A stretch of DNA of 54,507 bases, from the IMG/VR virus record IMGVR_UViG_3300020045_002715, positions 1 to 54,507 of that record, one strand, 5' to 3'. How positions within the stretch are numbered: the first letter of the stretch is position 1; each line of letters starts with the position of its first letter. This document shows, piece by piece, positions 1 through 54,507 of the stretch. This DNA is from a virus (taxonomy: Duplodnaviria > Caudoviricetes). Position numbers and translations under genes: made by a program. Under the pieces are notes generated by a model. That model made no database searches. It saw only the letters and a list, made by a program, of their open reading frames with translations, and was not told the DNA's origin.

Positions 1-121
1 AACACGGAAGCTTCACATGCTGTCTGGCGGGTTCGTGACCCGTTCGGCCAACCCGAGAAATTGGGAGACAGCAGGTGAAGCTTTTTTTATGGGCAAAAGA
101 AATGAATAACTACGAAAAGTA
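1..121. repeat. Terminal direct repeat (copy 1) marking a circular or circularly permuted contig
   Basis: 1-121 is identical to 54387-54507. Confidence 0.95.
8..88 (+). ncRNA. C4-antisense-like structured RNA, copy 1, upstream of the replication operon
   Basis: Closing stem AAGCTTCAC-A-TGCTGTCT / AGACAGCA-G-GTGAAGCTT followed by a T-run; inner hairpin 26-44; single-stranded CGGCCAA 45-51; GAAA hairpin 52-65; complementary TTGGCCG lies upstream at 54372 across the junction. Confidence 0.7.
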
Positions 122-221
122 CGAAGCCATGAAACGCGACTGGGTGCAGCTAAACCCAAGCGCGACCAATGAGGAATACCAGAGCGCAATGCGTCGAATC
201 GCAGATAAGTGTGGGGTTTGA
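102..221 (+). CDS. 39-aa small protein immediately upstream of the replication initiator
   Basis: MNNYEKYEAMKRDWVQLNPSATNEEYQSAMRRIADKCGV, below the ORF-track cutoff; stop abuts the GTG at 223. Confidence 0.6.
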   Translation: MNNYEKYEAMKRDWVQLNPSATNEEYQSAMRRIADKCGV

Positions 222-222
222 C

Positions 223-999
223 GTGGCCGGCGACTGGATCAAGATGCGTGGCAATTTATGGGACGATCCGAGGATCACCAGAATGTGCGACATTACCGGA
301 GAATCGGAGGCCGCTGTCATAGGTGCATGCTATTGGCTGTGGGCCACCGCTGACCAGCATTCAGACACCGGAACGATGGCAGGGTTATCTCTTAATTCCA
401 TCAACAGGAAAACAGGCGTTAAAGGCATCGGGCAAGCCATGGTTGATATTGGATGGTTAGCTGAATGTGATGAGGGGATTCAACTATTGCGGTTCAGTGA
501 CCATAATGGCGCTTCTGCAAAAAAACGGTCACAGACCGCCAGAAGAGTGTCAACGCACAGAAGTAACGATGATGTAACGCCAGAAACTCCAACCTGTAAC
601 GCTCAAAACGTTACAGGAGCGTTAGCTAGAGAAGAGAAGAGAAGAGAAGAAGATGTAAAGACTCTTGTCACCGGCGTTGCCGATGACGTGAGCGTTGCAA
701 AGCTTTCAAAACCTGACTGCCCTCACCAAGCAATAATTGATTTGTACCACCAGCATTTGCCGCAATGCCCAGCAATCAGGGATTGGACGCCAGCAAGAGC
801 TACGCAACTGCGAGCGCGATGGAATGAAAGCCCAGACAGGCAGAATCTGGAATACTGGAGCGGGTTATTTGACTACATAGGGACTTGCGATTTTCTGGTT
901 GGCAGAAGCGCCAAGCCGTGGTTTGCAGACTTGGAATGGATAACAAAATCACAAAACTTCACAAAAATTCGTGAGGGGAAATATGAGAACAGAGCATGA
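223..999 (+). CDS. Phage replication initiator (lambda O-like)
   Basis: N-terminus (V)AGDWIKMR, central REEKRREE linker, C-terminal ADLEWI...KIREGKY; directly upstream of DnaB; GTG at 223 is the probable start. Confidence 0.8.
   Translation: MAGDWIKMRGNLWDDPRITRMCDITGESEAAVIGACYWLWATADQHSDTGTMAGLSLNSINRKTGVKGIGQAMVDIGWLAECDEGIQLLRFSDHNGASAKKRSQTARRVSTHRSNDDVTPETPTCNAQNVTGALAREEKRREEDVKTLVTGVADDVSVAKLSKPDCPHQAIIDLYHQHLPQCPAIRDWTPARATQLRARWNESPDRQNLEYWSGLFDYIGTCDFLVGRSAKPWFADLEWITKSQNFTKIREGKYENRA
560..655. other. Putative replication origin (iteron-like repeats) inside the initiator gene
   Basis: GTAACG at 563, TGTAACGC at 573 and 595, inverted CGTTACA at 609, then an AGAAG purine run, matching lambdoid ori placement. 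Confidence 0.5.
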
Positions 1000-2360
1000 T
1001 GGAGCATGAAGACCACACCGTATCAATCCGCGCCGAACAAGCTGTACTTGGCTCTTTGCTGGTTGACAATGATTCGTTGGACCGTTGCGCAGATTTGGAG
1101 GCGTCACATTTTTACCGCGAGGATCACCGGTTAATCTTTGCAGAGATTCAGCGGCAGATTGCAGCCGGGAAGCGAGTTGACCCGATGACGTTGATGAACG
1201 TCTTGGCGAACCGCGTTGAAGATTGCTTGAAATACTGCGCGACTTTGCGTATGTCGGCTGCATCAGCCGCGAACATCGGGCGCCATGCTGAGATTGTCCG
1301 CGAGAAGGCCGATAAGCGGGCGCTGGTGGCGATTGGGATAGAAGCGCAGGAGCTTGCGGCCTCACACCAAGATTCTGCCTCCTGCGTCGATCTGGTGGCT
1401 TCCAAGCTTGAGGCGCTTACGCAACGTAAAACGGCGCATGAGCCTAAACTGATTGGCGATACGATGGTCGATTACCTGACCATGATTCAGGAGCGTATGA
1501 CGGGCTTGCATAAACCGATTGCTACCGGCTACACGCATTTCGATGAGTTGATGGGTGGCGGTTTGGAGCGTGGCACGTTGACTGTAGTAGCTGCGAGGCC
1601 AGGCATGGGGAAAACAGCTTTTGGACTGGGCATTGCGCGCAACGTTGCAGCAAACGGCGGGATATCGGCGATTCTCTCAATGGAAATGGCGGCGCAACAG
1701 ATCAATGATCGCAACATGGCGGCGATTGGCAAGATTCCTCTTGCATGGCTTCGCAGCCCTAGCGAAAACGACAATGACAGCCCTTATTGGAACCAGCTTT
1801 CGTATGCGACCCAAAAAGCACAGGCAATGAAGCTCTGGATCGACGAGCAGGCCGGGATGAACATGATTGAGCTTCGTGCAAAGGCGCGCAAGATCAAACG
1901 TAAAAGTGGTTTGGATATCCTTGTAATTGACCAGCTTAGCTTTATTCAGGGCGGCGACGCGGACCAAGATTGGCAGCGCATTGGGCAGTACACGCGCGGC
2001 ATGATCGAGGTTGCAAAGAGCCTCGATATCGCAGTTGTTTTGCTAGCTCAATTGAACCGAAAGTGTGAGGACAGGACGGATAAGCGTCCAATCATGTCGG
2101 ATTTGGCGCAATCAGGCTCTATCGAGCAAGATGCTGCGAACATCGTTTTTCTGTACCGCGATGTGATTTACAACAAGGAAACACCAGAACCAGAGGTTGC
2201 GGAAATCATTTCAGCTAAGCAGCGGCAAGGTGTGCCAGGCACTGTAGGAATGCGCTACAACGGGATATTTACTCTTTTTGATGATATGCCTTACCGATGG
2301 GAACGAAAAGCGCCAGAGCGCGATCAATCGCAAAATAAGCAACGGCGCGGATTTAGTTGA
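996..2360 (+). CDS. dnaB: Replicative DNA helicase, DnaB family
   Basis: AEQAVLGSLL N-terminus, Walker A AARPGMGKT, SMEM, LVIDQL, LAQLNR, SGSIEQDA. Confidence 0.95.
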   Translation: MMEHEDHTVSIRAEQAVLGSLLVDNDSLDRCADLEASHFYREDHRLIFAEIQRQIAAGKRVDPMTLMNVLANRVEDCLKYCATLRMSAASAANIGRHAEIVREKADKRALVAIGIEAQELAASHQDSASCVDLVASKLEALTQRKTAHEPKLIGDTMVDYLTMIQERMTGLHKPIATGYTHFDELMGGGLERGTLTVVAARPGMGKTAFGLGIARNVAANGGISAILSMEMAAQQINDRNMAAIGKIPLAWLRSPSENDNDSPYWNQLSYATQKAQAMKLWIDEQAGMNMIELRAKARKIKRKSGLDILVIDQLSFIQGGDADQDWQRIGQYTRGMIEVAKSLDIAVVLLAQLNRKCEDRTDKRPIMSDLAQSGSIEQDAANIVFLYRDVIYNKETPEPEVAEIISAKQRQGVPGTVGMRYNGIFTLFDDMPYRWERKAPERDQSQNKQRRGFS

Positions 2361-2404
2361 AGTACCGAAGTCACCAGATGCAGTCTAACCAAGGAGTAAT
2401 AAAA

Positions 2405-2782
2405 ATGCACATTCCAACACTCAGTGAGTACCACGAAATGCAGGAAGTCACATCGTACGAAAGCCAGATTCTGGCATGGATGCGCAGCAAGGGCGGCGAG
2501 GTAGTTGTCGCCACCGCGATTGCCAAGAAGTTTAACGTAGGCAATGCGGCGATGATGACCCTGCTGAATGAATTAGCAGCGGCTGGCAAGATTCGCCGCG
2601 CAGCTCGGCGCAACAACAAGAACGCTGCCGCCTTCTACATTCCCAGCGAGGCCGAGCTTGACGCTGAACGGCGCATGACGCAGGAGGCGAAAGTAACGGC
2701 TCCTCTGAAAATCGACAAAGTTCGCCAGGAGCTTTACGCGCAGATCGCGGCTAGTCGCGTGGCAATGCCGAGCAAGGGGTGA
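2405..2782 (+). CDS. Putative winged-HTH DNA-binding protein
   Basis: ATAIAKKFNVGNAAMMTLLNELAAAGKI HTH-like; AAGGAG RBS before the ATG at 2405. Confidence 0.5.
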   Translation: MHIPTLSEYHEMQEVTSYESQILAWMRSKGGEVVVATAIAKKFNVGNAAMMTLLNELAAAGKIRRAARRNNKNAAAFYIPSEAELDAERRMTQEAKVTAPLKIDKVRQELYAQIAASRVAMPSKG

Positions 2783-2784
2783 GC

Positions 2785-3276
2785 ATGGCAAAGCCTCGCA
2801 AGAAATACGTTCCCAAGCGCTGCTTTCAAGGCGGCGGACTGCTTGCCCTGTTGCGGATCGAAGCGCGCGCAGAGAACGCCTCACCACTACGCGATGACCA
2901 AAAGGACGACCTAGGCCGCAACTATTGGCTCTCGTTCACCAACTTGACGCAAGGCATCGCCAGCTATCAAAGCTGGGAAGTATGTGTAGGCAGCTTAAAC
3001 ATGGGGCTGGTGCTTGCCGAGAAGGTCTTCCAAGGGCAGGGCGAGGAAGAAATGGTTGCGGCGCTTGATGGGCTGTTTAAGGCCAAGCTACGCGGTGACA
3101 AGACAGACCGATACCGGCTTGACGGTGATGGCATCCAATCTGTGCGGGAGGCGCTAACGATCCACGATCAGCAAATGCAGCTCGCTCACCGCCGAGAAAT
3201 TGTAGATGCTATCGCCACAGTGAAGCAGCGAGTAGCCAACGGTAACGTGTATAGCGTAGAAACAACAGCCGCGTGA
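2785..3276 (+). CDS. Hypothetical phage protein
   Basis: Operon-coupled ORF starting MAKPRKKYVPK. Confidence 0.6.
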   Translation: MAKPRKKYVPKRCFQGGGLLALLRIEARAENASPLRDDQKDDLGRNYWLSFTNLTQGIASYQSWEVCVGSLNMGLVLAEKVFQGQGEEEMVAALDGLFKAKLRGDKTDRYRLDGDGIQSVREALTIHDQQMQLAHRREIVDAIATVKQRVANGNVYSVETTAA

Positions 3277-3291
3277 ATTGGGCGAAAGCTC

Positions 3292-3320
3292 TTGCGTGCG
3301 GATAAGAGGAAGGGTATATT
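3292..3320 (+). promoter_or_regulatory. Sigma70-like promoter with conserved GCGGATAA spacer motif
   Basis: TTGCGT-17 bp-TATATT. Confidence 0.65.
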
Positions 3321-3391
3321 ACGTACATGGGCAGCGCAGCAGAAAATGCGTTATACTGTATCTTTAAGTGATGCGGAATAGCGGAGGGATT

Positions 3392-3874
3392 ATGGCAAAG
3401 CTCCAAGATTGGACTCAAGAAGAATTGAAGAAAGTTATCAGATACGAGCCTGATACTGGGCGCTTCTTCAAGGTGGCAACAGGTAAGGAAATTGGGCCGG
3501 GAAACAAGTCTCGATATTTGACGATCAGGATTGGCGACAACAAGCCGTATTACGCGCACAGACTGGCGTGGCTTTATGTGCATGGCGCCGTGCCTGATCA
3601 GTTGGATCATGTCAACGGCATCCCGCGAGACAACCGGATTGCAAACTTGAGATTGTGCAGCCATTCGCAAAACATGATTAACCGAGAGCGACAGGCAAAC
3701 AATAGGACCGGATATCGCGGCGTTAGATTGAGAGATACAGGTAAGTACGAGGCTGCAATCTGCCTAAATGGCAAAAAATACTACCTTGGCAGCAACTATG
3801 CTACGGCATTGGAAGCAGCAGAGGCATACAAAAAAGCATCGGACGAGGTCTACGCCGAGTTTGCAAGAAAATAA
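3392..3874 (+). CDS. HNH homing endonuclease with C-terminal AP2 domain
   Basis: YYAHRLAWLYVHG..DHVNGIPRDNRIANLR; NNRTGYRGV..YEAAI..KKYYLG..AAEAY. Confidence 0.92.
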   Translation: MAKLQDWTQEELKKVIRYEPDTGRFFKVATGKEIGPGNKSRYLTIRIGDNKPYYAHRLAWLYVHGAVPDQLDHVNGIPRDNRIANLRLCSHSQNMINRERQANNRTGYRGVRLRDTGKYEAAICLNGKKYYLGSNYATALEAAEAYKKASDEVYAEFARK

Positions 3875-3911
3875 CCGCCCGCTAGTCGGGCATCAATTGG
3901 AGCAAGACATC

Positions 3912-4121
3912 ATGGCACGGATTGAATTTATTGGCAGCAACTTGTTTATCGGAATTGATACCCACGTGTACCCCTCGAAACTTGGGTACTGGATCGACAA
4001 GACTTTTGACCGTGGGATGCGCACCGACAGCCGGATCACCGTGATGGATGACTTCGGCAACCTGATTGATGTTCTTGACGCCGCCCACCAGCGTGCCGCA
4101 TACCGCCAAGCGCTGCACTAA
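3912..4121 (+). CDS. Hypothetical protein
   Basis: GGAG RBS; MARIEFIG...VMDDFGNLI. Confidence 0.5.
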   Translation: MARIEFIGSNLFIGIDTHVYPSKLGYWIDKTFDRGMRTDSRITVMDDFGNLIDVLDAAHQRAAYRQALH

Positions 4122-4155
4122 CAGCCCGCCCTTCGGGGCATCACTGGGAGTTATC

Positions 4156-5379
4156 ATGAACGCCACCAAATACGACATGCGCAAGTACGAAAACGCCGTG
4201 GACAATCAAGGCCCATGGCAGACGTGTTTTCAAAACGCGCTGACCTCGTCTATGGAGATGATGATGAAACAGGCGGGGCCTGATGTCGGGCAGTTGTCGC
4301 GCTTGCAGAACTACTACGACACGCGGGTGTATCAGGACGACGTTGGCGTGGATAGCGGCTCTGTGAGCTACGCGGCTCTGTTGGCTGCGCAACGTATTGG
4401 GATCGCGCCGGAAAGCCTGTGGAGCTACACGCAAGCCAATCTAATGCCAAAGCCTGGCGAAGCAGTCTACGCGGCTGCAAACGTCAAGGTGATGGACTAC
4501 GACAACATGCCTGTGTACTACAAGCCTACGGAGATTCGCGACTGGGTGCTGGATCATCTGTCGGAGGGCAAGAGCGTCATCATCGCAATGCACTTGCGGT
4601 ATTTCTTCAAGTACCAGAGCGGCCCGCTTGCACAGCAGGACAGCGACGGCAAGGGCGTGAGCTACGGCGGGCATGCGGTCGAGATTGTCGGCTGGGATGG
4701 CGATCTTAACGGTGGCAGCTACATTGTCAAGAATAGCTATGGCGCCAATTGGGGCGATCACGGCTACGGCTCGATCAGCTACAAACAGTTTGATTTCAGC
4801 AACAACTCGGACCTGATTTCGATGCAGTCAATCACCGGCATCAAGGTGGGCGACAAAGAGTACGATTTCCGCTTCAGCGACCTGCGCGAAACGGTCGCCG
4901 AGCAGTACACGACGATCCTTGGCCGCTCTGCGGATATTGCCGGCATGAACTGGTACACGGAAAAGGCGCAAGCCATCGTGGAAACCAAATGGCAGCTTGC
5001 CGAAAGCCTGATTAACTCGGCGGAGGGCAAGGCGCTGTACGAGGCTATGAGCAACACGCAGTTCGTGCAGCAAGTCTACAGTAACGTGCTAGGCCGTACG
5101 GCTGACACTGGCGGCTTGGAGTTCTGGAGCCACGCGCTTGACGATGGCGTATCACGCGGAAAGTTGTTCGCTGAGTTCCTGCAATCCATGGAGGCGCCGA
5201 ATGCTGAGAATCACGAACTGTTCGATAACAAGGTCAACATGAGCATGAATATCACGATAACTCATAATTACATGGGAAATCACAACACCGACGTAGCAAA
5301 GCTGCTAGCGCAAGTCACAGCCAATGATAACAACCTTGAGGTGCTGAAAATCGGCATCCCTGAAACTTGGAGCGTTTAA
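4156..5379 (+). CDS. Papain-like (C1 family) cysteine peptidase with C-terminal DUF4214-like repeats
   Basis: DNQGPWQTC (oxyanion Q, catalytic C), GGHAVEIVGW (H), YIVKNSYGANWGDHGY (N); C-terminal YTTILGRSADIAGMNWY and FVQQVYSNVLGRTADTGGLEFWSHALDDG. Confidence 0.85.
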   Translation: MNATKYDMRKYENAVDNQGPWQTCFQNALTSSMEMMMKQAGPDVGQLSRLQNYYDTRVYQDDVGVDSGSVSYAALLAAQRIGIAPESLWSYTQANLMPKPGEAVYAAANVKVMDYDNMPVYYKPTEIRDWVLDHLSEGKSVIIAMHLRYFFKYQSGPLAQQDSDGKGVSYGGHAVEIVGWDGDLNGGSYIVKNSYGANWGDHGYGSISYKQFDFSNNSDLISMQSITGIKVGDKEYDFRFSDLRETVAEQYTTILGRSADIAGMNWYTEKAQAIVETKWQLAESLINSAEGKALYEAMSNTQFVQQVYSNVLGRTADTGGLEFWSHALDDGVSRGKLFAEFLQSMEAPNAENHELFDNKVNMSMNITITHNYMGNHNTDVAKLLAQVTANDNNLEVLKIGIPETWSV

Positions 5380-5400
5380 ACAATAACCTAGAGGATAATT

Positions 5401-5796
5401 ATGAAACCACATAAACACGCGGAAGTTATCAAGGCATGGGCTGATGGCGCCGTTATCCAATATCGTGATGAGGGCGGATTCTGGGCGGATGTAACTACTG
5501 GGACTCCTACATTTAGGGTAGAAAGGCATTATCGTATAAAGCCAGCGCCAAAGTGGCCTAGAACGACGATGAGTGATCGCGCGCTAGAAATTGCATACAC
5601 TGGCCATGAAGGCGCTACGGCAATTTGTCCAGAGCCGGATGAGTGGCGCCGCATCGCCAACGCCGCGCTTGCGCATTCGCTTGAAACGGGCCAGGTAGTG
5701 TTGCCAGCTAAAAATAACTATGCGTATCAAACTGGGCTTACTGCTGGCGACCAACTAGCAGGCTTGCGCATAAGAGGTCTTAATGAGCCCCGCTAA
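5401..5796 (+). CDS. Hypothetical phage protein
   Basis: GAGGA RBS; KHAEVIKAWADG..YRIKP motif common in phage proteins. Confidence 0.7.
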   Translation: MKPHKHAEVIKAWADGAVIQYRDEGGFWADVTTGTPTFRVERHYRIKPAPKWPRTTMSDRALEIAYTGHEGATAICPEPDEWRRIANAALAHSLETGQVVLPAKNNYAYQTGLTAGDQLAGLRIRGLNEPR

Positions 5797-5995
5797 CCGC
5801 CTCCTACACCACCTACGCGGCCAGCAGCTCAAAGCATTAGCTCGCATAGTAGGTGAGTTGCAACCGCAAGACGCGGAGGCTGTGAGGCGATTCTTATTCA
5901 TTGTAGGGCCTCAGTACGATATGTTGGCGCTGTCCGACTATGCGCTCGAAGAAATCGACATCATAAGCGGTCGATATTTTGATAAGGTGGGATGA
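5783..5995 (+). CDS. Hypothetical protein
   Basis: Overlapping operon ORF. Confidence 0.5.
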   Translation: MSPANRLLHHLRGQQLKALARIVGELQPQDAEAVRRFLFIVGPQYDMLALSDYALEEIDIISGRYFDKVG

Positions 5996-5996
5996 T

Positions 5997-6218
5997 ATGA
6001 GCAAAGAAACGGGCGGCCCGGCATTTCCGATAGCTGGTGTGATTGGAGCCAATGGGATGACGCTACGCGACTATTTTGCAAATAATGCGGGTGAAAAAGA
6101 CGTTGAGCAGGCGTTACATGTCATTTCAATGACTCAACAGCCAATGCCCCCATTAGCTCGTAGGGCAAAAGCGCGCTACATGGTGGCTGACGCAATGATA
6201 TCGGAGCGTGCCAAGTGA
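5997..6218 (+). CDS. Conserved small phage protein (GGPAFP...GMTLRDYFA family)
   Basis: TGGPAFP..GMTLRDYFA..YMVADAMISER. Confidence 0.8.
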   Translation: MSKETGGPAFPIAGVIGANGMTLRDYFANNAGEKDVEQALHVISMTQQPMPPLARRAKARYMVADAMISERAK

Positions 6219-6363
6219 CGAAATCCGAGCATGACCAAGCGCGCCGTGAGTTAGGGTGGGCGTTTAAAGGGGCGGGGCGATGAGCAAATTCCAAATATTT
6301 TGCATGATCTGCTCAGTTGTTGTTTTCTGCGCATATCTTTGGCGCGTACTTCGTTAAAGTTGC

Positions 6364-6391
6364 TTGACGCAACATAGGCATAGTGTAGAAT
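6364..6391 (+). promoter_or_regulatory. Promoter upstream of the ncRNA cluster
   Basis: TTGACG-16 bp-TAGAAT. Confidence 0.55.
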
Positions 6392-6574
6392 TAAGTCTTG
6401 AAACAGAGCGCAGGGTTCGCAGCACCCGCCCGAGTAGATTGGGCAAAGCTGCAAGTAGCAAAGCACTCCCGTCATAGACGAGCATTGCCGAAAGCTGCCA
6501 CGTAAGCCAGACTGCCTAACAAGGCGCTGCATTGCTGGCCAAGGTACGAAGTCTCCCTGATAGTGCTGTAGGAA

Positions 6575-6676
6575 ATGGTGAATGCGCAAATGATGATTGC
6601 GCTTCGCGGCGATAAGAGCTTGGACTTCAATCCTTGTAGATCTAACGCAAGCTGGAAATTCATCACCGGCCACCAT
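6575..6676 (+). ncRNA. tRNA-shaped kissing-loop RNA, copy 1
   Basis: ATGGTG/CACCAT closing stem; GCGCAA/TTGCGC hairpin with TGATGA loop; GCTGG/CCGGC hairpin with TCATCA in loop, complementary to the first loop. Confidence 0.6.
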
Positions 6677-6755
6677 GCAGTATCCGTAAGAAGCCGCGCA
6701 CCGCAAGAGAGCGCCGGGAGAGGCAACTCCCAAGAACAGCAGTAGTGCAGATAGT

Positions 6756-6772
6756 GCCGGTTCGATTCCGGC
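6756..6772 (+). ncRNA. Isolated tRNA T-arm (degenerate tRNA-like element)
   Basis: GCCGG-TTCGATT-CCGGC; no complete cloverleaf could be built. Confidence 0.35.
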
Positions 6773-6987
6773 TCGTTCGCAGAGGCTTGGTAGGAAGGGA
6801 GGCGGCTCGATACCGTGATTGGGGTCAGGTGATCCAAAGGCGTGACAGCCGGAAAGACGGCGCGCAGTACCGGGCCGCAGAGGCTTAGCCCCTCTGCAAA
6901 CCCCTTAACAGGGCGCAGCGCCGAATACACGCTGCTTATGCGAGGCTCCAGCAGCGACCGGCTGTGTAACGCGGTCTATAGATTAAC

Positions 6988-7086
6988 GCTTGGGTAGCTC
7001 AACGGTCAGAGCAGTGATCTGGCAATGCGATTTGATTCGCCCGCCTGTTGCACGCGTAGCTGGTTCGACTCCAGCCCCTTGCGCCT
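6988..7086 (+). ncRNA. tRNA-like RNA or pseudo-tRNA with an expanded 40-nt anticodon arm
   Basis: TA-GCTC-AACGGTCA-GAGC D-arm; GCTGG-TTCGACT-CCAGC T-arm; acceptor GCTTGGG/CCCTTGC with two T-T mismatches; ends G-CCT. Confidence 0.65.
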
Positions 7087-7672
7087 GGTTTTGGTATGAC
7101 ACCGCAGGTGCGGATCGGGATCAATAATCCCATCAGCATAAGCGCCAACCCTCCACCGGCTAACATAGCGGACTGCAACACGGCGTGATTGTGCAGAGCT
7201 AAGTATAAGAGCGCAGAGCGTGGAAGCCGCTAGTAGTACAAAGTCTTGCAAGAGACGCTACAAGTAAAGACTTTGGAAAAATTCGGGAGGGTAGCCTAAT
7301 GCTCTGGCTATGTAGTCATCCCCGATATAGAGCAACCAAAGTCTTTTCTTGTGGCGAGGAAGTGTAGCAATACCATGCCTGGAGCAGGGCAGCACAAGGG
7401 TGTACGCATACAACGTGCTTTTGGCGTACGAAGCGAAATCCGTGAAAACTTAGGGAAGTAACGGGCGAGCGGGATTCCTGATAAAGTATTGCCGCCACAC
7501 TAGGTTCGAGGTAATGGGATGCAATAGTGCCTCCTCATCCTCTAGTAGGTGCATATTAGCGCGATATGCCGCTTGACTCCCGAAACGAGTCGCCACACAT
7601 AGCCATAATCCAGAACGTGGGACTCTGACCCTATGGTTACGGCGAAGTTCAGAGCTTTGATTATGGCTATGT

Positions 7673-7776
7673 GTGGTGCAAAGCGTAGGCTGATACGCAA
7701 ATCGTACTTCGGGTGTCTTTCAACTGGCGAGTAAAAGTCGTAACCGATAAGCCTGGGATCAGTGCAGGCGCACCAC
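7673..7776 (+). ncRNA. tRNA-shaped kissing-loop RNA, copy 2
   Basis: GTGGTGC/GCACCAC; GCGTA/TACGC hairpin with GGCTGA loop; GCCTG/CAGGC hairpin with TCAGT in loop. Confidence 0.6.
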
Positions 7777-7871
7777 TTCAAACAGCGCCCACTATCCAGA
7801 TAGGCTAGGGGCGCAAAAGAGTTCCCGCTCTGCGAAAGCATCGGGCTTAAAGTCCTCGCAAGGGGCAGATT

Positions 7872-7902
7872 AGCCCGCCCTAACCGGTGGGCTTTTTGTT
7901 TT
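7872..7902 (+). terminator. Rho-independent terminator ending the ncRNA cluster
   Basis: AGCCCGCC-loop-GGTGGGCT-TTTTGTTTT. Confidence 0.75.
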
Positions 7903-7964
7903 CATGTCACACGCAAATTGATATAGAATGGCAATGCGCCTTGGAGGGCGTGTAAAAATCTAGC

Positions 7965-8049
7965 AGGGATTCACACAGACGCTGGCTGGTAGTTAGATAC
8001 CAGTTCCTCCAACCTTAGAAATAAGGAGCGTCTGTCTGAATCCCTTTTT
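7965..8049 (+). ncRNA. C4-antisense-like structured RNA, copy 2
   Basis: Same architecture as 8-88, with single-stranded CCTCCAA (8006-8012) complementary to upstream TTGGAGG (7941-7947). Confidence 0.7.
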
Positions 8050-8071
8050 CTTAAAAAGAATAGGAAAGAAC

Positions 8072-8731
8072 ATGGGTTACATTTATGCTATATTTTTCGA
8101 TAATGGCCTTGTTAAGGTTGGGAAAAGCAAAAACAATGTCAAGTCAAGGCTGTCATTTCATAAAAAAATAGTGTCTTTACTTGGTGCCTCAGTACTTTAT
8201 AGCACCAACAAAGATGTTTTTTCATTTTATAGTGGCGCTGAAAAAGAATTAATTAGTTTTTGCAGATCTAATTTCAGTCAAGCAAACCATATTGGGAAAG
8301 AGTGGTTTTTTGCTCCGAATAAATACGATAGAAAAATGGTTGTTGACAAAATAATGGATTTGTCAGATATAGCTAAAATCGGAATGCATGGCTGTCTAAG
8401 GCCATCTGACAGTATTGAATATAAGCTTATGGGAGTTCCTGTATCTTGCAATAAAGATTTTTCAATTGCAAAGCCTGAATTGATAATGTCGATTCTGCAA
8501 GAAAAATTAGAATCGATAAAAATTACGGGTTCGCATTATAAAAAAGTGGAACGTTTGCAAGGAATGAGCGAATTTCAAATGTTTGGGTCATTGTATCTAA
8601 CTAGCAATAGCCATGAAAAATGTTACGATTATATTTCAGCCATAACTGAATGCATAGATTCTGGGTATATAGAAGGCCTTGCCGATATTGCCGGGTATAT
8701 TGAAAATGAATTAAATGGAATGTTCCTGTAA
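8072..8731 (+). CDS. GIY-YIG/T5orf172-like domain protein (AT-rich moron)
   Basis: GYIYAI..GLVKVGKSKNNVKSRL..AEKELI..GKEWF; markedly AT-rich versus its flanks. Confidence 0.7.
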   Translation: MGYIYAIFFDNGLVKVGKSKNNVKSRLSFHKKIVSLLGASVLYSTNKDVFSFYSGAEKELISFCRSNFSQANHIGKEWFFAPNKYDRKMVVDKIMDLSDIAKIGMHGCLRPSDSIEYKLMGVPVSCNKDFSIAKPELIMSILQEKLESIKITGSHYKKVERLQGMSEFQMFGSLYLTSNSHEKCYDYISAITECIDSGYIEGLADIAGYIENELNGMFL

Positions 8732-8981
8732 ATACATAAAATGTAGTATTGTTGTATAATTGAACAATTAATGTATAGTGCTAATGCGCGTTTATTTTTA
8801 TAAACATTGTAAAATATTACATGCTTTAGATTGTCGTCATGGCCGCGTTGGCTCATATCATGTTGAAATACTTGACGAAGCTCTTGAAGAAATGATGAAG
8901 TAGCGCATCAAAGTATCAAAAGTTCCTGTAATGGGATAAAATGTGCGCAGCATCAACTTTAAACCTTTGGGAGTAAATAGC

Positions 8982-9086
8982 ATGAAAAAAGACATTCGCC
9001 CGGCGCCAATGAGTATCGGAGGCGGCGGAAAGCAACGCCCTCCAACCAAGCCAACCAAAGACACGACCAAGCCAAAGAATAAGTAA
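8982..9086 (+). CDS. 34-aa Gly/Pro/Lys-rich peptide
   Basis: GGAG RBS at 8970; MKKDIRPAPMSIGGGGKQRPPTKPTKDTTKPKNK. Confidence 0.55.
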   Translation: MKKDIRPAPMSIGGGGKQRPPTKPTKDTTKPKNK

Positions 9087-9092
9087 CTGGCT

Positions 9093-9521
9093 ATGATGCT
9101 GAATACACGGCGTAACAGGATGCTATTTCTGTTCGCCTTGTCCATCCTTCAGGTGGCACATCAATATCTCTTTAGCGGCGTTCCAAACACGCCAGAGGGG
9201 ATGCTGATGTTCCACGGTACAGCCGCGCTTGCCGATATGTACCTGATCTACGTAGCATCCGAACTTCTGAGCGGAGAACTCAGCTTCCACATTCAATGCC
9301 TAAACCTAGCATCGATCATCGCTAATGCGCTTGGCTACTTTGCATATATGCAATACGCCGCGCCTTGGTTCTACGATTACTCGATATTAGGGATAGGCTG
9401 TGCGCTACTTTATAAACTCCTTTGGGTTGCCAACCATGATCCTAGCAATTCTTGCGACGCTGTGGTTTGCAATCCTATGCGTGGCGTCAATCAACTTTAT
9501 TATTCAAGGTCGCATCGATGA
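9093..9521 (+). CDS. Membrane protein with about four TM segments
   Basis: Four hydrophobic segments; starts 6 bp after the peptide ORF. Confidence 0.7.
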   Translation: MMLNTRRNRMLFLFALSILQVAHQYLFSGVPNTPEGMLMFHGTAALADMYLIYVASELLSGELSFHIQCLNLASIIANALGYFAYMQYAAPWFYDYSILGIGCALLYKLLWVANHDPSNSCDAVVCNPMRGVNQLYYSRSHR

Positions 9522-9790
9522 GCGCAAACGAAACCTTACGCGAGGCGGTAAGCCAAGTGGTCCAGAGTCCTAAGATAGCGGTGGCCGTCTCGACAGCTAC
9601 AACGGCGCTCGGCGCTGCCGCTTCTCAGGACATTGTCCATGGATTTCTAGTCAATGCATCCATGGTAGGCGGTATCATCGCCACGGCTATTTTAGGCTGC
9701 TGCCACCTGGTAAAATTTGCTATCCTACGGCAAGAGCTTCGCAATCTGCGCGCGATGAGTCCCGATTCAAAAGAAGCACCCGCAAAATAA
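9518..9790 (+). CDS. Small two-TM holin-like membrane protein
   Basis: ATGA overlap; two hydrophobic helices and a charged C-terminus. Confidence 0.55.
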   Translation: MSANETLREAVSQVVQSPKIAVAVSTATTALGAAASQDIVHGFLVNASMVGGIIATAILGCCHLVKFAILRQELRNLRAMSPDSKEAPAK

Positions 9791-9808
9791 ACGACAGGAG
9801 ATTCACAA

Positions 9809-10144
9809 ATGAAAACAGTATGTATCGGCATGGATGAGCGCGGCCAGTTTTTCGTTGGCATGAAACCAGAAGGCGGCGATATGGGTATGGGTGCCGAGCA
9901 GCCTGGCGAGGACATGGGCATGGAAGGCGCGGAAATGGACGAGGGTAGCGAGAGCTACATGCAGCCCGTTGCAAGCATGGCTGAGGCGTTCCAGACGGCG
10001 CGCTCGATGTTGACCGAAGGCGATGAAGCTAGCCGACAGTCGCAGTTTGACGCGGGCGTGTCGCGTGTTCTCGGGCCGAACCCAAAGCCAAATATGGGTA
10101 AGGGTGCGCCACCAATGCGCGGCGGGATGAAGGGCGGTATGTGA
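9809..10144 (+). CDS. Acidic Met/Gly-rich hypothetical protein
   Basis: AGGAG RBS; low-complexity GDMGMG repeats. Confidence 0.65.
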   Translation: MKTVCIGMDERGQFFVGMKPEGGDMGMGAEQPGEDMGMEGAEMDEGSESYMQPVASMAEAFQTARSMLTEGDEASRQSQFDAGVSRVLGPNPKPNMGKGAPPMRGGMKGGM

Positions 10145-10422
10145 TGAGTGAATCTAGGCAATACAGCGGCATATGGAATTATACGGATATGGCAAGCATG
10201 GAAGATGCCATAAAGAAGGTCATTGACCTTGCATATCGACAATTCACTGATAGCCAGTCAATTGAATTGATTCATCGCTCGGCGGGTGTAAAAAGCCTGC
10301 AAGACCCGTATGGAAATAACGGCGTCATTGGCGTCCGTTTTAAATCTATCGCGGGCCAAGTAGCAGAGCCAGAAATGTATGAGGATAGCCCTTTGACGCC
10401 CGGTATGAGAGGTTTCATGTGA
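10144..10422 (+). CDS. Hypothetical protein
   Basis: Coupled operon ORF. Confidence 0.55.
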   Translation: MSESRQYSGIWNYTDMASMEDAIKKVIDLAYRQFTDSQSIELIHRSAGVKSLQDPYGNNGVIGVRFKSIAGQVAEPEMYEDSPLTPGMRGFM

Positions 10423-10736
10423 TGGTAGTAAAACAAAAAATTGCCCGTGTGTGGGTGATTACAGAATCGTCCGCCGTGCCGCATGATGTGGTAGCAATCC
10501 GCCTTGATCCGCATAGTGTTTTGCTGACATCGCCATGCGGCATTGAAACAAGCATTGACTATGCCAATTTCATTGGAGTTGACATTACTTTCCAGCACGT
10601 AAAAAACGTTCATCCGTACTGGGTGACATGCGGGCATATGATGCTTCCTAGCAATGTGCCTGATACGCATGTAGCTAGTCAAATTGCGTGGCATGAGCGT
10701 AAGTTGGAGCAGCTAAAAGAGAGGGCGAAGTCATGA
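10422..10736 (+). CDS. Hypothetical protein
   Basis: Coupled operon ORF. Confidence 0.5.
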   Translation: MVVKQKIARVWVITESSAVPHDVVAIRLDPHSVLLTSPCGIETSIDYANFIGVDITFQHVKNVHPYWVTCGHMMLPSNVPDTHVASQIAWHERKLEQLKERAKS

Positions 10737-11158
10737 GTGAATCCCCATCCATGGCCGCAATTGGCCTTCGTATCACGCAAGAGGTAAAGCAGCAGCTCGC
10801 TGACGCAATGACTAAGGTTCCAGCCTCGCAACCAATGGCTGAACTGCGCGAACGGTGCGTAATGGCGATGGCGCGCACAGAGGCAGGCGTATGTGGCGAT
10901 ACCGCCGCGATTATCAAAGGCGCTGAGGCGCTCGCCCAATACATTCTCAACGGCGCGCAAGAGAGCGGCATCCCAGCTAAAGCGCCTACCGGATTGAGCA
11001 TGAGCGAATTGAAAGAAACTGTCGCGCGCTTGGTTGAGGCGAATATGCCGGTGAAGGTACATAGCAGCGAGAATCTGCTACCTGGCAACCCTACAATGTC
11101 TGACCCATTCGGCATGTATGGCACGATTGCCATTCAATACGAGGACATAAAGCGATGA
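10733..11158 (+). CDS. Hypothetical protein
   Basis: ATGA overlap with the upstream gene. Confidence 0.55.
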   Translation: MSESPSMAAIGLRITQEVKQQLADAMTKVPASQPMAELRERCVMAMARTEAGVCGDTAAIIKGAEALAQYILNGAQESGIPAKAPTGLSMSELKETVARLVEANMPVKVHSSENLLPGNPTMSDPFGMYGTIAIQYEDIKR

Positions 11159-11499
11159 ACAACAGCCTGCTCGCTGAACTACTGTTCCTGCACGTCAAGG
11201 TACGGCCATGCAGCAATGCAAAGCCTCTAAGCCGCTTCGACTACGCAACGGCAGAGGCAGCAGGATTTGATATGAAGCACTTCACCGTTGAACCTGCACG
11301 GTACGTAAGGAACTAGCATGAGCGAGCCAATCCGCACGCTCATCACCGCCGATCAAGCAGCCGAGCACCGCAAGCGTGAAGGCTACAAAAGCGCATCGCT
11401 CTACGCCAGGCTCAATCCTGAACTAGGCGAGATAGGTTGCATCGCTATCAATGGCGAGTGCCTAGAGCGCATCATCATCGTTCGCACACTGGAGTAGCC

Positions 11500-11718
11500 A
11501 TGCTCGTCTACATGCACGCACAATGCGGCAAGCCAGCACTAAGGCTCAAGGAGAGGCCAGAAGCGGGCGCCACGCTCACCGCTGCTATATTCCTGCATAT
11601 GGACGGCTCACCAGTAAAAGAAGGCGCACAGATGCTCTGTGACGCTTGCAACGCACCACTAGCAGGGTATGGGGATCGCTTCCCGCAGCTAGGACAGGTT
11701 ACAGAGATAGATGGTTAG
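11500..11718 (+). CDS. Small putative zinc-binding protein
   Basis: GGAG RBS; HAQCGK...CDACN. Confidence 0.5.
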   Translation: MLVYMHAQCGKPALRLKERPEAGATLTAAIFLHMDGSPVKEGAQMLCDACNAPLAGYGDRFPQLGQVTEIDG

Positions 11719-11731
11719 AGACGGTACAGAT

Positions 11732-11825
11732 ACTACATCTAGTGGTCTGGAGTCCGAAAACAGCGTAAAGTGCCAGAAAACACGGGAAAACACCGATGGA
11801 ATACAGCAACATCACTAGATGTAGT
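11732..11825. repeat. 13-bp inverted repeat flanking phased GAAAAC tracts upstream of TerS
   Basis: ACTACATCTAGTG (11732) / CACTAGATGTAGT (11813); GAAAAC at 11756, 11776 and 11786. Confidence 0.7.
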
Positions 11826-11840
11826 GTTTAGGAGGTTTAT

Positions 11841-12173
11841 ATGGTAGTAGAAAAAGAATCAAAAAAAATCAATAAGTCAAGCGTTAATTCAAAAGGTGGC
11901 GCTCGTCCTGGTGCAGGCAGAAAGCCCGGCGCGCCTAACAAGAAAACGCAAGAGTTGCAGCGAGCGGTAGAGAGTTCCGGCATGACGCCGCTCGCTTACA
12001 TGCTCACTGTGATGAGGGATGAGCTAGAGGAGCCGCGCCAGCGCCTTGCTGCGGCTCAAGCTGCTGCGCCTTATGTCCACTCCAAGCTATCGAGCGTTGA
12101 GCTTACGGGGCAGGATGGCGGGCCTGTTCAAATCACGACTATCGAGCGGCGCATCGTAGACCCAACGAAATGA
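11841..12173 (+). CDS. Terminase small subunit
   Basis: KGGARPGAGRKPG N-terminus, AAPYVHSKL, ELTGQDGGPV C-terminus; directly upstream of TerL. Confidence 0.8.
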   Translation: MVVEKESKKINKSSVNSKGGARPGAGRKPGAPNKKTQELQRAVESSGMTPLAYMLTVMRDELEEPRQRLAAAQAAAPYVHSKLSSVELTGQDGGPVQITTIERRIVDPTK

Positions 12174-13402
12174 CAACATTGCAATTACAGACGCCTCGCG
12201 TATTCCTTCCGCTCCTTGAGTATTCGCGTTACAAGGGCGTGCATGGAGGGCGGGGAAGTGGGAAAAGTCACTTCTTCGCGGAGCTGGTGATTGAGCAATG
12301 CATGCTTGAGAAAACGGATGTGGTTTGCGTGCGAGAGATTCAGAAGTCACTGAACCAGTCCGTTAAAAAGCTGCTTGAGGGGAAAATTGAGGCCATGGGC
12401 GTTGGGCACATGTTCGAGGTTCAGGAGTCTGTGATTAAAGCGCCGCACGGTGGGCGGATCATTTTCACCGGTATGCAGAATCACACGGCTGATTCGATTA
12501 AGTCGCTAGAGGGCTACGATATAGCATGGTGCGAGGAGGCGCAGAGTTTAAGCCAGCGCTCGCTTGATCTGCTCCGCCCTACGATCCGTAAGCCAGGATC
12601 GGAGATTTGGTTTAGCTGGAACCCTGACAAGGCAACTGATCCTGTTGATATGCTGCTGCGCTGCGAGAATCCGCCGCCAGATTCAATCGTCATTGAGGCG
12701 AACTACATGGATAACCCATGGTTCCCTGATGTGCTGAAGGCGGAAATGGAGTATGACAAAAAGCGCGATGCAGACAAGTACGCGCATATTTGGCTTGGCA
12801 AGTACCAGCAAAACAGCGAGGCCCGCGTATTCAAGAATTGGCAGGTAGAAGAATTCACATCGCCTCCGGGAACGATTAAACGCCTTGGTGCTGACTGGGG
12901 CTTTGCTGTTGACCCTTCGGTATTGGTTGACTGCTATATCGACGGAAAGCGGCTCTATGTCGAGAATGAGGCATATATGGTTGGATGCGAGATTGATATG
13001 CTGCCTGACCTGTTTGACCAAGTTCCTAATGCGCGCAAATGGCCGATTACTGCGGATAGCTCGCGGCCTGAAACGATTAGCTACATGAAGAAACACGGAT
13101 ACCCGCTGATTACAGGTGCGATTAAGGGCGCTAATTCAGTAGAGGAAGGCGTTGAGTTTCTAAAAAGCTTCGACATCATTGTTCATCCGCGATGCGTGCA
13201 TACTATCGCCGAGTTGACGCTTTATAGTTTTAAGACCGATCCGCTAACCGGTACTGTTACGTCTATACTAGCGGACAAAGATAATCACGTAATTGACGCG
13301 ATTAGATACGGGTGCGAGGGGTCGCGCAGGGCCATGAAAAGCTCGGGTACTAGAGTAAAGATTCCAGTGTATAAGCCGACAACGTACGGCATGGGCATGT
13401 GA
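12170..13402 (+). CDS. Terminase large subunit (PBSX/Terminase_3 family)
   Basis: HGGRGSGKSHF Walker A, AWCEEAQ Walker B, LRPTIRK, WNP, GADWGF, NHVIDAIRY. Confidence 0.95.
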   Translation: MTTLQLQTPRVFLPLLEYSRYKGVHGGRGSGKSHFFAELVIEQCMLEKTDVVCVREIQKSLNQSVKKLLEGKIEAMGVGHMFEVQESVIKAPHGGRIIFTGMQNHTADSIKSLEGYDIAWCEEAQSLSQRSLDLLRPTIRKPGSEIWFSWNPDKATDPVDMLLRCENPPPDSIVIEANYMDNPWFPDVLKAEMEYDKKRDADKYAHIWLGKYQQNSEARVFKNWQVEEFTSPPGTIKRLGADWGFAVDPSVLVDCYIDGKRLYVENEAYMVGCEIDMLPDLFDQVPNARKWPITADSSRPETISYMKKHGYPLITGAIKGANSVEEGVEFLKSFDIIVHPRCVHTIAELTLYSFKTDPLTGTVTSILADKDNHVIDAIRYGCEGSRRAMKSSGTRVKIPVYKPTTYGMGM

Positions 13403-13429
13403 CAAACTATAAATTATAGGAGAAACAAA

Positions 13430-13723
13430 ATGCAAGAGAATCAAACGGCCACCGATCCAATGATCTATTTCGCTGACCAGTCGGACCCGGAGGGCAAGAT
13501 TCACGTCTATGAGAAATTCCGCCAGCTTGAGGCGGCTTATATCGTGCTGATGCGCGCGTATGTGCGCTCGGGCGTTGATTTGCCGATTCTGCTGGAGGGT
13601 AAGACGCTTGACGCTGAGAAGCGCAAAGGCGTGGCGCCGGGGCAGTATGAGGAAGTGGCTAAGCAGTTGATTGACAGTGTAGGCGCATGGCGCGGTGAAG
13701 CCAACGGACAAGTTTCGCAGTAA
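13430..13723 (+). CDS. Hypothetical protein
   Basis: Strong AGGAG RBS. Confidence 0.65.
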   Translation: MQENQTATDPMIYFADQSDPEGKIHVYEKFRQLEAAYIVLMRAYVRSGVDLPILLEGKTLDAEKRKGVAPGQYEEVAKQLIDSVGAWRGEANGQVSQ

Positions 13724-13764
13724 AACCAGCGTTGAGAGACGCATAGAGTAGATCGGAGTAGAGC

Positions 13765-16212
13765 ATGAGCGGTAACAACGTGGTTTATCAGCGCGACATT
13801 AACAATCGCGGGGAGCCTGTAGCGCAGAGGTCGCAGAATGGTGCGGCTTTCGTGACGATGGTTGATCCAGGCACAGGCGCGCCAGCAACGGGCGCAACGA
13901 GTACATCGGACGGCGTTGACCGCTCCAAAACGACTAGCACCACGTCATCGCTGCTCATGGCGGCGAATTCAGCGCGGCGCGGCGTGTTCATCGTCAACGA
14001 TACGGCGATTGATGTGTGGATCAACTTCGGCGCGACTGCTGTTGCTGCTGCGGGTGGCGGCAACATCAAGATCGCAGCGGCTGGCGGCAAGTACGAGTCC
14101 GGCGCATTCACGCCATCGACTGCAATCAATATCATTGCGGCCAGCGGCACGCCAGCAATCACCGCGCGCGAGTTCATTGCGGTTGCAGTAGGCGTAGCAG
14201 ATGCGCCAGTGATCGGCACCGCTACAGCCGGCCGAGAGTCCGCTAGCGTGGCATTCACGGCTGGCGCGTCTAACGGCGGCTACACGGTGCAGGACTATCT
14301 GCTATCGGCCTACGACTCGGCAACCAACGTCCGCTATGCGCAATTCACCGCGAACAGTTCGCCAGCGCTCGCAGCGATCCCGGCCGGCGTGTCGAGCTAT
14401 TTTAAGGTGCAAGCGCGCACGGCCAACGGATTCAGCGCTCTGTCTGGCGCATCTAACGCAATCTCTGCGTTGCAACCGTTCGCAGCTCCTGGCGCCCCGA
14501 CTGGCGTTACTGCAACTGGCGGCGGTGGCACTGTATCGGTCACGTACACCGCTCCATCGCTCGACGGCGGCTCGACTATCACCAGCTACCGCAGCACGCT
14601 GTACCGCGTATCTGACGGCGCTGTGATGGATGTTGTGTCTGGCACTGGTACGTTGACGCACTCGGGATTGACCGGAGAATACCAAGCCTACTCGCGTGTG
14701 GACGCGGCAAACATACCAGAGGGCTACGGGCAGCAGTCGGCACCGTCGGCAATTGTGAGCGTGACGCCGTACATCGGACCAGTTACTTCGCGCAATCGAC
14801 AGCCTAATTACAACACGGCGACCACAACGATAAAAGAAATGATGTTCTGGTCGTTCCGGGATTTCGTTGAAACTATCCCGGCAGGGGAGACGATTTACTT
14901 CGATTACACCAACTGCGTAGGACCGAATGAGACATTGGGCGTTGGCCGGGACGCATCGGCCGACATCAAGTCTTATATTCGCAACTCTCCAAATACGACT
15001 GGCGCATCCGTGCAGTTCCTTTGCAACGGCAATGCAGTGGGCCAGCTAGCTGCGGAGAAATCCCGCATCACGTTTGAAGGCACTTTGCCTTATGACGTGG
15101 TAGCAGGAACGCGCATGTGGATCGGCACTTACGCCGTCTTTACGGGCACGGATGCAGTCCACAGCACGGATTACGCGAACCGCACCACCGCTTGGCGGGA
15201 TTCCACCGGCGAGAGCGTATCGTTTTCGCTCACTCCTGGCGCGGTGACCGACACGGGTATGACAGGCGTGCGGATCACTAACGTTGGGGATTCGATTTCC
15301 GGCTTCGGTTTGAGTCCTTGCGCCGTTCGTTCGCGGACGACCAAGCCAACAATCGCCATTATTGGCGATAGCCAGGAACGCGGTTCGGCTTTGGTGTTGC
15401 CAACCAATCCAATAGATGGGCTGGTTGGCTTGGCCGAGCGTCGCTACAAGGGCTATGGCACGATCAACGTGGCGGTTTCTGGCGACTCGTACGCCTTGGC
15501 TCTGGTGAGTAACAACTTCAACGTGCGCCCGCTGATCGCCGCTGGAACTACGCACGTGCATGATGGGTATGGCGACAACGACGGGTCGCTGACATGGACG
15601 AATTTGTCCACGCAGTACATCCCGCAGATGAAAGCAAAGTTCCCAGGCTGCAAGTACGGTCATGTTACCTACGACCCGAAGGCCACCAGCACGGATTATT
15701 ACTCTACCGTTGGAAACCAAACCGCAATCGCAGGATGGGCGAATCAAAACAGTATCAATATCCAACTTCGCGCTGCTGTTCCCGCGTTGCTTGACTTCCT
15801 TGCTGACGATGCTGCGTTGCTGGAGAACACCATAGGTTCGGCTTTGGGCGTTAGCAAGGTATCGCCTAACACGGTGGTGACTACATACACAGGTACGTTA
15901 CCAGCAGGTCAAGGATATATCGACATGCCACCGGGCACGTTTAACCTCGCCACGCATGAGAATCAAAAAATCGTTATCAAAGGCGCAGGGACTGCGGGCG
16001 CTGACCTGAACGTGTGGATGGCGTACGTTAGTGACACGCGGGTGAACTTCCGGTTTATCAGCGGAACCGCCTTCGGCACGCGAACCATCGTCACAGCGGT
16101 GACCGACCCGGTAGTTATCATTTGCGCCGATGGCTACAAGTTCGATTCGGTACACCGGAGTCAGGTTGGTGAGAAGTTGAATGATTTGGTCTTACCGACT
16201 GCATGGCCGTAA
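13765..16212 (+). CDS. Virion-associated protein with fibronectin type III repeats and an SGNH/GDSL esterase domain
   Basis: PGAPTGVTATGG..VSVTYTAPSLDGGSTITSYR and YFKVQARTANG (Fn3); IAIIGDSQERG, NVAVSG, YGDND and terminal DSVH (SGNH blocks). Confidence 0.75.
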   Translation: MSGNNVVYQRDINNRGEPVAQRSQNGAAFVTMVDPGTGAPATGATSTSDGVDRSKTTSTTSSLLMAANSARRGVFIVNDTAIDVWINFGATAVAAAGGGNIKIAAAGGKYESGAFTPSTAINIIAASGTPAITAREFIAVAVGVADAPVIGTATAGRESASVAFTAGASNGGYTVQDYLLSAYDSATNVRYAQFTANSSPALAAIPAGVSSYFKVQARTANGFSALSGASNAISALQPFAAPGAPTGVTATGGGGTVSVTYTAPSLDGGSTITSYRSTLYRVSDGAVMDVVSGTGTLTHSGLTGEYQAYSRVDAANIPEGYGQQSAPSAIVSVTPYIGPVTSRNRQPNYNTATTTIKEMMFWSFRDFVETIPAGETIYFDYTNCVGPNETLGVGRDASADIKSYIRNSPNTTGASVQFLCNGNAVGQLAAEKSRITFEGTLPYDVVAGTRMWIGTYAVFTGTDAVHSTDYANRTTAWRDSTGESVSFSLTPGAVTDTGMTGVRITNVGDSISGFGLSPCAVRSRTTKPTIAIIGDSQERGSALVLPTNPIDGLVGLAERRYKGYGTINVAVSGDSYALALVSNNFNVRPLIAAGTTHVHDGYGDNDGSLTWTNLSTQYIPQMKAKFPGCKYGHVTYDPKATSTDYYSTVGNQTAIAGWANQNSINIQLRAAVPALLDFLADDAALLENTIGSALGVSKVSPNTVVTTYTGTLPAGQGYIDMPPGTFNLATHENQKIVIKGAGTAGADLNVWMAYVSDTRVNFRFISGTAFGTRTIVTAVTDPVVIICADGYKFDSVHRSQVGEKLNDLVLPTAWP

Positions 16213-16266
16213 CCTATGCTACTCATCATCAAAACCTGTTAGGTTATATTTAGCAAATTAGTAACT

Positions 16267-16303
16267 AAAGCGCTTTGGAGCAATCCTTAGCGCTTTTTCT
16301 TTT
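16267..16303 (+). terminator. Putative intrinsic terminator
   Basis: AAGCGCT...AGCGCTT followed by a T-run. Confidence 0.5.
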
Positions 16304-16382
16304 CTAACGTAACTTTTGTTGTTACTATGCACGCCAATAGAGATATAATGTGGACACGGAGAATTAAATAGGGTACGGCGAA

Positions 16383-18641
16383 ATGGAATTCGGCAAGCCG
16401 CAATATGGAATCGGGGATGAGGAGCGGCGCATTGAGCGCCTTGAATCGTTTGCCGAGTCATTGACTGCAAAACGCAAAGCGGCTGTCGAGGGGCGCAAAA
16501 CTTCGGACTGTGAGACGGAGTGGTCCGAGGATGAAGAATACTATGACGGCGTTGATGATCTAAATCGCGGCGAGGTCATGCGCAAATCGGAAACGCTCAA
16601 TGGGCGCGCTACGACTATTGCAGAGATTCCGAGCAATCGCTGTACCGTATTCGTTAATGTGACGCAGCCGTATGTTGATATGGCTGTCGCTCGCTGCACC
16701 GAAATGTTATTGCCGAATGACGATCTTCCGTTCGGTATCTCGCCTACGCCAATGCCTGACATGATCGAAGCGAAGAACGACTCGCAGACCATGATTACAG
16801 CGGCAGATGGCACCACTATGCCCGCCTCCGAGGTTGCAACCGCAATGCTCGCGCAAGCCGCAACGGCTGCTGAGGGCGCGCAAAAACAAATATGGGACTG
16901 GCTGTCTGAGGCTGGTTGGCATTCGGAAGGCCGAAAGATTCTAGAAGACGCTGGTAAAGTCGGCGTCGCTATTCTCAAAGGCCCGATGCCTTGCCGAGTT
17001 AAAGGTAAGCGCATGAACCGTGAGATTCTAGAGGATGGTTCGTCTAAAACGACTATCGTTATCTCAGAGAAGACGCAGCCGACTTCTAAGCGCATCAGCT
17101 ATTGGGATTTTTACCCTGACCCAGCATGCGGCGAGGATATCCAGAATGGCGCATATGTTTGGGAGCGTGATCGCATCACCGCTAAACAGTTGCGGGATAT
17201 GAAGGGTGAGCTTGATGCAGATGGCAACCCTCGCTATATCAACTCGCAGATTGACACGATTCTTAAAGAAGGCCCGGCAGAGAAGTATTTGAAAGATCGC
17301 GATTGCGAGAAGGCCGACACGGACAAGTTCGAGATTTGGTACTACACCGGCATTGCTGAGCATGAGGATTTAGCTGCGGCAGGTATGGAGGTTGACGAGG
17401 GCGTTTCGTATCCAGTAGTGGTTACGATGGTCAATGACCACGTTATCAAGGCTGCGCTGAACGTGCTTGATTCGGGCGAGTTTCCGTATGACGCGATGGT
17501 ATGGCAGCGCCGGCCGGGCAAATGGTATGGCAAGGGCGTAGCTCGCCAGGTTCGCACCGCACAGCGCATGCTGAACGCTGCCACGCGCAATATGTTCGAC
17601 AACGCCGGTCTGAGTGCTGGTCCTATTCTGGTCATCCGGGAGGGCGTTCTAGAGCCTGCTGATGGCACTTGGGAACTGACGCCGCGCAAGGTGTTCACGG
17701 TCAAAGAGGATGAGGACGTGGCGAAAGTCGCGGATGCCATTCATTCGATCATCGTCCCGAGCAATCAGGCCGAGCTGATGAACATCATCGCTAAGGTCGA
17801 GGAATGGGCCGAGAAAATCACGTCCATGCCGCTGATTATGCAGGGCCAGCAGGGCGCGGCTACTGAGACTGTAGGCGGCATGGCGATGCTGCAAAACAAT
17901 GCTAGCTCCGTGCTGCGCCGCATTGCTAAGATTTTTGATGACAAGATCACTGTCCCGCACATTAACCGCTATTACGAGTGGTTGCTGCTGTACGGCGAGG
18001 ACGAGGCTGTAAAGGGCGATTTCCGCATCATTGCGCATGGCTCGACGGCGCTGTATGAGCGTGACGCACAGAATCAAGCGATTATCCAGATGGCTCCGTT
18101 GGTGCAAAACCCAGCGTTCGGCATCAATCCAAAGAAGTGGATTGAAGAAGCGTTCAAGGCGCAGAAACTCGACCCTAAACGCTTCCAATACACTGAAGAC
18201 GAAGCGAAGAAAATGGAGGAGGCCGCTAAGCAGAATCCTCCTGAAGACCCGCAAGTGACTGTTGCCAAAGCACGCGGTGAAATGGAACTGGCTAAGGTCA
18301 AGGCGCAGAACGAGGCCGATGCAGAGAAGTTTAAAGCCGAGCAGGCCGCAATGGAAGCTGACCGCACCTATAAAACGACTGAAGCAGAAAAAGACCGGGC
18401 GCTTCAATTGGAATTGAAACAGATGGATTACCAAATGCGCCTGATGGAGTATGCAGAGAAAAAGAACATGCAACTCGCAGACGTAAAAACGGAATTGGCT
18501 AAAAACGTGATGGATATTAGCGCGCAGAAGGAAGTTTTCTATGCCGGCCTGAATCAAGGTGAAGGGGCCGCTCCAGAGATTGCGCAGCCTGAGTTTGAGC
18601 CTGCTGGGCAAGCTCCAGATGGCCAGGCTTACCAACTTTGA
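16383..18641 (+). CDS. Portal protein (P22-like, long C-terminal coiled coil)
   Basis: 752 aa after TerL; WDFYPDP, WYGKGVA..QRMLNAATRNMFDN, TETVGGMAML; C-terminal helical barrel. Confidence 0.85.
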   Translation: MEFGKPQYGIGDEERRIERLESFAESLTAKRKAAVEGRKTSDCETEWSEDEEYYDGVDDLNRGEVMRKSETLNGRATTIAEIPSNRCTVFVNVTQPYVDMAVARCTEMLLPNDDLPFGISPTPMPDMIEAKNDSQTMITAADGTTMPASEVATAMLAQAATAAEGAQKQIWDWLSEAGWHSEGRKILEDAGKVGVAILKGPMPCRVKGKRMNREILEDGSSKTTIVISEKTQPTSKRISYWDFYPDPACGEDIQNGAYVWERDRITAKQLRDMKGELDADGNPRYINSQIDTILKEGPAEKYLKDRDCEKADTDKFEIWYYTGIAEHEDLAAAGMEVDEGVSYPVVVTMVNDHVIKAALNVLDSGEFPYDAMVWQRRPGKWYGKGVARQVRTAQRMLNAATRNMFDNAGLSAGPILVIREGVLEPADGTWELTPRKVFTVKEDEDVAKVADAIHSIIVPSNQAELMNIIAKVEEWAEKITSMPLIMQGQQGAATETVGGMAMLQNNASSVLRRIAKIFDDKITVPHINRYYEWLLLYGEDEAVKGDFRIIAHGSTALYERDAQNQAIIQMAPLVQNPAFGINPKKWIEEAFKAQKLDPKRFQYTEDEAKKMEEAAKQNPPEDPQVTVAKARGEMELAKVKAQNEADAEKFKAEQAAMEADRTYKTTEAEKDRALQLELKQMDYQMRLMEYAEKKNMQLADVKTELAKNVMDISAQKEVFYAGLNQGEGAAPEIAQPEFEPAGQAPDGQAYQL

Positions 18642-18643
18642 CA

Positions 18644-18847
18644 ATGGCTAAATTATCGCACCACGACCTTAACAGCGCCGCCTGGAACCATGTAAAGCGG
18701 CACGTTGATTCACAGATTGAGAGGCACCGCACTGAGTTGGAGAAAACCAGCCGTAGCCATGAAGATACCATGGTAGTGCGAGGACAGATTAAAGCCTTGC
18801 GCTTGCTCCTGAAAGAAATGGAGCTTGGCGCAGCAGGCGACGAATAG
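18644..18847 (+). CDS. Small conserved post-portal protein
   Basis: WNHVKRHV..LEK..TMVVRGQIKALRLLL pattern typical between portal and scaffold. Confidence 0.7.
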   Translation: MAKLSHHDLNSAAWNHVKRHVDSQIERHRTELEKTSRSHEDTMVVRGQIKALRLLLKEMELGAAGDE

Positions 18848-18945
18848 TACCGGCCGGCCATTAGTGACTGGTCAATAGTGACAAACAACTGCTTGCGGCT
18901 GTTTGTCGTAGGGCCTAGAAATAGGCATCTGATGGGAGTTAAAAC

Positions 18946-19959
18946 GTGGCAAGAGATAACACAGAGGTAGATAACGTAGGAGTTTCTGAGCAGGACGCAG
19001 AGGACGCTTTCAATGCAGGTATGCGGAAAATTGTGGGTGATCGAGCGCCCGCAGCTACCGAGCCTGAGAAGAAAGACGACGATGCACAGGATGGCGGCGA
19101 GGACGATAAGCAGGATGATAAAGGGAATGCTCAAAAGGCGGAACCGGATGCTCCAGCAGATGAATCCAAAGCAAAGCCAGCCGATGCCGCTAAGGATGTA
19201 AAGGCTAGTAAAGCCGACAAGTCCAAAGAGGAACCTGTAAAAGAAGAACGCGAGTTCGCTGGGTTGAAAGAATCGGAATGGAAGGCGATTGCAGTTAAAG
19301 CCGCTCAATTCGATGAACTCAACGCCAAAATGACGAAACTGAGCGATACAACCGCTGGCACGATTGGTAGTCTGAAGCAAGCCGTAAAGGCAATGCAGGA
19401 CAAGCCCGCATCTGCTGGAAAACCGCTCAAAGTCGTCAAAGAACAGCTTAAACGATTGACCGCTGATTTCCCGGAGCTGGCCGAAAGACTAGCTGAAGAC
19501 CTGAGCGAGGTGTTGATGCCTGATGCAGGCACAGCCGCAGCCAAGTTGGACCCGGAAGAAGTCAACAAGATCGTAGAGGCCAAGCTAGCTGATTTCAAAT
19601 TCCGTTCTGACGTTCAGCGCCTCGACACGCTGCACGGCGACCGAAAAGAAATCATCGCTTCTAACGACTACAAGGTTTGGTTTGGCCTGCAACCTGTCCA
19701 CGTACAGGATGCAATCAAAACCAGCCGTGAAGTGGATTTCGTGTCATCGGCATTAACTGCTTTCAAAACTTGGCGCGACAGAACAGCCCAAGGTCCGGCT
19801 GTTGCTGCGGATGCTGGTAAAGCAGCCAAGCAACGCGACAAACGGCTTGATAACGCAATCGTCCCTAGCGGTACGGCTGCGGATCAAGGCAAAAAAGTAT
19901 TAACCGCTGAAGATGCATTTGAGGCGGGTTTGAAAAAAGCGCGGGGCAACCGCAGGTAA
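18946..19959 (+). CDS. Capsid scaffolding protein
   Basis: Acidic, helical, low-complexity; between portal and capsid; AEDAF motif at both termini. Confidence 0.75.
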   Translation: MARDNTEVDNVGVSEQDAEDAFNAGMRKIVGDRAPAATEPEKKDDDAQDGGEDDKQDDKGNAQKAEPDAPADESKAKPADAAKDVKASKADKSKEEPVKEEREFAGLKESEWKAIAVKAAQFDELNAKMTKLSDTTAGTIGSLKQAVKAMQDKPASAGKPLKVVKEQLKRLTADFPELAERLAEDLSEVLMPDAGTAAAKLDPEEVNKIVEAKLADFKFRSDVQRLDTLHGDRKEIIASNDYKVWFGLQPVHVQDAIKTSREVDFVSSALTAFKTWRDRTAQGPAVAADAGKAAKQRDKRLDNAIVPSGTAADQGKKVLTAEDAFEAGLKKARGNRR

Positions 19960-19981
19960 ATTCTCTTAAAGGAAATGAATC

Positions 19982-21016
19982 ATGGGTATCCAAACCTACA
20001 ACGATCCGGTTGGCCGGATTAACAAGATGGCCGGTGAGATTATCGGCCACGCAATGAACACCGAAGTGCTTGCGATCGCTTGCGATGACAAGAAAATGCC
20101 GAAGAACAAATCGGAAACGATCATTTTCCGTTCGTGGGTTCCCTACGGCGGTACTGTCGCTCAACCGAACGTGTTCAACGTCTCGGCTGCGCAGCACATC
20201 GTTACCGAAGGTGTGACGCCTAACGCCGATACCATCGTTCCGCGTGATGTCACTTTCGTGCTGAATCAGTACGCATGCCTGTACGCTCTGACTGACAAAG
20301 AGAATGACATCTACGAGGATGACATTCCTGAAGCGATGAAAGAGCAAGTCGGCGAGCGCATGGGTCTGGTGCGTGAAAAGGCTCTGTACGGTGGCATGAA
20401 GGCAGCTACGAACAAGTTTTATTCGGGCGGCACCTCGCGCACTACCGTGGCCGGCAAGATCACCGAGAAGTTCATGCAGCAAATGGTTCGCTCGCTGGAT
20501 AAAAACCACGCGAAAAAACTGCGTCCTGCACTCGGCGGTTCGGGTGATTACGGTTCGGCGCAAGTCGAGGCATCGTACATCGCTTTCTGTCACACCGATT
20601 GCACGCAAGATATCCGCGCGCTGCCAGGCTTCAAAGAAACCGCGATCTACGGTCAGCGCTCGGTCATCAACGAAAACGAACTCGGTTCGTGGCAGAACGT
20701 GCGCTTTATCGTATCGGCCGATCTGGACCCGTACGCTGATGCCGGCGCCGCTGTTGCTGGTCTTGGCCTCGCATCGAGTACCGGCACCTCTGCGGACGTG
20801 TTCCCGGTCATCGTGGTGGCGAAACAGGCTTACGGCCAAGTCACTCTGCGCGGCATGAACGCAATCGACCCAACCTACATCCCGACCAGCGAGAAATCGG
20901 CTGCTGACCCACTGGGCCAGCGCGGCTACATCGGTGCGAAGTTCTGGCACACGTCGGGCGTGCTGAACCCTGGCTGGATCGCAGTTGGTGAAGCCGCTGT
21001 ATCCGATCTGCAATAA
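19982..21016 (+). CDS. Major capsid protein (N4-gp56-like family)
   Basis: MPKNKSETIIFR, TEGVTP, ENELGS..VRFI, DPLGQRGYIGAKFW. Confidence 0.9.
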   Translation: MGIQTYNDPVGRINKMAGEIIGHAMNTEVLAIACDDKKMPKNKSETIIFRSWVPYGGTVAQPNVFNVSAAQHIVTEGVTPNADTIVPRDVTFVLNQYACLYALTDKENDIYEDDIPEAMKEQVGERMGLVREKALYGGMKAATNKFYSGGTSRTTVAGKITEKFMQQMVRSLDKNHAKKLRPALGGSGDYGSAQVEASYIAFCHTDCTQDIRALPGFKETAIYGQRSVINENELGSWQNVRFIVSADLDPYADAGAAVAGLGLASSTGTSADVFPVIVVAKQAYGQVTLRGMNAIDPTYIPTSEKSAADPLGQRGYIGAKFWHTSGVLNPGWIAVGEAAVSDLQ

Positions 21017-21025
21017 TCAATGAAT

Positions 21026-21045
21026 GGGGGCTGAAATATGCCCCC
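21026..21045 (+). terminator. Hairpin after the capsid gene
   Basis: GGGGGC...GCCCCC; weak U-tail. Confidence 0.4.
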
Positions 21046-21074
21046 TAATCAAACACACGTAAAGGAAACAAATC

Positions 21075-21542
21075 ATGAGCAACAATCGTGCAACCGTTCC
21101 AGAGTTTGGCGGCACCGTCAACTTGGGCAAACCGGGCCTTGCTGAAGGCACCAACGCCAACACCATCAAGACCGTTGCGGCTACCAACTACGCCATCAAC
21201 GGCCTGATGTACACCAAGGCGGTCACTGACAACATCGCTATGACCGCTGCGGCTACCCAGCCAGAACTTACCACTTGCCTGTACGTGGTTGGTGCTAACG
21301 CTGCTGGCACCGTGTCCATCGTCAAGGGCATTGAGCAACTGACCGCTGATCTGGTATCGGGCGCCAAGGTGCTGCAATTCCCTACTGGCCGCTCGCCGCT
21401 GGTCTGCCCACTGGGCTACTTCAAAGTGGTTACTGCTGCGGCTACCACGTTCACCTCCGGTACTACCGACCTTTCCGCCTCTGGCGTAACGGCTACGTAT
21501 CAAGACGTGTTCCAACTGCCACCGGCACCGCTGCTGTCGTAA
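21075..21542 (+). CDS. Putative capsid decoration/structural protein
   Basis: Ala/Thr/Gly-rich beta protein just after the capsid gene. Confidence 0.6.
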   Translation: MSNNRATVPEFGGTVNLGKPGLAEGTNANTIKTVAATNYAINGLMYTKAVTDNIAMTAAATQPELTTCLYVVGANAAGTVSIVKGIEQLTADLVSGAKVLQFPTGRSPLVCPLGYFKVVTAAATTFTSGTTDLSASGVTATYQDVFQLPPAPLLS

Positions 21543-21602
21543 TACAAAGGGGGAGCCTACTGGTTCTCCCGATTCTATAAATATCAGATAAAAGGAATCA
21601 TC

Positions 21603-22100
21603 ATGGCTCTCCTCTTTCACCGTATCAAAGAACTCACCGTAGATTACGATCTGCGCTTGGGTGAAGACGCTTGTTTCCATGTGCAAAAGCCTGTTGCGCT
21701 GGTTATCTCGCAAATTCTGAACGCTCGCAAACATAGCGGTAAAAGCCTGCTGATGGATAAATCAGGCGCGGCGCTGACTTTCACGCTGCCACGCGCTACC
21801 GGTAGCGGCCGCAAATTCATGCTGTTGGTTGGCACCGTGAATACTTCGGGCTATATCGTCAAATCGTCGGCTGGTGCTGACGTGATGAAAGGCTCTGTCG
21901 TTATGGCTGGTGCAACGCCAACCTCGTTCGCGGCGGCTTCGACTAGCGATACCGTTACGCTCAACGGCACCACTACTGGCGGCGTTTCGGTAGGCGACTT
22001 TGTCGAATTTACCGACCTGAAAGCAAATGTTTGGGCGGTTCGCGCTGTACTGACATTTAGCGGCACGGCAGCTACCCCATTTAGCGATACGGTAGCGTAA
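21603..22100 (+). CDS. Putative virion structural protein
   Basis: TLPRATGSG..TVTLNGTTTGG..ATPFS. Confidence 0.6.
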   Translation: MALLFHRIKELTVDYDLRLGEDACFHVQKPVALVISQILNARKHSGKSLLMDKSGAALTFTLPRATGSGRKFMLLVGTVNTSGYIVKSSAGADVMKGSVVMAGATPTSFAAASTSDTVTLNGTTTGGVSVGDFVEFTDLKANVWAVRAVLTFSGTAATPFSDTVA

Positions 22101-22154
22101 AATGTAGCAAGCGGGGATTAATTCCCCGCATCAAAAACATAGGAGAAACAAAAC

Positions 22155-22640
22155 ATGTCCCGTATTTCTAGCCGTAATTCCATTGATACCGATAGCGAGA
22201 AAATCGGCCAAGTGCAAACGCATATCATCCCATCGACTGGCGATCTTGACCGTGATGAGTTCAAAAGCGATTTCGCCACTGTTGATACTCCAGTCGGTAG
22301 CGCGCACTTTCAAGAACTGATGTTCATGGAAGAAATCGTTCAGATCATCATTCCGTTCGGCTCCAACCCTGAAACGGAAGAGCAGTTCATCGACGTTGGT
22401 AACACTGGCGTGCGCCAATTCATCCAGCGCGGCGAACCGCAGTATGTGAAGCGCAAATTTGTTGAAGTGCTGGCCCGCGCCAAGCGTGAGAAAATCTCGA
22501 CGCCTGAGTTCACCGACGCGACCGGCGCCCGTACTACCAAGATCGTTCGCACCCCAGCGCTGATCCATGGCTTCCAAGTGATCGAGGATAAAAACCCGAA
22601 CGGTGCGGCATGGCTGCGTCGTATCCTGTCCGAGGCGTAA
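22155..22640 (+). CDS. Conserved hypothetical head-module protein
   Basis: AGGAG RBS; IQRGEPQYVKRKFVEVLARAK. Confidence 0.65.
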   Translation: MSRISSRNSIDTDSEKIGQVQTHIIPSTGDLDRDEFKSDFATVDTPVGSAHFQELMFMEEIVQIIIPFGSNPETEEQFIDVGNTGVRQFIQRGEPQYVKRKFVEVLARAKREKISTPEFTDATGARTTKIVRTPALIHGFQVIEDKNPNGAAWLRRILSEA

Positions 22641-22643
22641 CAC

Positions 22644-23327
22644 ATGACCACATTTCTCCAACTGTGCCAAGCTGTTCGGCAAGAGGCCGGCATATCGGGC
22701 ACTGGCCCTACATCGGTCCTCAATCAGACAGGGGAAATGAAGCGCGTTGTCGATTGGGTCGCACGCGCTTACCGTGACGTGCAAAACCTCCACCGTAATT
22801 GGGACTTTCTGCTGAGCGACTTCACGTTCCCCACCATCGTTGGCAATCAGGAATACACGCCGGAAGCGGTAAGTCTGCCTGAGCATCAAACTTGGAAAAC
22901 GGACTCATTCCGCATTTTTGAGAACGCACGCGGCTGGGATGATGAAGTCTGGCTCCGCTATTACCCGTGGCAGGATTTCCGCGATATCTATATCCGCAGC
23001 GGGAACCGTGATGCAACCGGCCGGCCGCTCGCGTGGACGATCCGCCCGACCGATAGCGCTGTCGTTCTGTGGCCCCTTCCTGATGTCGCGTACACCATTG
23101 TCGGTGAGTATTACAAGCGTGCGCAGGTAATGGACGGTAATGACACCTCGCCTATTTTCCCGCAGCAGTTCCATGATGTGCTGATGTGGCGCGCTCTGAC
23201 ATTCTATGGAGGATTTGAAAGCGCCGGCGAAGTCTACACGCTGGCAAAGAGTGAATACGGCGATACGCTAAGTAAGCTGCGCCGCGACCAACTTCCACAA
23301 ATTACCGTAGGCGGCTCCATCGTATGA
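22644..23327 (+). CDS. Head-tail adaptor (tail tubular protein A-like)
   Basis: MTTFLQLCQAVRQEAG..WDFL..LWPLPD..FPQQFHDVLMWRAL. Confidence 0.75.
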   Translation: MTTFLQLCQAVRQEAGISGTGPTSVLNQTGEMKRVVDWVARAYRDVQNLHRNWDFLLSDFTFPTIVGNQEYTPEAVSLPEHQTWKTDSFRIFENARGWDDEVWLRYYPWQDFRDIYIRSGNRDATGRPLAWTIRPTDSAVVLWPLPDVAYTIVGEYYKRAQVMDGNDTSPIFPQQFHDVLMWRALTFYGGFESAGEVYTLAKSEYGDTLSKLRRDQLPQITVGGSIV

Positions 23328-25399
23328 TCCCACAATTGCCGAACGTTCAGATTCAACAGGATTACGTCAAGTTCGGCGGCGGTCTGGATTTGGTCACGCC
23401 TGTGCTATCGCTAAGTGGTGGTAGCTGCCTCGACGCGATGAATTACGAACCGGACATTTTCGGTGGGTATCGTCGCATTGATGGCTATGAGCGCTACAGC
23501 GGTAAAGCTTCGCCATCGGCCGCTGTCTATTCGTATCTGGAATATACGCCATCTGGAACGATTGCTGTAGGCGATACGATAACTGGTGCAATCTCCTTTG
23601 CTACAGCCGTTGTTTGCCTCGTTAGTAACGGCGTGTTGGCTGTTACTAAACTTACTGGGTCATTTGCTGGAGGCGAAACTATTAACATTTCAGGCTCTCC
23701 AGTTGGGACTCTGATTACTGGTGATATTGCTCGCGGCTATCAAGATGGCGAGAATGATGCTATTGCCCTCTCTGCTGCTGCCGATGTCTACCGAGCAAAC
23801 ATTTCTGCTGTTCCTGGCTCCGGCCCTGTTATCGGCGGGTTTATCCTGAATGGCACTGTCTACGCCATCCGCAACAACGTTGGAGCCACAGCCGCAGTAA
23901 TGTACAGCGCACAGCCTACGGGCTGGACGATTGTCAACCTCGGGCGCGAGCTTGCATTCACGTCTGGCGGTACGTATGAGGTAAAGCAGGGTGACACGAT
24001 TACGGGCGTCACTTCTGGCGCAACTGCGGTTGTTACTCGCGTGTCACTGCAAACAGGTAATTTCCCAGGTGGTTCGGCGGCCGGCGTCATCAATTTCCTG
24101 GTGCAAACTGGTACGTTCGTAGCTGAAAATCTAAACGTTGGCGCGAACCTGAACATAGCGACGATTGCGGGTAACAGTGCTGCGATTACCATGTTACCTA
24201 ATGGCCGTCTTGAGACAGTGAATTACAACTTCTCAGCTAGCCTGACGAACTTGCGCACATATGGCGCTGACGGTGTTAATAAAGCGTTTGAGTTCGATGG
24301 AACGATCTTTTCGCGCATTACTACAGGCATGACTGTTGATACGCCAACGCATGTACTGGCGGCTAATAAAATGCTGTTCCTATCGTTTAATGGATCGTTG
24401 CAAAATTCGGGTATCACCACGCCTCATATTTGGACCGCCTCAACTGGTGCGGCTGAATTGGGAATCGGCGACACGATTACTAATCTTGCGTCATCGCCAG
24501 GCGGTTCTGTTCTGATTACCTCGCGCAATAAAACCAGCCTGCTGACCGGTTCAAGCGTTTCAGATTTCAAGCTCGATTCAGTATCCGATAATATCGGCGG
24601 CATTCCTTATACGCTGCAAGGCTTCACGCCGCAAGGGTCGCAAGACGCGGTGCTATTCCTTGATGATGCAGGTGTTGCGCAACTGAACCGAACCAACGCA
24701 TATGGTAACTACTTGGGTGGATATATAAGTGATATGGCGCGGCCAGTCATTGAAGCTATTCAAGCAAAGGCGAACGCCTCGTTGGTCTACAAAAGCCGCA
24801 AGCAGTACCGAATCTACGGGAATGACGGCAGCGGCATCATGCTATGCCTGATCCCAATGAATGGCGGCGTTCAGACTGCAATTACCACGCTGCAATATCC
24901 GCATAATGTGCGCTGTACGTTCTCGGGCGAGGATTCGACAGGAAAGGACGTGCTGTTCTTCGGTGACGATAATGGATTCGTGTACCAGCTTGACAAAGGA
25001 TCAAGCTTTGACGGGCTGGAAATTGAATCGTATTTACGTATGCCGTTCAACAATACCAAATCGCCACGCATCCGTAAGCGCTATCGCAAGGCTGTAATGG
25101 AAATGGCGGCAAGCGGATATGTTGCCATTCAGTTTGTCCCTGAATTCAACTACGGTGATGTGGATATCGCATCGCACAGGGCGCTGGATGCGATCATTCA
25201 AGGCGCAGGCGGCTATTGGGATCAAGCAACATGGAATCTGTTCTTTTGGGACGCTCGCACGGTGGCATCGCCAGAATTCGACCTTCAGGGAACTGGAATC
25301 AATGTTTCCATGCTGTTCTACAGCAAAACAAAGTATGATTTGGGTCACGTACTGCAAGGCGTGATTTTCCACTACACGCCGCGCAGGCTGCAACGATAA
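23324..25399 (+). CDS. Tail nozzle/stabilisation protein (tail tubular B, P22 gp10-like)
   Basis: FGGGLDL N-terminus, beta-propeller-like content, SPRIRKRYRK C-terminus; position after the adaptor. Confidence 0.75.
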   Translation: MIPQLPNVQIQQDYVKFGGGLDLVTPVLSLSGGSCLDAMNYEPDIFGGYRRIDGYERYSGKASPSAAVYSYLEYTPSGTIAVGDTITGAISFATAVVCLVSNGVLAVTKLTGSFAGGETINISGSPVGTLITGDIARGYQDGENDAIALSAAADVYRANISAVPGSGPVIGGFILNGTVYAIRNNVGATAAVMYSAQPTGWTIVNLGRELAFTSGGTYEVKQGDTITGVTSGATAVVTRVSLQTGNFPGGSAAGVINFLVQTGTFVAENLNVGANLNIATIAGNSAAITMLPNGRLETVNYNFSASLTNLRTYGADGVNKAFEFDGTIFSRITTGMTVDTPTHVLAANKMLFLSFNGSLQNSGITTPHIWTASTGAAELGIGDTITNLASSPGGSVLITSRNKTSLLTGSSVSDFKLDSVSDNIGGIPYTLQGFTPQGSQDAVLFLDDAGVAQLNRTNAYGNYLGGYISDMARPVIEAIQAKANASLVYKSRKQYRIYGNDGSGIMLCLIPMNGGVQTAITTLQYPHNVRCTFSGEDSTGKDVLFFGDDNGFVYQLDKGSSFDGLEIESYLRMPFNNTKSPRIRKRYRKAVMEMAASGYVAIQFVPEFNYGDVDIASHRALDAIIQGAGGYWDQATWNLFFWDARTVASPEFDLQGTGINVSMLFYSKTKYDLGHVLQGVIFHYTPRRLQR

Positions 25400-25412
25400 T
25401 AGAGGTGAAGCC

Positions 25413-26477
25413 TTGAGTTCTTTTAATCCACCAAATCCGCTTGGCCCTTTGACCAAGGCCCGCAGCATTGATATCAACGCATTGACTGACTCAATTGCTG
25501 CGGCATTTATGGTACTACCAAGCGAGGCTAGTCTCAATAATGGTAGCATTAATTTTGTTACTGATATTGGAATGCCTAGCGCCCTAGTTATCACTTCTCT
25601 CGGCCCTAATATTAACAGCCTGTCAGATGGAATGTCAGTAGTGGTGCGAGTAGCAAATGCTGCGTCCGGGCCATCTACGATAGCCATCAGTGCTTTCCCC
25701 ATCAAGCAGATACGTTCTTTTGACGGCTCGCCAATTGCTGCGGGTGATTTTGTTGCAGGCCAACTTATCACTCTTAGGTACGATTCCGTAAAAGACTGGT
25801 TTCAATTTAATCCTTCATCGTCTGCTGCCGCAATTGCAGCAGCTTCGCAGGCAGCAGATTCCGCATCTGCTGCGGCAGCAAGCGCAATTGCAGCGCAAGG
25901 TGTGCAGCTAACTGGGACGAGTGCAACATCAGTGTTTATTGATACTGGAAGCAAAGTTTTCACGACTCAAGCAGGCAAACAATGGCCTATTAATGTCCCT
26001 ATTATTGCAGTCAATTCTTTTGACCCAACAAAATTCATGGCTGGTACGGTAGCAGCATATTCTGGTACATCACTTACAATCGGTGTTACCAGCGTAGGAG
26101 GACTTGCTGAAACGTACACTAGCTGGAATATTTCCACTGCTGGCGTACGTGGGGCACCAGGAACAACAGCAAGTAACACGCAATTCCCAGTTATTCCAGT
26201 TGCTGCGTTGAACCTTGATTTGTCTCTAGGCAATTACTTCACAAAGACCATTGCGGGGAATTCGACATTTACTTTTTCAAATGTTCCGGCACAAGGATTT
26301 AGTTTCACGTTGCGATTGACTCACACCAGCGGCGTTATCACGTTCCCAGCTAACGTGTATCCGCGCGATGGTGTGATACCAACACTGACTCCAGGAAAGG
26401 TGCATATCTTCGTTCTTGTAACTGATGATACCGGTACTATCTGGCATCTTGGCGTCAACCCTAACTACGCAAGCTAA
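25413..26477 (+). CDS. Tail fibre protein
   Basis: Ala-rich hinge; DLSLGNYFTKTIAGNSTFTFSNVP C-terminal fibre-type domain; TTG start. Confidence 0.7.
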   Translation: MSSFNPPNPLGPLTKARSIDINALTDSIAAAFMVLPSEASLNNGSINFVTDIGMPSALVITSLGPNINSLSDGMSVVVRVANAASGPSTIAISAFPIKQIRSFDGSPIAAGDFVAGQLITLRYDSVKDWFQFNPSSSAAAIAAASQAADSASAAAASAIAAQGVQLTGTSATSVFIDTGSKVFTTQAGKQWPINVPIIAVNSFDPTKFMAGTVAAYSGTSLTIGVTSVGGLAETYTSWNISTAGVRGAPGTTASNTQFPVIPVAALNLDLSLGNYFTKTIAGNSTFTFSNVPAQGFSFTLRLTHTSGVITFPANVYPRDGVIPTLTPGKVHIFVLVTDDTGTIWHLGVNPNYAS

Positions 26478-26481
26478 TCTA

Positions 26482-27399
26482 ATGGATCGTACAAGTCAGA
26501 GATTATTTTGTTTGTCAGCATTAGTAACGCCTATAGGGCAAGCTGAATGGACATCGCCAGGTACTTATTCATGGGTTTGCCCAACAGGAGTAACTTCGGT
26601 AAGTGCTGTGGCTATTGGCCCTGGCTCTATGAACGGGGCTGGTGGTGGGCTAGGATGGAAAGCATCAATTGCTACTATTCCAGGTACTACTTATTCCGTC
26701 CAAGTAGGAGCTGTTTCTACTGGTGATGGATTGTCATTCTTTATTTCCGAAGTGACCGTTTGCGGCAGGCGCGGCACTGTCAATGGCACTGTCGGCGGGA
26801 CTTTCGTCGGTGACGGCGGTGGCAACGGTGGTGATAGTGGATCAATACTAGGTAATTCACCAAGCGGGTTTGGTAATGGTGGCGGTGGTGCTGGTGGGTA
26901 TGCAGGTAATGGCGGCAGGGGAGGTGCATGCGTCCCAAATAGCCAACAATCAGGAGTAGATCAAAATGGTGGCCCCGGTCAAAATGGTGCTGGCGGCGGT
27001 GGCGGTGGCGGTGGCGCAGGTTTTGCGACTATCCCGCAGCCAAATTCCGGGCAGCGCTCGGCGGGTGCTGGAGGTAGCGGCGTTGGAATTTATGGGCAGG
27101 GGTCCAATGGTATCGGTGGGATAGGCGGGAAGAACGACGGCATCACTAGCAATCGCGGCTCTCCCGGAACTGCCGGCTCATCAGGAACTGCTGGGGCTGG
27201 TGGATTTGATGGAGTTCCTACAAATAGGATGGGTGGCAATGGCGGAAACTATGGTGGTGGCGCTGGTGCTGGCGGAGCCTTGATCTACTACGATCAATCT
27301 TCCGATGGTTCTCCTCCAGGAACTCCGGGGAGGGGAGCAGTTCGCATCATTTGGGGCCAAGGCCGATTCTATCCATCAACCAGAACAGCAAACGAATAA
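26482..27399 (+). CDS. Glycine-rich tail-associated protein
   Basis: WTSPGTYSWVCPTGVTSVSAVAIG..GGGGG..GAVRIIWG. Confidence 0.75.
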   Translation: MDRTSQRLFCLSALVTPIGQAEWTSPGTYSWVCPTGVTSVSAVAIGPGSMNGAGGGLGWKASIATIPGTTYSVQVGAVSTGDGLSFFISEVTVCGRRGTVNGTVGGTFVGDGGGNGGDSGSILGNSPSGFGNGGGGAGGYAGNGGRGGACVPNSQQSGVDQNGGPGQNGAGGGGGGGGAGFATIPQPNSGQRSAGAGGSGVGIYGQGSNGIGGIGGKNDGITSNRGSPGTAGSSGTAGAGGFDGVPTNRMGGNGGNYGGGAGAGGALIYYDQSSDGSPPGTPGRGAVRIIWGQGRFYPSTRTANE

Positions 27400-27407
27400 G
27401 GACGCCC

Positions 27408-27959
27408 ATGTATTACATGCCATTAAAAGACCGCATACTTAAAGACCATAGTGAAATCCGCGCGGCAATGCCTGGAAATGTGCTGCTTCCAGCAATCATC
27501 ACTGATGAAGATTTAGCCTACCTTGGCATTTTCTCGTTGCTAGTCGATGAATGCCCAGTTGAAGCCGGTATGACTTTTACGCTGGCCAAGCCAGTGCTTG
27601 AGGATGGCGGCTGGCATCAGAAATGGGATTCCCGCGCATCGTCCGCTGAAGAATTGGCAGCAGAGCGGCAAGTGCTAATTGATATGGTGACTAAGCGTGC
27701 TGTTGCACGGCTAAACGCTTTTGCAGAAACCCGCAGCTACGGGGATGAGCAAACGTCTGCCATTGTATCGGCCTGCTCCTATGCAGCTAGCACGCATCCA
27801 CGTTACGGGGCGGAAGGACGCTACTGCATGAAAGTGCGAGAGGAAACATGGGATGCGTTGTATTCAATCATGGCTGATGTGCTGGCTGGCAATCGCCCCA
27901 TGCCATCTAGCTTTGAAGAAATAGAACCTGAATTACCAATTCTCAATTGGCCTGAATAA
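27408..27959 (+). CDS. Tail fibre-associated/assembly protein
   Basis: LNAFAETRSYG..SACSYA..IEPELPILNWP. Confidence 0.65.
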   Translation: MYYMPLKDRILKDHSEIRAAMPGNVLLPAIITDEDLAYLGIFSLLVDECPVEAGMTFTLAKPVLEDGGWHQKWDSRASSAEELAAERQVLIDMVTKRAVARLNAFAETRSYGDEQTSAIVSACSYAASTHPRYGAEGRYCMKVREETWDALYSIMADVLAGNRPMPSSFEEIEPELPILNWPE

Positions 27960-27970
27960 GGTAGGGCGGT

Positions 27971-28468
27971 ATGAACCAAATTAAACTATCTGGCAATTTG
28001 CGCGCCTTCCTTGACATGCTTGCATTCAGCGAGGGCACTAGCACTAGCCCTGCGACGAAAAATAACGGGTTTGACGTGATCGTGACTGGCTCGGATGGCA
28101 AGCCTGAGATTTTCACTGATTACAGCACGCATCCGTTTGCTGGCGGGCGTAAGTCCAAGGTCATCAATAGCCGTGGCTTGACCAGCAACGCATCCGGCCG
28201 CTATCAGTTCATGCTGCGCGACTGGGCGCATTACAAGACGCAATTGAAGCTCCCCGACTTCGGCCCGGCATCGCAAGACGCATGGGCTGTGCAATTGATC
28301 CGCGAGCGCAAGGCGCTGCCGCTGATCGAGGAGGGTCGCATTCCTGAGTCCATTGCTGCCGTGCGCAACCTGTGGGCGTCGCTGCCTGGCGCTTCGTACG
28401 GGCAATTTGAGCATTCGCTAGCTACGCTCTTGGCCGCGTATCGCCGCGCTGGTGGGGTGATCGCATGA
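27971..28468 (+). CDS. Endolysin, lambda R-like lytic transglycosylase (GH104)
   Basis: AFLDMLAFSEGT, SNASGRYQF, DFGPASQD, WASLPGASYGQ. Confidence 0.92.
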   Translation: MNQIKLSGNLRAFLDMLAFSEGTSTSPATKNNGFDVIVTGSDGKPEIFTDYSTHPFAGGRKSKVINSRGLTSNASGRYQFMLRDWAHYKTQLKLPDFGPASQDAWAVQLIRERKALPLIEEGRIPESIAAVRNLWASLPGASYGQFEHSLATLLAAYRRAGGVIA

Positions 28469-28824
28469 CAATTGACCCGATGCTGATTGTTCTCTGCTCG
28501 ATTAGCATCGTCATCGGCTATTCAATCTGGCGGGCGCATAAACGGGCTGATATCGTTTTCGACTTCTTCGACCTCATCATGGTCAATGGAAAGGTCGATA
28601 AGATTGCGGTTGCCTTCATGCTGGTACTCGGCGTGAGTACGTGGGTGATTATTGACCAGCAGATAAAGGGCCGGCTATCAGGCGAAATGTTCGGCCTCTG
28701 GTTGACGGCGTGGGTTGCTCCATTGGTTGCAAAAGTTGTATTTGGTAAGAACGAGGTTCCAAGCATCATGACCAGCACAACCGTTGTCCAACAGGTTACT
28801 GAAACCGTGGAGCCTCCTAAATGA
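28465..28824 (+). CDS. Holin-like membrane protein
   Basis: Three hydrophobic segments between endolysin and spanin. Confidence 0.6.
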   Translation: MTIDPMLIVLCSISIVIGYSIWRAHKRADIVFDFFDLIMVNGKVDKIAVAFMLVLGVSTWVIIDQQIKGRLSGEMFGLWLTAWVAPLVAKVVFGKNEVPSIMTSTTVVQQVTETVEPPK

Positions 28825-29381
28825 TTGCTGCACTTCTACTGCGCTACGGGATTCCAACATGGGTGGCTAAAATCGCTGCCTATGCGCTTCTTGTAACTAT
28901 TGTGGTTACATCAGCGTTTGCATATCGCACGCACGTATTTAACTCTGGCGTTGCGGAGGAGCGGGGCCGCCGAGACGCTATTGAAATAGCCAATTCGGTA
29001 AAGGCTGAGAAAGAGCTAGCGGTTCTCAACGGCAAAATGCTAGCGGCACAATCCGCGCTTGACCAAGCTATTGCAGACCTCAATGAAAAGAAAGTGGAGC
29101 TTCAAAATGAACAGAATGAATCTCTTGATTATCAGCGCCGTCTTGCCGCTGGCACTGAGCGCATGTCAGCCCTCGTCCGCGAACGTCGCATTGCTCAAGC
29201 CGGATCGGCTCCAAGTTCCACCATTGGCGGAGTGGATTCGGACTCCTACGTTATACAAGACCTCTCGGAGCAATCTGCAATCGCAATTGAACGGGTCCGA
29301 GCCAACGAAAACGCCGCAATCGACCGACTCAACGCCTGTATCAAAGCCTATGACGCAGTAGAAGCGGCCAGCAAGAAATAA
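28821..29381 (+). CDS. Inner-membrane spanin (Rz-like)
   Basis: N-terminal TM, coiled coil, C-terminal LNACIKAY. Confidence 0.8.
   Translation: MIAALLLRYGIPTWVAKIAAYALLVTIVVTSAFAYRTHVFNSGVAEERGRRDAIEIANSVKAEKELAVLNGKMLAAQSALDQAIADLNEKKVELQNEQNESLDYQRRLAAGTERMSALVRERRIAQAGSAPSSTIGGVDSDSYVIQDLSEQSAIAIERVRANENAAIDRLNACIKAYDAVEAASKK
29107..29361 (+). CDS. Outer-membrane spanin lipoprotein (Rz1-like) embedded in Rz
   Basis: Alternative frame; GGAG RBS; MNRMNLLIISAVLPLALSAC lipobox; Pro-rich. Confidence 0.75.
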   Translation: MNRMNLLIISAVLPLALSACQPSSANVALLKPDRLQVPPLAEWIRTPTLYKTSRSNLQSQLNGSEPTKTPQSTDSTPVSKPMTQ

Positions 29382-29462
29382 ACGCTTAGTGCGACATAGT
29401 AAATATGAGGGATTGGGCTGCGGCAATGGTAAAATCTGGTAAGAAACCGACAGGGAAATAAA

Positions 29463-30566
29463 ATGGCAATTAACGATACGACCGCGAACACGCTAAGCAA
29501 TTGGTTCACCACGGCGATTGGCGGTCAGAATACGGCTGCTACCACGCCCACCGCTGCGACAACTACTACGGCAGCGGCTACGCCCACGGCTACCAATTCG
29601 GTCTTGGCTAAAGCGGGATCGACTACGCCAGCGGCAACCACGGCGACTACAGCGACCAAAGCAACGCCTAGCGTTTCCTCTTGGTATGACCAAGTGACCG
29701 GCCGAAAGGGCGAGCAAGCTGGGATTGACTATTGGCAAAGCGCGCTTGATTCTGGCGCCAACGCCGATGACCTATATAAGCAGTTCGTTAAGTCCGCCGT
29801 CGATAACAACGATTACAACCCGAATACCACGCCGGCGCAGCTTGACCTTGATAGCCTGAAAAACCGATCGGTAACTAGCGGGCAAACGGTTAGCGGCCAG
29901 CTTCAGGGCTTGCTTGATGCGAACAGCGACTATATCCAATCGGCTCGGGATCGCACGCTACGCACGGCAAACGCTCGCGGGCTAACCAACAGCAGCATTG
30001 CAGCTAGTGCTGGCGAGGACGCCGCCTATCAAGCCGCCATGCCCATTGCTACGTCTGATGCACAGGTGAATCGTGACGTAGACGCATATAACGCCGCGCT
30101 GTATAACCAAGGCCTGATGTACAACACGGATGCGCAGAACGCTGCAATTACGAAAGATCGTGATTACATCAACCAAGCAAACGTATTGGCGCAGCAGCAG
30201 AGTGGGCAAAAAGATTTGGCGACACAGCAGATCGCCGCCGACAAAGCTAGCCAAACCGCTGCACTTGGTAGCCAGATGAGCATTGCGCAATTGCAAGCTG
30301 AAACGACTAAATACCAGTCGGACAAAACGGCCGCTAACTCGCAATACAACACTGATGCAAATACCAAGATTCAGGCCGAGCAAAACAAAACAACGCTGGT
30401 CAATAACATCATCCAGAGCGCCGAACTTTCGCCTGATCGTAAAGCCGAGCTTCTTAAACAGCTTGGCGAAACTGGCCTAGCATCGGCAATTTATGTTGCG
30501 GCTGATATTGCCAGCGATTTGCAGACTCCAGAAACTACTGTGCCGGGCAGCGATGGCGGCGGTTGA
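29463..30566 (+). CDS. Putative internal virion/ejection protein with a DUF4214-like segment
   Basis: Thr/Ala-rich N-terminus; WYDQVTGRKGEQAGIDYWQSALDSG; ANARGLTNSSIAA. Confidence 0.6.
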   Translation: MAINDTTANTLSNWFTTAIGGQNTAATTPTAATTTTAAATPTATNSVLAKAGSTTPAATTATTATKATPSVSSWYDQVTGRKGEQAGIDYWQSALDSGANADDLYKQFVKSAVDNNDYNPNTTPAQLDLDSLKNRSVTSGQTVSGQLQGLLDANSDYIQSARDRTLRTANARGLTNSSIAASAGEDAAYQAAMPIATSDAQVNRDVDAYNAALYNQGLMYNTDAQNAAITKDRDYINQANVLAQQQSGQKDLATQQIAADKASQTAALGSQMSIAQLQAETTKYQSDKTAANSQYNTDANTKIQAEQNKTTLVNNIIQSAELSPDRKAELLKQLGETGLASAIYVAADIASDLQTPETTVPGSDGGG

Positions 30567-30927
30567 TGAAATACTAGAACGATATCTAGAGACGCTAGAT
30601 ATTGATCTGAATGGAGCAAAAGCCAACCTTCATGGCTGGGACGTTAAAATAGCAACGCGAACTGGTGAAGACGTTGCAATATGTATTTCAAAGGGGCCTG
30701 AGTTTCATTTTGTCCCTTTGGTAGTTGGCAAGGCGATGAGTCGCAAAAACATTATTGAAGCGCTTGAGCCGATAATGAACGAATACGGATATGTCACAAC
30801 CCGCGTTCCAGTATGCGAGGAAAACCATAAGCTTAGATTGAAACTAGGCTTCGTAAAAAGCTGGGAAGACAACGATTTTTCATACTGGGCGCTTACTGAA
30901 TTGCCCTACCAGAAGGGGAAAGAATAA
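30553..30927 (+). CDS. GNAT-like small protein of the ejection module
   Basis: TTRVPVCEENHKLRLKLGFV; position typical of podoviruses. Confidence 0.55.
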   Translation: MAAVDEILERYLETLDIDLNGAKANLHGWDVKIATRTGEDVAICISKGPEFHFVPLVVGKAMSRKNIIEALEPIMNEYGYVTTRVPVCEENHKLRLKLGFVKSWEDNDFSYWALTELPYQKGKE

Positions 30928-30928
30928 A

Positions 30929-31960
30929 ATGAATCAGCGCTTTAACAAAACGCGAATGGCTCGGGAAGTTGGCGCTGTCTATTACAGTGCTACTGAGTCG
31001 CGCCGGTTGTCCATTGATATGCCTGTTGGCAATCCTAGCGGTGGCCCCGCAAATGGCGATAGGGACATGCCTGTTGTTGTGGTGGCGCTTGCTGCTGGAT
31101 CGTTTGCGGCTGGTGCTGCGGCACTGGCAACGGCTACGACCCTGCTTGCTACGGTATCGGCCGGTGCGCTAATGGTCGGTAGTGCGCTCACTATTGCGGG
31201 TACGATTACTGGCAACCAGAAGCTTACCAAGATCGGCGGCTTTATCTCGCTTGCTGGCGGTATCGGGTCTTTGGCATCAAGCCTTGGCGGTAGTGCAGCT
31301 AGTGCGGCTAGTGCCGGTGCTGAGAATGTCGCTCCTGTTCTTGGCGAAGTTGGCGCCGATGCGGCTGGTTCGGCACTTGCTGATGCCGCTTCGGGAGTCA
31401 CAACGCAATCCGTAACGGGCCTTGCTGGTGATGTGGCCGAATCGGCTATCGCTCCTACGGCCAGTAGCGGGCTGATTGATGCGGGAACGACCGCCGCGCA
31501 GGACGTGGGAACCACAGCAGCTACCAACGCAGTTTCAGATGCGGCTAGTGGTGTGGCACAGAACGCGGCGGAAGCGGCCACGCAACAGGCTGCGAACCCG
31601 TTCATGAGCGATTCTGTGACGGCATTCGGGCCTAGCAGCAATACGGGCGCATTCAATCCTGGCACCGGTACGCAAGGGCTGCTAGAGTCTATTGAGCCGG
31701 TGCAAACGGGCTTGAATACTGGCGCATACGTGCCTACCGCTCAAGCCGCCGAAAGTACGGGCCTGTCTGGCTACTTCAACAAAGCTGGCCAATGGGTTAA
31801 AGATAACAAGGAATTGGTGAAGGTCGGCACGGAAGTTATCGGAGGTGTTGCTAAGGGCCTCGTCCCATCGCAGCAGGAAAAAGCACAGACCGCCGCAATC
31901 AATGCGCAGGCTGAACGAGAACGCATTCGCCAACTGTGGCGCCAAGGGAGGATCGCATAA
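30929..31960 (+). CDS. DNA ejection (pilot) protein
   Basis: Polar leader, then a long hydrophobic Ala/Gly stretch; Ala-rich. Confidence 0.65.
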   Translation: MNQRFNKTRMAREVGAVYYSATESRRLSIDMPVGNPSGGPANGDRDMPVVVVALAAGSFAAGAAALATATTLLATVSAGALMVGSALTIAGTITGNQKLTKIGGFISLAGGIGSLASSLGGSAASAASAGAENVAPVLGEVGADAAGSALADAASGVTTQSVTGLAGDVAESAIAPTASSGLIDAGTTAAQDVGTTAATNAVSDAASGVAQNAAEAATQQAANPFMSDSVTAFGPSSNTGAFNPGTGTQGLLESIEPVQTGLNTGAYVPTAQAAESTGLSGYFNKAGQWVKDNKELVKVGTEVIGGVAKGLVPSQQEKAQTAAINAQAERERIRQLWRQGRIA

Positions 31961-32571
31961 TGGCTGGTCAGGAAATGGAAGGGTTGATGAGCGCTGGTAT
32001 TACACCAGTCGGCCAAGAAGCAATGCAAGCGCCACAAGGTGCTGAGCCGATGCAAGACGCGCAGACTCAAGGTGGTCAAGTCGATATCCAGCCAATCGAG
32101 GCCGGTATCGAAGTGCCGCCTAAGCTCAAACCGATGTACGATAAAATCGTGCTGTCTGGCATGCGCATCATGTTCTCAAAAGAGAGCCACAAGCTATTGG
32201 TTGATCAGCTGCAAAAAGAAGGTCCGCTAGCGAAGAAAATCGCAGATGGCATCATTGGCTTGATGTACCTCATGTGGACCGAGTCGAACAAGTCGATTCC
32301 TCCGCAACTGATTATCCCAGCCGCTACCGCTCTGACGCTGCGAGCGTTCGACTACGTGCAAAAGACGGGCGATCCTGAAGCTACTCCGCAAGTTCTCGGC
32401 CAGGCGCTGGAGAGCGCGATTGATGGCGTCATGAAGGGCTTCGGCGGCAGCGTTGATAGCATTGAGCAAAATATCCCAGCGGCACAGGGCCAAGATGCGG
32501 CGCCGCAATCTGGTGCGCAGCCAATGCCAGCGGGCGGTGGATTGATGGAAGCAGGGGGCACAAATGGCTGA
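31960..32571 (+). CDS. Putative virion protein
   Basis: Coupled ORF in the ejection module. Confidence 0.6.
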   Translation: MAGQEMEGLMSAGITPVGQEAMQAPQGAEPMQDAQTQGGQVDIQPIEAGIEVPPKLKPMYDKIVLSGMRIMFSKESHKLLVDQLQKEGPLAKKIADGIIGLMYLMWTESNKSIPPQLIIPAATALTLRAFDYVQKTGDPEATPQVLGQALESAIDGVMKGFGGSVDSIEQNIPAAQGQDAAPQSGAQPMPAGGGLMEAGGTNG

Positions 32572-33814
32572 TTGGGCGTATGGTCTGAGTCAAGGCATCG
32601 CGGCCGGCGCTAGAGCTGGTGGCGGGCTGATTGACGCGAGCCTAAAAGAGGAGGCAGACGTTCGCGCTGCTGATAAGCGGCTGGCTGATGCGGAACGCCT
32701 TGCGGCTGCGCAGGAGGCCATGCAAGAGCGAATCGCTGAGAGTGCTTACCAGCGGCAGCAACGCCCTAGCGAGGCTGCTGGCGCGCTTCTGCGCGATGCA
32801 AACGCTCCAGTAGCGGCTGACCCTGAATACAAAGGCCCAGCCGTCAACGTAAGTGGTACTCCTGACGAGGTACGCGCTAAGCTGGCGGCTATCCCCGATC
32901 CGGCTGAACGTGCCATTGCCTTGCAATCCTATGAGCAACAGGAAGCCGCTAAAGCCGCTGCTGTAGGTAAAACTCGCGCGCCTACCCGCGATGAGCAAAT
33001 CAAGGCTGCGATGGAAGCGGCGCTTCAAAAAGGCGATGCGGTATCGTATGAGCGCTTGAAAGTGCTTGCTGGCGATAAATATATGCCATTGAGCGAGAAC
33101 GGAATGCTCAATACTGGAACGGGTGAAATTATTGGCGGCGGTACTTCCAAAGCTGACCGCGAGCGTGAGCGTGATGAGCGCCAGTTTGAATACAAGCTTC
33201 GGCTCCAGCGTGAAGAAGAACAAGGCCGTGATGCTCGCGCAGAAAAAGCTGCTAGCAATGCCGTTGCCCGCGATGAAGCAAAGGTCGGCCGCGAAAGTAG
33301 CAAGCCATTGCCAGGGCCAGCGCTTGCAATGCAACAAAAAGGGCTTGAGGCAATTGGCACATCATCCGGTATCCAAAAAGATATTGATAGAGTAGCAAAG
33401 CAAATTGATGACGGCAAGCTAAACTTTGGCCTTACTAGCAACATGGTAAATAAAGCAAAGAATTACACTGGTAATTCTGATGAAGAAAGCAGGAACTTTG
33501 GTAGTTTTCAGTCAACTATGGAAAAAATGCGGAATGATTCACTTAGGTTGAACGCTGGCGTGCAAACTGACGGCGATGCTCAACGGGCATGGAAAGAATT
33601 ATTTGACAACATAAACGACAAAGAATATGTACGCCAGCGATTAGATGAAATTAAAGATATTAATGCACGCGGGGTAATTCTCCATAAGTTAAATATCGAC
33701 AATATCAGAAGTAATTACAGCAAGGAACCGTTTGATTTCTCAAAATATGAATCCGCAGGAGATAAAGAGAAAAAACCAGCGGGACGCCCATCACTTGACG
33801 AGATTTTTAAATAA
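32564..33814 (+). CDS. DNA ejection protein
   Basis: Helical, Ala/Glu-rich; LNAGVQTDGDAQR. Confidence 0.65.
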   Translation: MADWAYGLSQGIAAGARAGGGLIDASLKEEADVRAADKRLADAERLAAAQEAMQERIAESAYQRQQRPSEAAGALLRDANAPVAADPEYKGPAVNVSGTPDEVRAKLAAIPDPAERAIALQSYEQQEAAKAAAVGKTRAPTRDEQIKAAMEAALQKGDAVSYERLKVLAGDKYMPLSENGMLNTGTGEIIGGGTSKADRERERDERQFEYKLRLQREEEQGRDARAEKAASNAVARDEAKVGRESSKPLPGPALAMQQKGLEAIGTSSGIQKDIDRVAKQIDDGKLNFGLTSNMVNKAKNYTGNSDEESRNFGSFQSTMEKMRNDSLRLNAGVQTDGDAQRAWKELFDNINDKEYVRQRLDEIKDINARGVILHKLNIDNIRSNYSKEPFDFSKYESAGDKEKKPAGRPSLDEIFK

Positions 33815-35649
33815 TGGATAACGTAGAGCAAAAGATTGCCAAAGCTCGGGCTGCTGGATATGACGATGAGCAGATCGCGTTAAAGCTTGCGGAGACGCCG
33901 GGATATGCTGAAAAGATTAGGACTGCGGCAGCTAGTGGCTACTCTGCTGCCGATGTGGTCGCGCATCTTTCTGGCGGTAAGCGGGCCGATACTCAGGTTG
34001 CAGCAAACCCGGCTCCTACCGATAGTTTTGCTAATGGCGCGGGAAATTTCTTTTCTGGCATTGGTACTGGTATAGCGAACGTTGGGCGGGGCGTCAAGCA
34101 GCGCCTAGACGAAGGCGCGGCATATCTTGAGGAGGCCGTAGGAGGCCAGCGGATAAATGACGCCTTGGGCCTTAAAAGCGCCGCCGATATTAAGCGCGAA
34201 GGCCAATCTGCGATTGACCAAAGCCGCATTGATGATGCGCCGCTTTTGAATACTAAGGCTGGATCGGTTGGTAACTTCATCGGCAGCGCGATCCCTGCTG
34301 TTGCGGCTTCGTTCATTCCTGGAGGCCAAGGACTCGCCGGCTCCATTGCATCTAGCGCAGCGCTCGGCGCAGCTATGCCAACATCGGGCGATGAGTCAGT
34401 ATTGGGCAATGCTGCGCTTGGTGCTGCTGGCGGCGCTGCTGGATACGGACTGGCTAAAGGCGTAGCGCGAGTAATCAGCCCAAATGCCAGCGTAAATCCG
34501 CAATTGAAATTGCTCAAGGATGAGGGCGTAAATCCTACCATTGGGCAAGCTCTTGGGGGCATGGCTAGCCGCGTCGAGCAGAAGGCAACTAGCATTCCAA
34601 TCATGGGCGATGCTATCGTTGCTGCGCGTAGTAAGGCAATCCGCGAATTCAACAATGCGGCCATTAATCGGGCGACTGCACCGATTGGTGTAACGATCAA
34701 GGGTAGCGGTCAAGAAGCAGTCGAGCAGGCTGGTAACGCGCTTAGCCGAGCTTATGACGATACGCTAGCTAAAGTTCCTCTGGTCCCGCTGGATACTCAA
34801 TTCACCAATGGATTGCAGCGGCTGAATACCTCTGTTGCTAGCTTGACGGACCCAATGCGGACAAAGTTTGAATCGGTATTCCGCGATATCGTCATGGGCC
34901 GAATCCAAAACAGTGCGCTTACTGGCGATGTATATAAAGCCGTTGATAGCGAACTCGGCATGATCGCGTCGAGGTACGGTAAGTCGTCGCTTGCCTCTGA
35001 GGCAGAATTGGCTGAACGCGTATTCGATTTGAAGACTTTGCTGAAAGAGCAAATGAAACGAACGAATCCGCAAGTGGCCGCTGAACTCAAGGCAATTGAT
35101 ACCGGCTGGGCTAATCTTGTTCGCGTCGAGGGCGCTGCAAAATCTGCCAAGAACTGGGAAGGTGTATTCAGTCCAGCGCAGCTAAACATGGCTGTTCAGG
35201 CAGCAGACGATAGCGTTAGGAAACGTGCTGTTGCGCGAGGCACGGCGCTGATGCAAGACCTGGGAACGGCTGGCCAGACTGTGCTAGGAAATACCGTTCC
35301 AGATAGTGGTACTGCTGGACGTCTTGCGCTTGGAGGCGCTGGCCTTGCCGCTGGCTTTGCCTCGCCCGCCATCCCTATCGGCCTCGCATCTGGCGCCGCT
35401 GCATATCTGCCGCCAGTTCAAAAGGCCCTAGTTAGTGCTGTAAGCTCGCGGCCAGATTGGGCCATCCCTCTTAGCCAACGTGTGGCAAGAGGCGCTAGAA
35501 CGGCTGGCCTAGCGACTGCAACGGCGTTCAGCGCAGCGGATCAAGCTGCCATGCGCGAACGAGTCAACGCAGAACGCCAGCGTCTCCAACTTCAGCGCAT
35601 CGGAGACGCAACCACAATTGACGAGGCAATCAAAGCCGCCTCCGAGTAA
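33814..35649 (+). CDS. Large DNA ejection/transfer protein
   Basis: Repeated ARAAGYDDEQI / AAASGYSAADV N-terminus; Gly/Ala-rich; VPDSGTAGR. Confidence 0.7.
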   Translation: MDNVEQKIAKARAAGYDDEQIALKLAETPGYAEKIRTAAASGYSAADVVAHLSGGKRADTQVAANPAPTDSFANGAGNFFSGIGTGIANVGRGVKQRLDEGAAYLEEAVGGQRINDALGLKSAADIKREGQSAIDQSRIDDAPLLNTKAGSVGNFIGSAIPAVAASFIPGGQGLAGSIASSAALGAAMPTSGDESVLGNAALGAAGGAAGYGLAKGVARVISPNASVNPQLKLLKDEGVNPTIGQALGGMASRVEQKATSIPIMGDAIVAARSKAIREFNNAAINRATAPIGVTIKGSGQEAVEQAGNALSRAYDDTLAKVPLVPLDTQFTNGLQRLNTSVASLTDPMRTKFESVFRDIVMGRIQNSALTGDVYKAVDSELGMIASRYGKSSLASEAELAERVFDLKTLLKEQMKRTNPQVAAELKAIDTGWANLVRVEGAAKSAKNWEGVFSPAQLNMAVQAADDSVRKRAVARGTALMQDLGTAGQTVLGNTVPDSGTAGRLALGGAGLAAGFASPAIPIGLASGAAAYLPPVQKALVSAVSSRPDWAIPLSQRVARGARTAGLATATAFSAADQAAMRERVNAERQRLQLQRIGDATTIDEAIKAASE

Positions 35650-35660
35650 CCATTATCTCC

Positions 35661-35712
35661 TAGTCACTTCGGTGGCTTTTGTCCCTCTCCTTTACAGGGA
35701 GGGGGATTTTTT
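35661..35712. terminator. Tandem terminators at the late/early convergence
   Basis: AGTCAC-TTCG-GTGGCT-TTT and TCCCTCTCC...GGAGGGGGA-TTTTTT. Confidence 0.65.
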
Positions 35713-35987
35713 CGTTATTGGCTCCCACTCGTCACTATGGCCTAGCCTGTGATGGCGGCGCTTTGGCCCATGACCCTCTATATTCCTATCGCGTACGCTA
35801 CGGTAAAAACCAGCATAGCGGCCCTCGCGCATGTTTCTTGAACCAACCAAGCAAGAAAGGCTAGAATGCTCGATTCCTCCATATATATGAAGAACCATCC
35901 CATCAACAATTGGGCGAAATTTGTTCATCATCAATTGCAGTCTTTGATGTGATGCTTGCGCTAACAACTCAATTTCTTTTGCTGTAC

Positions 35988-36227
35988 TCATTTCTCATCC
36001 CCTAAAGCCAGCGCCTTCCGCAATTCCTCAATCTCGTCCATCGCCAACTCCACAGCCAAATCGGCGCATTCCCGCTTGCCACTTTTCCCCATGCGATCCT
36101 GCCAACGCTCAATTGGTACAGAGCGCGCCTGCTCTACCTCCATCGCCCAATCTACCAACTTGCGCCACGTAATCGGCGATACTATTACTCCGTTGTCTAG
36201 GTCTTGCTTGATTTGTGCAATGTTCAT
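35988..36227 (-). CDS. Hypothetical protein
   Basis: Coupled ORF at the end of the early operon. Confidence 0.6.
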   Translation of the reverse strand: MNIAQIKQDLDNGVIVSPITWRKLVDWAMEVEQARSVPIERWQDRMGKSGKRECADLAVELAMDEIEELRKALALGDEK

Positions 36228-36230
36228 TGG

Positions 36231-37097
36231 TTAGCCTTTCTTTACAGCGGCGAGAATGGCACGGAAATGATCGCGGCAGATTTTGCCCGCTTCTCCGCCG
36301 TCGAGCTTTCGGCGTGCGATTGGCGTATCGAAAGCTGCACGGAAGTATTCCGCTAGTTCGATCTGCTCATCACTTAGCCCTGCCTGCGCGCCGTTAGCGG
36401 GATGGGCGGCGAGGGCGCGTGCAGCGGCGGAATCAACTGGGTATAACCGCTGCACAGTGTCGATGGCATTATCCAGCGATTGCGGGTTTTCATGGCTCCC
36501 CACCAGTGCTTCCCCGACCATATCGTCCAATTCTGAATTGTCTCGGATATACCTGTAGCACGAAGCTTCAAGTGCTTCTTCCAGCGCCGCATCGCGCCCG
36601 CTATTCGGCTGCACGCTGGCGGCGACAAGCGCACGGCGGTGGCTTTTCTCTTGTCTGTCATACTGCTCTTTTGTGGCATCTATAAAGCCGATTCTGTTAT
36701 AAAAGACCTGATAAACAACATCATCGCCCTGCACTGGCGCAGCGGCTGGCACGGTGAAGTGGACCAGAACCTTTTGCGCAAACTTGATAAGCGCGTCTTC
36801 CATCAGACGATTTGGGATATCCCCTTTGAATCTGACGCCGCAATCATGCGCCAATTCCAGTGCATACACCTCATCGAATGGCCCTGCCTGCGCCGGTACG
36901 CTGGCGGCGCGCTGGGCAAGGGCGGCTTGCCATGAATTCCATGCTTCATCGACCCAGAACGAAGCATACCGGTGCGGAAGGTTGGGGTGGCGCGCAAAGC
37001 ACACGGCGGCATGCCGTGACCGAATGGATACCTCAAACGCCGCCCGCTCATCCTGCGGCAACTCCCCGCCCTGCTGTTTGTTGGTAGTGGTGGTCAT
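36231..37097 (-). CDS. Mosaic cassette protein A (linker-scaffold family)
   Basis: Starts MTTTTNKQQGGELPQDE after a GGAG RBS; shares five linkers with 42284-43084. Confidence 0.8.
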   Translation of the reverse strand: MTTTTNKQQGGELPQDERAAFEVSIRSRHAAVCFARHPNLPHRYASFWVDEAWNSWQAALAQRAASVPAQAGPFDEVYALELAHDCGVRFKGDIPNRLMEDALIKFAQKVLVHFTVPAAAPVQGDDVVYQVFYNRIGFIDATKEQYDRQEKSHRRALVAASVQPNSGRDAALEEALEASCYRYIRDNSELDDMVGEALVGSHENPQSLDNAIDTVQRLYPVDSAAARALAAHPANGAQAGLSDEQIELAEYFRAAFDTPIARRKLDGGEAGKICRDHFRAILAAVKKG

Positions 37098-37273
37098 GCT
37101 GCTCTCCCTGTATTTTTTGGTCCCTGCATAATCCAGCCAGCCGCCCATGCTTGCCGCGCCCACGTCGGCCACGACAAGCGCATGGCTCGCTGGTGGTTAA
37201 GCGACAGCCCGAGTGAATAGGCGCTACGGCCCATCGCCTCAAATGCCCGCTTTCCCGATGGCGGGCGCTTCAC
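37094..37273 (-). CDS. 59-aa protein with a ribosome modulation factor (RMF)-like pattern
   Basis: GTGA and ATGA overlaps on both sides; MKRPPSGKRAFEAMGRSAYSLGLS...ARQAWAAGW. Confidence 0.5.
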   Translation of the reverse strand: MKRPPSGKRAFEAMGRSAYSLGLSLNHQRAMRLSWPTWARQAWAAGWIMQGPKNTGRAA

Positions 37274-37983
37274 GGCTTCACCTCTGGCTGTGCTGGTGCT
37301 GCGTCTTCTTCTGACTGCCCGCTACTGTCGCAAGAAGAACATTCCTGCTCGGTTCCGATGTCAGCATCGCGCACCATCCATCCGGAGCCATGGCAAGCTC
37401 CGCATTCTGCTGGTGCTTCTGGTGCTGGTGCTGGCTGATGGCTAGCATTAATAAATGCAACCTCCAATGCAGCCTTAATAGCCCTTCGAATTATCTCTGG
37501 CTGTCCAAGCCGATAAAGATCCCCAATATTTTCTGCCGCCTCTACCATTTCATCAGTAACGCTCAGCGCCGCTTGCGCATGCTGCTGTGGGGCGACATAC
37601 GTTCCAGCATTAATTTGACCCATTTCATCCGGATTAAACCCACGGCCACACGGAGAAAGAAAATCGCCATGATCATTGCGGATGGAATCACCTACGACTT
37701 GAAACACAGGGCCGTGGATTTCTACCAGAGCCTTGTACATCTGCCTCTGGCTGTCCGACGTGAATTGCCCGTCAGGCTGCATCTTTAAGCCTTTCAGGCC
37801 ATTATGTGCTTTGTCTGTGATAGCAGCCACGGCGTGGTCCGTGTGAGTATTAATAAAACTTACAATATCGCTAAAAGGCTCCGCGCATCGCCCTGTAGTT
37901 TGCGTAACACGTGAGTATTGACGCAAAAGCTCAGTCAACTGTTTGCTATCCACCGTCTCAGCCTGCTTCAAATCGTTGTTCAT
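37270..37983 (-). CDS. Mosaic cassette protein C with C-terminal CxxCxGxG zinc finger
   Basis: AGGAG RBS; QHAQAALS linker shared with 43081-44301; CGACHGSG..CSSCDSSG. Confidence 0.75.
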   Translation of the reverse strand: MNNDLKQAETVDSKQLTELLRQYSRVTQTTGRCAEPFSDIVSFINTHTDHAVAAITDKAHNGLKGLKMQPDGQFTSDSQRQMYKALVEIHGPVFQVVGDSIRNDHGDFLSPCGRGFNPDEMGQINAGTYVAPQQHAQAALSVTDEMVEAAENIGDLYRLGQPEIIRRAIKAALEVAFINASHQPAPAPEAPAECGACHGSGWMVRDADIGTEQECSSCDSSGQSEEDAAPAQPEVKP

Positions 37984-38140
37984 GTTCTCTCCTAGTAGGT
38001 GTGTTTGATTCGTAATAGTACAGCAATTATTTGCTACGTATGTGGACGATCTGCAACAAATGCACAAATTAAATATTTCCTATAAGTTTGTGCTATATTG
38101 ATTCCTGAAGTAAACAAACCACAACACAAAAGGTAACGAC

Positions 38141-38416
38141 ATGACTAAAGCAATTCTCACCCCAGCACAGACCGCCATGGCCGACAAAAACGACATCATC
38201 CTTAACTGGTTGATTGACCATTTGCGGCTGAAAAACGACGCCGCACTCGCCCGTATCATGGATTCCGCCGCGCCGGTCATTTCCAAGATGCGCTACGGTA
38301 AGCTGCCGTTTGGCGCCGTCTACCAAATCCGCGCGCATGAACTCACCGGCCTGTCGATCCGCGAGATTAAAGACATGATCGGCGAGAAGTCGCTTGCTCG
38401 GATTGTGCTTGATTGA
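38141..38416 (+). CDS. XRE/Cro-like HTH protein in an oppositely oriented island
   Basis: LKNDAALARIMDSAAPVISKMRYGKLP..HELTGLSIREIK. Confidence 0.75.
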   Translation: MTKAILTPAQTAMADKNDIILNWLIDHLRLKNDAALARIMDSAAPVISKMRYGKLPFGAVYQIRAHELTGLSIREIKDMIGEKSLARIVLD

Positions 38417-38468
38417 CGCTCGGCAACGGAGTAAAGTAAGCCCACAGCAGTCTTAACCGGAGAGCGCC

Positions 38469-38618
38469 ATGGAAGTCATTACCCGCCCAGCAAAAGAAGC
38501 CGTACGCCATTGGCTTGCTGACCGCCGTGTTGCTGGCGCTCCTCCTCCTACTCCAGAACAAATCAGGCGCGAGCTTTCGTGGGGTATGACTGCCGATAAG
38601 CAAAGTTCCACAAGATAA
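38469..38618 (+). CDS. 49-aa small protein
   Basis: GGAG RBS; MEVITRPAKEAVRHWLADRR..PPPTPEQIRRELSW. Confidence 0.6.
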   Translation: MEVITRPAKEAVRHWLADRRVAGAPPPTPEQIRRELSWGMTADKQSSTR

Positions 38619-38744
38619 AGCCCGGTATTTGCAGCAGACAGAGCTGTACCGAGACGGGTAAATCTCGGTGACATAATCCCCGCACGCGCTTGCGGTTCTG
38701 TTGAGCGAGAAACCGCGTTAGCTGATCTGCACCAAGCGCGCAAT

Positions 38745-38779
38745 AAAAAGCCCCGACATTTGATAGTGTCGGGGCTTTT
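38745..38779. terminator. Bidirectional intrinsic terminator
   Basis: AAAAAGCCCCGACA..TGTCGGGGCTTTT. Confidence 0.85.
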
Positions 38780-38795
38780 GCTTTATGCCTAGAAT

Positions 38796-39167
38796 TTACA
38801 GTTTGATGCGATCAAGCAAGTAGCGCAAGCTGATGTTGTTCTGCTCAATAAATAGTACAAACCCAGCCAACTGATTGCCCATCGGAGAAGAAGGCTCTCG
38901 GCCATTTCCGATAGCTGCGCCACTAGTTGATTCTGGTGCCGATGGCGGCATTACTGGCGACAAACGTTGATGGAGGTTTGACAGCAACTGCGCCGTATCT
39001 GTAAGCGCGCTTTCTAGTCGGTCTATTTGCTCGGGGATTTCCTGAACGTGCGGCTTCTTACTTTCGCAGTATTCTGCCTGCCCGAATTGCCCACGTGGCA
39101 TCGGTGATTGCCCCACAGTCTGCGATCCAGCGAGAAATCGATTTAGGTGACACGCATCTTCTTGCAT
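38796..39167 (-). CDS. Hypothetical protein
   Basis: AAGGA RBS; coiled coil ..LHQRLSPV.. Confidence 0.6.
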   Translation of the reverse strand: MQEDACHLNRFLAGSQTVGQSPMPRGQFGQAEYCESKKPHVQEIPEQIDRLESALTDTAQLLSNLHQRLSPVMPPSAPESTSGAAIGNGREPSSPMGNQLAGFVLFIEQNNISLRYLLDRIKL

Positions 39168-39213
39168 TGTAATTCCTTTCAATTGCGCCACTCAACCGGA
39201 GCGGCTACGGATA

Positions 39214-39411
39214 CTATTCTTCCCTAGGAGTCTTCCGCCTATCCGCCACGCGCCTATCAGGCAATCCGCTAGCCTGGTAGGGAAGGTCAAGCTTACGCCT
39301 GTCGCGACTCTCCTGCCTAGCTGCCATGCGTGCGTCAATGGTAGCCATGAGTTTGTCGATGTAGTCACGCTGCTCTTGCGTGGCTGATTCGTAGGCTTCT
39401 TGCGAGTTCAT
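39214..39411 (-). CDS. Small protein with repeated DRR motifs
   Basis: SRDRRK..PDRRVADRRK. Confidence 0.6.
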   Translation of the reverse strand: MNSQEAYESATQEQRDYIDKLMATIDARMAARQESRDRRKLDLPYQASGLPDRRVADRRKTPREE

Positions 39412-39866
39412 TTTACCTCCACGCCAGCGGCGGTAAGGGCCGCGAGGCCAGCTTGATATGCATCGCTGCTTTCGAGGTCAATCCAGTAAAGCATACTTGT
39501 GCATTGTTTCAAGGCATCTACTAACTGCGCATTAGGAGCAGAATTGGCATTAATGTAGTTGATAATGCCTTGGCGGGCCGATTGATACTCATCCGCGTTG
39601 TATTCTTCGCAGGAGCTTTCATGCGAAAACTTATCAAGCAGGGCCATAAATTCGGGAGTGTCAATTCCTGCATCGCTCATCGCCTCTTTAGGCGGCTGAG
39701 AGGCCGCTTTAAGATCAACCAGCGTGCGCGTTACCTCGTACACTTCGATAGGCCCATCCTGCTCGTATTGGGCCGCATAGTGTTTGATTTCGTTGAGCGC
39801 GTTGCTTCCCATAGTGCCAGCTACGCACATATCATCCTGCCATACTTCAAATTCTCGGTCGTTCAT
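39408..39866 (-). CDS. Hypothetical modular early protein
   Basis: Coupled ORF. Confidence 0.65.
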   Translation of the reverse strand: MNDREFEVWQDDMCVAGTMGSNALNEIKHYAAQYEQDGPIEVYEVTRTLVDLKAASQPPKEAMSDAGIDTPEFMALLDKFSHESSCEEYNADEYQSARQGIINYINANSAPNAQLVDALKQCTSMLYWIDLESSDAYQAGLAALTAAGVEVK

Positions 39867-39878
39867 TCCGCTCCCCCT

Positions 39879-40451
39879 TTAAGTACGTGCGCGGATAGCT
39901 GCGGCGGCGCCCATCAGCACAGCCATGTTCATTGCATCAAGATTCTTTTGCGTCTCGCATACCTTTGCTGCGGCTTCACGCTCGGCAAGCACGGCGGCGC
40001 GGGCGTAGGCGCGAACCCAATCGATCAACTTTTCATCGTGGCCGCCTTCAAAACCGAATTCAACCAGCCGGGAAAGAATTTTGCCGAAGTACTGCGAGTT
40101 GAGGGCTTCATCGATCTGCGTCAGCGACAGAGCTATGTCTTTTTCCGGGAGCAGCCTAGCGGCCTGCCATGCCATCCATGCCGCTTGATCGGAATCATCG
40201 ACATAGGACCCATCGTGGCGGCGAATCATGTATTCGTCATCAGTGATGTCCAACCGAAGCATTTCACGCTCGAACAGCGTGCGCTCGCCGTCAACTGGTT
40301 CCGGCAGCTCCCCTACCGCACCATTAGCAGGAGAGGGAGTGGCGATAGCTTCGCAAATTGCGTCAGCCAACAAGGCACGATTTGATTCTGTCGCGCCAGA
40401 CGTCCACAGTACGCGGTCGATGACAGCGCGAATCTTTTGGTCTTGTCTCAT
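39879..40451 (-). CDS. Modular early protein
   Basis: PANGAVGELPEP, ERTLFE..AAWMAWQAA, AEREAAAKVCE..AAAIRAR modules. Confidence 0.7.
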   Translation of the reverse strand: MRQDQKIRAVIDRVLWTSGATESNRALLADAICEAIATPSPANGAVGELPEPVDGERTLFEREMLRLDITDDEYMIRRHDGSYVDDSDQAAWMAWQAARLLPEKDIALSLTQIDEALNSQYFGKILSRLVEFGFEGGHDEKLIDWVRAYARAAVLAEREAAAKVCETQKNLDAMNMAVLMGAAAAIRART

Positions 40452-41188
40452 GCTTTTTCCTTTGCCATAGCGTTGATAGCTCCGATGAAGTCGTTGAATT
40501 CATTTTCGTTGCCCGACATTGCACAGGTTTCGATGATCTTGAAGCGCCGGCCGTGCGCCGCGCCGGGGATATGCCCTGTGCGCAAAACGCGCTCAAACGT
40601 TCGCCAGTTCGCAGCATCCCGCGCCACATCACCCGCTTGCTGTGCGACTGGTTGCTGGGCGGCATAGAGCATGCGCGTTTCATATGGCCCACCGCCGTCT
40701 TCGGGATCTGGAAAGCCGTCATACCAGTCAGAACAACCACACTTGCGCCATTGGTTGATCTGCCCCACCGCTTCCACTTGCTGTATTGGCTGCGCATCAG
40801 CCAACTCCTGAAATGCCGACAGCAGATCATGAACGGACAGCGTGATGCGCCGATCCTCAATGTCACCGACAGCGTCCATGTGTTCGATATTCGTACCGAG
40901 AAAATCAATCACGTCTTCCGGCGTGCTTGGAAGCGTTGGCATGGCTGGCTGTTCGACAGAAGCGGATTGACCAAGCTGATATGCGAACCACACAGCATCA
41001 AAGCTGGCAAGGCGGTACTCGCCCATAGCTACCTTGCGAGCAGCCTCAACGGTTGCATTAAGCTCACCACGCTGCTCTGCCGCTTTGCAATGCGTGCAAT
41101 CAAGATCGCCGCCCGTCCACTTTGACAGCGAGCCTGTATCAAGGCACGCAGCGCACCGCGCTTCCATTGGCGTTACTGGGGCGGTCAT
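40448..41188 (-). CDS. Modular early protein with N-terminal zinc finger
   Basis: CAACLDTG..CTHC; YETRMLYAAQQP. Confidence 0.7.
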   Translation of the reverse strand: MTAPVTPMEARCAACLDTGSLSKWTGGDLDCTHCKAAEQRGELNATVEAARKVAMGEYRLASFDAVWFAYQLGQSASVEQPAMPTLPSTPEDVIDFLGTNIEHMDAVGDIEDRRITLSVHDLLSAFQELADAQPIQQVEAVGQINQWRKCGCSDWYDGFPDPEDGGGPYETRMLYAAQQPVAQQAGDVARDAANWRTFERVLRTGHIPGAAHGRRFKIIETCAMSGNENEFNDFIGAINAMAKEKA

Positions 41189-41364
41189 TTTGCACCCTTA
41201 GCGGCACAAAACACAACGCCTTCGCGAGTATCTGCCTTGTCATACTGACGCTTCCATTCTTTTGCTGCTGCTTGGCAAGCAGCTTGCGTATTGAATTCAA
41301 CGCTTCCAACGGCAACGCCTTTTGCGTTAAACCCGACCATTGCGACAACCAAAATGTAGATCAT
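41185..41364 (-). CDS. 59-aa putative exported/membrane peptide
   Basis: GGAG RBS; MIYILVVAMVGF..EFNTQAACQAAA..FCAAK; ATGA overlap with the next gene. Confidence 0.6.
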   Translation of the reverse strand: MIYILVVAMVGFNAKGVAVGSVEFNTQAACQAAAKEWKRQYDKADTREGVVFCAAKGAK

Positions 41365-41408
41365 TGCTCACTCCATATGATGCTGGCTAACCAGCGTTTA
41401 GATGATTA

Positions 41409-41437
41409 ATCATACCGCAGCAATTATCCGCACGCAA
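41409..41437 (-). promoter_or_regulatory. Promoter with GCGGATAA motif
   Basis: TTGCGT-17 bp-TATGAT. Confidence 0.65.
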
Positions 41438-41491
41438 GACAAATAGCTAAAGTAGCGCAGAAACAACAAAGCCCGACTAGCGGGCCTTGGA

Positions 41492-41722
41492 TCAGCGTTT
41501 CATGCAGGTTGCCGTTACCTTGGCCGACTTGTTTAGCGCCAGCATCTGCGCTTGCCTGAGCGGCAGGCCGATCCGCTTCTGGTTGTAGCAGCCGAGCCAG
41601 TCGGACGGCGGCTCAAACTGCACGTACACATGCGGGTAGGTCAGCGCCTCGCCTGATGGGCCTTTAGCCGGGCCAGTAGCCAAGGTGATGACGTAGACCA
41701 GTTGCCAAAGTGAGAGTGTCAT
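41492..41722 (-). CDS. Small putative exported protein
   Basis: Hydrophobic N-terminus, two Cys. Confidence 0.55.
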   Translation of the reverse strand: MTLSLWQLVYVITLATGPAKGPSGEALTYPHVYVQFEPPSDWLGCYNQKRIGLPLRQAQMLALNKSAKVTATCMKR

Positions 41723-42039
41723 GGCTGGTCGCCTCCTGCCGCCTTGACGCGTGCTAGCTTACCCTCGGGCCAGGCTGCAACCTCGGCCTGCGCGCTGGCT
41801 ATCTGCTGGGCTAGCGTGGAGGGAGGTACAGTTTTAATCCCGTCGAATTCGACAGAATTGGAAGGCACTACTGGTTCGCTAGGCGCTTGAGACGCATCAG
41901 GCAACAGCGCCATGATGGCAGCGTGCATGCGCTCGGGGCTGTCGCCGCGCTGACATGCGCGGTAGATCACTTCCAAGATCGCGTGGCTGATGACGCTTTG
42001 ACCTTCCAGCGTCGCCGGAAATTTGTTGTCGGTGCTCAT
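41719..42039 (-). CDS. Hypothetical protein
   Basis: Coupled ORF; SNSVEFDGIK module. Confidence 0.6.
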   Translation of the reverse strand: MSTDNKFPATLEGQSVISHAILEVIYRACQRGDSPERMHAAIMALLPDASQAPSEPVVPSNSVEFDGIKTVPPSTLAQQIASAQAEVAAWPEGKLARVKAAGGDQP

Positions 42040-42041
42040 GC

Positions 42042-42284
42042 CTATCCTTCCTTCTTCTGTGGTGCGGCGGCGGGATCAGCTTCGGACCAGCACAATTTCC
42101 TGGAATAGCTGCTTGGCATACGCTTTACCCGTCCAGTTTTTTCCATCGCCTTCAAGCGCCTCAACACGAAAGCGGTGTCGAGCGCCTTGAATCCCTTCTC
42201 GCGCCTGAGAATGTTAGCGATGACGTAGGTCATCAAGCGGCCGTACATCGCCGCGACGATTTGATCGTCCGTTGGCTTCACCAT
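42042..42284 (-). CDS. Small winged-HTH-like protein
   Basis: MTYVIANILR..TAFVLRRLKAMEKTGRV. Confidence 0.6.
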   Translation of the reverse strand: MVKPTDDQIVAAMYGRLMTYVIANILRREKGFKALDTAFVLRRLKAMEKTGRVKRMPSSYSRKLCWSEADPAAAPQKKEG

Positions 42285-43084
42285 CACGCGCCGCCTTTCT
42301 GTGCAGCAGCAACAGCAGCGTCACGGCGCTCGCGCCAGTCGCCGCCGATGGACGATTGGGACTCGACCAGCAGGTCCAACAGTACGGATTCCCCTGCCTT
42401 CGCGCCGTTAGCGGGATGGGCGGCGAGGCGATGGGCGGCGATTTCCCTGAGCATGGCTTCCTCACGTGACGTTCTGCCGTCCAAGTAGGCGCGCTCTTTT
42501 GATAGACCAGTATGCCAGGGCTCCACCAGCGCCGCATCGCGCCCGCTATTCGGCTGCACGCTGGCGACTTCCATCCACGCAATCCACGCTTCGTTGACCC
42601 ATGACAGGGCGTACAGGTGCGGTAGGTGGGGATGCCTATCCAAACTGGCGTATTGGTTCCTGCCTCTGATGTGCTTCTCGAACCTCTCGCGGGCATCGCC
42701 CTGCACTGGCGCAGCGGCTGGAACAGGGGCGGTGTAGAGCGCCCATTGCCACACTAGGCGCGTGAATTCATCACCCAGCGGGTTGCCTTTGTACTTGCGA
42801 TTGATGTTGTACATGACCTCGCGCAAATGCTCGTCAGTCATTTCTCGCGGGACGAGTTTCCACCCCTCGGGCTCTGCTGCAGGCTGCTGCACTCCCTGCG
42901 CCGGTACGCTGGCGGCGCGCTGGGCGAGATAGGCGCGGGCGTATTCGGCCATCTGGTCAGCGGTATAGCCGGCTATTGCATACGGGCGCTCGTCTTTGCT
43001 TCGCATTGTGGCGTGACAGGCCGGCAGCGGCGGCAGCTCATCCTGCGGCAACTCCCCGCCCTGCTGTTTGTTGGTGCTGGTCAT
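42284..43084 (-). CDS. Mosaic cassette protein B (linker-scaffold family)
   Basis: MTSTNKQQGGELPQDE; shares five linkers with 36231-37097. Confidence 0.8.
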   Translation of the reverse strand: MTSTNKQQGGELPQDELPPLPACHATMRSKDERPYAIAGYTADQMAEYARAYLAQRAASVPAQGVQQPAAEPEGWKLVPREMTDEHLREVMYNINRKYKGNPLGDEFTRLVWQWALYTAPVPAAAPVQGDARERFEKHIRGRNQYASLDRHPHLPHLYALSWVNEAWIAWMEVASVQPNSGRDAALVEPWHTGLSKERAYLDGRTSREEAMLREIAAHRLAAHPANGAKAGESVLLDLLVESQSSIGGDWRERRDAAVAAAQKGGA

Positions 43085-44301
43085 TGTTTTTCTCCAGTAG
43101 CTATAGCGGCGTCAACAGCGGAATCCAAACCACTCTTAGGCCCCGGCGTTAAGTTAATACTTTCAGGATCATCGCCGATATGCTCATCACGAAGGTAACG
43201 ATACCGTGCCGCCTCGCGCGTTATATCCGGCTGCGCTGGTACCGCGTCTAGTTCAACGCCGCAATGCGGGCAGTCGCCATCTGCATCAGCGCGCTGCTCG
43301 GGCGTATAGGGTTTTTTGCAACTCCAACATTTCAGTACGGCCGCTGGTGCTGCGGCTGGCCGATGGCTGGCGGCGAGGATGGCAGGAATTAATTCAGACG
43401 GCAAAACCATATCCCACGCCCCGTATCCAACCCCAACAGCAGTTTCAACCGACGAGACAATCTCGTTGATCTGCTCATCGCTCAGCGCCGCTTGCGCATG
43501 CTGCGGTGGGGCGGCTGGCTTGGCTTCTTCGATCACTTCCAGCGCTTCGGCCCATGGGCAATTCACATTGCTGTGCTCGCCGATGTCGCGCCCGAAATAC
43601 TTGGTGATGGCTTCGGCCAGCTTGTCGGCCCATTCGTGATACTGTTCACGGTCGCGGATCGTTTGGTCCCATAGGTCATCGTCGGACGGGCGCATTTCAA
43701 ACACTGGAACAGACTTCCATTTCCCCGCGCCGTCAATGTCGCCCTGTGCACGCGCATCATTGATATGTTCCTGTGCGCTTTGATGATCCGGCGTCACAAA
43801 CTCAGGATTGCCGCGCTCATCAATTATCACAAAAGCGAAAGGCTCCGCCGCATCCACCGGTTCCGCTGGCGTGGCCGGTGCTGCATCTTCGCAGCGGCCC
43901 AGTGGATTGCGGCAACTTTGCGCATCGCATGCGGCTGGGTTGTCGCATGACTGAGGCGAAGAGTCGCGCTTGATCGCCCCCATAACGCTCTCTACCTGCG
44001 CATCGGTGATCGCTGGATTATAGCGGCGTAGATCGGCTGGCGTGTTAGGCTGCGGCTTGGCCTGAAGTGCCGCCAGTTCCAGCGCCAGTTTTCCGTAGGC
44101 GGCTTGCGACTGCTCAAGCGCAGCCTGCAAGCGCTCTGCGTCACTCTGCGCCTGATTGTGCAGGTCCAGCAGCTTTGCGTTGATGTCACGCTCGGCCGAC
44201 AGTTCGGATTCCTGGCGGCGCACCAAAGCGATTACTTCTAATGCCTCAGCTTGCTTGAGCATCCCATGCGTAGCCCATTCCTGATATTTGTCTAAGTTCA
44301 C
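43081..44301 (-). CDS. Mosaic cassette protein D (coiled coil plus modules)
   Basis: QHAQAALSDEQI linker, CWSC..CPHC finger, EAARYRYLRD..LDSAVDAAI terminal module. Confidence 0.75.
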   Translation of the reverse strand: MNLDKYQEWATHGMLKQAEALEVIALVRRQESELSAERDINAKLLDLHNQAQSDAERLQAALEQSQAAYGKLALELAALQAKPQPNTPADLRRYNPAITDAQVESVMGAIKRDSSPQSCDNPAACDAQSCRNPLGRCEDAAPATPAEPVDAAEPFAFVIIDERGNPEFVTPDHQSAQEHINDARAQGDIDGAGKWKSVPVFEMRPSDDDLWDQTIRDREQYHEWADKLAEAITKYFGRDIGEHSNVNCPWAEALEVIEEAKPAAPPQHAQAALSDEQINEIVSSVETAVGVGYGAWDMVLPSELIPAILAASHRPAAAPAAVLKCWSCKKPYTPEQRADADGDCPHCGVELDAVPAQPDITREAARYRYLRDEHIGDDPESINLTPGPKSGLDSAVDAAIATGEKQ

Positions 44302-44534
44302 TTTGCTTGCTCCTCAATAGTTATTTCGTTGGCTGCAATAATCTCAGGATTTCCGCGCAGATACACCCATGTTTTCAGCGCGCTACTGTGCGGATCGTCG
44401 CTGCGCTGGAACTGCTGGATAAAGTACGGCTTACCTTTGTACATCACAGGGTGCGCGTGTTCGTGCGCTTTAAGAAGAAGCCGAGCATGGTTGTACTCGG
44501 CTTCGGCTGGGGTAACAGGGTTCGGTTTGTTCAT
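44298..44534 (-). CDS. Hypothetical protein, possibly leaderless
   Basis: ATG lies 5 nt downstream of a predicted -10 box. Confidence 0.6.
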   Translation of the reverse strand: MNKPNPVTPAEAEYNHARLLLKAHEHAHPVMYKGKPYFIQQFQRSDDPHSSALKTWVYLRGNPEIIAANEITIEEQAK

Positions 44535-44539
44535 GCGTA

Positions 44540-44568
44540 ACTATGCCACAGTAATTATCTGCGCGCAA
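44540..44568 (-). promoter_or_regulatory. Promoter with GCAGATAA motif variant
   Basis: TTGCGC-17 bp-CATAGT. Confidence 0.55.
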
Positions 44569-44570
44569 GG

Positions 44571-44969
44571 TCAATCGTAGAATTTTACGCCCTGCTGTGC
44601 CCCATACGCAACGCAATACTCGATTATGCTGCTCATCCTGGAGATGGTCATAGTGGCCGTAGACTCGCGGAGGTTGACTGGCTCACCCTCAATTCCGATA
44701 ACGAATTGCGGCTCGTTACCTGTAGCTACAGTATGAGCGCTAACCATGAGAACTTTCCACTGTTCAGGCGTCAGGAATTCTTCGTTGTAGCGCAACTGCT
44801 TTGAGAACTCGCCAAAGATCGCATGAAGCTTTGCGGACTGCTCCAGCGAACGTTTGGACGGTCCTAGCGTAAAGCCGTAACCTATCGGGCATGTGCGAAC
44901 TGCATCAACGGCCCGCGCTCGCACTTGTTCGTTTATGATGACGAACGGCCTTTTTGTGCCGTCCGACAT
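44571..44969 (-). CDS. ninB: NinB/Orf family recombination protein
   Basis: KRSLEQSAKLHAIFGEFSKQ..EQWK..ESTATMTISRMSSIIEY..GVKF. Confidence 0.85.
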   Translation of the reverse strand: MSDGTKRPFVIINEQVRARAVDAVRTCPIGYGFTLGPSKRSLEQSAKLHAIFGEFSKQLRYNEEFLTPEQWKVLMVSAHTVATGNEPQFVIGIEGEPVNLRESTATMTISRMSSIIEYCVAYGAQQGVKFYD

Positions 44970-44970
44970 G

Positions 44971-46104
44971 TTAATACTCTATCCTGACGTTAGCCACCTT
45001 GCCTTGCGCAATCAGCATCACGCACTGCTTAGCGCATTCCTCAGTCATGCCGCCAGCAACCAACGATGCCAGTGCTTCGCGGTTGATCTTGGCTTTGTGC
45101 GCTTTGTTGCGCTCGCGGGCCGCTGCTTCATCAGCAATCCGTTTTGCCTCTGCCACTACTCGGTCTTTCTCGTCCTGAACGGCGCGTTGCTTGTCGGCTT
45201 CGGCTTTTGCTGCTGCCGCTGCTTGCTGGCGCTTCGCCTCATCAGCTTCAGCAATACGGCGTTGCTCGGCCTGTTGCGCTTGAATCTTTAGTTTCGACTC
45301 GCGCAGTGCTGCCGCCTCCTGCTCGGCTAGTGCGCGGTCACGTTCCTGCTTCAATGCGAGGGCCGCAGCGGCTTCTTTGCGCTCTGCTTCTGCCTTGGCA
45401 TCAGCGATAGCTTTTGCGGCCTTAGCGGCTTCCTGCGTCGCTTTCTCGGAAGCTTCGCGCTGCGCCTGTTCGGCTGCGGCTTTGGCAATTGCTGCATCAC
45501 GGTCTGCTTGTGCGCGCGCCTCTGCCTCTACGCGTAACCGTGCAAGCTCTGCGGCTTCCTCGTCACGCTTGATGAGTTCCGCCAACCGCAACGAAAGACC
45601 TTCAAGCGTATGTGCTTTCTCTTGAGTAGCATCCGCCATAAATTCTTGCCAGTCGGGTCCAATTTCGATTGCGGTCACGCGCTCAATTTCGGCTTTGACT
45701 TCTTCAACCGTATTGCAAGCGGCGCCAGGAAACGCTGCCATACGCGCATTTAGCGCATCGATTCGCTCCTTCTCTCGCGCCGCCATTTCGTCCAAAGGCT
45801 TTTGGTGGACTTCGATCATTGCTTCAATGCGTTCCTCGATAGATTCGGCTTCCGAATCGATGGCGCGGCCAATACGCAACGATTCGGCTTTAGCTTCCTT
45901 GCGGACCCGCTCAAGCGCGCCCTTGCTCTTACGGAGGCTAAAGATATGGCTGCGCGCCTCCTTTTCGCCTTTCTTGGATGCATAGTCAAAAACTACAGCC
46001 GCATTGTCTTTTTCAAGCTGCACAAGCTCCGTGTAAAACTTCTTGTAGCCGGCCACTTGCGTAGTATCGGCATTCAGCACTACAACTGCGGTTTCTTCGG
46101 TCAT
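44971..46104 (-). CDS. Coiled-coil protein of the recombination module
   Basis: Long Ala/Glu/Lys heptads; HKAKINREAL..IAQGKVANVRIEY C-terminus. Confidence 0.75.
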   Translation of the reverse strand: MTEETAVVVLNADTTQVAGYKKFYTELVQLEKDNAAVVFDYASKKGEKEARSHIFSLRKSKGALERVRKEAKAESLRIGRAIDSEAESIEERIEAMIEVHQKPLDEMAAREKERIDALNARMAAFPGAACNTVEEVKAEIERVTAIEIGPDWQEFMADATQEKAHTLEGLSLRLAELIKRDEEAAELARLRVEAEARAQADRDAAIAKAAAEQAQREASEKATQEAAKAAKAIADAKAEAERKEAAAALALKQERDRALAEQEAAALRESKLKIQAQQAEQRRIAEADEAKRQQAAAAAKAEADKQRAVQDEKDRVVAEAKRIADEAAARERNKAHKAKINREALASLVAGGMTEECAKQCVMLIAQGKVANVRIEY

Positions 46105-46105
46105 T

Positions 46106-46864
46106 TTATGCTTTCAAAATAGTTAAGTTGTTTACTACCATTTTTTCAAATGCCTCTAACTGCAAGGCCATTTTGTCAATGAATTCGTCGTCGCGCATGA
46201 TGCGCTTCACGTACAGGTCTTTGCCGCACTTAGCCAGCATTGGCGCATACATGATGAAGTCAAGCCACTTGCGGCCCGTCAGCCACATGCCGCCTTGGAT
46301 TTGGTGGATGTACTCGCTAACGTCACCAGTGCGCCACATTGCCATGATTTTGACGCTGTCAATCGGGGCCTTAATTTCAATCAGGCCATCGTCATCAACA
46401 AGGCCATCGGAGCTATACGCGAAAACACCGTCATCATCAACGCACAGGCCCGACTCGGTAACGAACGCTTGCGTCCTGGCTTCATAGTGCATGCGCGCCA
46501 AGGCTTCCATTTCGTGGCCGCGCTCAAGCACCCACGCTTTAGCCGGCTCTTGGAACGGGCCTCCGTTGATGCGCTCAAAGGCCAGATCGGCTGCGTAGCG
46601 CTTGGCCGTATCCGAAGGCTCTACAGTCAACTCGCCGCGAAGTGCGCGCTTGACCGTATCCGAGCTAGGAGCGGCCTTGTATCCAGCAAAGCCGATAGCC
46701 TCTTTCTCTGGCATCCCGCCAAGCACAGCATCAACGTACTTCTGCTGGCGCTCATCCAAGCCGCCAACTGTGCTGATGGCATCGGCATAGCAAGAGGCGG
46801 TTATTAGGCCCGATCTGGACTGAAACCAAGCAGGCGAACCCTGTAAGCACTCTATAAACCTCAT
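46106..46864 (-). CDS. YqaJ/lambda-exonuclease family 5'-3' exonuclease
   Basis: QGSPAWFQSRSGLITAS, ERGHEMEALAR, YSSDGLV..LIEIKAP, QIQGGMWLTGRKWLDF. Confidence 0.92.
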   Translation of the reverse strand: MRFIECLQGSPAWFQSRSGLITASCYADAISTVGGLDERQQKYVDAVLGGMPEKEAIGFAGYKAAPSSDTVKRALRGELTVEPSDTAKRYAADLAFERINGGPFQEPAKAWVLERGHEMEALARMHYEARTQAFVTESGLCVDDDGVFAYSSDGLVDDDGLIEIKAPIDSVKIMAMWRTGDVSEYIHQIQGGMWLTGRKWLDFIMYAPMLAKCGKDLYVKRIMRDDEFIDKMALQLEAFEKMVVNNLTILKA

Positions 46865-47670
46865 GGCTGGCCTTTCGTGCGCTGTGCATCCAGTTCTTCA
46901 TCGGTAGGCTTTGCTACTGGTGGCGGTGCCGGGAATTCAGCCTTACGCGTGGATACAGCCGCTTTGAATTCTTTGTATGCCCGCTGATCGCCAACGGCTT
47001 GGATTGCACCAACGCCGGATGCCCACACAAGCTCCAAGTCTTTCAAAGTTGGCGCGGCTTGAGCTTTGGCAATCCAGTTATCCGCCAAAGTGGTATCAAG
47101 CTCCGCAGCATGTCCATCATCATCGGACTGATCTTTAGTCGCCACGCCAGTAGCCGCGAGGAGCGTGTACCGCTGCAAATACGTGATGGTAGAGGCAATC
47201 TGCTGAATCTGGTTCTTCTTGCCGCTGTCGTCCTTCTGTGCGGTCATAGGCGTGCTTTCGCTATGCCCCTGCTTGTGGGTCAGTACGCACGTTACGGTGA
47301 TGTTTGCACCGCTCTGGTCAATAGTCCAGCGGTGGCTAAAGCCATGGGCTGCAAGGCCCGCTACGATGGCCTCTGTGACGTTACCGATGGTTGCATGCAT
47401 GTAGCTAGTGCCAGAGAACGCGACCAGCTTATCTTTGACGATTTCAGGCGGATTCTTTTTGAACTCGGCCATATCAGCAACAAATGCCTTGCGTGCTTCG
47501 TCGGCATCAAACTCGCGCTTGAGCATCATAAACTCGCGCACTTCGGCAATCGTGGCGCCGTTTTGCATTGCATACACAAGCAAATCTGCCGGCGTGGTGC
47601 CATAGCTCTTTTGCTGTACTAAAGGCAAAGCTTCGCCCTGCTGGTCTACCAGTTGCATTTCGTTTGACAT
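46861..47670 (-). CDS. ERF family single-strand annealing recombinase
   Basis: YMHATIGNV, VTCVLTHKQGHSES, QQIASTITYLQRYTLLAATGVAT..DDDG. Confidence 0.88.
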   Translation of the reverse strand: MSNEMQLVDQQGEALPLVQQKSYGTTPADLLVYAMQNGATIAEVREFMMLKREFDADEARKAFVADMAEFKKNPPEIVKDKLVAFSGTSYMHATIGNVTEAIVAGLAAHGFSHRWTIDQSGANITVTCVLTHKQGHSESTPMTAQKDDSGKKNQIQQIASTITYLQRYTLLAATGVATKDQSDDDGHAAELDTTLADNWIAKAQAAPTLKDLELVWASGVGAIQAVGDQRAYKEFKAAVSTRKAEFPAPPPVAKPTDEELDAQRTKGQP

Positions 47671-47831
47671 GTGAACTCCGTTTGTAGGTGTGAGGCCGGA
47701 CTTTCACCGGGAGTCTTTTTAAGCAAGATTGCTGTATGCGCCAAGACCTGGCAGCATCGGAGTTCTAACCAAATCTCCCTTGGGCGTGTGAGCCGTTCAC
47801 GCTGGCTTTGTGGCTTGGGTCTACTTCACTT

Positions 47832-47968
47832 CCACCACATATAGTCGGGCTGGGATTGATTCCAGCTTGGCATGATGAGAGCAAATCACCTAGGATTGCC
47901 GCAATCTCTCTGCCATCTATTAGCGGCGCTTATGCACGTCCTTCCGTGCTGCCGACTATATGTGGTGG
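47832..47968 (-). ncRNA. Cloverleaf-like structured RNA in the leader of the recombination operon
   Basis: Perfect 17-bp closing stem CCACCACATATAGTCGG/CCGACTATATGTGGTGG enclosing GCACG-GAAGGA-CGTGC and a GCTGG..CCAGC T-arm-like hairpin. Confidence 0.6.
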
Positions 47969-48021
47969 CTAGATAACGCCCTAGCCGGCGATACGCAGAA
48001 TTACTCCCTTGTCTGCGTAGC

Positions 48022-48198
48022 TTATTTTGCTGCCTTGTCCATTGCATCGATAATCAGCCATACCAAGAAAGGGCCGATGACAAACAGCACCATCAGCATA
48101 GCAACAGTATCGGCAACACGCGAGTCTTTTTGCTGGCGAGCCTTCATTTCAGCCCAGCTTTCGTTGTTTTTCTGCGATTCTTCAAACAGGTTTAGCAT
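48022..48198 (-). CDS. Small membrane protein
   Basis: AAGGAG RBS; C-terminal TM helix. Confidence 0.55.
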   Translation of the reverse strand: MLNLFEESQKNNESWAEMKARQQKDSRVADTVAMLMVLFVIGPFLVWLIIDAMDKAAK

Positions 48199-48394
48199 GT
48201 TGTTCTCCTTTAAATTCGATAGGAAGATCGCATTCTTCCATAAATTGCGCCATGTTTGCTTTTTGATGCTCCGCCCAAGCGTTGGCATATGCTTGCATCA
48301 ACTTAGGATCGTTTGGCATTGCCTTCAATCTTTTCAGCGCCACTTTTGCCTCTAACCTTGTGCGCCAAAATTCATCATACGTACTCATATCCAT
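48182..48394 (-). CDS. Hypothetical protein
   Basis: Operon ORF. Confidence 0.5.
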   Translation of the reverse strand: MDMSTYDEFWRTRLEAKVALKRLKAMPNDPKLMQAYANAWAEHQKANMAQFMEECDLPIEFKGEQHAKPV

Positions 48395-48693
48395 TCCCCT
48401 TTGCGATTTTCGATCATTGGTACGTTGTCATCCTCTTGCGCCTTAATCTGCCGCGCCAGCTCTGCTTTGTTGCAATACTCGCTGATGTCGCAGCCCATGC
48501 CCATGTACTGCGAGAAGAATCCGCCCTCGCTCTGGAACATGATGCCCTGATCCGCATACACCTTGCTGACCTTCTGGCCGTCCATGAGGCACGTTACCCA
48601 TACTGGCGCCGTCTGCGTCATTGGTATGTTGATCCCGTCATTGATGCTAACGGTGATCTTCATGCCGCTTACTTCGTGTGCTTTGCCGAACAT
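48385..48693 (-). CDS. Hypothetical protein
   Basis: AGGAGG RBS. Confidence 0.55.
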   Translation of the reverse strand: MFGKAHEVSGMKITVSINDGINIPMTQTAPVWVTCLMDGQKVSKVYADQGIMFQSEGGFFSQYMGMGCDISEYCNKAELARQIKAQEDDNVPMIENRKGEWI

Positions 48694-48715
48694 GTTTCCT
48701 CCTGCCAATCATATT

Positions 48716-48946
48716 TTAATAGCGACAGACTGCATCATAGGCTGCTTGCAGGCCGCACCCAGCCGCTACGCGGTAGCGCTTAATCGCTGCAACTTTGTCA
48801 CCTGTTTTAGCTTGAACTCGGCAAGACTCAAGGACATCTACAATCTCCCCTTCCAGTAAATTGAAAAAGCTACGCCCACGATGCATGTTGGTCTCTGACA
48901 AAAAACCATCCTCAATGATGGCCTTTAAAATTTGTTCTGCGTTCAT
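48716..48946 (-). CDS. Small protein with a ribosomal L7/L12 C-terminal-like motif
   Basis: GDKVAAIKRYRVAAGCGLQAAYDAV; first gene of the leftward operon. Confidence 0.6.
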   Translation of the reverse strand: MNAEQILKAIIEDGFLSETNMHRGRSFFNLLEGEIVDVLESCRVQAKTGDKVAAIKRYRVAAGCGLQAAYDAVCRY

Positions 48947-48967
48947 GTTTCCCCCTGTTGATGTATC

Positions 48968-49051
48968 CATTCTGCACGATATCCGAGCCTGTTGCAATAG
49001 TGCGCTCAAATAATTTATTCGCTTGCGTGCGGATACGCAACAGGCTAGAAT
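48968..49051. promoter_or_regulatory. Divergent promoter pair (early switch region)
   Basis: Leftward TTGCAA-17-CAGAAT; rightward TTGCGT-17-TAGAAT; both spacers contain CGGATA. Confidence 0.65.
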
Positions 49052-49069
49052 GGACCTGCATTCACACAC

Positions 49070-49324
49070 ATGGAGAAAAGTATGGCGACTACTAAGAAGG
49101 ACTACCCGAACGACAAATCAGGCGGCTTGTTTAGCTTCCTGATGGCGAAGTACAAGCTGACCACCTACAGCGCGTTAAGCGAGAAAATCGACGTGCTGCC
49201 GCATACCCTTAGCCGCGTGCTGAACGGCAAGCAAGAGGTTACGCAGGAGGCGCGCTACCGCATCAGCAAGAGGACCGGGCTTTCGGTGAAGAAGATTGAT
49301 GCGCTGATCGAGGAGGAAAAATGA
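49070..49324 (+). CDS. Cro/XRE-like HTH regulator
   Basis: TYSALSEKIDVLPHTLSRVLNGK; first gene after the rightward promoter. Confidence 0.75.
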   Translation: MEKSMATTKKDYPNDKSGGLFSFLMAKYKLTTYSALSEKIDVLPHTLSRVLNGKQEVTQEARYRISKRTGLSVKKIDALIEEEK

Positions 49325-49632
49325 GCAAGCATACGCCGGGACCATGGAGCGCAATAAATAATGACCGTGAAAATGACGAATGCGAATATTGGATTATAGA
49401 TTCAGAATATGGCGCCGTGATTGGCGAGGAGGGTATTTGGCTAGAGCCTAGCAAAGGTTCCAATAAATACAACGCCAGCCTGATCGCCGCCGCTCCTGAT
49501 CTTCTTGAAGAACTGCAAAAAGCACGAGTAATTTTAAAGCATTCACTCACGCTGAAAGACAGCATTCTTGCGCGAGAAGCATTGCCGCGAATTGATGCTG
49601 CCATCGCCAAAGCACTCGTGGAGGCCAAATAA
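49321..49632 (+). CDS. Conserved phage protein (HTPGPW family)
   Basis: MSKHTPGPW..NASLIAAAPDLLEEL..AAIAKA. Confidence 0.8.
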   Translation: MSKHTPGPWSAINNDRENDECEYWIIDSEYGAVIGEEGIWLEPSKGSNKYNASLIAAAPDLLEELQKARVILKHSLTLKDSILAREALPRIDAAIAKALVEAK

Positions 49633-49817
49633 TGCGCGTTGAATGGAATCGCACCGCCTCATACCGTGACGCTACCGCAGCGCGCACGCCATCACCAGCG
49701 CAAACGTTTCTCTGCTGCCGCTGCCATATCGGACGCGCAATCGTCGGGCGCAGAAAAGTCGGCCAAGACGGAAACCGGATTCAGTGGGCATGTGCTACTT
49801 GCGCGGAGAAGGAATGA
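49632..49817 (+). CDS. Small zinc-ribbon protein
   Basis: CCRC..WACATC. Confidence 0.6.
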   Translation: MRVEWNRTASYRDATAARTPSPAQTFLCCRCHIGRAIVGRRKVGQDGNRIQWACATCAEKE

Positions 49818-50545
49818 AACCAGCTTATTATAATGAAATCAATAAGCATGCCGCACAATGGCTTGAAAACCTTATAAGACAAGGACATATAGCTCATGGA
49901 GTAGTAGATACAAGGAGCATAGAAGATGTTAAACCAAACGATTTGCGCGGATTTGCTCAATGCCACTTCTTTGCGGGACTTGGAGGATGGAGTCTTGCGC
50001 TTCGCCGTGCCGGATGGGCAGATGATAGACCTATTTGGACCGGTTCCGCTCCCTGCCAACCTTTCAGCGCGGCAGGCAAAGGACTTGGGGTTGCTGATGA
50101 GCGGCACTTATGGCCTTGCTTCGGGCATCTCATCAGAGAGTGCAAGCCTACAACAATCACTGGCGAGCAAGTTGCAAGTAAAGACGGTAGGGGCTGGCTC
50201 TCCGTTGTTCGCTCTAATTTGGAAGCAATGGGATATGCAGTCGGGGCCGCCGATTTGTGCGCTGCGGGCGTCGGCGCTTTGCACATCAGGCAGCGCCTCT
50301 ACTGGGTTGCCAACTCCAAGCGGAACAAGCAATCACGGGAAAAATCATGTAGCAGGGAGATTGGACGAGTGGGGCGGATCAAGCAATCCGTTCCGTGGGA
50401 AGGAAATTGGGAAAGTACACTCGCCAGGTTTCGAGCTATGGGTGATGGGATACCCCGATGTGTGGCGGGAACTGATGCCGCCCGCAATGCAATTGTCCCG
50501 CAAGTTGCGCAAACCTTTATAGAATCATTTATGGAATGTATCTGA
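49814..50545 (+). CDS. DNA cytosine-C5 methyltransferase, large (alpha) polypeptide
   Basis: HFFAGLGGW (I), WTGSAPCQPFS (IV), GEQV (VI), HIRQRLYW (VIII), NAIVPQVA (X); no motif IX. Confidence 0.88.
   Translation: MKPAYYNEINKHAAQWLENLIRQGHIAHGVVDTRSIEDVKPNDLRGFAQCHFFAGLGGWSLALRRAGWADDRPIWTGSAPCQPFSAAGKGLGVADERHLWPCFGHLIRECKPTTITGEQVASKDGRGWLSVVRSNLEAMGYAVGAADLCAAGVGALHIRQRLYWVANSKRNKQSREKSCSREIGRVGRIKQSVPWEGNWESTLARFRAMGDGIPRCVAGTDAARNAIVPQVAQTFIESFMECI
49926..50522 (+). CDS. C5 methyltransferase small (beta) polypeptide in an overlapping frame
   Basis: AGGAG RBS; 198-codon open frame fully inside the MTase; HSPGFELWVMGYPDVW resembles motif IX. Confidence 0.7.
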   Translation: MLNQTICADLLNATSLRDLEDGVLRFAVPDGQMIDLFGPVPLPANLSARQAKDLGLLMSGTYGLASGISSESASLQQSLASKLQVKTVGAGSPLFALIWKQWDMQSGPPICALRASALCTSGSASTGLPTPSGTSNHGKNHVAGRLDEWGGSSNPFRGKEIGKVHSPGFELWVMGYPDVWRELMPPAMQLSRKLRKPL

Positions 50546-51186
50546 TGGCGCTCAAACAGAAGACGCCACTGACCCGTAAAGCGCCCATGCGAGCATCGGC
50601 TGTAGTGAAGGAGGCAAAGCCGGCGCCAGGTCCGCGCAAGGTTCGGTGCAAGGTTTGCAAATCGCAGTTCCTTCCGTCCGCGCCGTGGATCAAGCATTGT
50701 TCGGAGGATTGCGGCGCAGAGCTTGGTCTGATGCTGGTGGCGAAGCAGAAGGCTAAAGCACAGAGGCAGGAACGCGCAGAGACGAAGGCAAAACTGATAG
50801 AGCTGGAGCCTTTGGAGTATTTCCTAAAGAAGGCTGAGAAGGCCTGTAATGCCTATATCCGAGCGCGAGACGCCGGGAATGGCTGCATATCATGCGGCCG
50901 GCATGATGCCGAACAATGGAACGCGGGGCACTTTATCAGTGTTGGAGCAAACCGTACTTTACGCTTTGAAGAAGACAATATTCACCTGCAATGTGCGAGG
51001 CCATGCAATAAAGATAAGGGAGGGAATAGCATTGAATATCGCAAAGCTCTTGTCAAAAAGATAGGCGTTGATCGTGTCGAATGGCTGGAAGGTTGGCACC
51101 CAACAGTTAAGCGTACACGTGAGCAGGTTGAAGCAATCGAAGCACACTACAAAGAGAAACTTAAACAACTCAAGGAGCATCAATGA
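50545..51186 (+). CDS. ninG: NinG/Rap family recombination endonuclease
   Basis: CKVC..CSEDC; NAYIRARD..CISCG..NAGHF..LRFEEDNIHLQCARPCN. Confidence 0.9.
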   Translation: MALKQKTPLTRKAPMRASAVVKEAKPAPGPRKVRCKVCKSQFLPSAPWIKHCSEDCGAELGLMLVAKQKAKAQRQERAETKAKLIELEPLEYFLKKAEKACNAYIRARDAGNGCISCGRHDAEQWNAGHFISVGANRTLRFEEDNIHLQCARPCNKDKGGNSIEYRKALVKKIGVDRVEWLEGWHPTVKRTREQVEAIEAHYKEKLKQLKEHQ

Positions 51187-51407
51187 GCAAGCCTAAATTA
51201 ACGCCGTGGTTTCCAAGAAATAAGAAGCCTGTAAATGTTGGGGTGTATGAGACTGATGACGATCTAGGCATTCTAACGTACCAGTATTGGAACGGAAGAT
51301 GGTGGGGATTTGGAATGTGTGACGTGGCGGCCGCGAATAAATATAAGAAAGAAAAATCATTATGGCAAAAGATCAAATGGCGCGGCTTTACGGAGAAACA
51401 ATCATGA
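51183..51407 (+). CDS. Hypothetical protein
   Basis: LTPWFP..KPVNVGVYE..YWNG..WRG. Confidence 0.7.
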   Translation: MSKPKLTPWFPRNKKPVNVGVYETDDDLGILTYQYWNGRWWGFGMCDVAAANKYKKEKSLWQKIKWRGFTEKQS

Positions 51408-51592
51408 ATCCAGAAAAACTGAAAGCAGCACTAAAACTTAACGAAATCGAGAACCGCATGAACATACTGAACGAGTGCATTAGCAAAACAGAGGACTCGC
51501 TTATCGCTACGCGCCAGGTGCAAGCGATCACGCGCCAACAGCTTGCTGACGCTCGGGCGGCTTTGGCTGCGCTGCCGGATGGTGCAGCATGA
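51404..51592 (+). CDS. Small coiled-coil protein
   Basis: ATGA overlap. Confidence 0.5.
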   Translation: MNPEKLKAALKLNEIENRMNILNECISKTEDSLIATRQVQAITRQQLADARAALAALPDGAA

Positions 51593-51849
51593 GCGCCCGC
51601 ATCTTTAGCGTCAGCATCACCGTTACTACGCTGGTGCAGGCCAATGACCAAACGCAAGCAGTAAGTGTGGCTAAAGAAGAATTCCGCGAGATAGCTGCCG
51701 ATACTTTGCCACACGATATGATCGTGGTATTGATGGCCGAAATCACCGCCGTGACTGGCCTACCTGACGGCTGGGATGGCCGCTGCCTGCCACACGGAGG
51801 TGACGGCGAAACGCGCCTCGTTGACATCCTGCCGGAGCGTGCGCTATGA
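51589..51849 (+). CDS. Hypothetical protein
   Basis: ATGA overlap; LPDGWDG.CLPHGG. Confidence 0.6.
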   Translation: MSARIFSVSITVTTLVQANDQTQAVSVAKEEFREIAADTLPHDMIVVLMAEITAVTGLPDGWDGRCLPHGGDGETRLVDILPERAL

Positions 51850-52280
51850 GCGCGCACACGACAGGCCGGCTGAACTACGCCTACGATGGGAAAAACGTTG
51901 CCGCTGGCGGCGTACGCTATTGTAGCCTTAAGGCCTACACCGTACTAGGCGAATACACTGTGATCGCGAAGAACGTGCTGTCGCATGATGCCCGCCGCCT
52001 GGCCGCGTGCTGGAATGCGTGCGAGGGCATGGCTACCGAAGTGATCGAGGCCATGCCAGCGCCGTTTTCGCGCCTTTTCAGCGACGAGTTTGCTGACTTC
52101 ATTGGCAAGGCAGGCCAGATGCAAGCCGACCTACGCGCCATCGAGGCGAACTACGAGGCGGCTCTCGCGCTTCTGGCGGAGGTGTACGAGGAAGGAAATC
52201 TCGACATCGGCGATCAGGTCAGCAAGGAACTCGATAATCGTATCCACTCTTTCCTGAAGATGAAAGGGCGTGCAGCATGA
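51846..52280 (+). CDS. Hypothetical phage protein
   Basis: DARRLAACWNACEG motif. Confidence 0.7.
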   Translation: MSAHTTGRLNYAYDGKNVAAGGVRYCSLKAYTVLGEYTVIAKNVLSHDARRLAACWNACEGMATEVIEAMPAPFSRLFSDEFADFIGKAGQMQADLRAIEANYEAALALLAEVYEEGNLDIGDQVSKELDNRIHSFLKMKGRAA

Positions 52281-52377
52281 CTAGCCACCCATCCCAATAC
52301 GCCGAGCATCTGAGCTACGAGCTGTCGCTGGCTATCTACCGGCTGATCTTGTCCCGCTGCGGCGTGCGAGTTCGGCG

Positions 52378-52677
52378 ATGAAAGGGCTAAAGCCGCTTGC
52401 TGATCTAATCGGTAGCGCCGAGCCGCTAGACCCCAGCACAATGCAGTTCCGCGCCAAGACTGCATTGGTTTGGGTATCAAAGCGCGAGGCGCTAGAATCT
52501 GAGCGCGCTTGTTCTGGATGCTGCTTCAAGGGCCAGCGCGCCAAGGTCTGCGTCCAAGCCAGCATGCTTGCCAGGCTAGCCAACCAACCAGATTGCGAGG
52601 AAAGGGACACGGCAACAGATATGACGTTCATCTACGTGCCAATCCCCATAGACCCGCGACAGCTAACCATAGCATGA
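52378..52677 (+). CDS. Hypothetical Cys-containing protein
   Basis: CSGCCF..C. Confidence 0.55.
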   Translation: MKGLKPLADLIGSAEPLDPSTMQFRAKTALVWVSKREALESERACSGCCFKGQRAKVCVQASMLARLANQPDCEERDTATDMTFIYVPIPIDPRQLTIA

Positions 52678-52678
52678 C

Positions 52679-52705
52679 AAAAGCCTCCCAAGTGGAGGTT
52701 TTTTT
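52679..52705 (+). terminator. Intrinsic terminator
   Basis: AAAAGCCTCC..GGAGGTTTTTTT. Confidence 0.8.
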
Positions 52706-52726
52706 ACGACAGTGCGTAATTAGTTC

Positions 52727-52755
52727 TTGCGCGCGGATAATTTCAGGCGTATATT
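52727..52755 (+). promoter_or_regulatory. Promoter with GCGGATAA motif
   Basis: TTGCGC-17 bp-TATATT. Confidence 0.65.
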
Positions 52756-52792
52756 ATTACCTGTTGCAGCGCAAACCGAACCGGAGAAAATA

Positions 52793-53380
52793 ATGGAAGT
52801 ATCAATCAATTCAAGTCACCTCAAAGCAGCATACATTTTTACTGCAACGCATGATATTCGCTATTATTTGCACGGCGTTTTAGTTGAGATTAGCTCAACA
52901 GAAACAAGGCTCGCGGCAACGGATGGCTCATGTGCTGTTGTTTTGCGCGACCAAGTTACTTCTGGCGTACAAGACGTTATGCCAGAGATAATAATCCCAA
53001 ACGATACTATCAAGCTTGCTTTAAGCACTAAAAAGGTATCCCTACCACTTTCCATGTCAGTTGATGGAAAGTGGTCGCTTGGGGGTATTGGATTTGAGCC
53101 TATTTTTGCTAAGTTTCCTGACTATCGGCGAGTTATGGTTAGCGAAGTAAGCGGCGACGCCGGGGATTTTGATTTGGAGCTTTTGTCCCGTTTCTCTAAA
53201 GCGGCAAAAGCTTTAGGCGTTAAATCTACTCCAATTGTTCGTCAAAATGGCTCGAATGGTGCGCAAGTTCAAGTGCTTGGCCGCGAAGATGAATTTGTTG
53301 GCGTGATCATGCCAATGCGTATGTTTACGGCAACTCGACCTGACCCAGGAATTTCCCTGTGGGGCAATGAACGTAAGTAA
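52793..53380 (+). CDS. DNA polymerase III beta-clamp-like protein (two-domain, truncated)
   Basis: DIRYYLHGVLVE..RLAATDG..KFPDYRRVM..VIMPMR, similar to DnaN central and C-terminal domains. Confidence 0.8.
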   Translation: MEVSINSSHLKAAYIFTATHDIRYYLHGVLVEISSTETRLAATDGSCAVVLRDQVTSGVQDVMPEIIIPNDTIKLALSTKKVSLPLSMSVDGKWSLGGIGFEPIFAKFPDYRRVMVSEVSGDAGDFDLELLSRFSKAAKALGVKSTPIVRQNGSNGAQVQVLGREDEFVGVIMPMRMFTATRPDPGISLWGNERK

Positions 53381-53399
53381 TCTCTAAATAGCCAATCCT

Positions 53400-53600
53400 A
53401 TGGAGGCAATCATGGAAAACATCACCGTAAGCCAAATGGTTCGTGCTTTGAATGCCTCGCCGATAGGCTTGGCGTCTTGGGAAAAGGATGCTGTTCAACG
53501 TGCACATTTCGATTCGCATCATGGGATCAGGCCGTATTTGCTCTCGCTTCGCCAGGTTCAACTCGTTACAACAATCTTTCACAGGGTCTACCATGTCTAA
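53400..53600 (+). CDS. Hypothetical protein
   Basis: Operon ORF. Confidence 0.5.
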   Translation: MEAIMENITVSQMVRALNASPIGLASWEKDAVQRAHFDSHHGIRPYLLSLRQVQLVTTIFHRVYHV

Positions 53601-53686
53601 ACTTCTCAACTGTAATTGGTGCTTCATTATCGCGCTGGCTATCTGCGCAGCGCTGTGGGGTGGTGTTATCTGGCGGGTGGCTACCT

Positions 53687-53911
53687 ATGGCTAACGTAGG
53701 CCGTCCATCGCACCGTGCGGCCGTTCTGGTGGCTTTGCCGGGTACTCGCAACCAGATCGCACAGCGGCTATCGATTAGCGCCGCTTGCGTCGGTCGGCTG
53801 ATTGCTGGCTTGCTGTCGGATGGCGCCGTGTATGTCGTCACGCATCGCGTGCCTAAGCAGGGGCCAAAGATGCCAGTGTTTGCGCTCAAACGTGGAGGGA
53901 GCCATGGTTAG
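53687..53911 (+). CDS. Winged-HTH protein
   Basis: ALPGTRNQIAQRLSISAACVGRLIAGL. Confidence 0.6.
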   Translation: MANVGRPSHRAAVLVALPGTRNQIAQRLSISAACVGRLIAGLLSDGAVYVVTHRVPKQGPKMPVFALKRGGSHG

Positions 53912-54281
53912 GGATCGCTATCGCACAATCGTCCGTGATGCGCTTCCTGGGACTCGTAAAGAGGTCCATGAAAAGTGCGGACTTCCAAAGATGACCATCT
54001 TTCACTGGATCAAGCGGATGAAGGAAGATGGCGAGATTCACATTTCAGGATGGAAGCGCCGGATACGTGGCGCGCCTATCCCCGTCTACGCGCTTGGCAA
54101 CAAACCGGATGCTGTATGCGATCTAAAGCCCCTAGGCAACGCCGCAGCGTCTGCCAAGTACATCGAGAAGCTGCGCAAAGAAGGTCTCTTGCAGACCCGC
54201 AATGCAAGGCTGGTGGCCGTTCGTGGCGCCAAGAGGCTAGCTAAGAAAAAGCATTCATGGCTGGCGGCGCTTGGTCTTTAG
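53904..54281 (+). CDS. Winged-HTH protein (paralogue of the upstream gene)
   Basis: ALPGTRKEVHEKCGLPKMTIFHWIKRM..IHISGW..PVYALG. Confidence 0.65.
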   Translation: MVRDRYRTIVRDALPGTRKEVHEKCGLPKMTIFHWIKRMKEDGEIHISGWKRRIRGAPIPVYALGNKPDAVCDLKPLGNAAASAKYIEKLRKEGLLQTRNARLVAVRGAKRLAKKKHSWLAALGL

Positions 54282-54332
54282 CACAGGTAGTGTCTCTTTT
54301 CCACCAAGAATGTTGTGTACCGGTTTTTGTTC

Positions 54333-54361
54333 TTGCGGAACATTAGGTATTGTCCTACACT
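54333..54361 (+). promoter_or_regulatory. Promoter for the C4-like RNA and replication operon
   Basis: TTGCGG-17 bp-TACACT. Confidence 0.55.
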
Positions 54362-54386
54362 AGCGTTTGCCTTGGCCGGCGACAAC

Positions 54387-54507
54387 AACACGGAAGCTTC
54401 ACATGCTGTCTGGCGGGTTCGTGACCCGTTCGGCCAACCCGAGAAATTGGGAGACAGCAGGTGAAGCTTTTTTTATGGGCAAAAGAAATGAATAACTACG
54501 AAAAGTA
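54387..54507. repeat. Terminal direct repeat (copy 2)
   Basis: Identical to 1-121. Confidence 0.95.

Follow-up and report, generated by a model that had tools for sequence, protein, structure and literature searches.

Two early genes of a phage genome appear to be fusions of unrelated mini-domains on a scaffold of ordered, nearly identical DNA linkers

The sections of Trojet et al. (2011, PMC3157838) cited here describe T-even gp38 adhesins in which hypervariable segments lie between conserved glycine-rich motifs; phages exchange these segments, which come from a limited palette, and crossovers have been mapped close to the motifs. The motifs are believed to make up the core structure of a single receptor-binding domain, of which the variable parts are loops. 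In T4-type phages, a short conserved DNA element, the promoter-early stem-loop (PeSL), flanks small accessory genes of unknown function and is described, in the cited part of Arbiol et al. (2010, PMC2839356), as an intergenic unit of promoter plus terminator that mediates modular shuffling of whole genes between phages. Rad52-like phage annealing proteins, including Erf, recombine short, diverged homologies and thereby give rise to mosaics; an Erf recombinase outperformed RecA where the homology was short or diverged, and efficient pairing is given as needing a segment of at least 23-27 bp with Red-beta and 31-34 bp with RecA (De Paepe et al., 2014, PMC3945230). In the sections cited, that study deals with leftover homology of common descent and describes no standing set of ordered in-frame joints. 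The exo-xis or 'ea' region of lambdoid phages, an early leftward operon downstream of recombination genes, encodes small or modular products of poorly known function, such as the three-domain Ea22, according to the abstract of PMC10834534.

The stretch of DNA analysed here (54,507 nucleotides, referred to as the window) represents an entire phage genome of 54.5 kb, and its record carries direct terminal repeats. Two of its genes, A and B, lie far from the structural genes, at the distal end of an early leftward operon that carries Erf, YqaJ and NinB at its head. The genes referred to in the following are:

46861-47670, minus strand: Erf annealing protein (Pfam ERF, E 2.2e-14; PHROGs)
46106-46864, minus strand: YqaJ exonuclease (Pfam, E 2.1e-14; PHROGs)
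44971-46104, minus strand: phrog_1376 protein (PHROGs)
44571-44969, minus strand: NinB/Orf (NinB, E 2.4e-32; PHROGs)
44571-47670, minus strand: the recombination genes as a whole, head of the operon that contains A and B
43081-44301, minus strand: gene D, 406 aa, directly upstream of gene B; linkers L5 at 43479-43513 and L6 at 43342-43383
42284-43084, minus strand: gene B, 266 aa, five cassettes and linkers L0-L4 as in gene A
42042-42287, minus strand: gene I, 81 aa, phrog_9799, downstream of gene B
39879-40451, minus strand: gene C, 190 aa, free of linkers; third and most canonical mini-domain copy at 40149-40292
37270-38067, minus strand: gene E, upstream of gene A, start codon uncertain; linker L5 at 37560-37594
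37094-37273, minus strand: 59-codon frame between genes E and A
36231-37097, minus strand: gene A, 288 aa, ATG at 37097, five cassettes and linkers L0-L4 (open reading frame and translation)
4066-5379: papain-family protein (Peptidase_C1 domain, E 4.9e-15; also DUF4214)

The ATG of gene A is preceded by a Shine-Dalgarno-like run, and its start residues are those of the homologues P0004, P0007 and P0014. The ATG of gene B overlaps the stop codon of gene D, and D-type and B-type parts form a single reading frame in P0012, in P0024 (contig L008) and in contig L011. Similarly, the 59-codon frame starts with a GTG that overlaps the gene E stop and ends in a stop that overlaps the ATG of gene A; it was not among the matches of the mini-domain family profile in the 990 frames of the window. 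Gene E has a conserved C-terminal tail at 37272-37306. That of gene I, which also ends P0004 and P0007, contains the ribosome-binding run of the next gene; the nearest counterpart of PeSLs here is formed by conserved tails with a stop codon and ribosome site, at 42042-42070 and 39408-39430. The operon position downstream of recombination genes resembles the exo-xis region, as do the modular products; however, genes A, B and C gave no match to Ead/Ea22 (PF13935) at E 0.1 or better, and the abstract of PMC10834534 makes no mention of conserved linker DNA. Gene A matched no family in Pfam, PHROG, NCBIfam or PADLOC. Judging from operon position only, the products of A and B might be host-takeover or counter-defence factors acting as independent beads, which is a tentative guess.

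Comparison of genes A and B at the DNA level yielded exactly five matches, every one a linker and all of them collinear (all on the minus strand):

L0 (N-terminal leader), A 37038-37091, B 43028-43081: 54 nt, 91% identity; 13-codon core 39/39 nt
L1, A 36881-36920, B 42889-42928: 40 nt, 93% identity; core 30/30 nt
L2, A 36722-36752, B 42694-42724: 31 nt, 97% identity; core 29/30 nt
L3, A 36581-36621, B 42526-42566: 41 nt, 100% identity
L4, A 36378-36414, B 42392-42428: 37 nt, 97% identity; core 27/27 nt

Taken together, the linker cores of A and B are identical at 164 of 165 bases and 54 of 55 codons, where 19.0 identical codons would be expected from the codon usage of the phage (P about 3e-25). 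The linkers are translated in frame, rich in Ala, Pro, Gln and Val as well as in G+C, and each follows a helix. Among 33 proteins examined, all 20 with at least two linkers carried them in the order L5<L6<L0<L1<L2<L3<L4. Such frozen synonymous sites go beyond selection at the protein level and, together with the high G+C content, could speak for linker DNA or RNA that is kept for a job of its own, be it as a binding site, as an RNA processing or pausing signal for mini-domain folding or as a nuclease target. At least seven distinct linker sequences occur, however, and they have no motif in common. RNA folding of six linkers did not in any case beat shuffled sequences (z -0.66 to 0.72), Rfam placed no family on a linker (the sole hit within 35500-44700 lay elsewhere and far below threshold), and promoter-like and terminator-like sites were at background level, none of them on a linker. 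We therefore regard such a role as quite improbable. The linkers also differ from PeSLs, as they show neither the combination of sigma-70 promoter and stem-loop terminator nor any stem-loop signal and are translated joints between domains within a protein. A diversity system of the shufflon or DGR type was rejected: the 59 frames scanned contained no Pfam domain of an invertase or reverse transcriptase, and the linker repeats are direct, about 6 kb apart and in two separate genes.

The sequence-only reading had proposed that one mini-domain occupies different slots in the two scaffold genes and that a more distant version lies within 39879-40451. Its placement of the A and B copies was correct to within 1-7 bases, and the third copy proved real. 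The three copies are:

36915-37052, minus strand: mini-domain in slot 1 of gene A (L0-L1 interval), residues 16-61 of 288 aa
42566-42700, minus strand: mini-domain in slot 3 of gene B (L2-L3 interval), residues 129-173 of 266 aa
40149-40292, minus strand: mini-domain in gene C, residues 54-101

The unit of about 40 residues common to A and B shows 20 identities in an ungapped local alignment of 39 columns. Its Smith-Waterman score of 110 compares with 23.2 +/- 4.9 for shuffled sequences (maximum 58) and was reached by none of 20,000 shuffles, which clearly demonstrated the claimed homology. At the DNA level 68 of 117 bases are identical (58%), with 18 of 39 at third positions. The two copies use the same codon at nine of the 20 identical residues, as against 9.4 expected from codon usage; synonymous sites are therefore randomised, and the substantial nucleotide divergence noted before is both real and saturated. 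In pairwise comparison the gene C copy is weak, its score being reached by 9 of 5000 shuffles against A and by 223 of 5000 against B. When a profile of 44 family members, all from outside the window, was run against the 990 six-frame open frames, gene C ranked highest (E 4.7e-10), followed by A (3.9e-6) and then B (0.011), although these values contain some circularity, as the 44 rows had been chosen by a profile containing the window copies. The next frame scored 0.44, and the B copy is only marginal. Within this genome the mini-domain thus has three contexts, slot 1 of A, slot 3 of B and the linker-free gene C.

The mini-domain appears to belong to a widespread phage family of unknown function. 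A profile search found 61 proteins outside the window that carry it, alone (80 aa or less) in 7, N-terminally in 25, C-terminally in 14 and internally in 15, as counted from hit-table coordinates, with the sequences of 30 of the 61 read; this variety bears out the suggestion that the unit is independent of position. Free-standing proteins of 48-78 aa occur in other phages and match positions 37-85 of phrog_343 and the entire 47-position phrog_15836, whereas the A and B copies alone reached neither of these nor any other PHROG at E 0.01 or better; the gene C copy alone matched phrog_343 at E 0.003. In a 50-row alignment F6, E7 and W41 (numbered as in the A copy) do not vary, and R3, Y29 and Q42 are conserved at 90% or more. 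The AlphaFold2 model of the A copy based on this alignment has a mean pLDDT of 96.8, with none of the 46 residues below 90, and a pTM of 0.75; it places helices at 2-13 and 32-45 and a bridge at 21/29. The mini-domain is thus predicted to be a small, independently folding helix-hairpin-helix domain, in line with the occurrence of free-standing members; the model of full-length gene B was poor (mean pLDDT 48.4). Foldseek found no solved structure resembling the mini-domain, and the best Z from VIA was 3.7. A protein-atlas search led to clusters of PF26207 (Phage_phiTE_015) with feature scores of 0.85 and 0.83 and a TM of 0.87 over 50 residues, and this is possibly the family of the mini-domain, the atlas scores being under 0.9. 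A full-text literature search for the name Phage_phiTE_015 returned no paper. P0031, a distant relative of the mini-domain, gave a sub-threshold match to Ead/Ea22 (E 0.0053).

Both free-standing mini-domain proteins in other phages and the position of the Ala/Pro-rich linkers, each after a helix, would also suit a polyprotein, in which linkers are protease cleavage sites that free the mini-domains; the papain-family protein encoded by this phage would be the candidate enzyme. Cleavage sites would, however, be conserved as protein and not codon for codon, the linkers offer no single recognition motif, and the candidate protease carries DUF4214, which is also found in a protein encoded among the tail genes. 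Such processing appears very unlikely, and it could operate alongside a use of the linkers as homology patches.

Beyond this genome, the window was compared by blastn with five other contigs (L007-L011; 53,433 bases in all). Linker or tail islands of 22-67 bases with 83-100% identity account for 36 of the resulting 39 matches, and the DNA of both L0 and L1 recurs in L007-L011. The remaining three matches comprise an HNH endonuclease gene (603 bases, 93%), a homologous part of gene H (109 bases, 79.8%) and a single 32-base stretch. L007 belongs to a phage of about 42% G+C, in which the linker genes form an island of 51-60% G+C. The best relative of each cassette of A and B was found in a different protein: cassette 2 of A is 93% identical to its counterpart in P0004, cassette 4 of B 97% to that in P0007 and cassette 5 of B 89% to that in P0020, in each case with unrelated flanking cassettes. 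In P0004 the C-terminal cassette of B occupies slot 1, and in P0020 it lies close to the N-terminus. Altogether 14 cassette families were found, and at least four of the 12 informative ones, which omit two made up solely of the near-identical P0005 and P0006, occur in different slots or with different flanks.

Genes A and B show no collinear similarity over their whole length as ordinary paralogues would, and their sole pair of related cassettes is out of register. As they share only the five linker islands, and their cassettes have their best relatives in different proteins, simple duplication followed by drift is excluded, as the sequence-only reading had argued. A variant of this explanation is that the whole scaffold was duplicated within the genome (arrays D-B-I and E-orf-A), that cassettes drifted or were replaced and that gene conversion keeps the linkers alike, with no exchange between phages. 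The two arrays are indeed parallel, with L5 (plus L6 in D) in the upstream gene followed by L0-L4 in the same order, and direct repeats at such a distance in one genome make conversion possible. On the other hand, A and B contain cassettes that are unrelated, not merely diverged, and that each have a close relative in another phage. Five other contigs contain the linker DNA but have almost nothing else in common with the window, and one of them is from a phage of quite different G+C content; L0, L1, L5 and L6 of related phages are as close to the linkers of this genome as A is to B. Duplication with conversion is accordingly considered unlikely. A further reading is an artefact: the sequence is of metagenomic origin, and an assembler working with short k-mers could have been misled by repeats of 31-54 bases into joining related, co-occurring phages; alternatively, low-complexity Ala/Pro stretches may match by chance. 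The complete record with its terminal repeats argues against misassembly, and so does the recurrence of this architecture in proteins and contigs that come from several sources and were assembled independently. Chance is excluded by the shuffle and codon statistics, and an L1-like chance peptide near 50493 in the window uses quite different codons. An artefact of either kind thus has very little to recommend it.

The near-identity of the linkers, the slot shift of the mini-domain and the ordered scaffold strongly indicate, at the level of sequence, that A and B are bead-on-a-string fusions of unrelated mini-domains and not drifted duplicates. Probably the linkers serve as in-frame homology patches that the Erf/YqaJ/NinB system uses for swapping cassettes. 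When two phages meet in one cell, an annealing-type crossover could take place inside a linker. The recombination machinery would here be Erf, acting with the YqaJ exonuclease and with NinB/Orf, whose genes open the operon that contains A and B; the linkers (31-54 bases) exceed the minimal pairing segment of 23-27 bp given in PMC3945230. A crossover within a linker would leave the reading frame unbroken, one such event replacing everything downstream and two replacing a single cassette, and repeated exchange would keep linkers uniform while cassettes remain old and diverse. This suggests that phages make new proteins by domain cut-and-paste at linkers.

Among the systems cited, gp38 is similar in having short conserved in-frame motifs in strict order with variable segments between them; here, the segments between linkers likewise vary from one relative to the next and turn up in new combinations. 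In contrast to gp38, the joints of A and B are Ala/Pro-rich, not the glycine-rich motifs of a tail-fibre adhesin, and connect whole mini-domains that would fold independently; the genes are early accessory genes and not adhesins, and the linkers are common to phages of otherwise dissimilar DNA.

The further claim that cassettes are older than the linkers around them held only in part: the last event that made the linkers alike came long after the two mini-domain copies had diverged, but old linkers kept uniform by continual exchange would fit equally well. Crossing-over at ordered linkers keeps slots fixed and cannot explain the slot shift, the very starting point of this analysis. The mini-domain must therefore have moved in a separate event, which would be older and may reflect illegitimate or cross-linker recombination or independent capture. 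Despite its many contexts overall, the canonical unit occupied the L0-L1 position in each of the seven related linker-bearing proteins that carry it, and a change of slot thus looks rare.

Genes A and B each encode several small domains (cassettes) joined by linkers, and at the DNA level the two genes match in exactly five places, which are collinear (L0 to L4). Two further linkers, L5 and L6, are located in D and E, the genes directly upstream of B and upstream of A, respectively. The reading frame of A was started at ATG 37097 rather than at an upstream GTG, as a purine-rich ribosome site precedes the ATG; the homologous proteins P0004, P0007 and P0014 begin at the same residues.

36231-37097, minus strand: gene A, 288 aa
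42284-43084, minus strand: gene B, 266 aa, its ATG overlapping the stop codon of D
39879-40451, minus strand: gene C, 190 aa, linker-less
L0: 37038-37091 in A, 43028-43081 in B; 54 nt, 91% identity
L1: 36881-36920 in A, 42889-42928 in B; 40 nt, 93%
L2: 36722-36752 in A, 42694-42724 in B; 31 nt, 97%
L3: 36581-36621 in A, 42526-42566 in B; 41 nt, 100%
L4: 36378-36414 in A, 42392-42428 in B; 37 nt, 97%
L5: 43479-43513 in D, 37560-37594 in E; 97%
L6: 43342-43383 in D

Within their shared peptide cores, A and B agree in 164 of 165 bases and in 54 of 55 codons, compared to 19.0 identical codons predicted from codon usage (P about 3e-25). Most residues of the linker peptides are Ala, Pro, Val, Gly, Ser or Gln, whose codons can vary in the third base without changing the protein; the identity can therefore not be due to selection at the protein level. 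A role of the linkers as protease sites fits less well, since cleavage sites would not freeze codons. Conservation as an RNA signal also fits less well: the linkers fold no better than shuffled sequences, Rfam contains no family matching them, and no promoter or terminator signals were found on them. The cassettes between the linkers of A and B are unrelated, with the exception of a mini-domain of about 40 residues, which is out of register and occupies slot 1 of A (between L0 and L1) and slot 3 of B (between L2 and L3).

The sequence-only reading had regarded these two mini-domain stretches as homologous despite substantial nucleotide divergence, and both statements held. The copies (36915-37052 in A, 42566-42700 in B) align over 39 ungapped columns with 20 identities and a local score of 110, compared to 23.2 +/- 4.9 for shuffled sequences, none of which reached 110 in 20,000 trials. 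Only 68 of 117 bases (58%) and 18 of 39 third positions are identical, and the same codon is used at 9 of the 20 identical residues, where codon usage predicts 9.4; the copies thus share ancestry, but their divergence has reached the limit of what synonymous sites can register. Gene C contains a third copy, which was weak in pairwise tests against those of A and B. When a profile built only from members outside the window was run against 990 six-frame open frames, however, C ranked first (4.7e-10), followed by A (3.9e-6), B (0.011) and the next frame (0.44). What had been taken for a more distant version is therefore a real copy, but one of the canonical form, and the A and B copies are best regarded as a divergent subtype. 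In the seven related linker-bearing proteins with a canonical unit, this unit lies between L0 and L1, and the inner ends of these two linkers encode the first and last turns of its helices, suggesting that L0 and L1 grew out of the mini-domain's own ends.

A search of 1.84 billion representative proteins with a six-copy profile (E 0.001 or better) retrieved 66 proteins, including the window's own three. Two more, the TIR/NTPase-TPR proteins P0023 and P0025, match only the first ~20 profile positions and were rejected as members. By match coordinates, the mini-domain is alone in 7 of the remaining 61 proteins (80 aa or less), whereas it is found at the N-terminus of 25, at the C-terminus of 14 and at an internal position of 15 (30 of the 61 sequences were read, the rest placed by table coordinates), in line with the earlier proposal of a position-independent unit; some large proteins contain two or three copies. 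The family corresponds to no Pfam or NCBIfam family. Free-standing copies hit two PHROGs without an assigned function, phrog_15836 and, at positions 37-85, phrog_343. By tblastn, weak similarity (E 0.001 to 0.09) was found in 22 phage records (Salmonella, Stenotrophomonas, Xanthomonas, Burkholderia, Acidovorax and Escherichia), where it falls on hypothetical proteins or the record lacks annotation. Membership in Pfam PF26207, to which a protein atlas pointed, is a lead only; the literature search yielded no paper naming that family.

A further question raised by the sequence-only reading was whether the cassettes fold autonomously. For the A copy, the predicted structure agrees with this: AlphaFold2 with a 50-row alignment gave a mean pLDDT of 96.8 and a pTM of 0.75, with helices at 2-13 and 32-45 and a hairpin-like loop between them. 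For the other cassettes autonomous folding is putative, as modelling of B in full length gave a poor result (mean pLDDT 48.4). Foldseek found no match to the A-copy model in the PDB, and VIA-align against 48,161 chains reached a best Z of 3.7, with none at 5 or more; no solved structure is thus alike beyond chance, and the fold gives no hint of function. Genes A, B and C likewise matched nothing in Pfam, NCBIfam or PADLOC.

Searches of 5.8 billion proteins returned 14 matches to A at E 0.01 or better, including A itself and B, and 9 to B, 5 of them new. With the exception of one labelled as a Duganella MAG, all are unnamed metagenome proteins, in which the same linkers flank different cassettes. 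The linkers were scanned as seven cores taken from the window coordinates with two mismatches allowed, and the order L5, L6, L0, L1, L2, L3, L4 is kept in all 20 proteins with at least two linkers (33 examined). At the DNA level, five related contigs were obtained by confirming two of 53 viral-contig pattern matches and three of at least 595 metagenome-contig pattern matches. Of the 39 blastn matches between the window and these contigs (53,433 bases), 36 are islands 22-67 bases long, with 83-100% identity, at linkers or tails. The other three comprise 109 bases of homologous sequence in gene H (79.8%), 603 bases of an HNH endonuclease gene (93%) and one stretch of 32 bases; the linkers are thus conserved better than even the most similar homologous coding stretch, that of gene H. 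Gene conversion within one genome alone fits less well, as it leaves the same linkers in other phages unexplained. In contig L007, a phage contig of ~42% G+C, the two linker-bearing genes lie in an island of ~1 kb (9500-10500) with 51-60% G+C, which fits horizontal acquisition, recent by its look.

The cassettes themselves form a mosaic. Cassette 2 of A is 93% identical to that in the same slot of P0004, and cassette 4 of B is 97% identical to P0007, while cassette 5 of B matches the N-terminal part of P0020 (89%) and slot 1 of P0004 (69%), and cassette 2 of B shares 63-78% identity with segments of P0016, P0017 and P0018, proteins without these linkers. Clustering of 115 cassettes yielded 14 families of at least two. 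Leaving aside two that contain only the near-identical pair P0005/P0006, twelve remain, and at least four of them occupy different slots or flanks. In P0012, P0024 (from contig L008) and contig L011, D-type and B-type parts form one reading frame, whereas the window has two genes. A MazG-like hydrolase was considered for the C-terminal domain of P0014, P0016, P0019 and the L011 protein and rejected, as Pfam and NCBIfam gave no support.

Among cultured phages, neither Megablast of 36000-44400 nor tblastn with A, C and an 815-aa protein gave a match. A related-locus search with protein A alone produced 10 pattern matches, none of them confirmed. Another, covering one genome per prokaryote species, produced 106, again with none confirmed, so that no prophage relative was found; an exact search of viral contigs for the 41-base L3 gave 0 matches.

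The HNH match is by far the longest DNA match of the window to any related contig. It joins window positions 3312-3914, containing an HNH-AP2 homing-endonuclease gene (3368-3874), to 1771-2373 of L011, in which this gene sits directly after the multi-cassette gene, and is probably a mobile gene common to these phages.

At 54,507 bases and with direct terminal repeats, the window represents a complete virus record. By Pfam, its structural module (terminase, portal and adaptor) is podovirus-like. These and other assigned genes, including the head of the leftward early operon, are:

996-2360: DnaB (Pfam)
12170-13402: large terminase (Pfam)
16383-18641: SU10-type portal (Pfam)
22644-23327: SU10 adaptor (Pfam)
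49784-50545: C5 methylase (Pfam)
50536-51186: NinG (Pfam)
46861-47670: Erf annealing protein, first gene of the leftward early operon
46106-46864: YqaJ exonuclease, following Erf
between YqaJ and NinB/Orf: phrog_1376 protein, same operon
44571-44969: NinB/Orf, same operon

Downstream of NinB/Orf follow about 12 genes without known function, to about 35692, and the operon end meets the rightward late-gene end at a hairpin (35681-35707). The linker and cassette genes lie in this distal accessory part of the leftward early operon. In its middle, a 91-aa frame without a Pfam match lies on the plus strand (38141-38416) and might encode a small regulator; in L008, the cassette genes are followed by a frame of about this size. 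A phage protein encoded at 4066-5379 contains both DUF4214 and a cysteine protease domain of the papain family (E 4.9e-15) and was considered as a possible processing enzyme for cassette proteins; a second DUF4214 protein is encoded among the tail genes (29463-30566).

Judging from sequence, crossover at the linkers would be the most likely working of this system. The linkers would act as crossover points and be kept uniform by the exchange they mediate, a reading based on frozen synonymous sites, in the same order and in frame, in otherwise unrelated phage DNA. Annealing by Erf together with YqaJ and NinB, encoded at the operon head, would act on them. De Paepe et al. (2014; PMC3945230) describe such recombinases as working on homology that is short and diverged. 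For Red-beta, 23-27 bp are given as the minimal pairing segment, and the linkers (31-54 bases) are longer than this. More broadly, we put forward tentatively, rating it just short of an even chance, that otherwise dissimilar soil-type phages share an ordered set of at least seven in-frame DNA "addresses" serving as universal crossover points for annealing recombinases, at which mini-domains are swapped between genes and phages with the frame intact. Homologous exchange between linkers of fixed order leaves every cassette in its slot. For the mini-domain to be in slot 1 of A but slot 3 of B, another, older event is therefore needed; recombination between different linkers is the kind of event that a slot change requires. 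In P0014, at about residues 180-195, a hybrid linker joins the first half of a variant L2 to the second half of L3, and could be a footprint of such recombination.

A related arrangement occurs where genes end. The genes E and I (an 81-aa gene, phrog_9799, downstream of B) as well as gene G have conserved C-terminal tails, which end in the stop codon preceded by a purine run; in each tail, this run is the ribosome site of the next gene, and the stop and start codons overlap. Tails of this type were found again as DNA in L007, L008 and L009 (blastn).

42042-42070, minus strand: C-terminal tail of I
39408-39430, minus strand: C-terminal tail of G
37270-37306, minus strand: C-terminal tail of E
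37094-37273, minus strand: 59-codon frame between E and A, below the 60-aa threshold of frame calling

The tails look like a gene-ending, gene-junction version of the linkers, which would explain why a cassette is free in one phage and a fused domain in another. As one more linker type, comprising stop codon, ribosome site and start codon, they would allow a cassette to switch between free gene and fusion domain. The GTG of the 59-codon frame overlaps the stop codon of E and its stop codon overlaps the ATG of A, and because of these overlaps E, the 59-codon frame and A are probably translationally coupled. The frame slightly resembles the mini-domain by eye and was rejected as a copy, being undetected by the family profile.

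Phage genomes contain huge numbers of small early genes without known function, and the origin of new ones is poorly understood. Classical modular theory assumes conserved "linker" sequences at module borders, of which, to our knowledge, few clear natural examples exist. The window provides a clean and quantifiable case inside reading frames, with 54 frozen codons out of 55 joining domains that are unrelated or anciently diverged, and with the same linkers in phages without other common DNA. If the linkers are crossover points, this would explain how phages assemble combinatorial accessory proteins, cutting at the linkers would automatically delimit hundreds of unknown mini-domains, and a natural design for modular protein engineering would be suggested. 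The proposed cassette exchange would be a natural counterpart of exon shuffling or laboratory linker-based cloning.

Among described systems, those closest to the window are gp38 adhesins with their ordered, glycine-rich motifs (PMC3157838) and the intergenic PeSL cassettes of T4-type phages (PMC2839356). The linkers of the window, however, are neither glycine-rich nor part of an adhesin, and they are not intergenic and lack a promoter or stem-loop; the system would thus be similar in its working but a member of neither. The literature search, supplements aside, returned gp38 motifs, PeSLs and relaxed recombination as analogues and no in-frame linker scaffolds in early accessory genes. Two unrelated multi-cassette phage proteins have Ala/Pro-rich linkers of their own, P0036 with one linker peptide occurring four times and P0039 with repeated linkers and three mini-domain copies, so the bead-on-a-string design reaches beyond the L0-L6 set.

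Follow-up and report, generated by a model that had tools for sequence, protein, structure and literature searches.

Conserved junctions serve the homologous recombination of variable cassettes in polymorphic toxins (VENN in CdiA, PxxxxDPxGL in Rhs) and at the flanks of pilin and vlsE cassettes. Botstein's modular theory of phage evolution is said to have included a "linker" idea, in which short common sequences supply the homology for module shuffling. De Chateau and Bjorck, in 1996, reportedly described "Recer", a short, conserved, in-frame interdomain DNA that they proposed as a promoter of intron-less module shuffling.

In T4-type phages, PeSL cassettes are intergenic promoter-terminator repeats that shuffle whole genes (PMC2839356). 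The gp38 adhesins of T-even phages carry conserved glycine-rich motifs, which separate hypervariable segments and form the structural core of one virion-adhesin domain (PMC3157838). The Ea22 proteins, encoded in the exo-xis region of lambda and Stx phages, are described as mosaic variants, one of them with DUF551 (PMC10834534; a further source on this region is PMC7093339). A survey of phage protein mosaicism reported that domain shuffling is ongoing (Smug et al. 2023, PMC10684548).

Here we examine four genes, A to D, of an uncultured Caudoviricetes virus, in which short translated repeats join small protein modules. The window, that is, the whole stretch of DNA analysed (54,507 nucleotides), is complete as a record and carries terminal repeats.

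Results

Genes A to D and their linkers

Genes A (36231–37097; 288 aa from the ATG at 37097), B (42284–43084; 266 aa), C (37270–37983; 237 aa) and D (43081–44301; 406 aa) lie on the minus strand, in the same leftward operon as an Erf-like single-strand annealing protein (46861–47670, minus strand) and an exonuclease (46106–46864, minus strand), both upstream of them. The window also encodes NinB, NinG/Rap and RusA. As the preliminary description stated, C lies upstream of A as D lies upstream of B: the start of B overlaps the stop of D by 4 nt, and C ends 172 nt before the ATG of A. A and B carry five linkers, K1 to K5, in the same order. In keeping with the proposal of a duplicated two-gene unit, the best reading is that one scaffold is present twice, as C-A and as D-B.

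Linker K1 of A (NKQQGGELPQDERAAF, 37031–37091) recurs in B at 43021–43081 (54 nt at 91%); its 47-nt islands hold exact 16-mers common to 5 loci (A) and 6 loci (B), and its 30-nt core is exact in contig L175. K2 (LAQRAASVPAQ, 36881–36933; in B, 42889–42928) is common to L160 and L164. K3 (VPAAAPVQGD, 36722–36752; in B, 42694–42724) agrees at 97% over 31 nt, and K4 (ASVQPNSGRDAAL, 36581–36621; in B, 42526–42566) at 41/41 nt, with a 29/31 nt match in L088. K5, together with an LSDEQI motif, occupies 36358–36414 of A (AAHPANGAQAGLSDEQI), and its B copy lies at 42392–42428.

Gene D was delimited from its ORF, an AlphaFold model, a module map and partial homologues. It consists, in order, of a long N-terminal helix, a disordered stretch, an alpha/beta module, K6 (APPQHAQAALSDEQI, 43468–43513), a helical mini-domain (43372–43479, from the AlphaFold model and module map), K7 (AILAASHRPAAAP, 43343–43383), a CxxC...CxxC zinc ribbon (43249–43344; phrog_25582, E 5.6e-4), K8 (DAVPAQPD, 43225–43248, from the repeat comparison with C and the module map) and a RYRYLRD...LDSAVDAAIA module (43084–43224). 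Gene C has an orphan helical N-terminal module, K6 in its canonical form (APQQHAQAALS, 37560–37596), a helical mini-domain (37447–37560, from the module map and structure model), K7 (ASHQPAPAP, 37419–37446), a DnaJ-like CxxCxGxG...CxxC cassette (37306–37419) that matches DnaJ_CXXCXGXG weakly (19.7 bits, under the cut-off of 32.7), and K8 with the end of the gene (DAAPAQPEVKP and stop, 37270–37305). The two Cys4 cassettes are indeed different, as had been noted (CGACHGSGW...CSSC in C vs CWSC...CPHC in D). GC3 in C is 0.29 in the slot between K6 and K7 vs 0.73 in K6.

These modules recur elsewhere. The DnaJ-like cassette is found in other contexts in P0049, P0050 and P0051, the zinc ribbon of D also lies between K7 and K8 in P0018, and the RYRYLRD module forms the C-terminus of P0001 and P0040–P0047 and is present in L003 and L004. 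Some modules also occur as stand-alone small proteins of 73–154 aa. A fold search on the encoded proteins gave no match at E 1e-3 or better. In the AlphaFold model of D, the K6 peptide is coil between helices 250–259 and 275–292, and pLDDT is below 50 at residues 313–325 (K7) and 348–358 (K8); the structure model of C has pLDDT below 50 at residues 113–160 and 222–237. The linkers are short, Pro/Ala/Gln-rich and predicted to be disordered, between small modules that would fold independently.

Linker DNA common to genes C and D

At K6, 37560–37594 and 43479–43513 of the window are direct repeats with 34/35 identical nt (E 3.6e-11), just as first reported, and read on the minus strand as APQQHAQAALS in C and APPQHAQAALS in D. 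The 24-nt K6 core had two matches in the window at ≤3 mismatches, and none of 100 shuffles contained any match. The single mismatch is private to D; the K6 of C has the form seen on other contigs, being identical to L085, L086 and L091 over 35 nt. Exact 16-mers from K6 of D (43468–43504) are common to 29 loci.

The ASH(Q/R)PA motif in both genes, K7, also stands: 37419–37446 and 43344–43371 agree at 86% over 28 nt. The 26-nt K7 consensus derived from relatives matched the window twice, with 3 mismatches in C and 1 in D, and matched none of 100 shuffles; the K7 of D is a 41-nt island with exact 16-mers common to 11 loci. For K8, the A(A/V)PAQP(E/D) likeness between C and D is weak taken alone (13/15 to 13/16 nt), but the C copy with its stop codon (37270–37303, 34 nt) is found exactly in two other contigs, L160 and L163, and P0015 and P0018 have the same terminus. 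Overall, residues 131–235 of C and 264–360 of D show local protein similarity of 36% (E 1e-9).

Two further elements had been said to join D to A. LSDEQI does so (36360–36389 in A vs 43468–43497 in D, 30 nt at 83%), and L092, L093 and L161 contain an exact copy of 36358–36374, placed after the first linker. The YRY(I/L)RD module is weakly supported: a possible counterpart in A (CYRYIRDN...LDNAID, 36459–36572) aligns with the D module over 37 aa at 38% (E 0.087), and an HMM search in a set of 18 proteins gave E 0.0028 at 8 bits, so the link is weak.

Conservation of the linker DNA on other contigs

The exact K6 24-mer was found in 7 stretches on viral contigs and the exact 23-mer in 10 stretches on metagenome contigs. 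Without re-fetches and duplicates, we counted 19 distinct K6 copies (core QQHAQAALS) on phage and metagenome contigs, all in frame. The relatives, all of them metagenome assemblies, were gathered through K6, so the K6 counts are ascertained; K7, K1, K2 and K8 played no part in the gathering. Mean pairwise identity among the copies is 0.42–1.0 from −12 to +29 and 0.21–0.54 beyond, with two silent codon positions inside that span dipping to 0.30 and 0.47, and identity is at background within ~10 nt on each side. L007, the closest relative by the neighbouring gene (70% aa), has a corresponding gene without K6.

We then asked whether the DNA or only the peptide is conserved, using an IUPAC pattern for QQHAQAAL(S) that is blind to codon choice and scoring mismatches against the canonical 27 nt. 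All 9 stretches found on viral contigs were at 0–1 mismatch. Bacterial and archaeal genomes gave 57 matches, of which 1 had the canonical codons (L146, titled Aquabacterium sp. MAG), and the remaining 56 differed at 3–11 positions and lay in unrelated contexts. A codon-blind scan for K7 returned 3/3 in-context matches at 0 mismatches and 4 out-of-context matches at 4–9, and for K1 the one match (1/1) was at 0 mismatches. From the phage's codon usage, the probability that a 12-residue K6 encoded twice independently would be identical is 2e-6.

These results bear on the possibility that the linkers are kept for a role of the peptide, as protease sites that free mini-proteins or as a docking motif, with recombination incidental. 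Cleavage sites would be expected to look as the linkers do, coil or low-confidence between folded modules; the phage has a gene for a cysteine protease of the papain family (Peptidase_C1, 56.6 bits vs a cut-off of 20.7), and certain modules exist on their own as small proteins. However, selection for a peptide leaves silent positions free: 9/9 K6 stretches use the same codons, vs ~44% of identical residues (112 of 252) when the conserved neighbouring gene is compared between the window and L006. The linker peptides are also unlike each other, so that one protease rule is not apparent. We regard a peptide role as improbable.

Probable module exchange at the linkers

Among 171 pairs of K6 copies, only 5 have a flank with ≥65% nt identity, and in 5/5 it is on one side only (for example, D vs L165 upstream, 82%; L090 vs L095 upstream, 86%; L158 vs L160 downstream, 75%). 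The homologous modules in such pairs are 75–86% identical vs 84–94% for the adjacent linker over 50 nt (100% in the 23-nt search core). Since the modules are less alike than the linker beside them, homogenisation of the linker DNA, or selection on it, must be assumed.

Matches of database proteins to D stop chiefly at K6 and K7. The 165 proteins that matched D gave 170 matched stretches, 140 of which end at residues 251–290, including 102 inside K6 (263–277); 12 of the 170 end at K7 (306–325) and 2 at K8. Slot-wise variation among relatives, whose absence had been named beforehand as a refutation, was seen in the form of unrelated modules between K6 and K7. K7 follows K6 by 39–95 aa in 17/19 copies by pattern, and in an 18th by eye, and the slot between them holds differing helical mini-domains or, in L086, DUF551 (24.9 bits, cut-off 22). 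What comes after K7 also varies: some copies have a zinc ribbon, others a finger of DnaJ-like or Lar-like type (the latter at 26.9 bits, cut-off 28.6), and others lack a finger. P0001 keeps the N- and C-terminal modules of D and K6, K7 and K8, with different modules between. The sharing of DNA is limited to linkers: in 21 genes, every exact 15-mer island common to at least 3 contigs is 15–49 nt long, and 8/10 window islands of ≥30 nt are linkers in A–D.

The linkers are also colinear. Across the 21 genes, K6 leads in every gene that has another linker, K7 stands before K1 in 3/3, and AIQQEGAAL follows K7 in 5/5; L161 has a second K7 after AIQQEGAAL. The proposed cross-link between the linkers of C and D and those of A and B is direct: L164, L086 and L161 carry K6, K7 and K1 in one reading frame, L164 with K2 as well. 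A single gene in L164 and L086 fuses what is split as C|A and D|B, and in L160 and L172 the genes are divided as in C|A. The idea that the 36–44 kb arm is a pool of recombinable mini-domains was supported as regards the pool, but this is spread over the phage population and not confined to the arm. Within 36–44 kb, ties to the linker network exist only for A–D and one module of gene 40448–41188, and are lacking for the remaining small genes.

Could a dedicated enzyme, a site-specific recombinase or a nuclease such as an HNH endonuclease, recognise the linkers and start gene conversion, rather than general homologous recombination? Linker DNA is kept more strictly than the adjoining homologous modules, and the phage has an HNH endonuclease gene (3368–3874). 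The 9-mer GCGGCGCTG ends three linker families and occurs 7 times in the window vs 2.1 expected, a count reached by 1 of 100 shuffles. Yet contigs share at least 10 different linker sequences, which lack a common core apart from this 9-mer, so a single recognition site does not explain them. Moreover, linker copies are direct and not inverted repeats, no recombinase gene adjoins A–D, and the 58 window ORFs scanned gave no hit to a PHROG family of such a type. Such an enzyme seems as improbable to us as a peptide role.

It is very unlikely that assembly created the variety of junctions by joining unrelated metagenome contigs through short repeats. L165, which joins an unrelated metabolic-enzyme-like fragment to the gene (1,061 bp, coverage ~1 by name), is probably a chimera, and several other contigs are short (1–8 kb). 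Against this, the complete window record itself contains two K6 contexts, seven further K6 contigs are 43–98 kb long, the same junctions appear in different metagenomes (L005 and L006; L092 and L093), each junction is in frame within a long ORF, and the repeats measure just 15–49 nt. Least probable of all is a purely local history, in which the C-A unit was duplicated or a single recent gene conversion took place between C and D, with no wider system: although within-genome copies are the most alike (K4 as above; K1 exact over 40 nt between A and B), it is contradicted by the 17 further distinct K6 copies on other contigs, with different, unrelated modules on both sides, and by the private mismatch in D.

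Discussion

We consider it likely that the linkers of A–D are ordered, disordered, in-frame sites of short-homology crossover within a two-copy modular scaffold of early genes. Their DNA is near-identical and the flanking modules differ, so they look like fixed crossover points for in-frame module swaps. This reading draws on nucleotide-level conservation relative to controls, unrelated flanks, one-sided homology, slot-wise variation, colinear order and the coil or low-confidence state of the linkers.

The A–D proteins would be strings of small folding modules joined by K6–K8 (C, D) or K1–K5 (A, B), with linkers of 20–50 nt kept near-identical, silent positions included, and in the same order across an otherwise diverged phage population. 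Being identical, in frame and colinear, the linkers could act as short-homology crossover points for exchange with co-infecting phages or prophages, or between both scaffold copies in one genome. One exchange would replace a module in its slot and leave the reading frame intact, and repeated exchange with gene conversion would keep the linkers uniform; we infer that this uniformity is maintained by recombination itself. The swapping would be done by homologous recombination, through the phage Erf-like protein and exonuclease or host RecA. Homology arms about as long as the linkers suffice for recombineering with phage annealing proteins. The modules may be host-interaction accessories.

Among known systems, the survey of Smug et al. 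focuses on receptor-binding proteins, endolysins and polymerases, and "linker" occurs 0 times in its accessible text (PMC10684548). Ea22, as far as its accessible descriptions go, resembles our case in the position of A–D, which lie past the recombination genes in the leftward early operon, in the build of D (N-terminal segment, long helix, portable C-terminal domains) and in DUF551, which L086 carries in the slot between K6 and K7. However, the Ead_Ea22 Pfam model did not match D or the N-termini of 5 relatives, even at E 10, and the word "linker" is absent from the accessible text of the Ea22 paper (PMC10834534).

Like gp38, the linkers are short conserved motifs in fixed order that bracket segments variable among related phages and are natural places of exchange. 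Unlike the glycine-rich motifs of gp38, as described in the accessible part of that source, they are Pro/Ala/Gln-rich, predicted to be coil or low-confidence, and set apart distinct modules of early proteins that do not belong to the virion; exchange would involve whole domains here, and loops there.

As in CdiA, Rhs, pilin and vlsE, a conserved stretch marks the exchange place. Those systems use a single junction with a variable end, or silent donors in the same genome, whereas the present one has several junctions in a set order, and its donors would be other phages. Like Recer of the protein PAB/protein G family of Gram-positive cocci, the linkers are short, in-frame, conserved DNA at domain borders, but Recer belongs to bacterial surface proteins and a handful of genes, and the present system to phage early genes, with at least 10 linker families that are colinear and with many contexts per linker. 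Finally, as with PeSLs, as far as their accessible description goes, and with Botstein's linkers, short repeats may supply the homology for module shuffling among related phages. Unlike the intergenic PeSLs, the repeats described here are translated, in frame and intragenic, and would shuffle protein domains.

Shared patches in the two gene pairs

Two gene pairs lie on the minus strand of the arm, the ~36-44 kb stretch of the window: gene C (37270-37983) precedes gene A (36231-37097), and gene D (43081-44301) precedes gene B (42284-43084). The preliminary description had read these open reading frames as a duplicated unit built from exchangeable small domains. At the DNA level, most of the likenesses on which it drew held. 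The segment common to C and D (37560-37594 and 43479-43513) is identical at 34 of 35 positions, a match obtained in 0 of 100 shuffles; the ASH(Q/R)PA patch of the two genes agrees at 86% over 28 nt; LSDEQI is shared by D and A as DNA; and the Cys4 cassettes are indeed of two kinds, CxxCxGxG...CxxC in C and CxxC...CxxC in D. Two likenesses stood only in part. The C copy of the A(A/V)PAQP patch, together with its stop codon, recurs exactly over 34 nt in two other contigs, but the match between C and D is weak (13 of 15-16 nt). Similarly, A was the best non-self match of the YRYLRD module of D in a small profile, but at 8 bits only, which leaves the link between the two genes weak. A and B are clearly related (E = 7e-20) and have in common five patches of 31-54 nt at 91-100% identity, with one module standing in different slots of the two genes, a slot being the space between neighbouring linkers. 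We refer to the linkers of A and B as K1-K5, and to those of C and D as K6 (QQHAQAALS; 37560-37596 in C, 43468-43513 in D), K7 (ASH(Q/R)PA) and K8 (A(A/V)PAQP).

C has three partial homologues only and none in viral contigs, where the relatives of D match through the RYRYLRD module only. A protein word search with residues 258-325 of D alone gave just three matches, the stretch being too short for so large a database. The C cassette, with its CGACHGSG and CSSC, scored 19.7 bits against the DnaJ-type zinc finger PF00684 (cut-off 32.7).

The K6 linker is conserved as DNA

Searches with exact cores of K6 detected 7 stretches in viral contigs (24-nt core) and 10 in metagenome contigs (23-nt core). 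Among the fetched contig loci (L numbers), those with the same sequence as L089 (L087, L005/L006) or L092 (L093), the repeat fetches L094, L096, L097, L099 and L100, and the duplicates L159, L166 and L167 (of L089, L091 and L088, respectively) were left out. The distinct copies number 19, two of them in the window. All 19 are in frame and encode QHAQAALS; from copy to copy, the flanks (40 residues before, 50 after) are for the most part unrelated. Around the core, from -12 to +29, pairwise DNA identity averages 0.42-1.0, with two silent codon positions dropping to 0.30 and 0.47, and beyond this span it averages 0.21-0.54; positions 0-22 were fixed by the search itself, whereas the shoulders were free.

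Since an exact-DNA search is biased, we also scanned for the peptide with a fully degenerate pattern. All nine stretches found in viral contigs use the canonical codons, five with no difference and four with one silent difference. The same scan over one genome per prokaryote species returned 57 matching stretches, a single one of which is canonical (L146, titled Aquabacterium sp. MAG); the remaining 56 show 3-11 differences over 27 positions and occur in unrelated settings. For K7 (ASHQPAAAP), three of the seven stretches lie in the cassette context with 0 mismatches, and the remaining four carry 4-9 mismatches in frames broken by stops; for K1 (QQGGELPQDE), the sole match is canonical. The yardstick was the conserved neighbouring gene: compared with L006, the window uses the same codon at only 112 of 252 identical residues, with L007 at 113 of 254 and with L008 at 102 of 224. 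Codon usage is weak in this phage, and the chance that two independent encodings of the 12-residue K6 linker agree is 2e-6. Taken together, the codon-blind scans, the codon yardstick and this low chance therefore demonstrate that K6 is conserved as DNA.

Slots hold different modules in different relatives

K7 follows K6 by 39-95 residues in 17 of the 19 copies by pattern; in L092 it is present too, by eye and in the exact 15-mer island comparison, and L165 ends before it. The slot between the two linkers holds helical mini-domains whose sequences differ between copies. In L086 it is occupied by DUF551 (PF04448; residues 164-230, 24.9 bits against a cut-off of 22), and L091, L098 and L146 carry longer unrelated inserts. 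Beyond K7, the DnaJ-like finger of C also occurs in L089, L163, L164 and the database proteins P0049-P0051, the zinc ribbon of D occurs also in P0018, and some copies have no finger. In L092 (465-1904, minus strand), the finger at this place is similar to Lar, the restriction alleviation protein (PF14354; 26.9 bits, just under the cut-off of 28.6), which hints at a possible action of some modules against host defences. P0001, the single full-length relative of D, retains the N-terminal helix, the linkers K6, K7 and K8 and a C-terminal module identical to that of D, with modules other than those of D between these parts, and P0015 carries K6 twice, around a module found in the window gene 40448-41188 (residues 123-179). 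This variation in slot contents among relatives bears out the idea of a pool of recombinable modules.

Three further proteins deserve mention. In gene 40448-41188 (minus strand), residues 123-179 are 54% identical to the P0015 module, and the N-terminal CxxC...CxxC resembles the start of P0051, which also has the C zinc cassette; the gene therefore draws on the same module pool. Residues 7-34 of gene 39879-40451 (minus strand) share 79% identity with residues 6-33 of P0003, in which the D central module is found as well, and form a further shared module in the arm. In L007, the closest relative by a neighbouring gene (70% amino-acid identity), the corresponding protein (11808-12887, plus strand) has SAPQQQAP instead of K6 and is like D at its ends, in the N-terminal motif LIRKQEA and the C-terminal QQGQKAPGAA.

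Linkers follow one order

We read the order of linkers in 21 genes, four from the window and 17 from relatives, the relatives having been collected via K6. Whenever a gene has another linker as well, K6 is the first; K7 stands before K1 in three of three genes, AIQQEGAAL comes after K7 in five of five, and GSERDA after AIQQEGAAL in two of two. The exceptions are a repeated K6 (L089, P0015) and a repeated K7 (L161). K6, K7 and K1 lie in one open reading frame in L164 and L086, with K2 in addition in L164. In L160 and L172, one gene ends after K8 and the next opens with K1, as happens twice in the window. C-A and D-B therefore represent two copies of a single ordered scaffold, split or fused depending on the phage, in agreement with the duplicated two-gene unit first proposed.

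Similarity breaks at the linkers

Only 5 of the 171 pairs of K6 copies have a flank with at least 65% nucleotide identity, and none has both. For L088-L158 and L158-L161, the similarity is the K7 end inside the 120-nt stretch compared, not a module; the true one-sided pairs are D with L165, L090 with L095, and L158 with L160. An exhaustive search with D against a library of 1.8 billion entries gave 1,230 cluster representatives at E <= 1e-3 (319 at 1e-10 and 14 at 1e-30). We re-aligned 165 of the 171 stored proteins to D (P0048 to P0053 were left out), and all 165 matched, in 170 stretches. The right ends of 102 stretches fall at K6 (D residues 263-277), with 28 more at 278-290 and 10 at 251-262; 12 fall at K7 (306-325), two at K8 (348-362), eight at the end of D and eight elsewhere.

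Exact 15-mer islands present in at least three contigs, across the same 21 genes, are all 15-49 nt long; they comprise K6, K7, K1, AAAPAIQQEGAAL, AALASQASKGAGV, PSPAQAQPVADA, RSRANGN, GSERDA and three short module motifs. Ten islands of at least 30 nt in the window have exact 16-mers in the fetched phage loci, and eight of these are linkers of A-D; of the other two, one lies in the D central module and one in the Erf gene. DNA sharing thus appears to be confined to the linkers.

One part of D is common at the protein level. A sub-module of ~65 residues (D ~200-265; 43513-43700, minus strand), containing ...YHEWADKLAEAI...GEHSN.NCPWAEALE, is the only matching part in most of the best 150 of the 1,230 representatives, its position varying within proteins that range from 73 to 786 aa. 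This very widespread portable domain belongs to no Pfam family and corresponds to phrog_6628.

Genome setting and predicted structures

With its 54,507 bp and direct terminal repeats, the window represents a complete virus record. Its layout is lambdoid: the plus strand carries the genes for replication, terminase, portal, capsid and lysis, and the minus strand a leftward early operon from ~47.7 to 35.7 kb. This operon opens with an Erf-like annealing protein (46861-47670), followed by an exonuclease (46106-46864), a phrog_1376 protein (44971-46104) and NinB (44571-44969), all on the minus strand, and then by the region of genes A-D. The recombination functions encoded are the annealing protein, the exonuclease, NinB, Rap and RusA. 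The arm DNA had no match, near or distant, in cultured-phage records, and no record exceeds 50% identity to the capsid protein; the phage is thus without a close cultured relative. D itself matches cultured phages over 10% of its length only, in one Pseudomonas phage.

A strong terminator-like hairpin (35681-35707, plus strand) marks the convergence of the late genes and the early arm. Another such hairpin (41467-41489, minus strand) stands within the arm, between genes 41492-41722 and 40448-41188, and could divide it into two transcription units; compared with shuffled sequence, the arm has no excess of promoter-like or terminator-like sites. The single Rfam match in the window is a tRNA outside the linkers (6988-7083, plus strand), which at 96 nt is long for a tRNA and scores 34.2 bits against a gathering score of 29.

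The model of D (mean pLDDT 71.9) has a long helix at residues 3-81, a disordered stretch at 115-140 and a confident alpha/beta module at 156-236; K6 is predicted as coil between helices 250-259 and 275-292, and K7 and K8 have pLDDT <50. The C model is weak (mean pLDDT 59), with low confidence at 113-160, where K6 lies (131-141), and at 222-237. No match reached E 1e-3 with Foldseek against PDB and BFVD, and a wide structural search returned coiled coils for residues 1-85 only, with no informative fold match. GC3 by module ranges, on small samples, from 0.29 (C mini-domain) to 0.66 (D N-terminal helix), and is 0.73 in K6.

How modules may be exchanged

The best reading of these sequence patterns is that homologous recombination at short identical linkers swaps modules. 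Exchange at identical linkers would keep frame and order automatically, and phage annealing systems work with homologies of linker length. Where modules are homologous, the adjacent linkers are more alike than the modules themselves, which suggests either that repeated exchange homogenises them or that selection acts on the DNA. More speculatively, and we consider this rather doubtful, the linkers could form an ordered address system (N-terminal module, K6, K7, K8 or K1, K2, K3, K4, K5) maintained by selection for evolvability. As standardised translated recombination adapters, they would enable in-frame, combinatorial re-assortment of small host-directed domains across a whole phage population, with C-A and D-B serving as donor and acceptor for each other. 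If true, this would be a natural counterpart of adapter-based cloning and a working example of the long-doubted 'linkers' of Botstein, within genes and not between them.

Recombination at the linkers is compatible with an additional role, as the linkers may also be processed by a phage papain-like protease, a candidate for which is encoded at 4066-5379 (plus strand; Peptidase_C1 at 56.6 bits against a cut-off of 20.7, DUF4214 at 72.6 bits). This protein lies in the early region, has no obvious signal peptide at its likely start MNATKYD and, to our knowledge, is of a composition unusual for a phage.

That a dedicated enzyme drives the exchange is unlikely, because there are many unrelated linker sequences and the copies are direct repeats. 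Assembly artefacts are also an unlikely source of the junctions on the long contigs and of those that recur in different metagenomes. One locus does look chimeric: L165 (350-1060, minus strand), on a 1,061-bp contig with a coverage of ~1 by its name, joins a pyridoxal-phosphate-enzyme-like fragment and a further unrelated stretch to the D central module and K6, and is probably an assembly chimera. An explanation by RNA structure is not supported: the folding energies of four linker regions are ordinary (z -0.3, +1.5, -0.06 and -0.7), and the window has no Rfam match besides the tRNA. A purely peptide-level role, under which the encoded residues alone would be maintained, fails to explain the silent positions, which are conserved too. 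Finally, a single local conversion is excluded by relatives that carry the same linkers in other contexts.

Known variation systems were considered as well. A shufflon or other invertible segment was rejected, given that the linker copies are all direct repeats, the best inverted pair in 35.6-44.6 kb being 24 nt at 75%; the 58 ORFs scanned against PHROGs include no recombinase. A diversity-generating retroelement was rejected too, as the repeats are linkers of 15-54 nt and not paired copies of variable parts, and no reverse-transcriptase family was found among the same 58 ORFs. Read on the plus strand, K7 of C (37419-37446) contains repeats of CTGGTGCTGG, which resembles the E. coli Chi octamer with one mismatch, a likeness that is not known to be relevant for the host of this phage. 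A Chi-like role may also be considered for GCGGCGCTG, which has seven matches in the window (2.1 expected), four of them inside linkers.

Comparison with known systems

Two models have been put forward for how phage mosaics arise: in one, exchange takes place at short conserved 'linker' sequences; in the other, which is generally favoured, joining is random and illegitimate, and selection follows. The linkers described here can be read directly: they are intragenic, in frame, conserved at silent positions and fixed in order, with unrelated modules between them. The linker model of mosaicism therefore becomes testable. They also offer an annotation rule for 'orphan' early proteins, which can be cut at the linkers and studied module by module. 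The word 'linker' is absent from a survey of phage protein mosaicism (PMC10684548), and in the literature outside subscription journals our searches brought up no account of linkers of this kind in early proteins of phages.

By position and build, D is reminiscent of the Ea22 proteins of lambdoid phages, which are mosaic and include a variant with DUF551 (PMC10834534). D lies in the leftward early operon beyond exo, with the Erf-like protein, exonuclease and NinB upstream on the same strand, and its predicted build is an N-terminal segment and long helix (3-81) followed by separate modules. The DUF551 in a slot of L086 parallels that variant. The Pfam family Ead_Ea22 (IPR025153 as named in PMC10834534) did not match D at E 0.01 or better. 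Nor did it match the N-terminal 83-141 aa of D and five relatives at E 10 or better, and NCBIfam gave no match at E 0.1 or better.

The nearest analogues on record are the 'recer' interdomain sequences, reportedly of Gram-positive surface proteins, and the motifs of gp38 of T-even phages. As is characteristic of recer-type sequences, the linkers are short in-frame DNA at module borders, conserved at the nucleotide level between genes with differing modules. In gp38, conserved motifs likewise stand in fixed order between segments that vary among relatives (PMC3157838). However, the gp38 motifs are rich in glycine and make up the core of a single folded domain (PMC3157838), whereas the linkers here are Pro/Ala/Gln-rich and predicted as coil or at pLDDT <50. 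A further analogue is provided by the intergenic PeSL cassettes of T4-type phages (PMC2839356).
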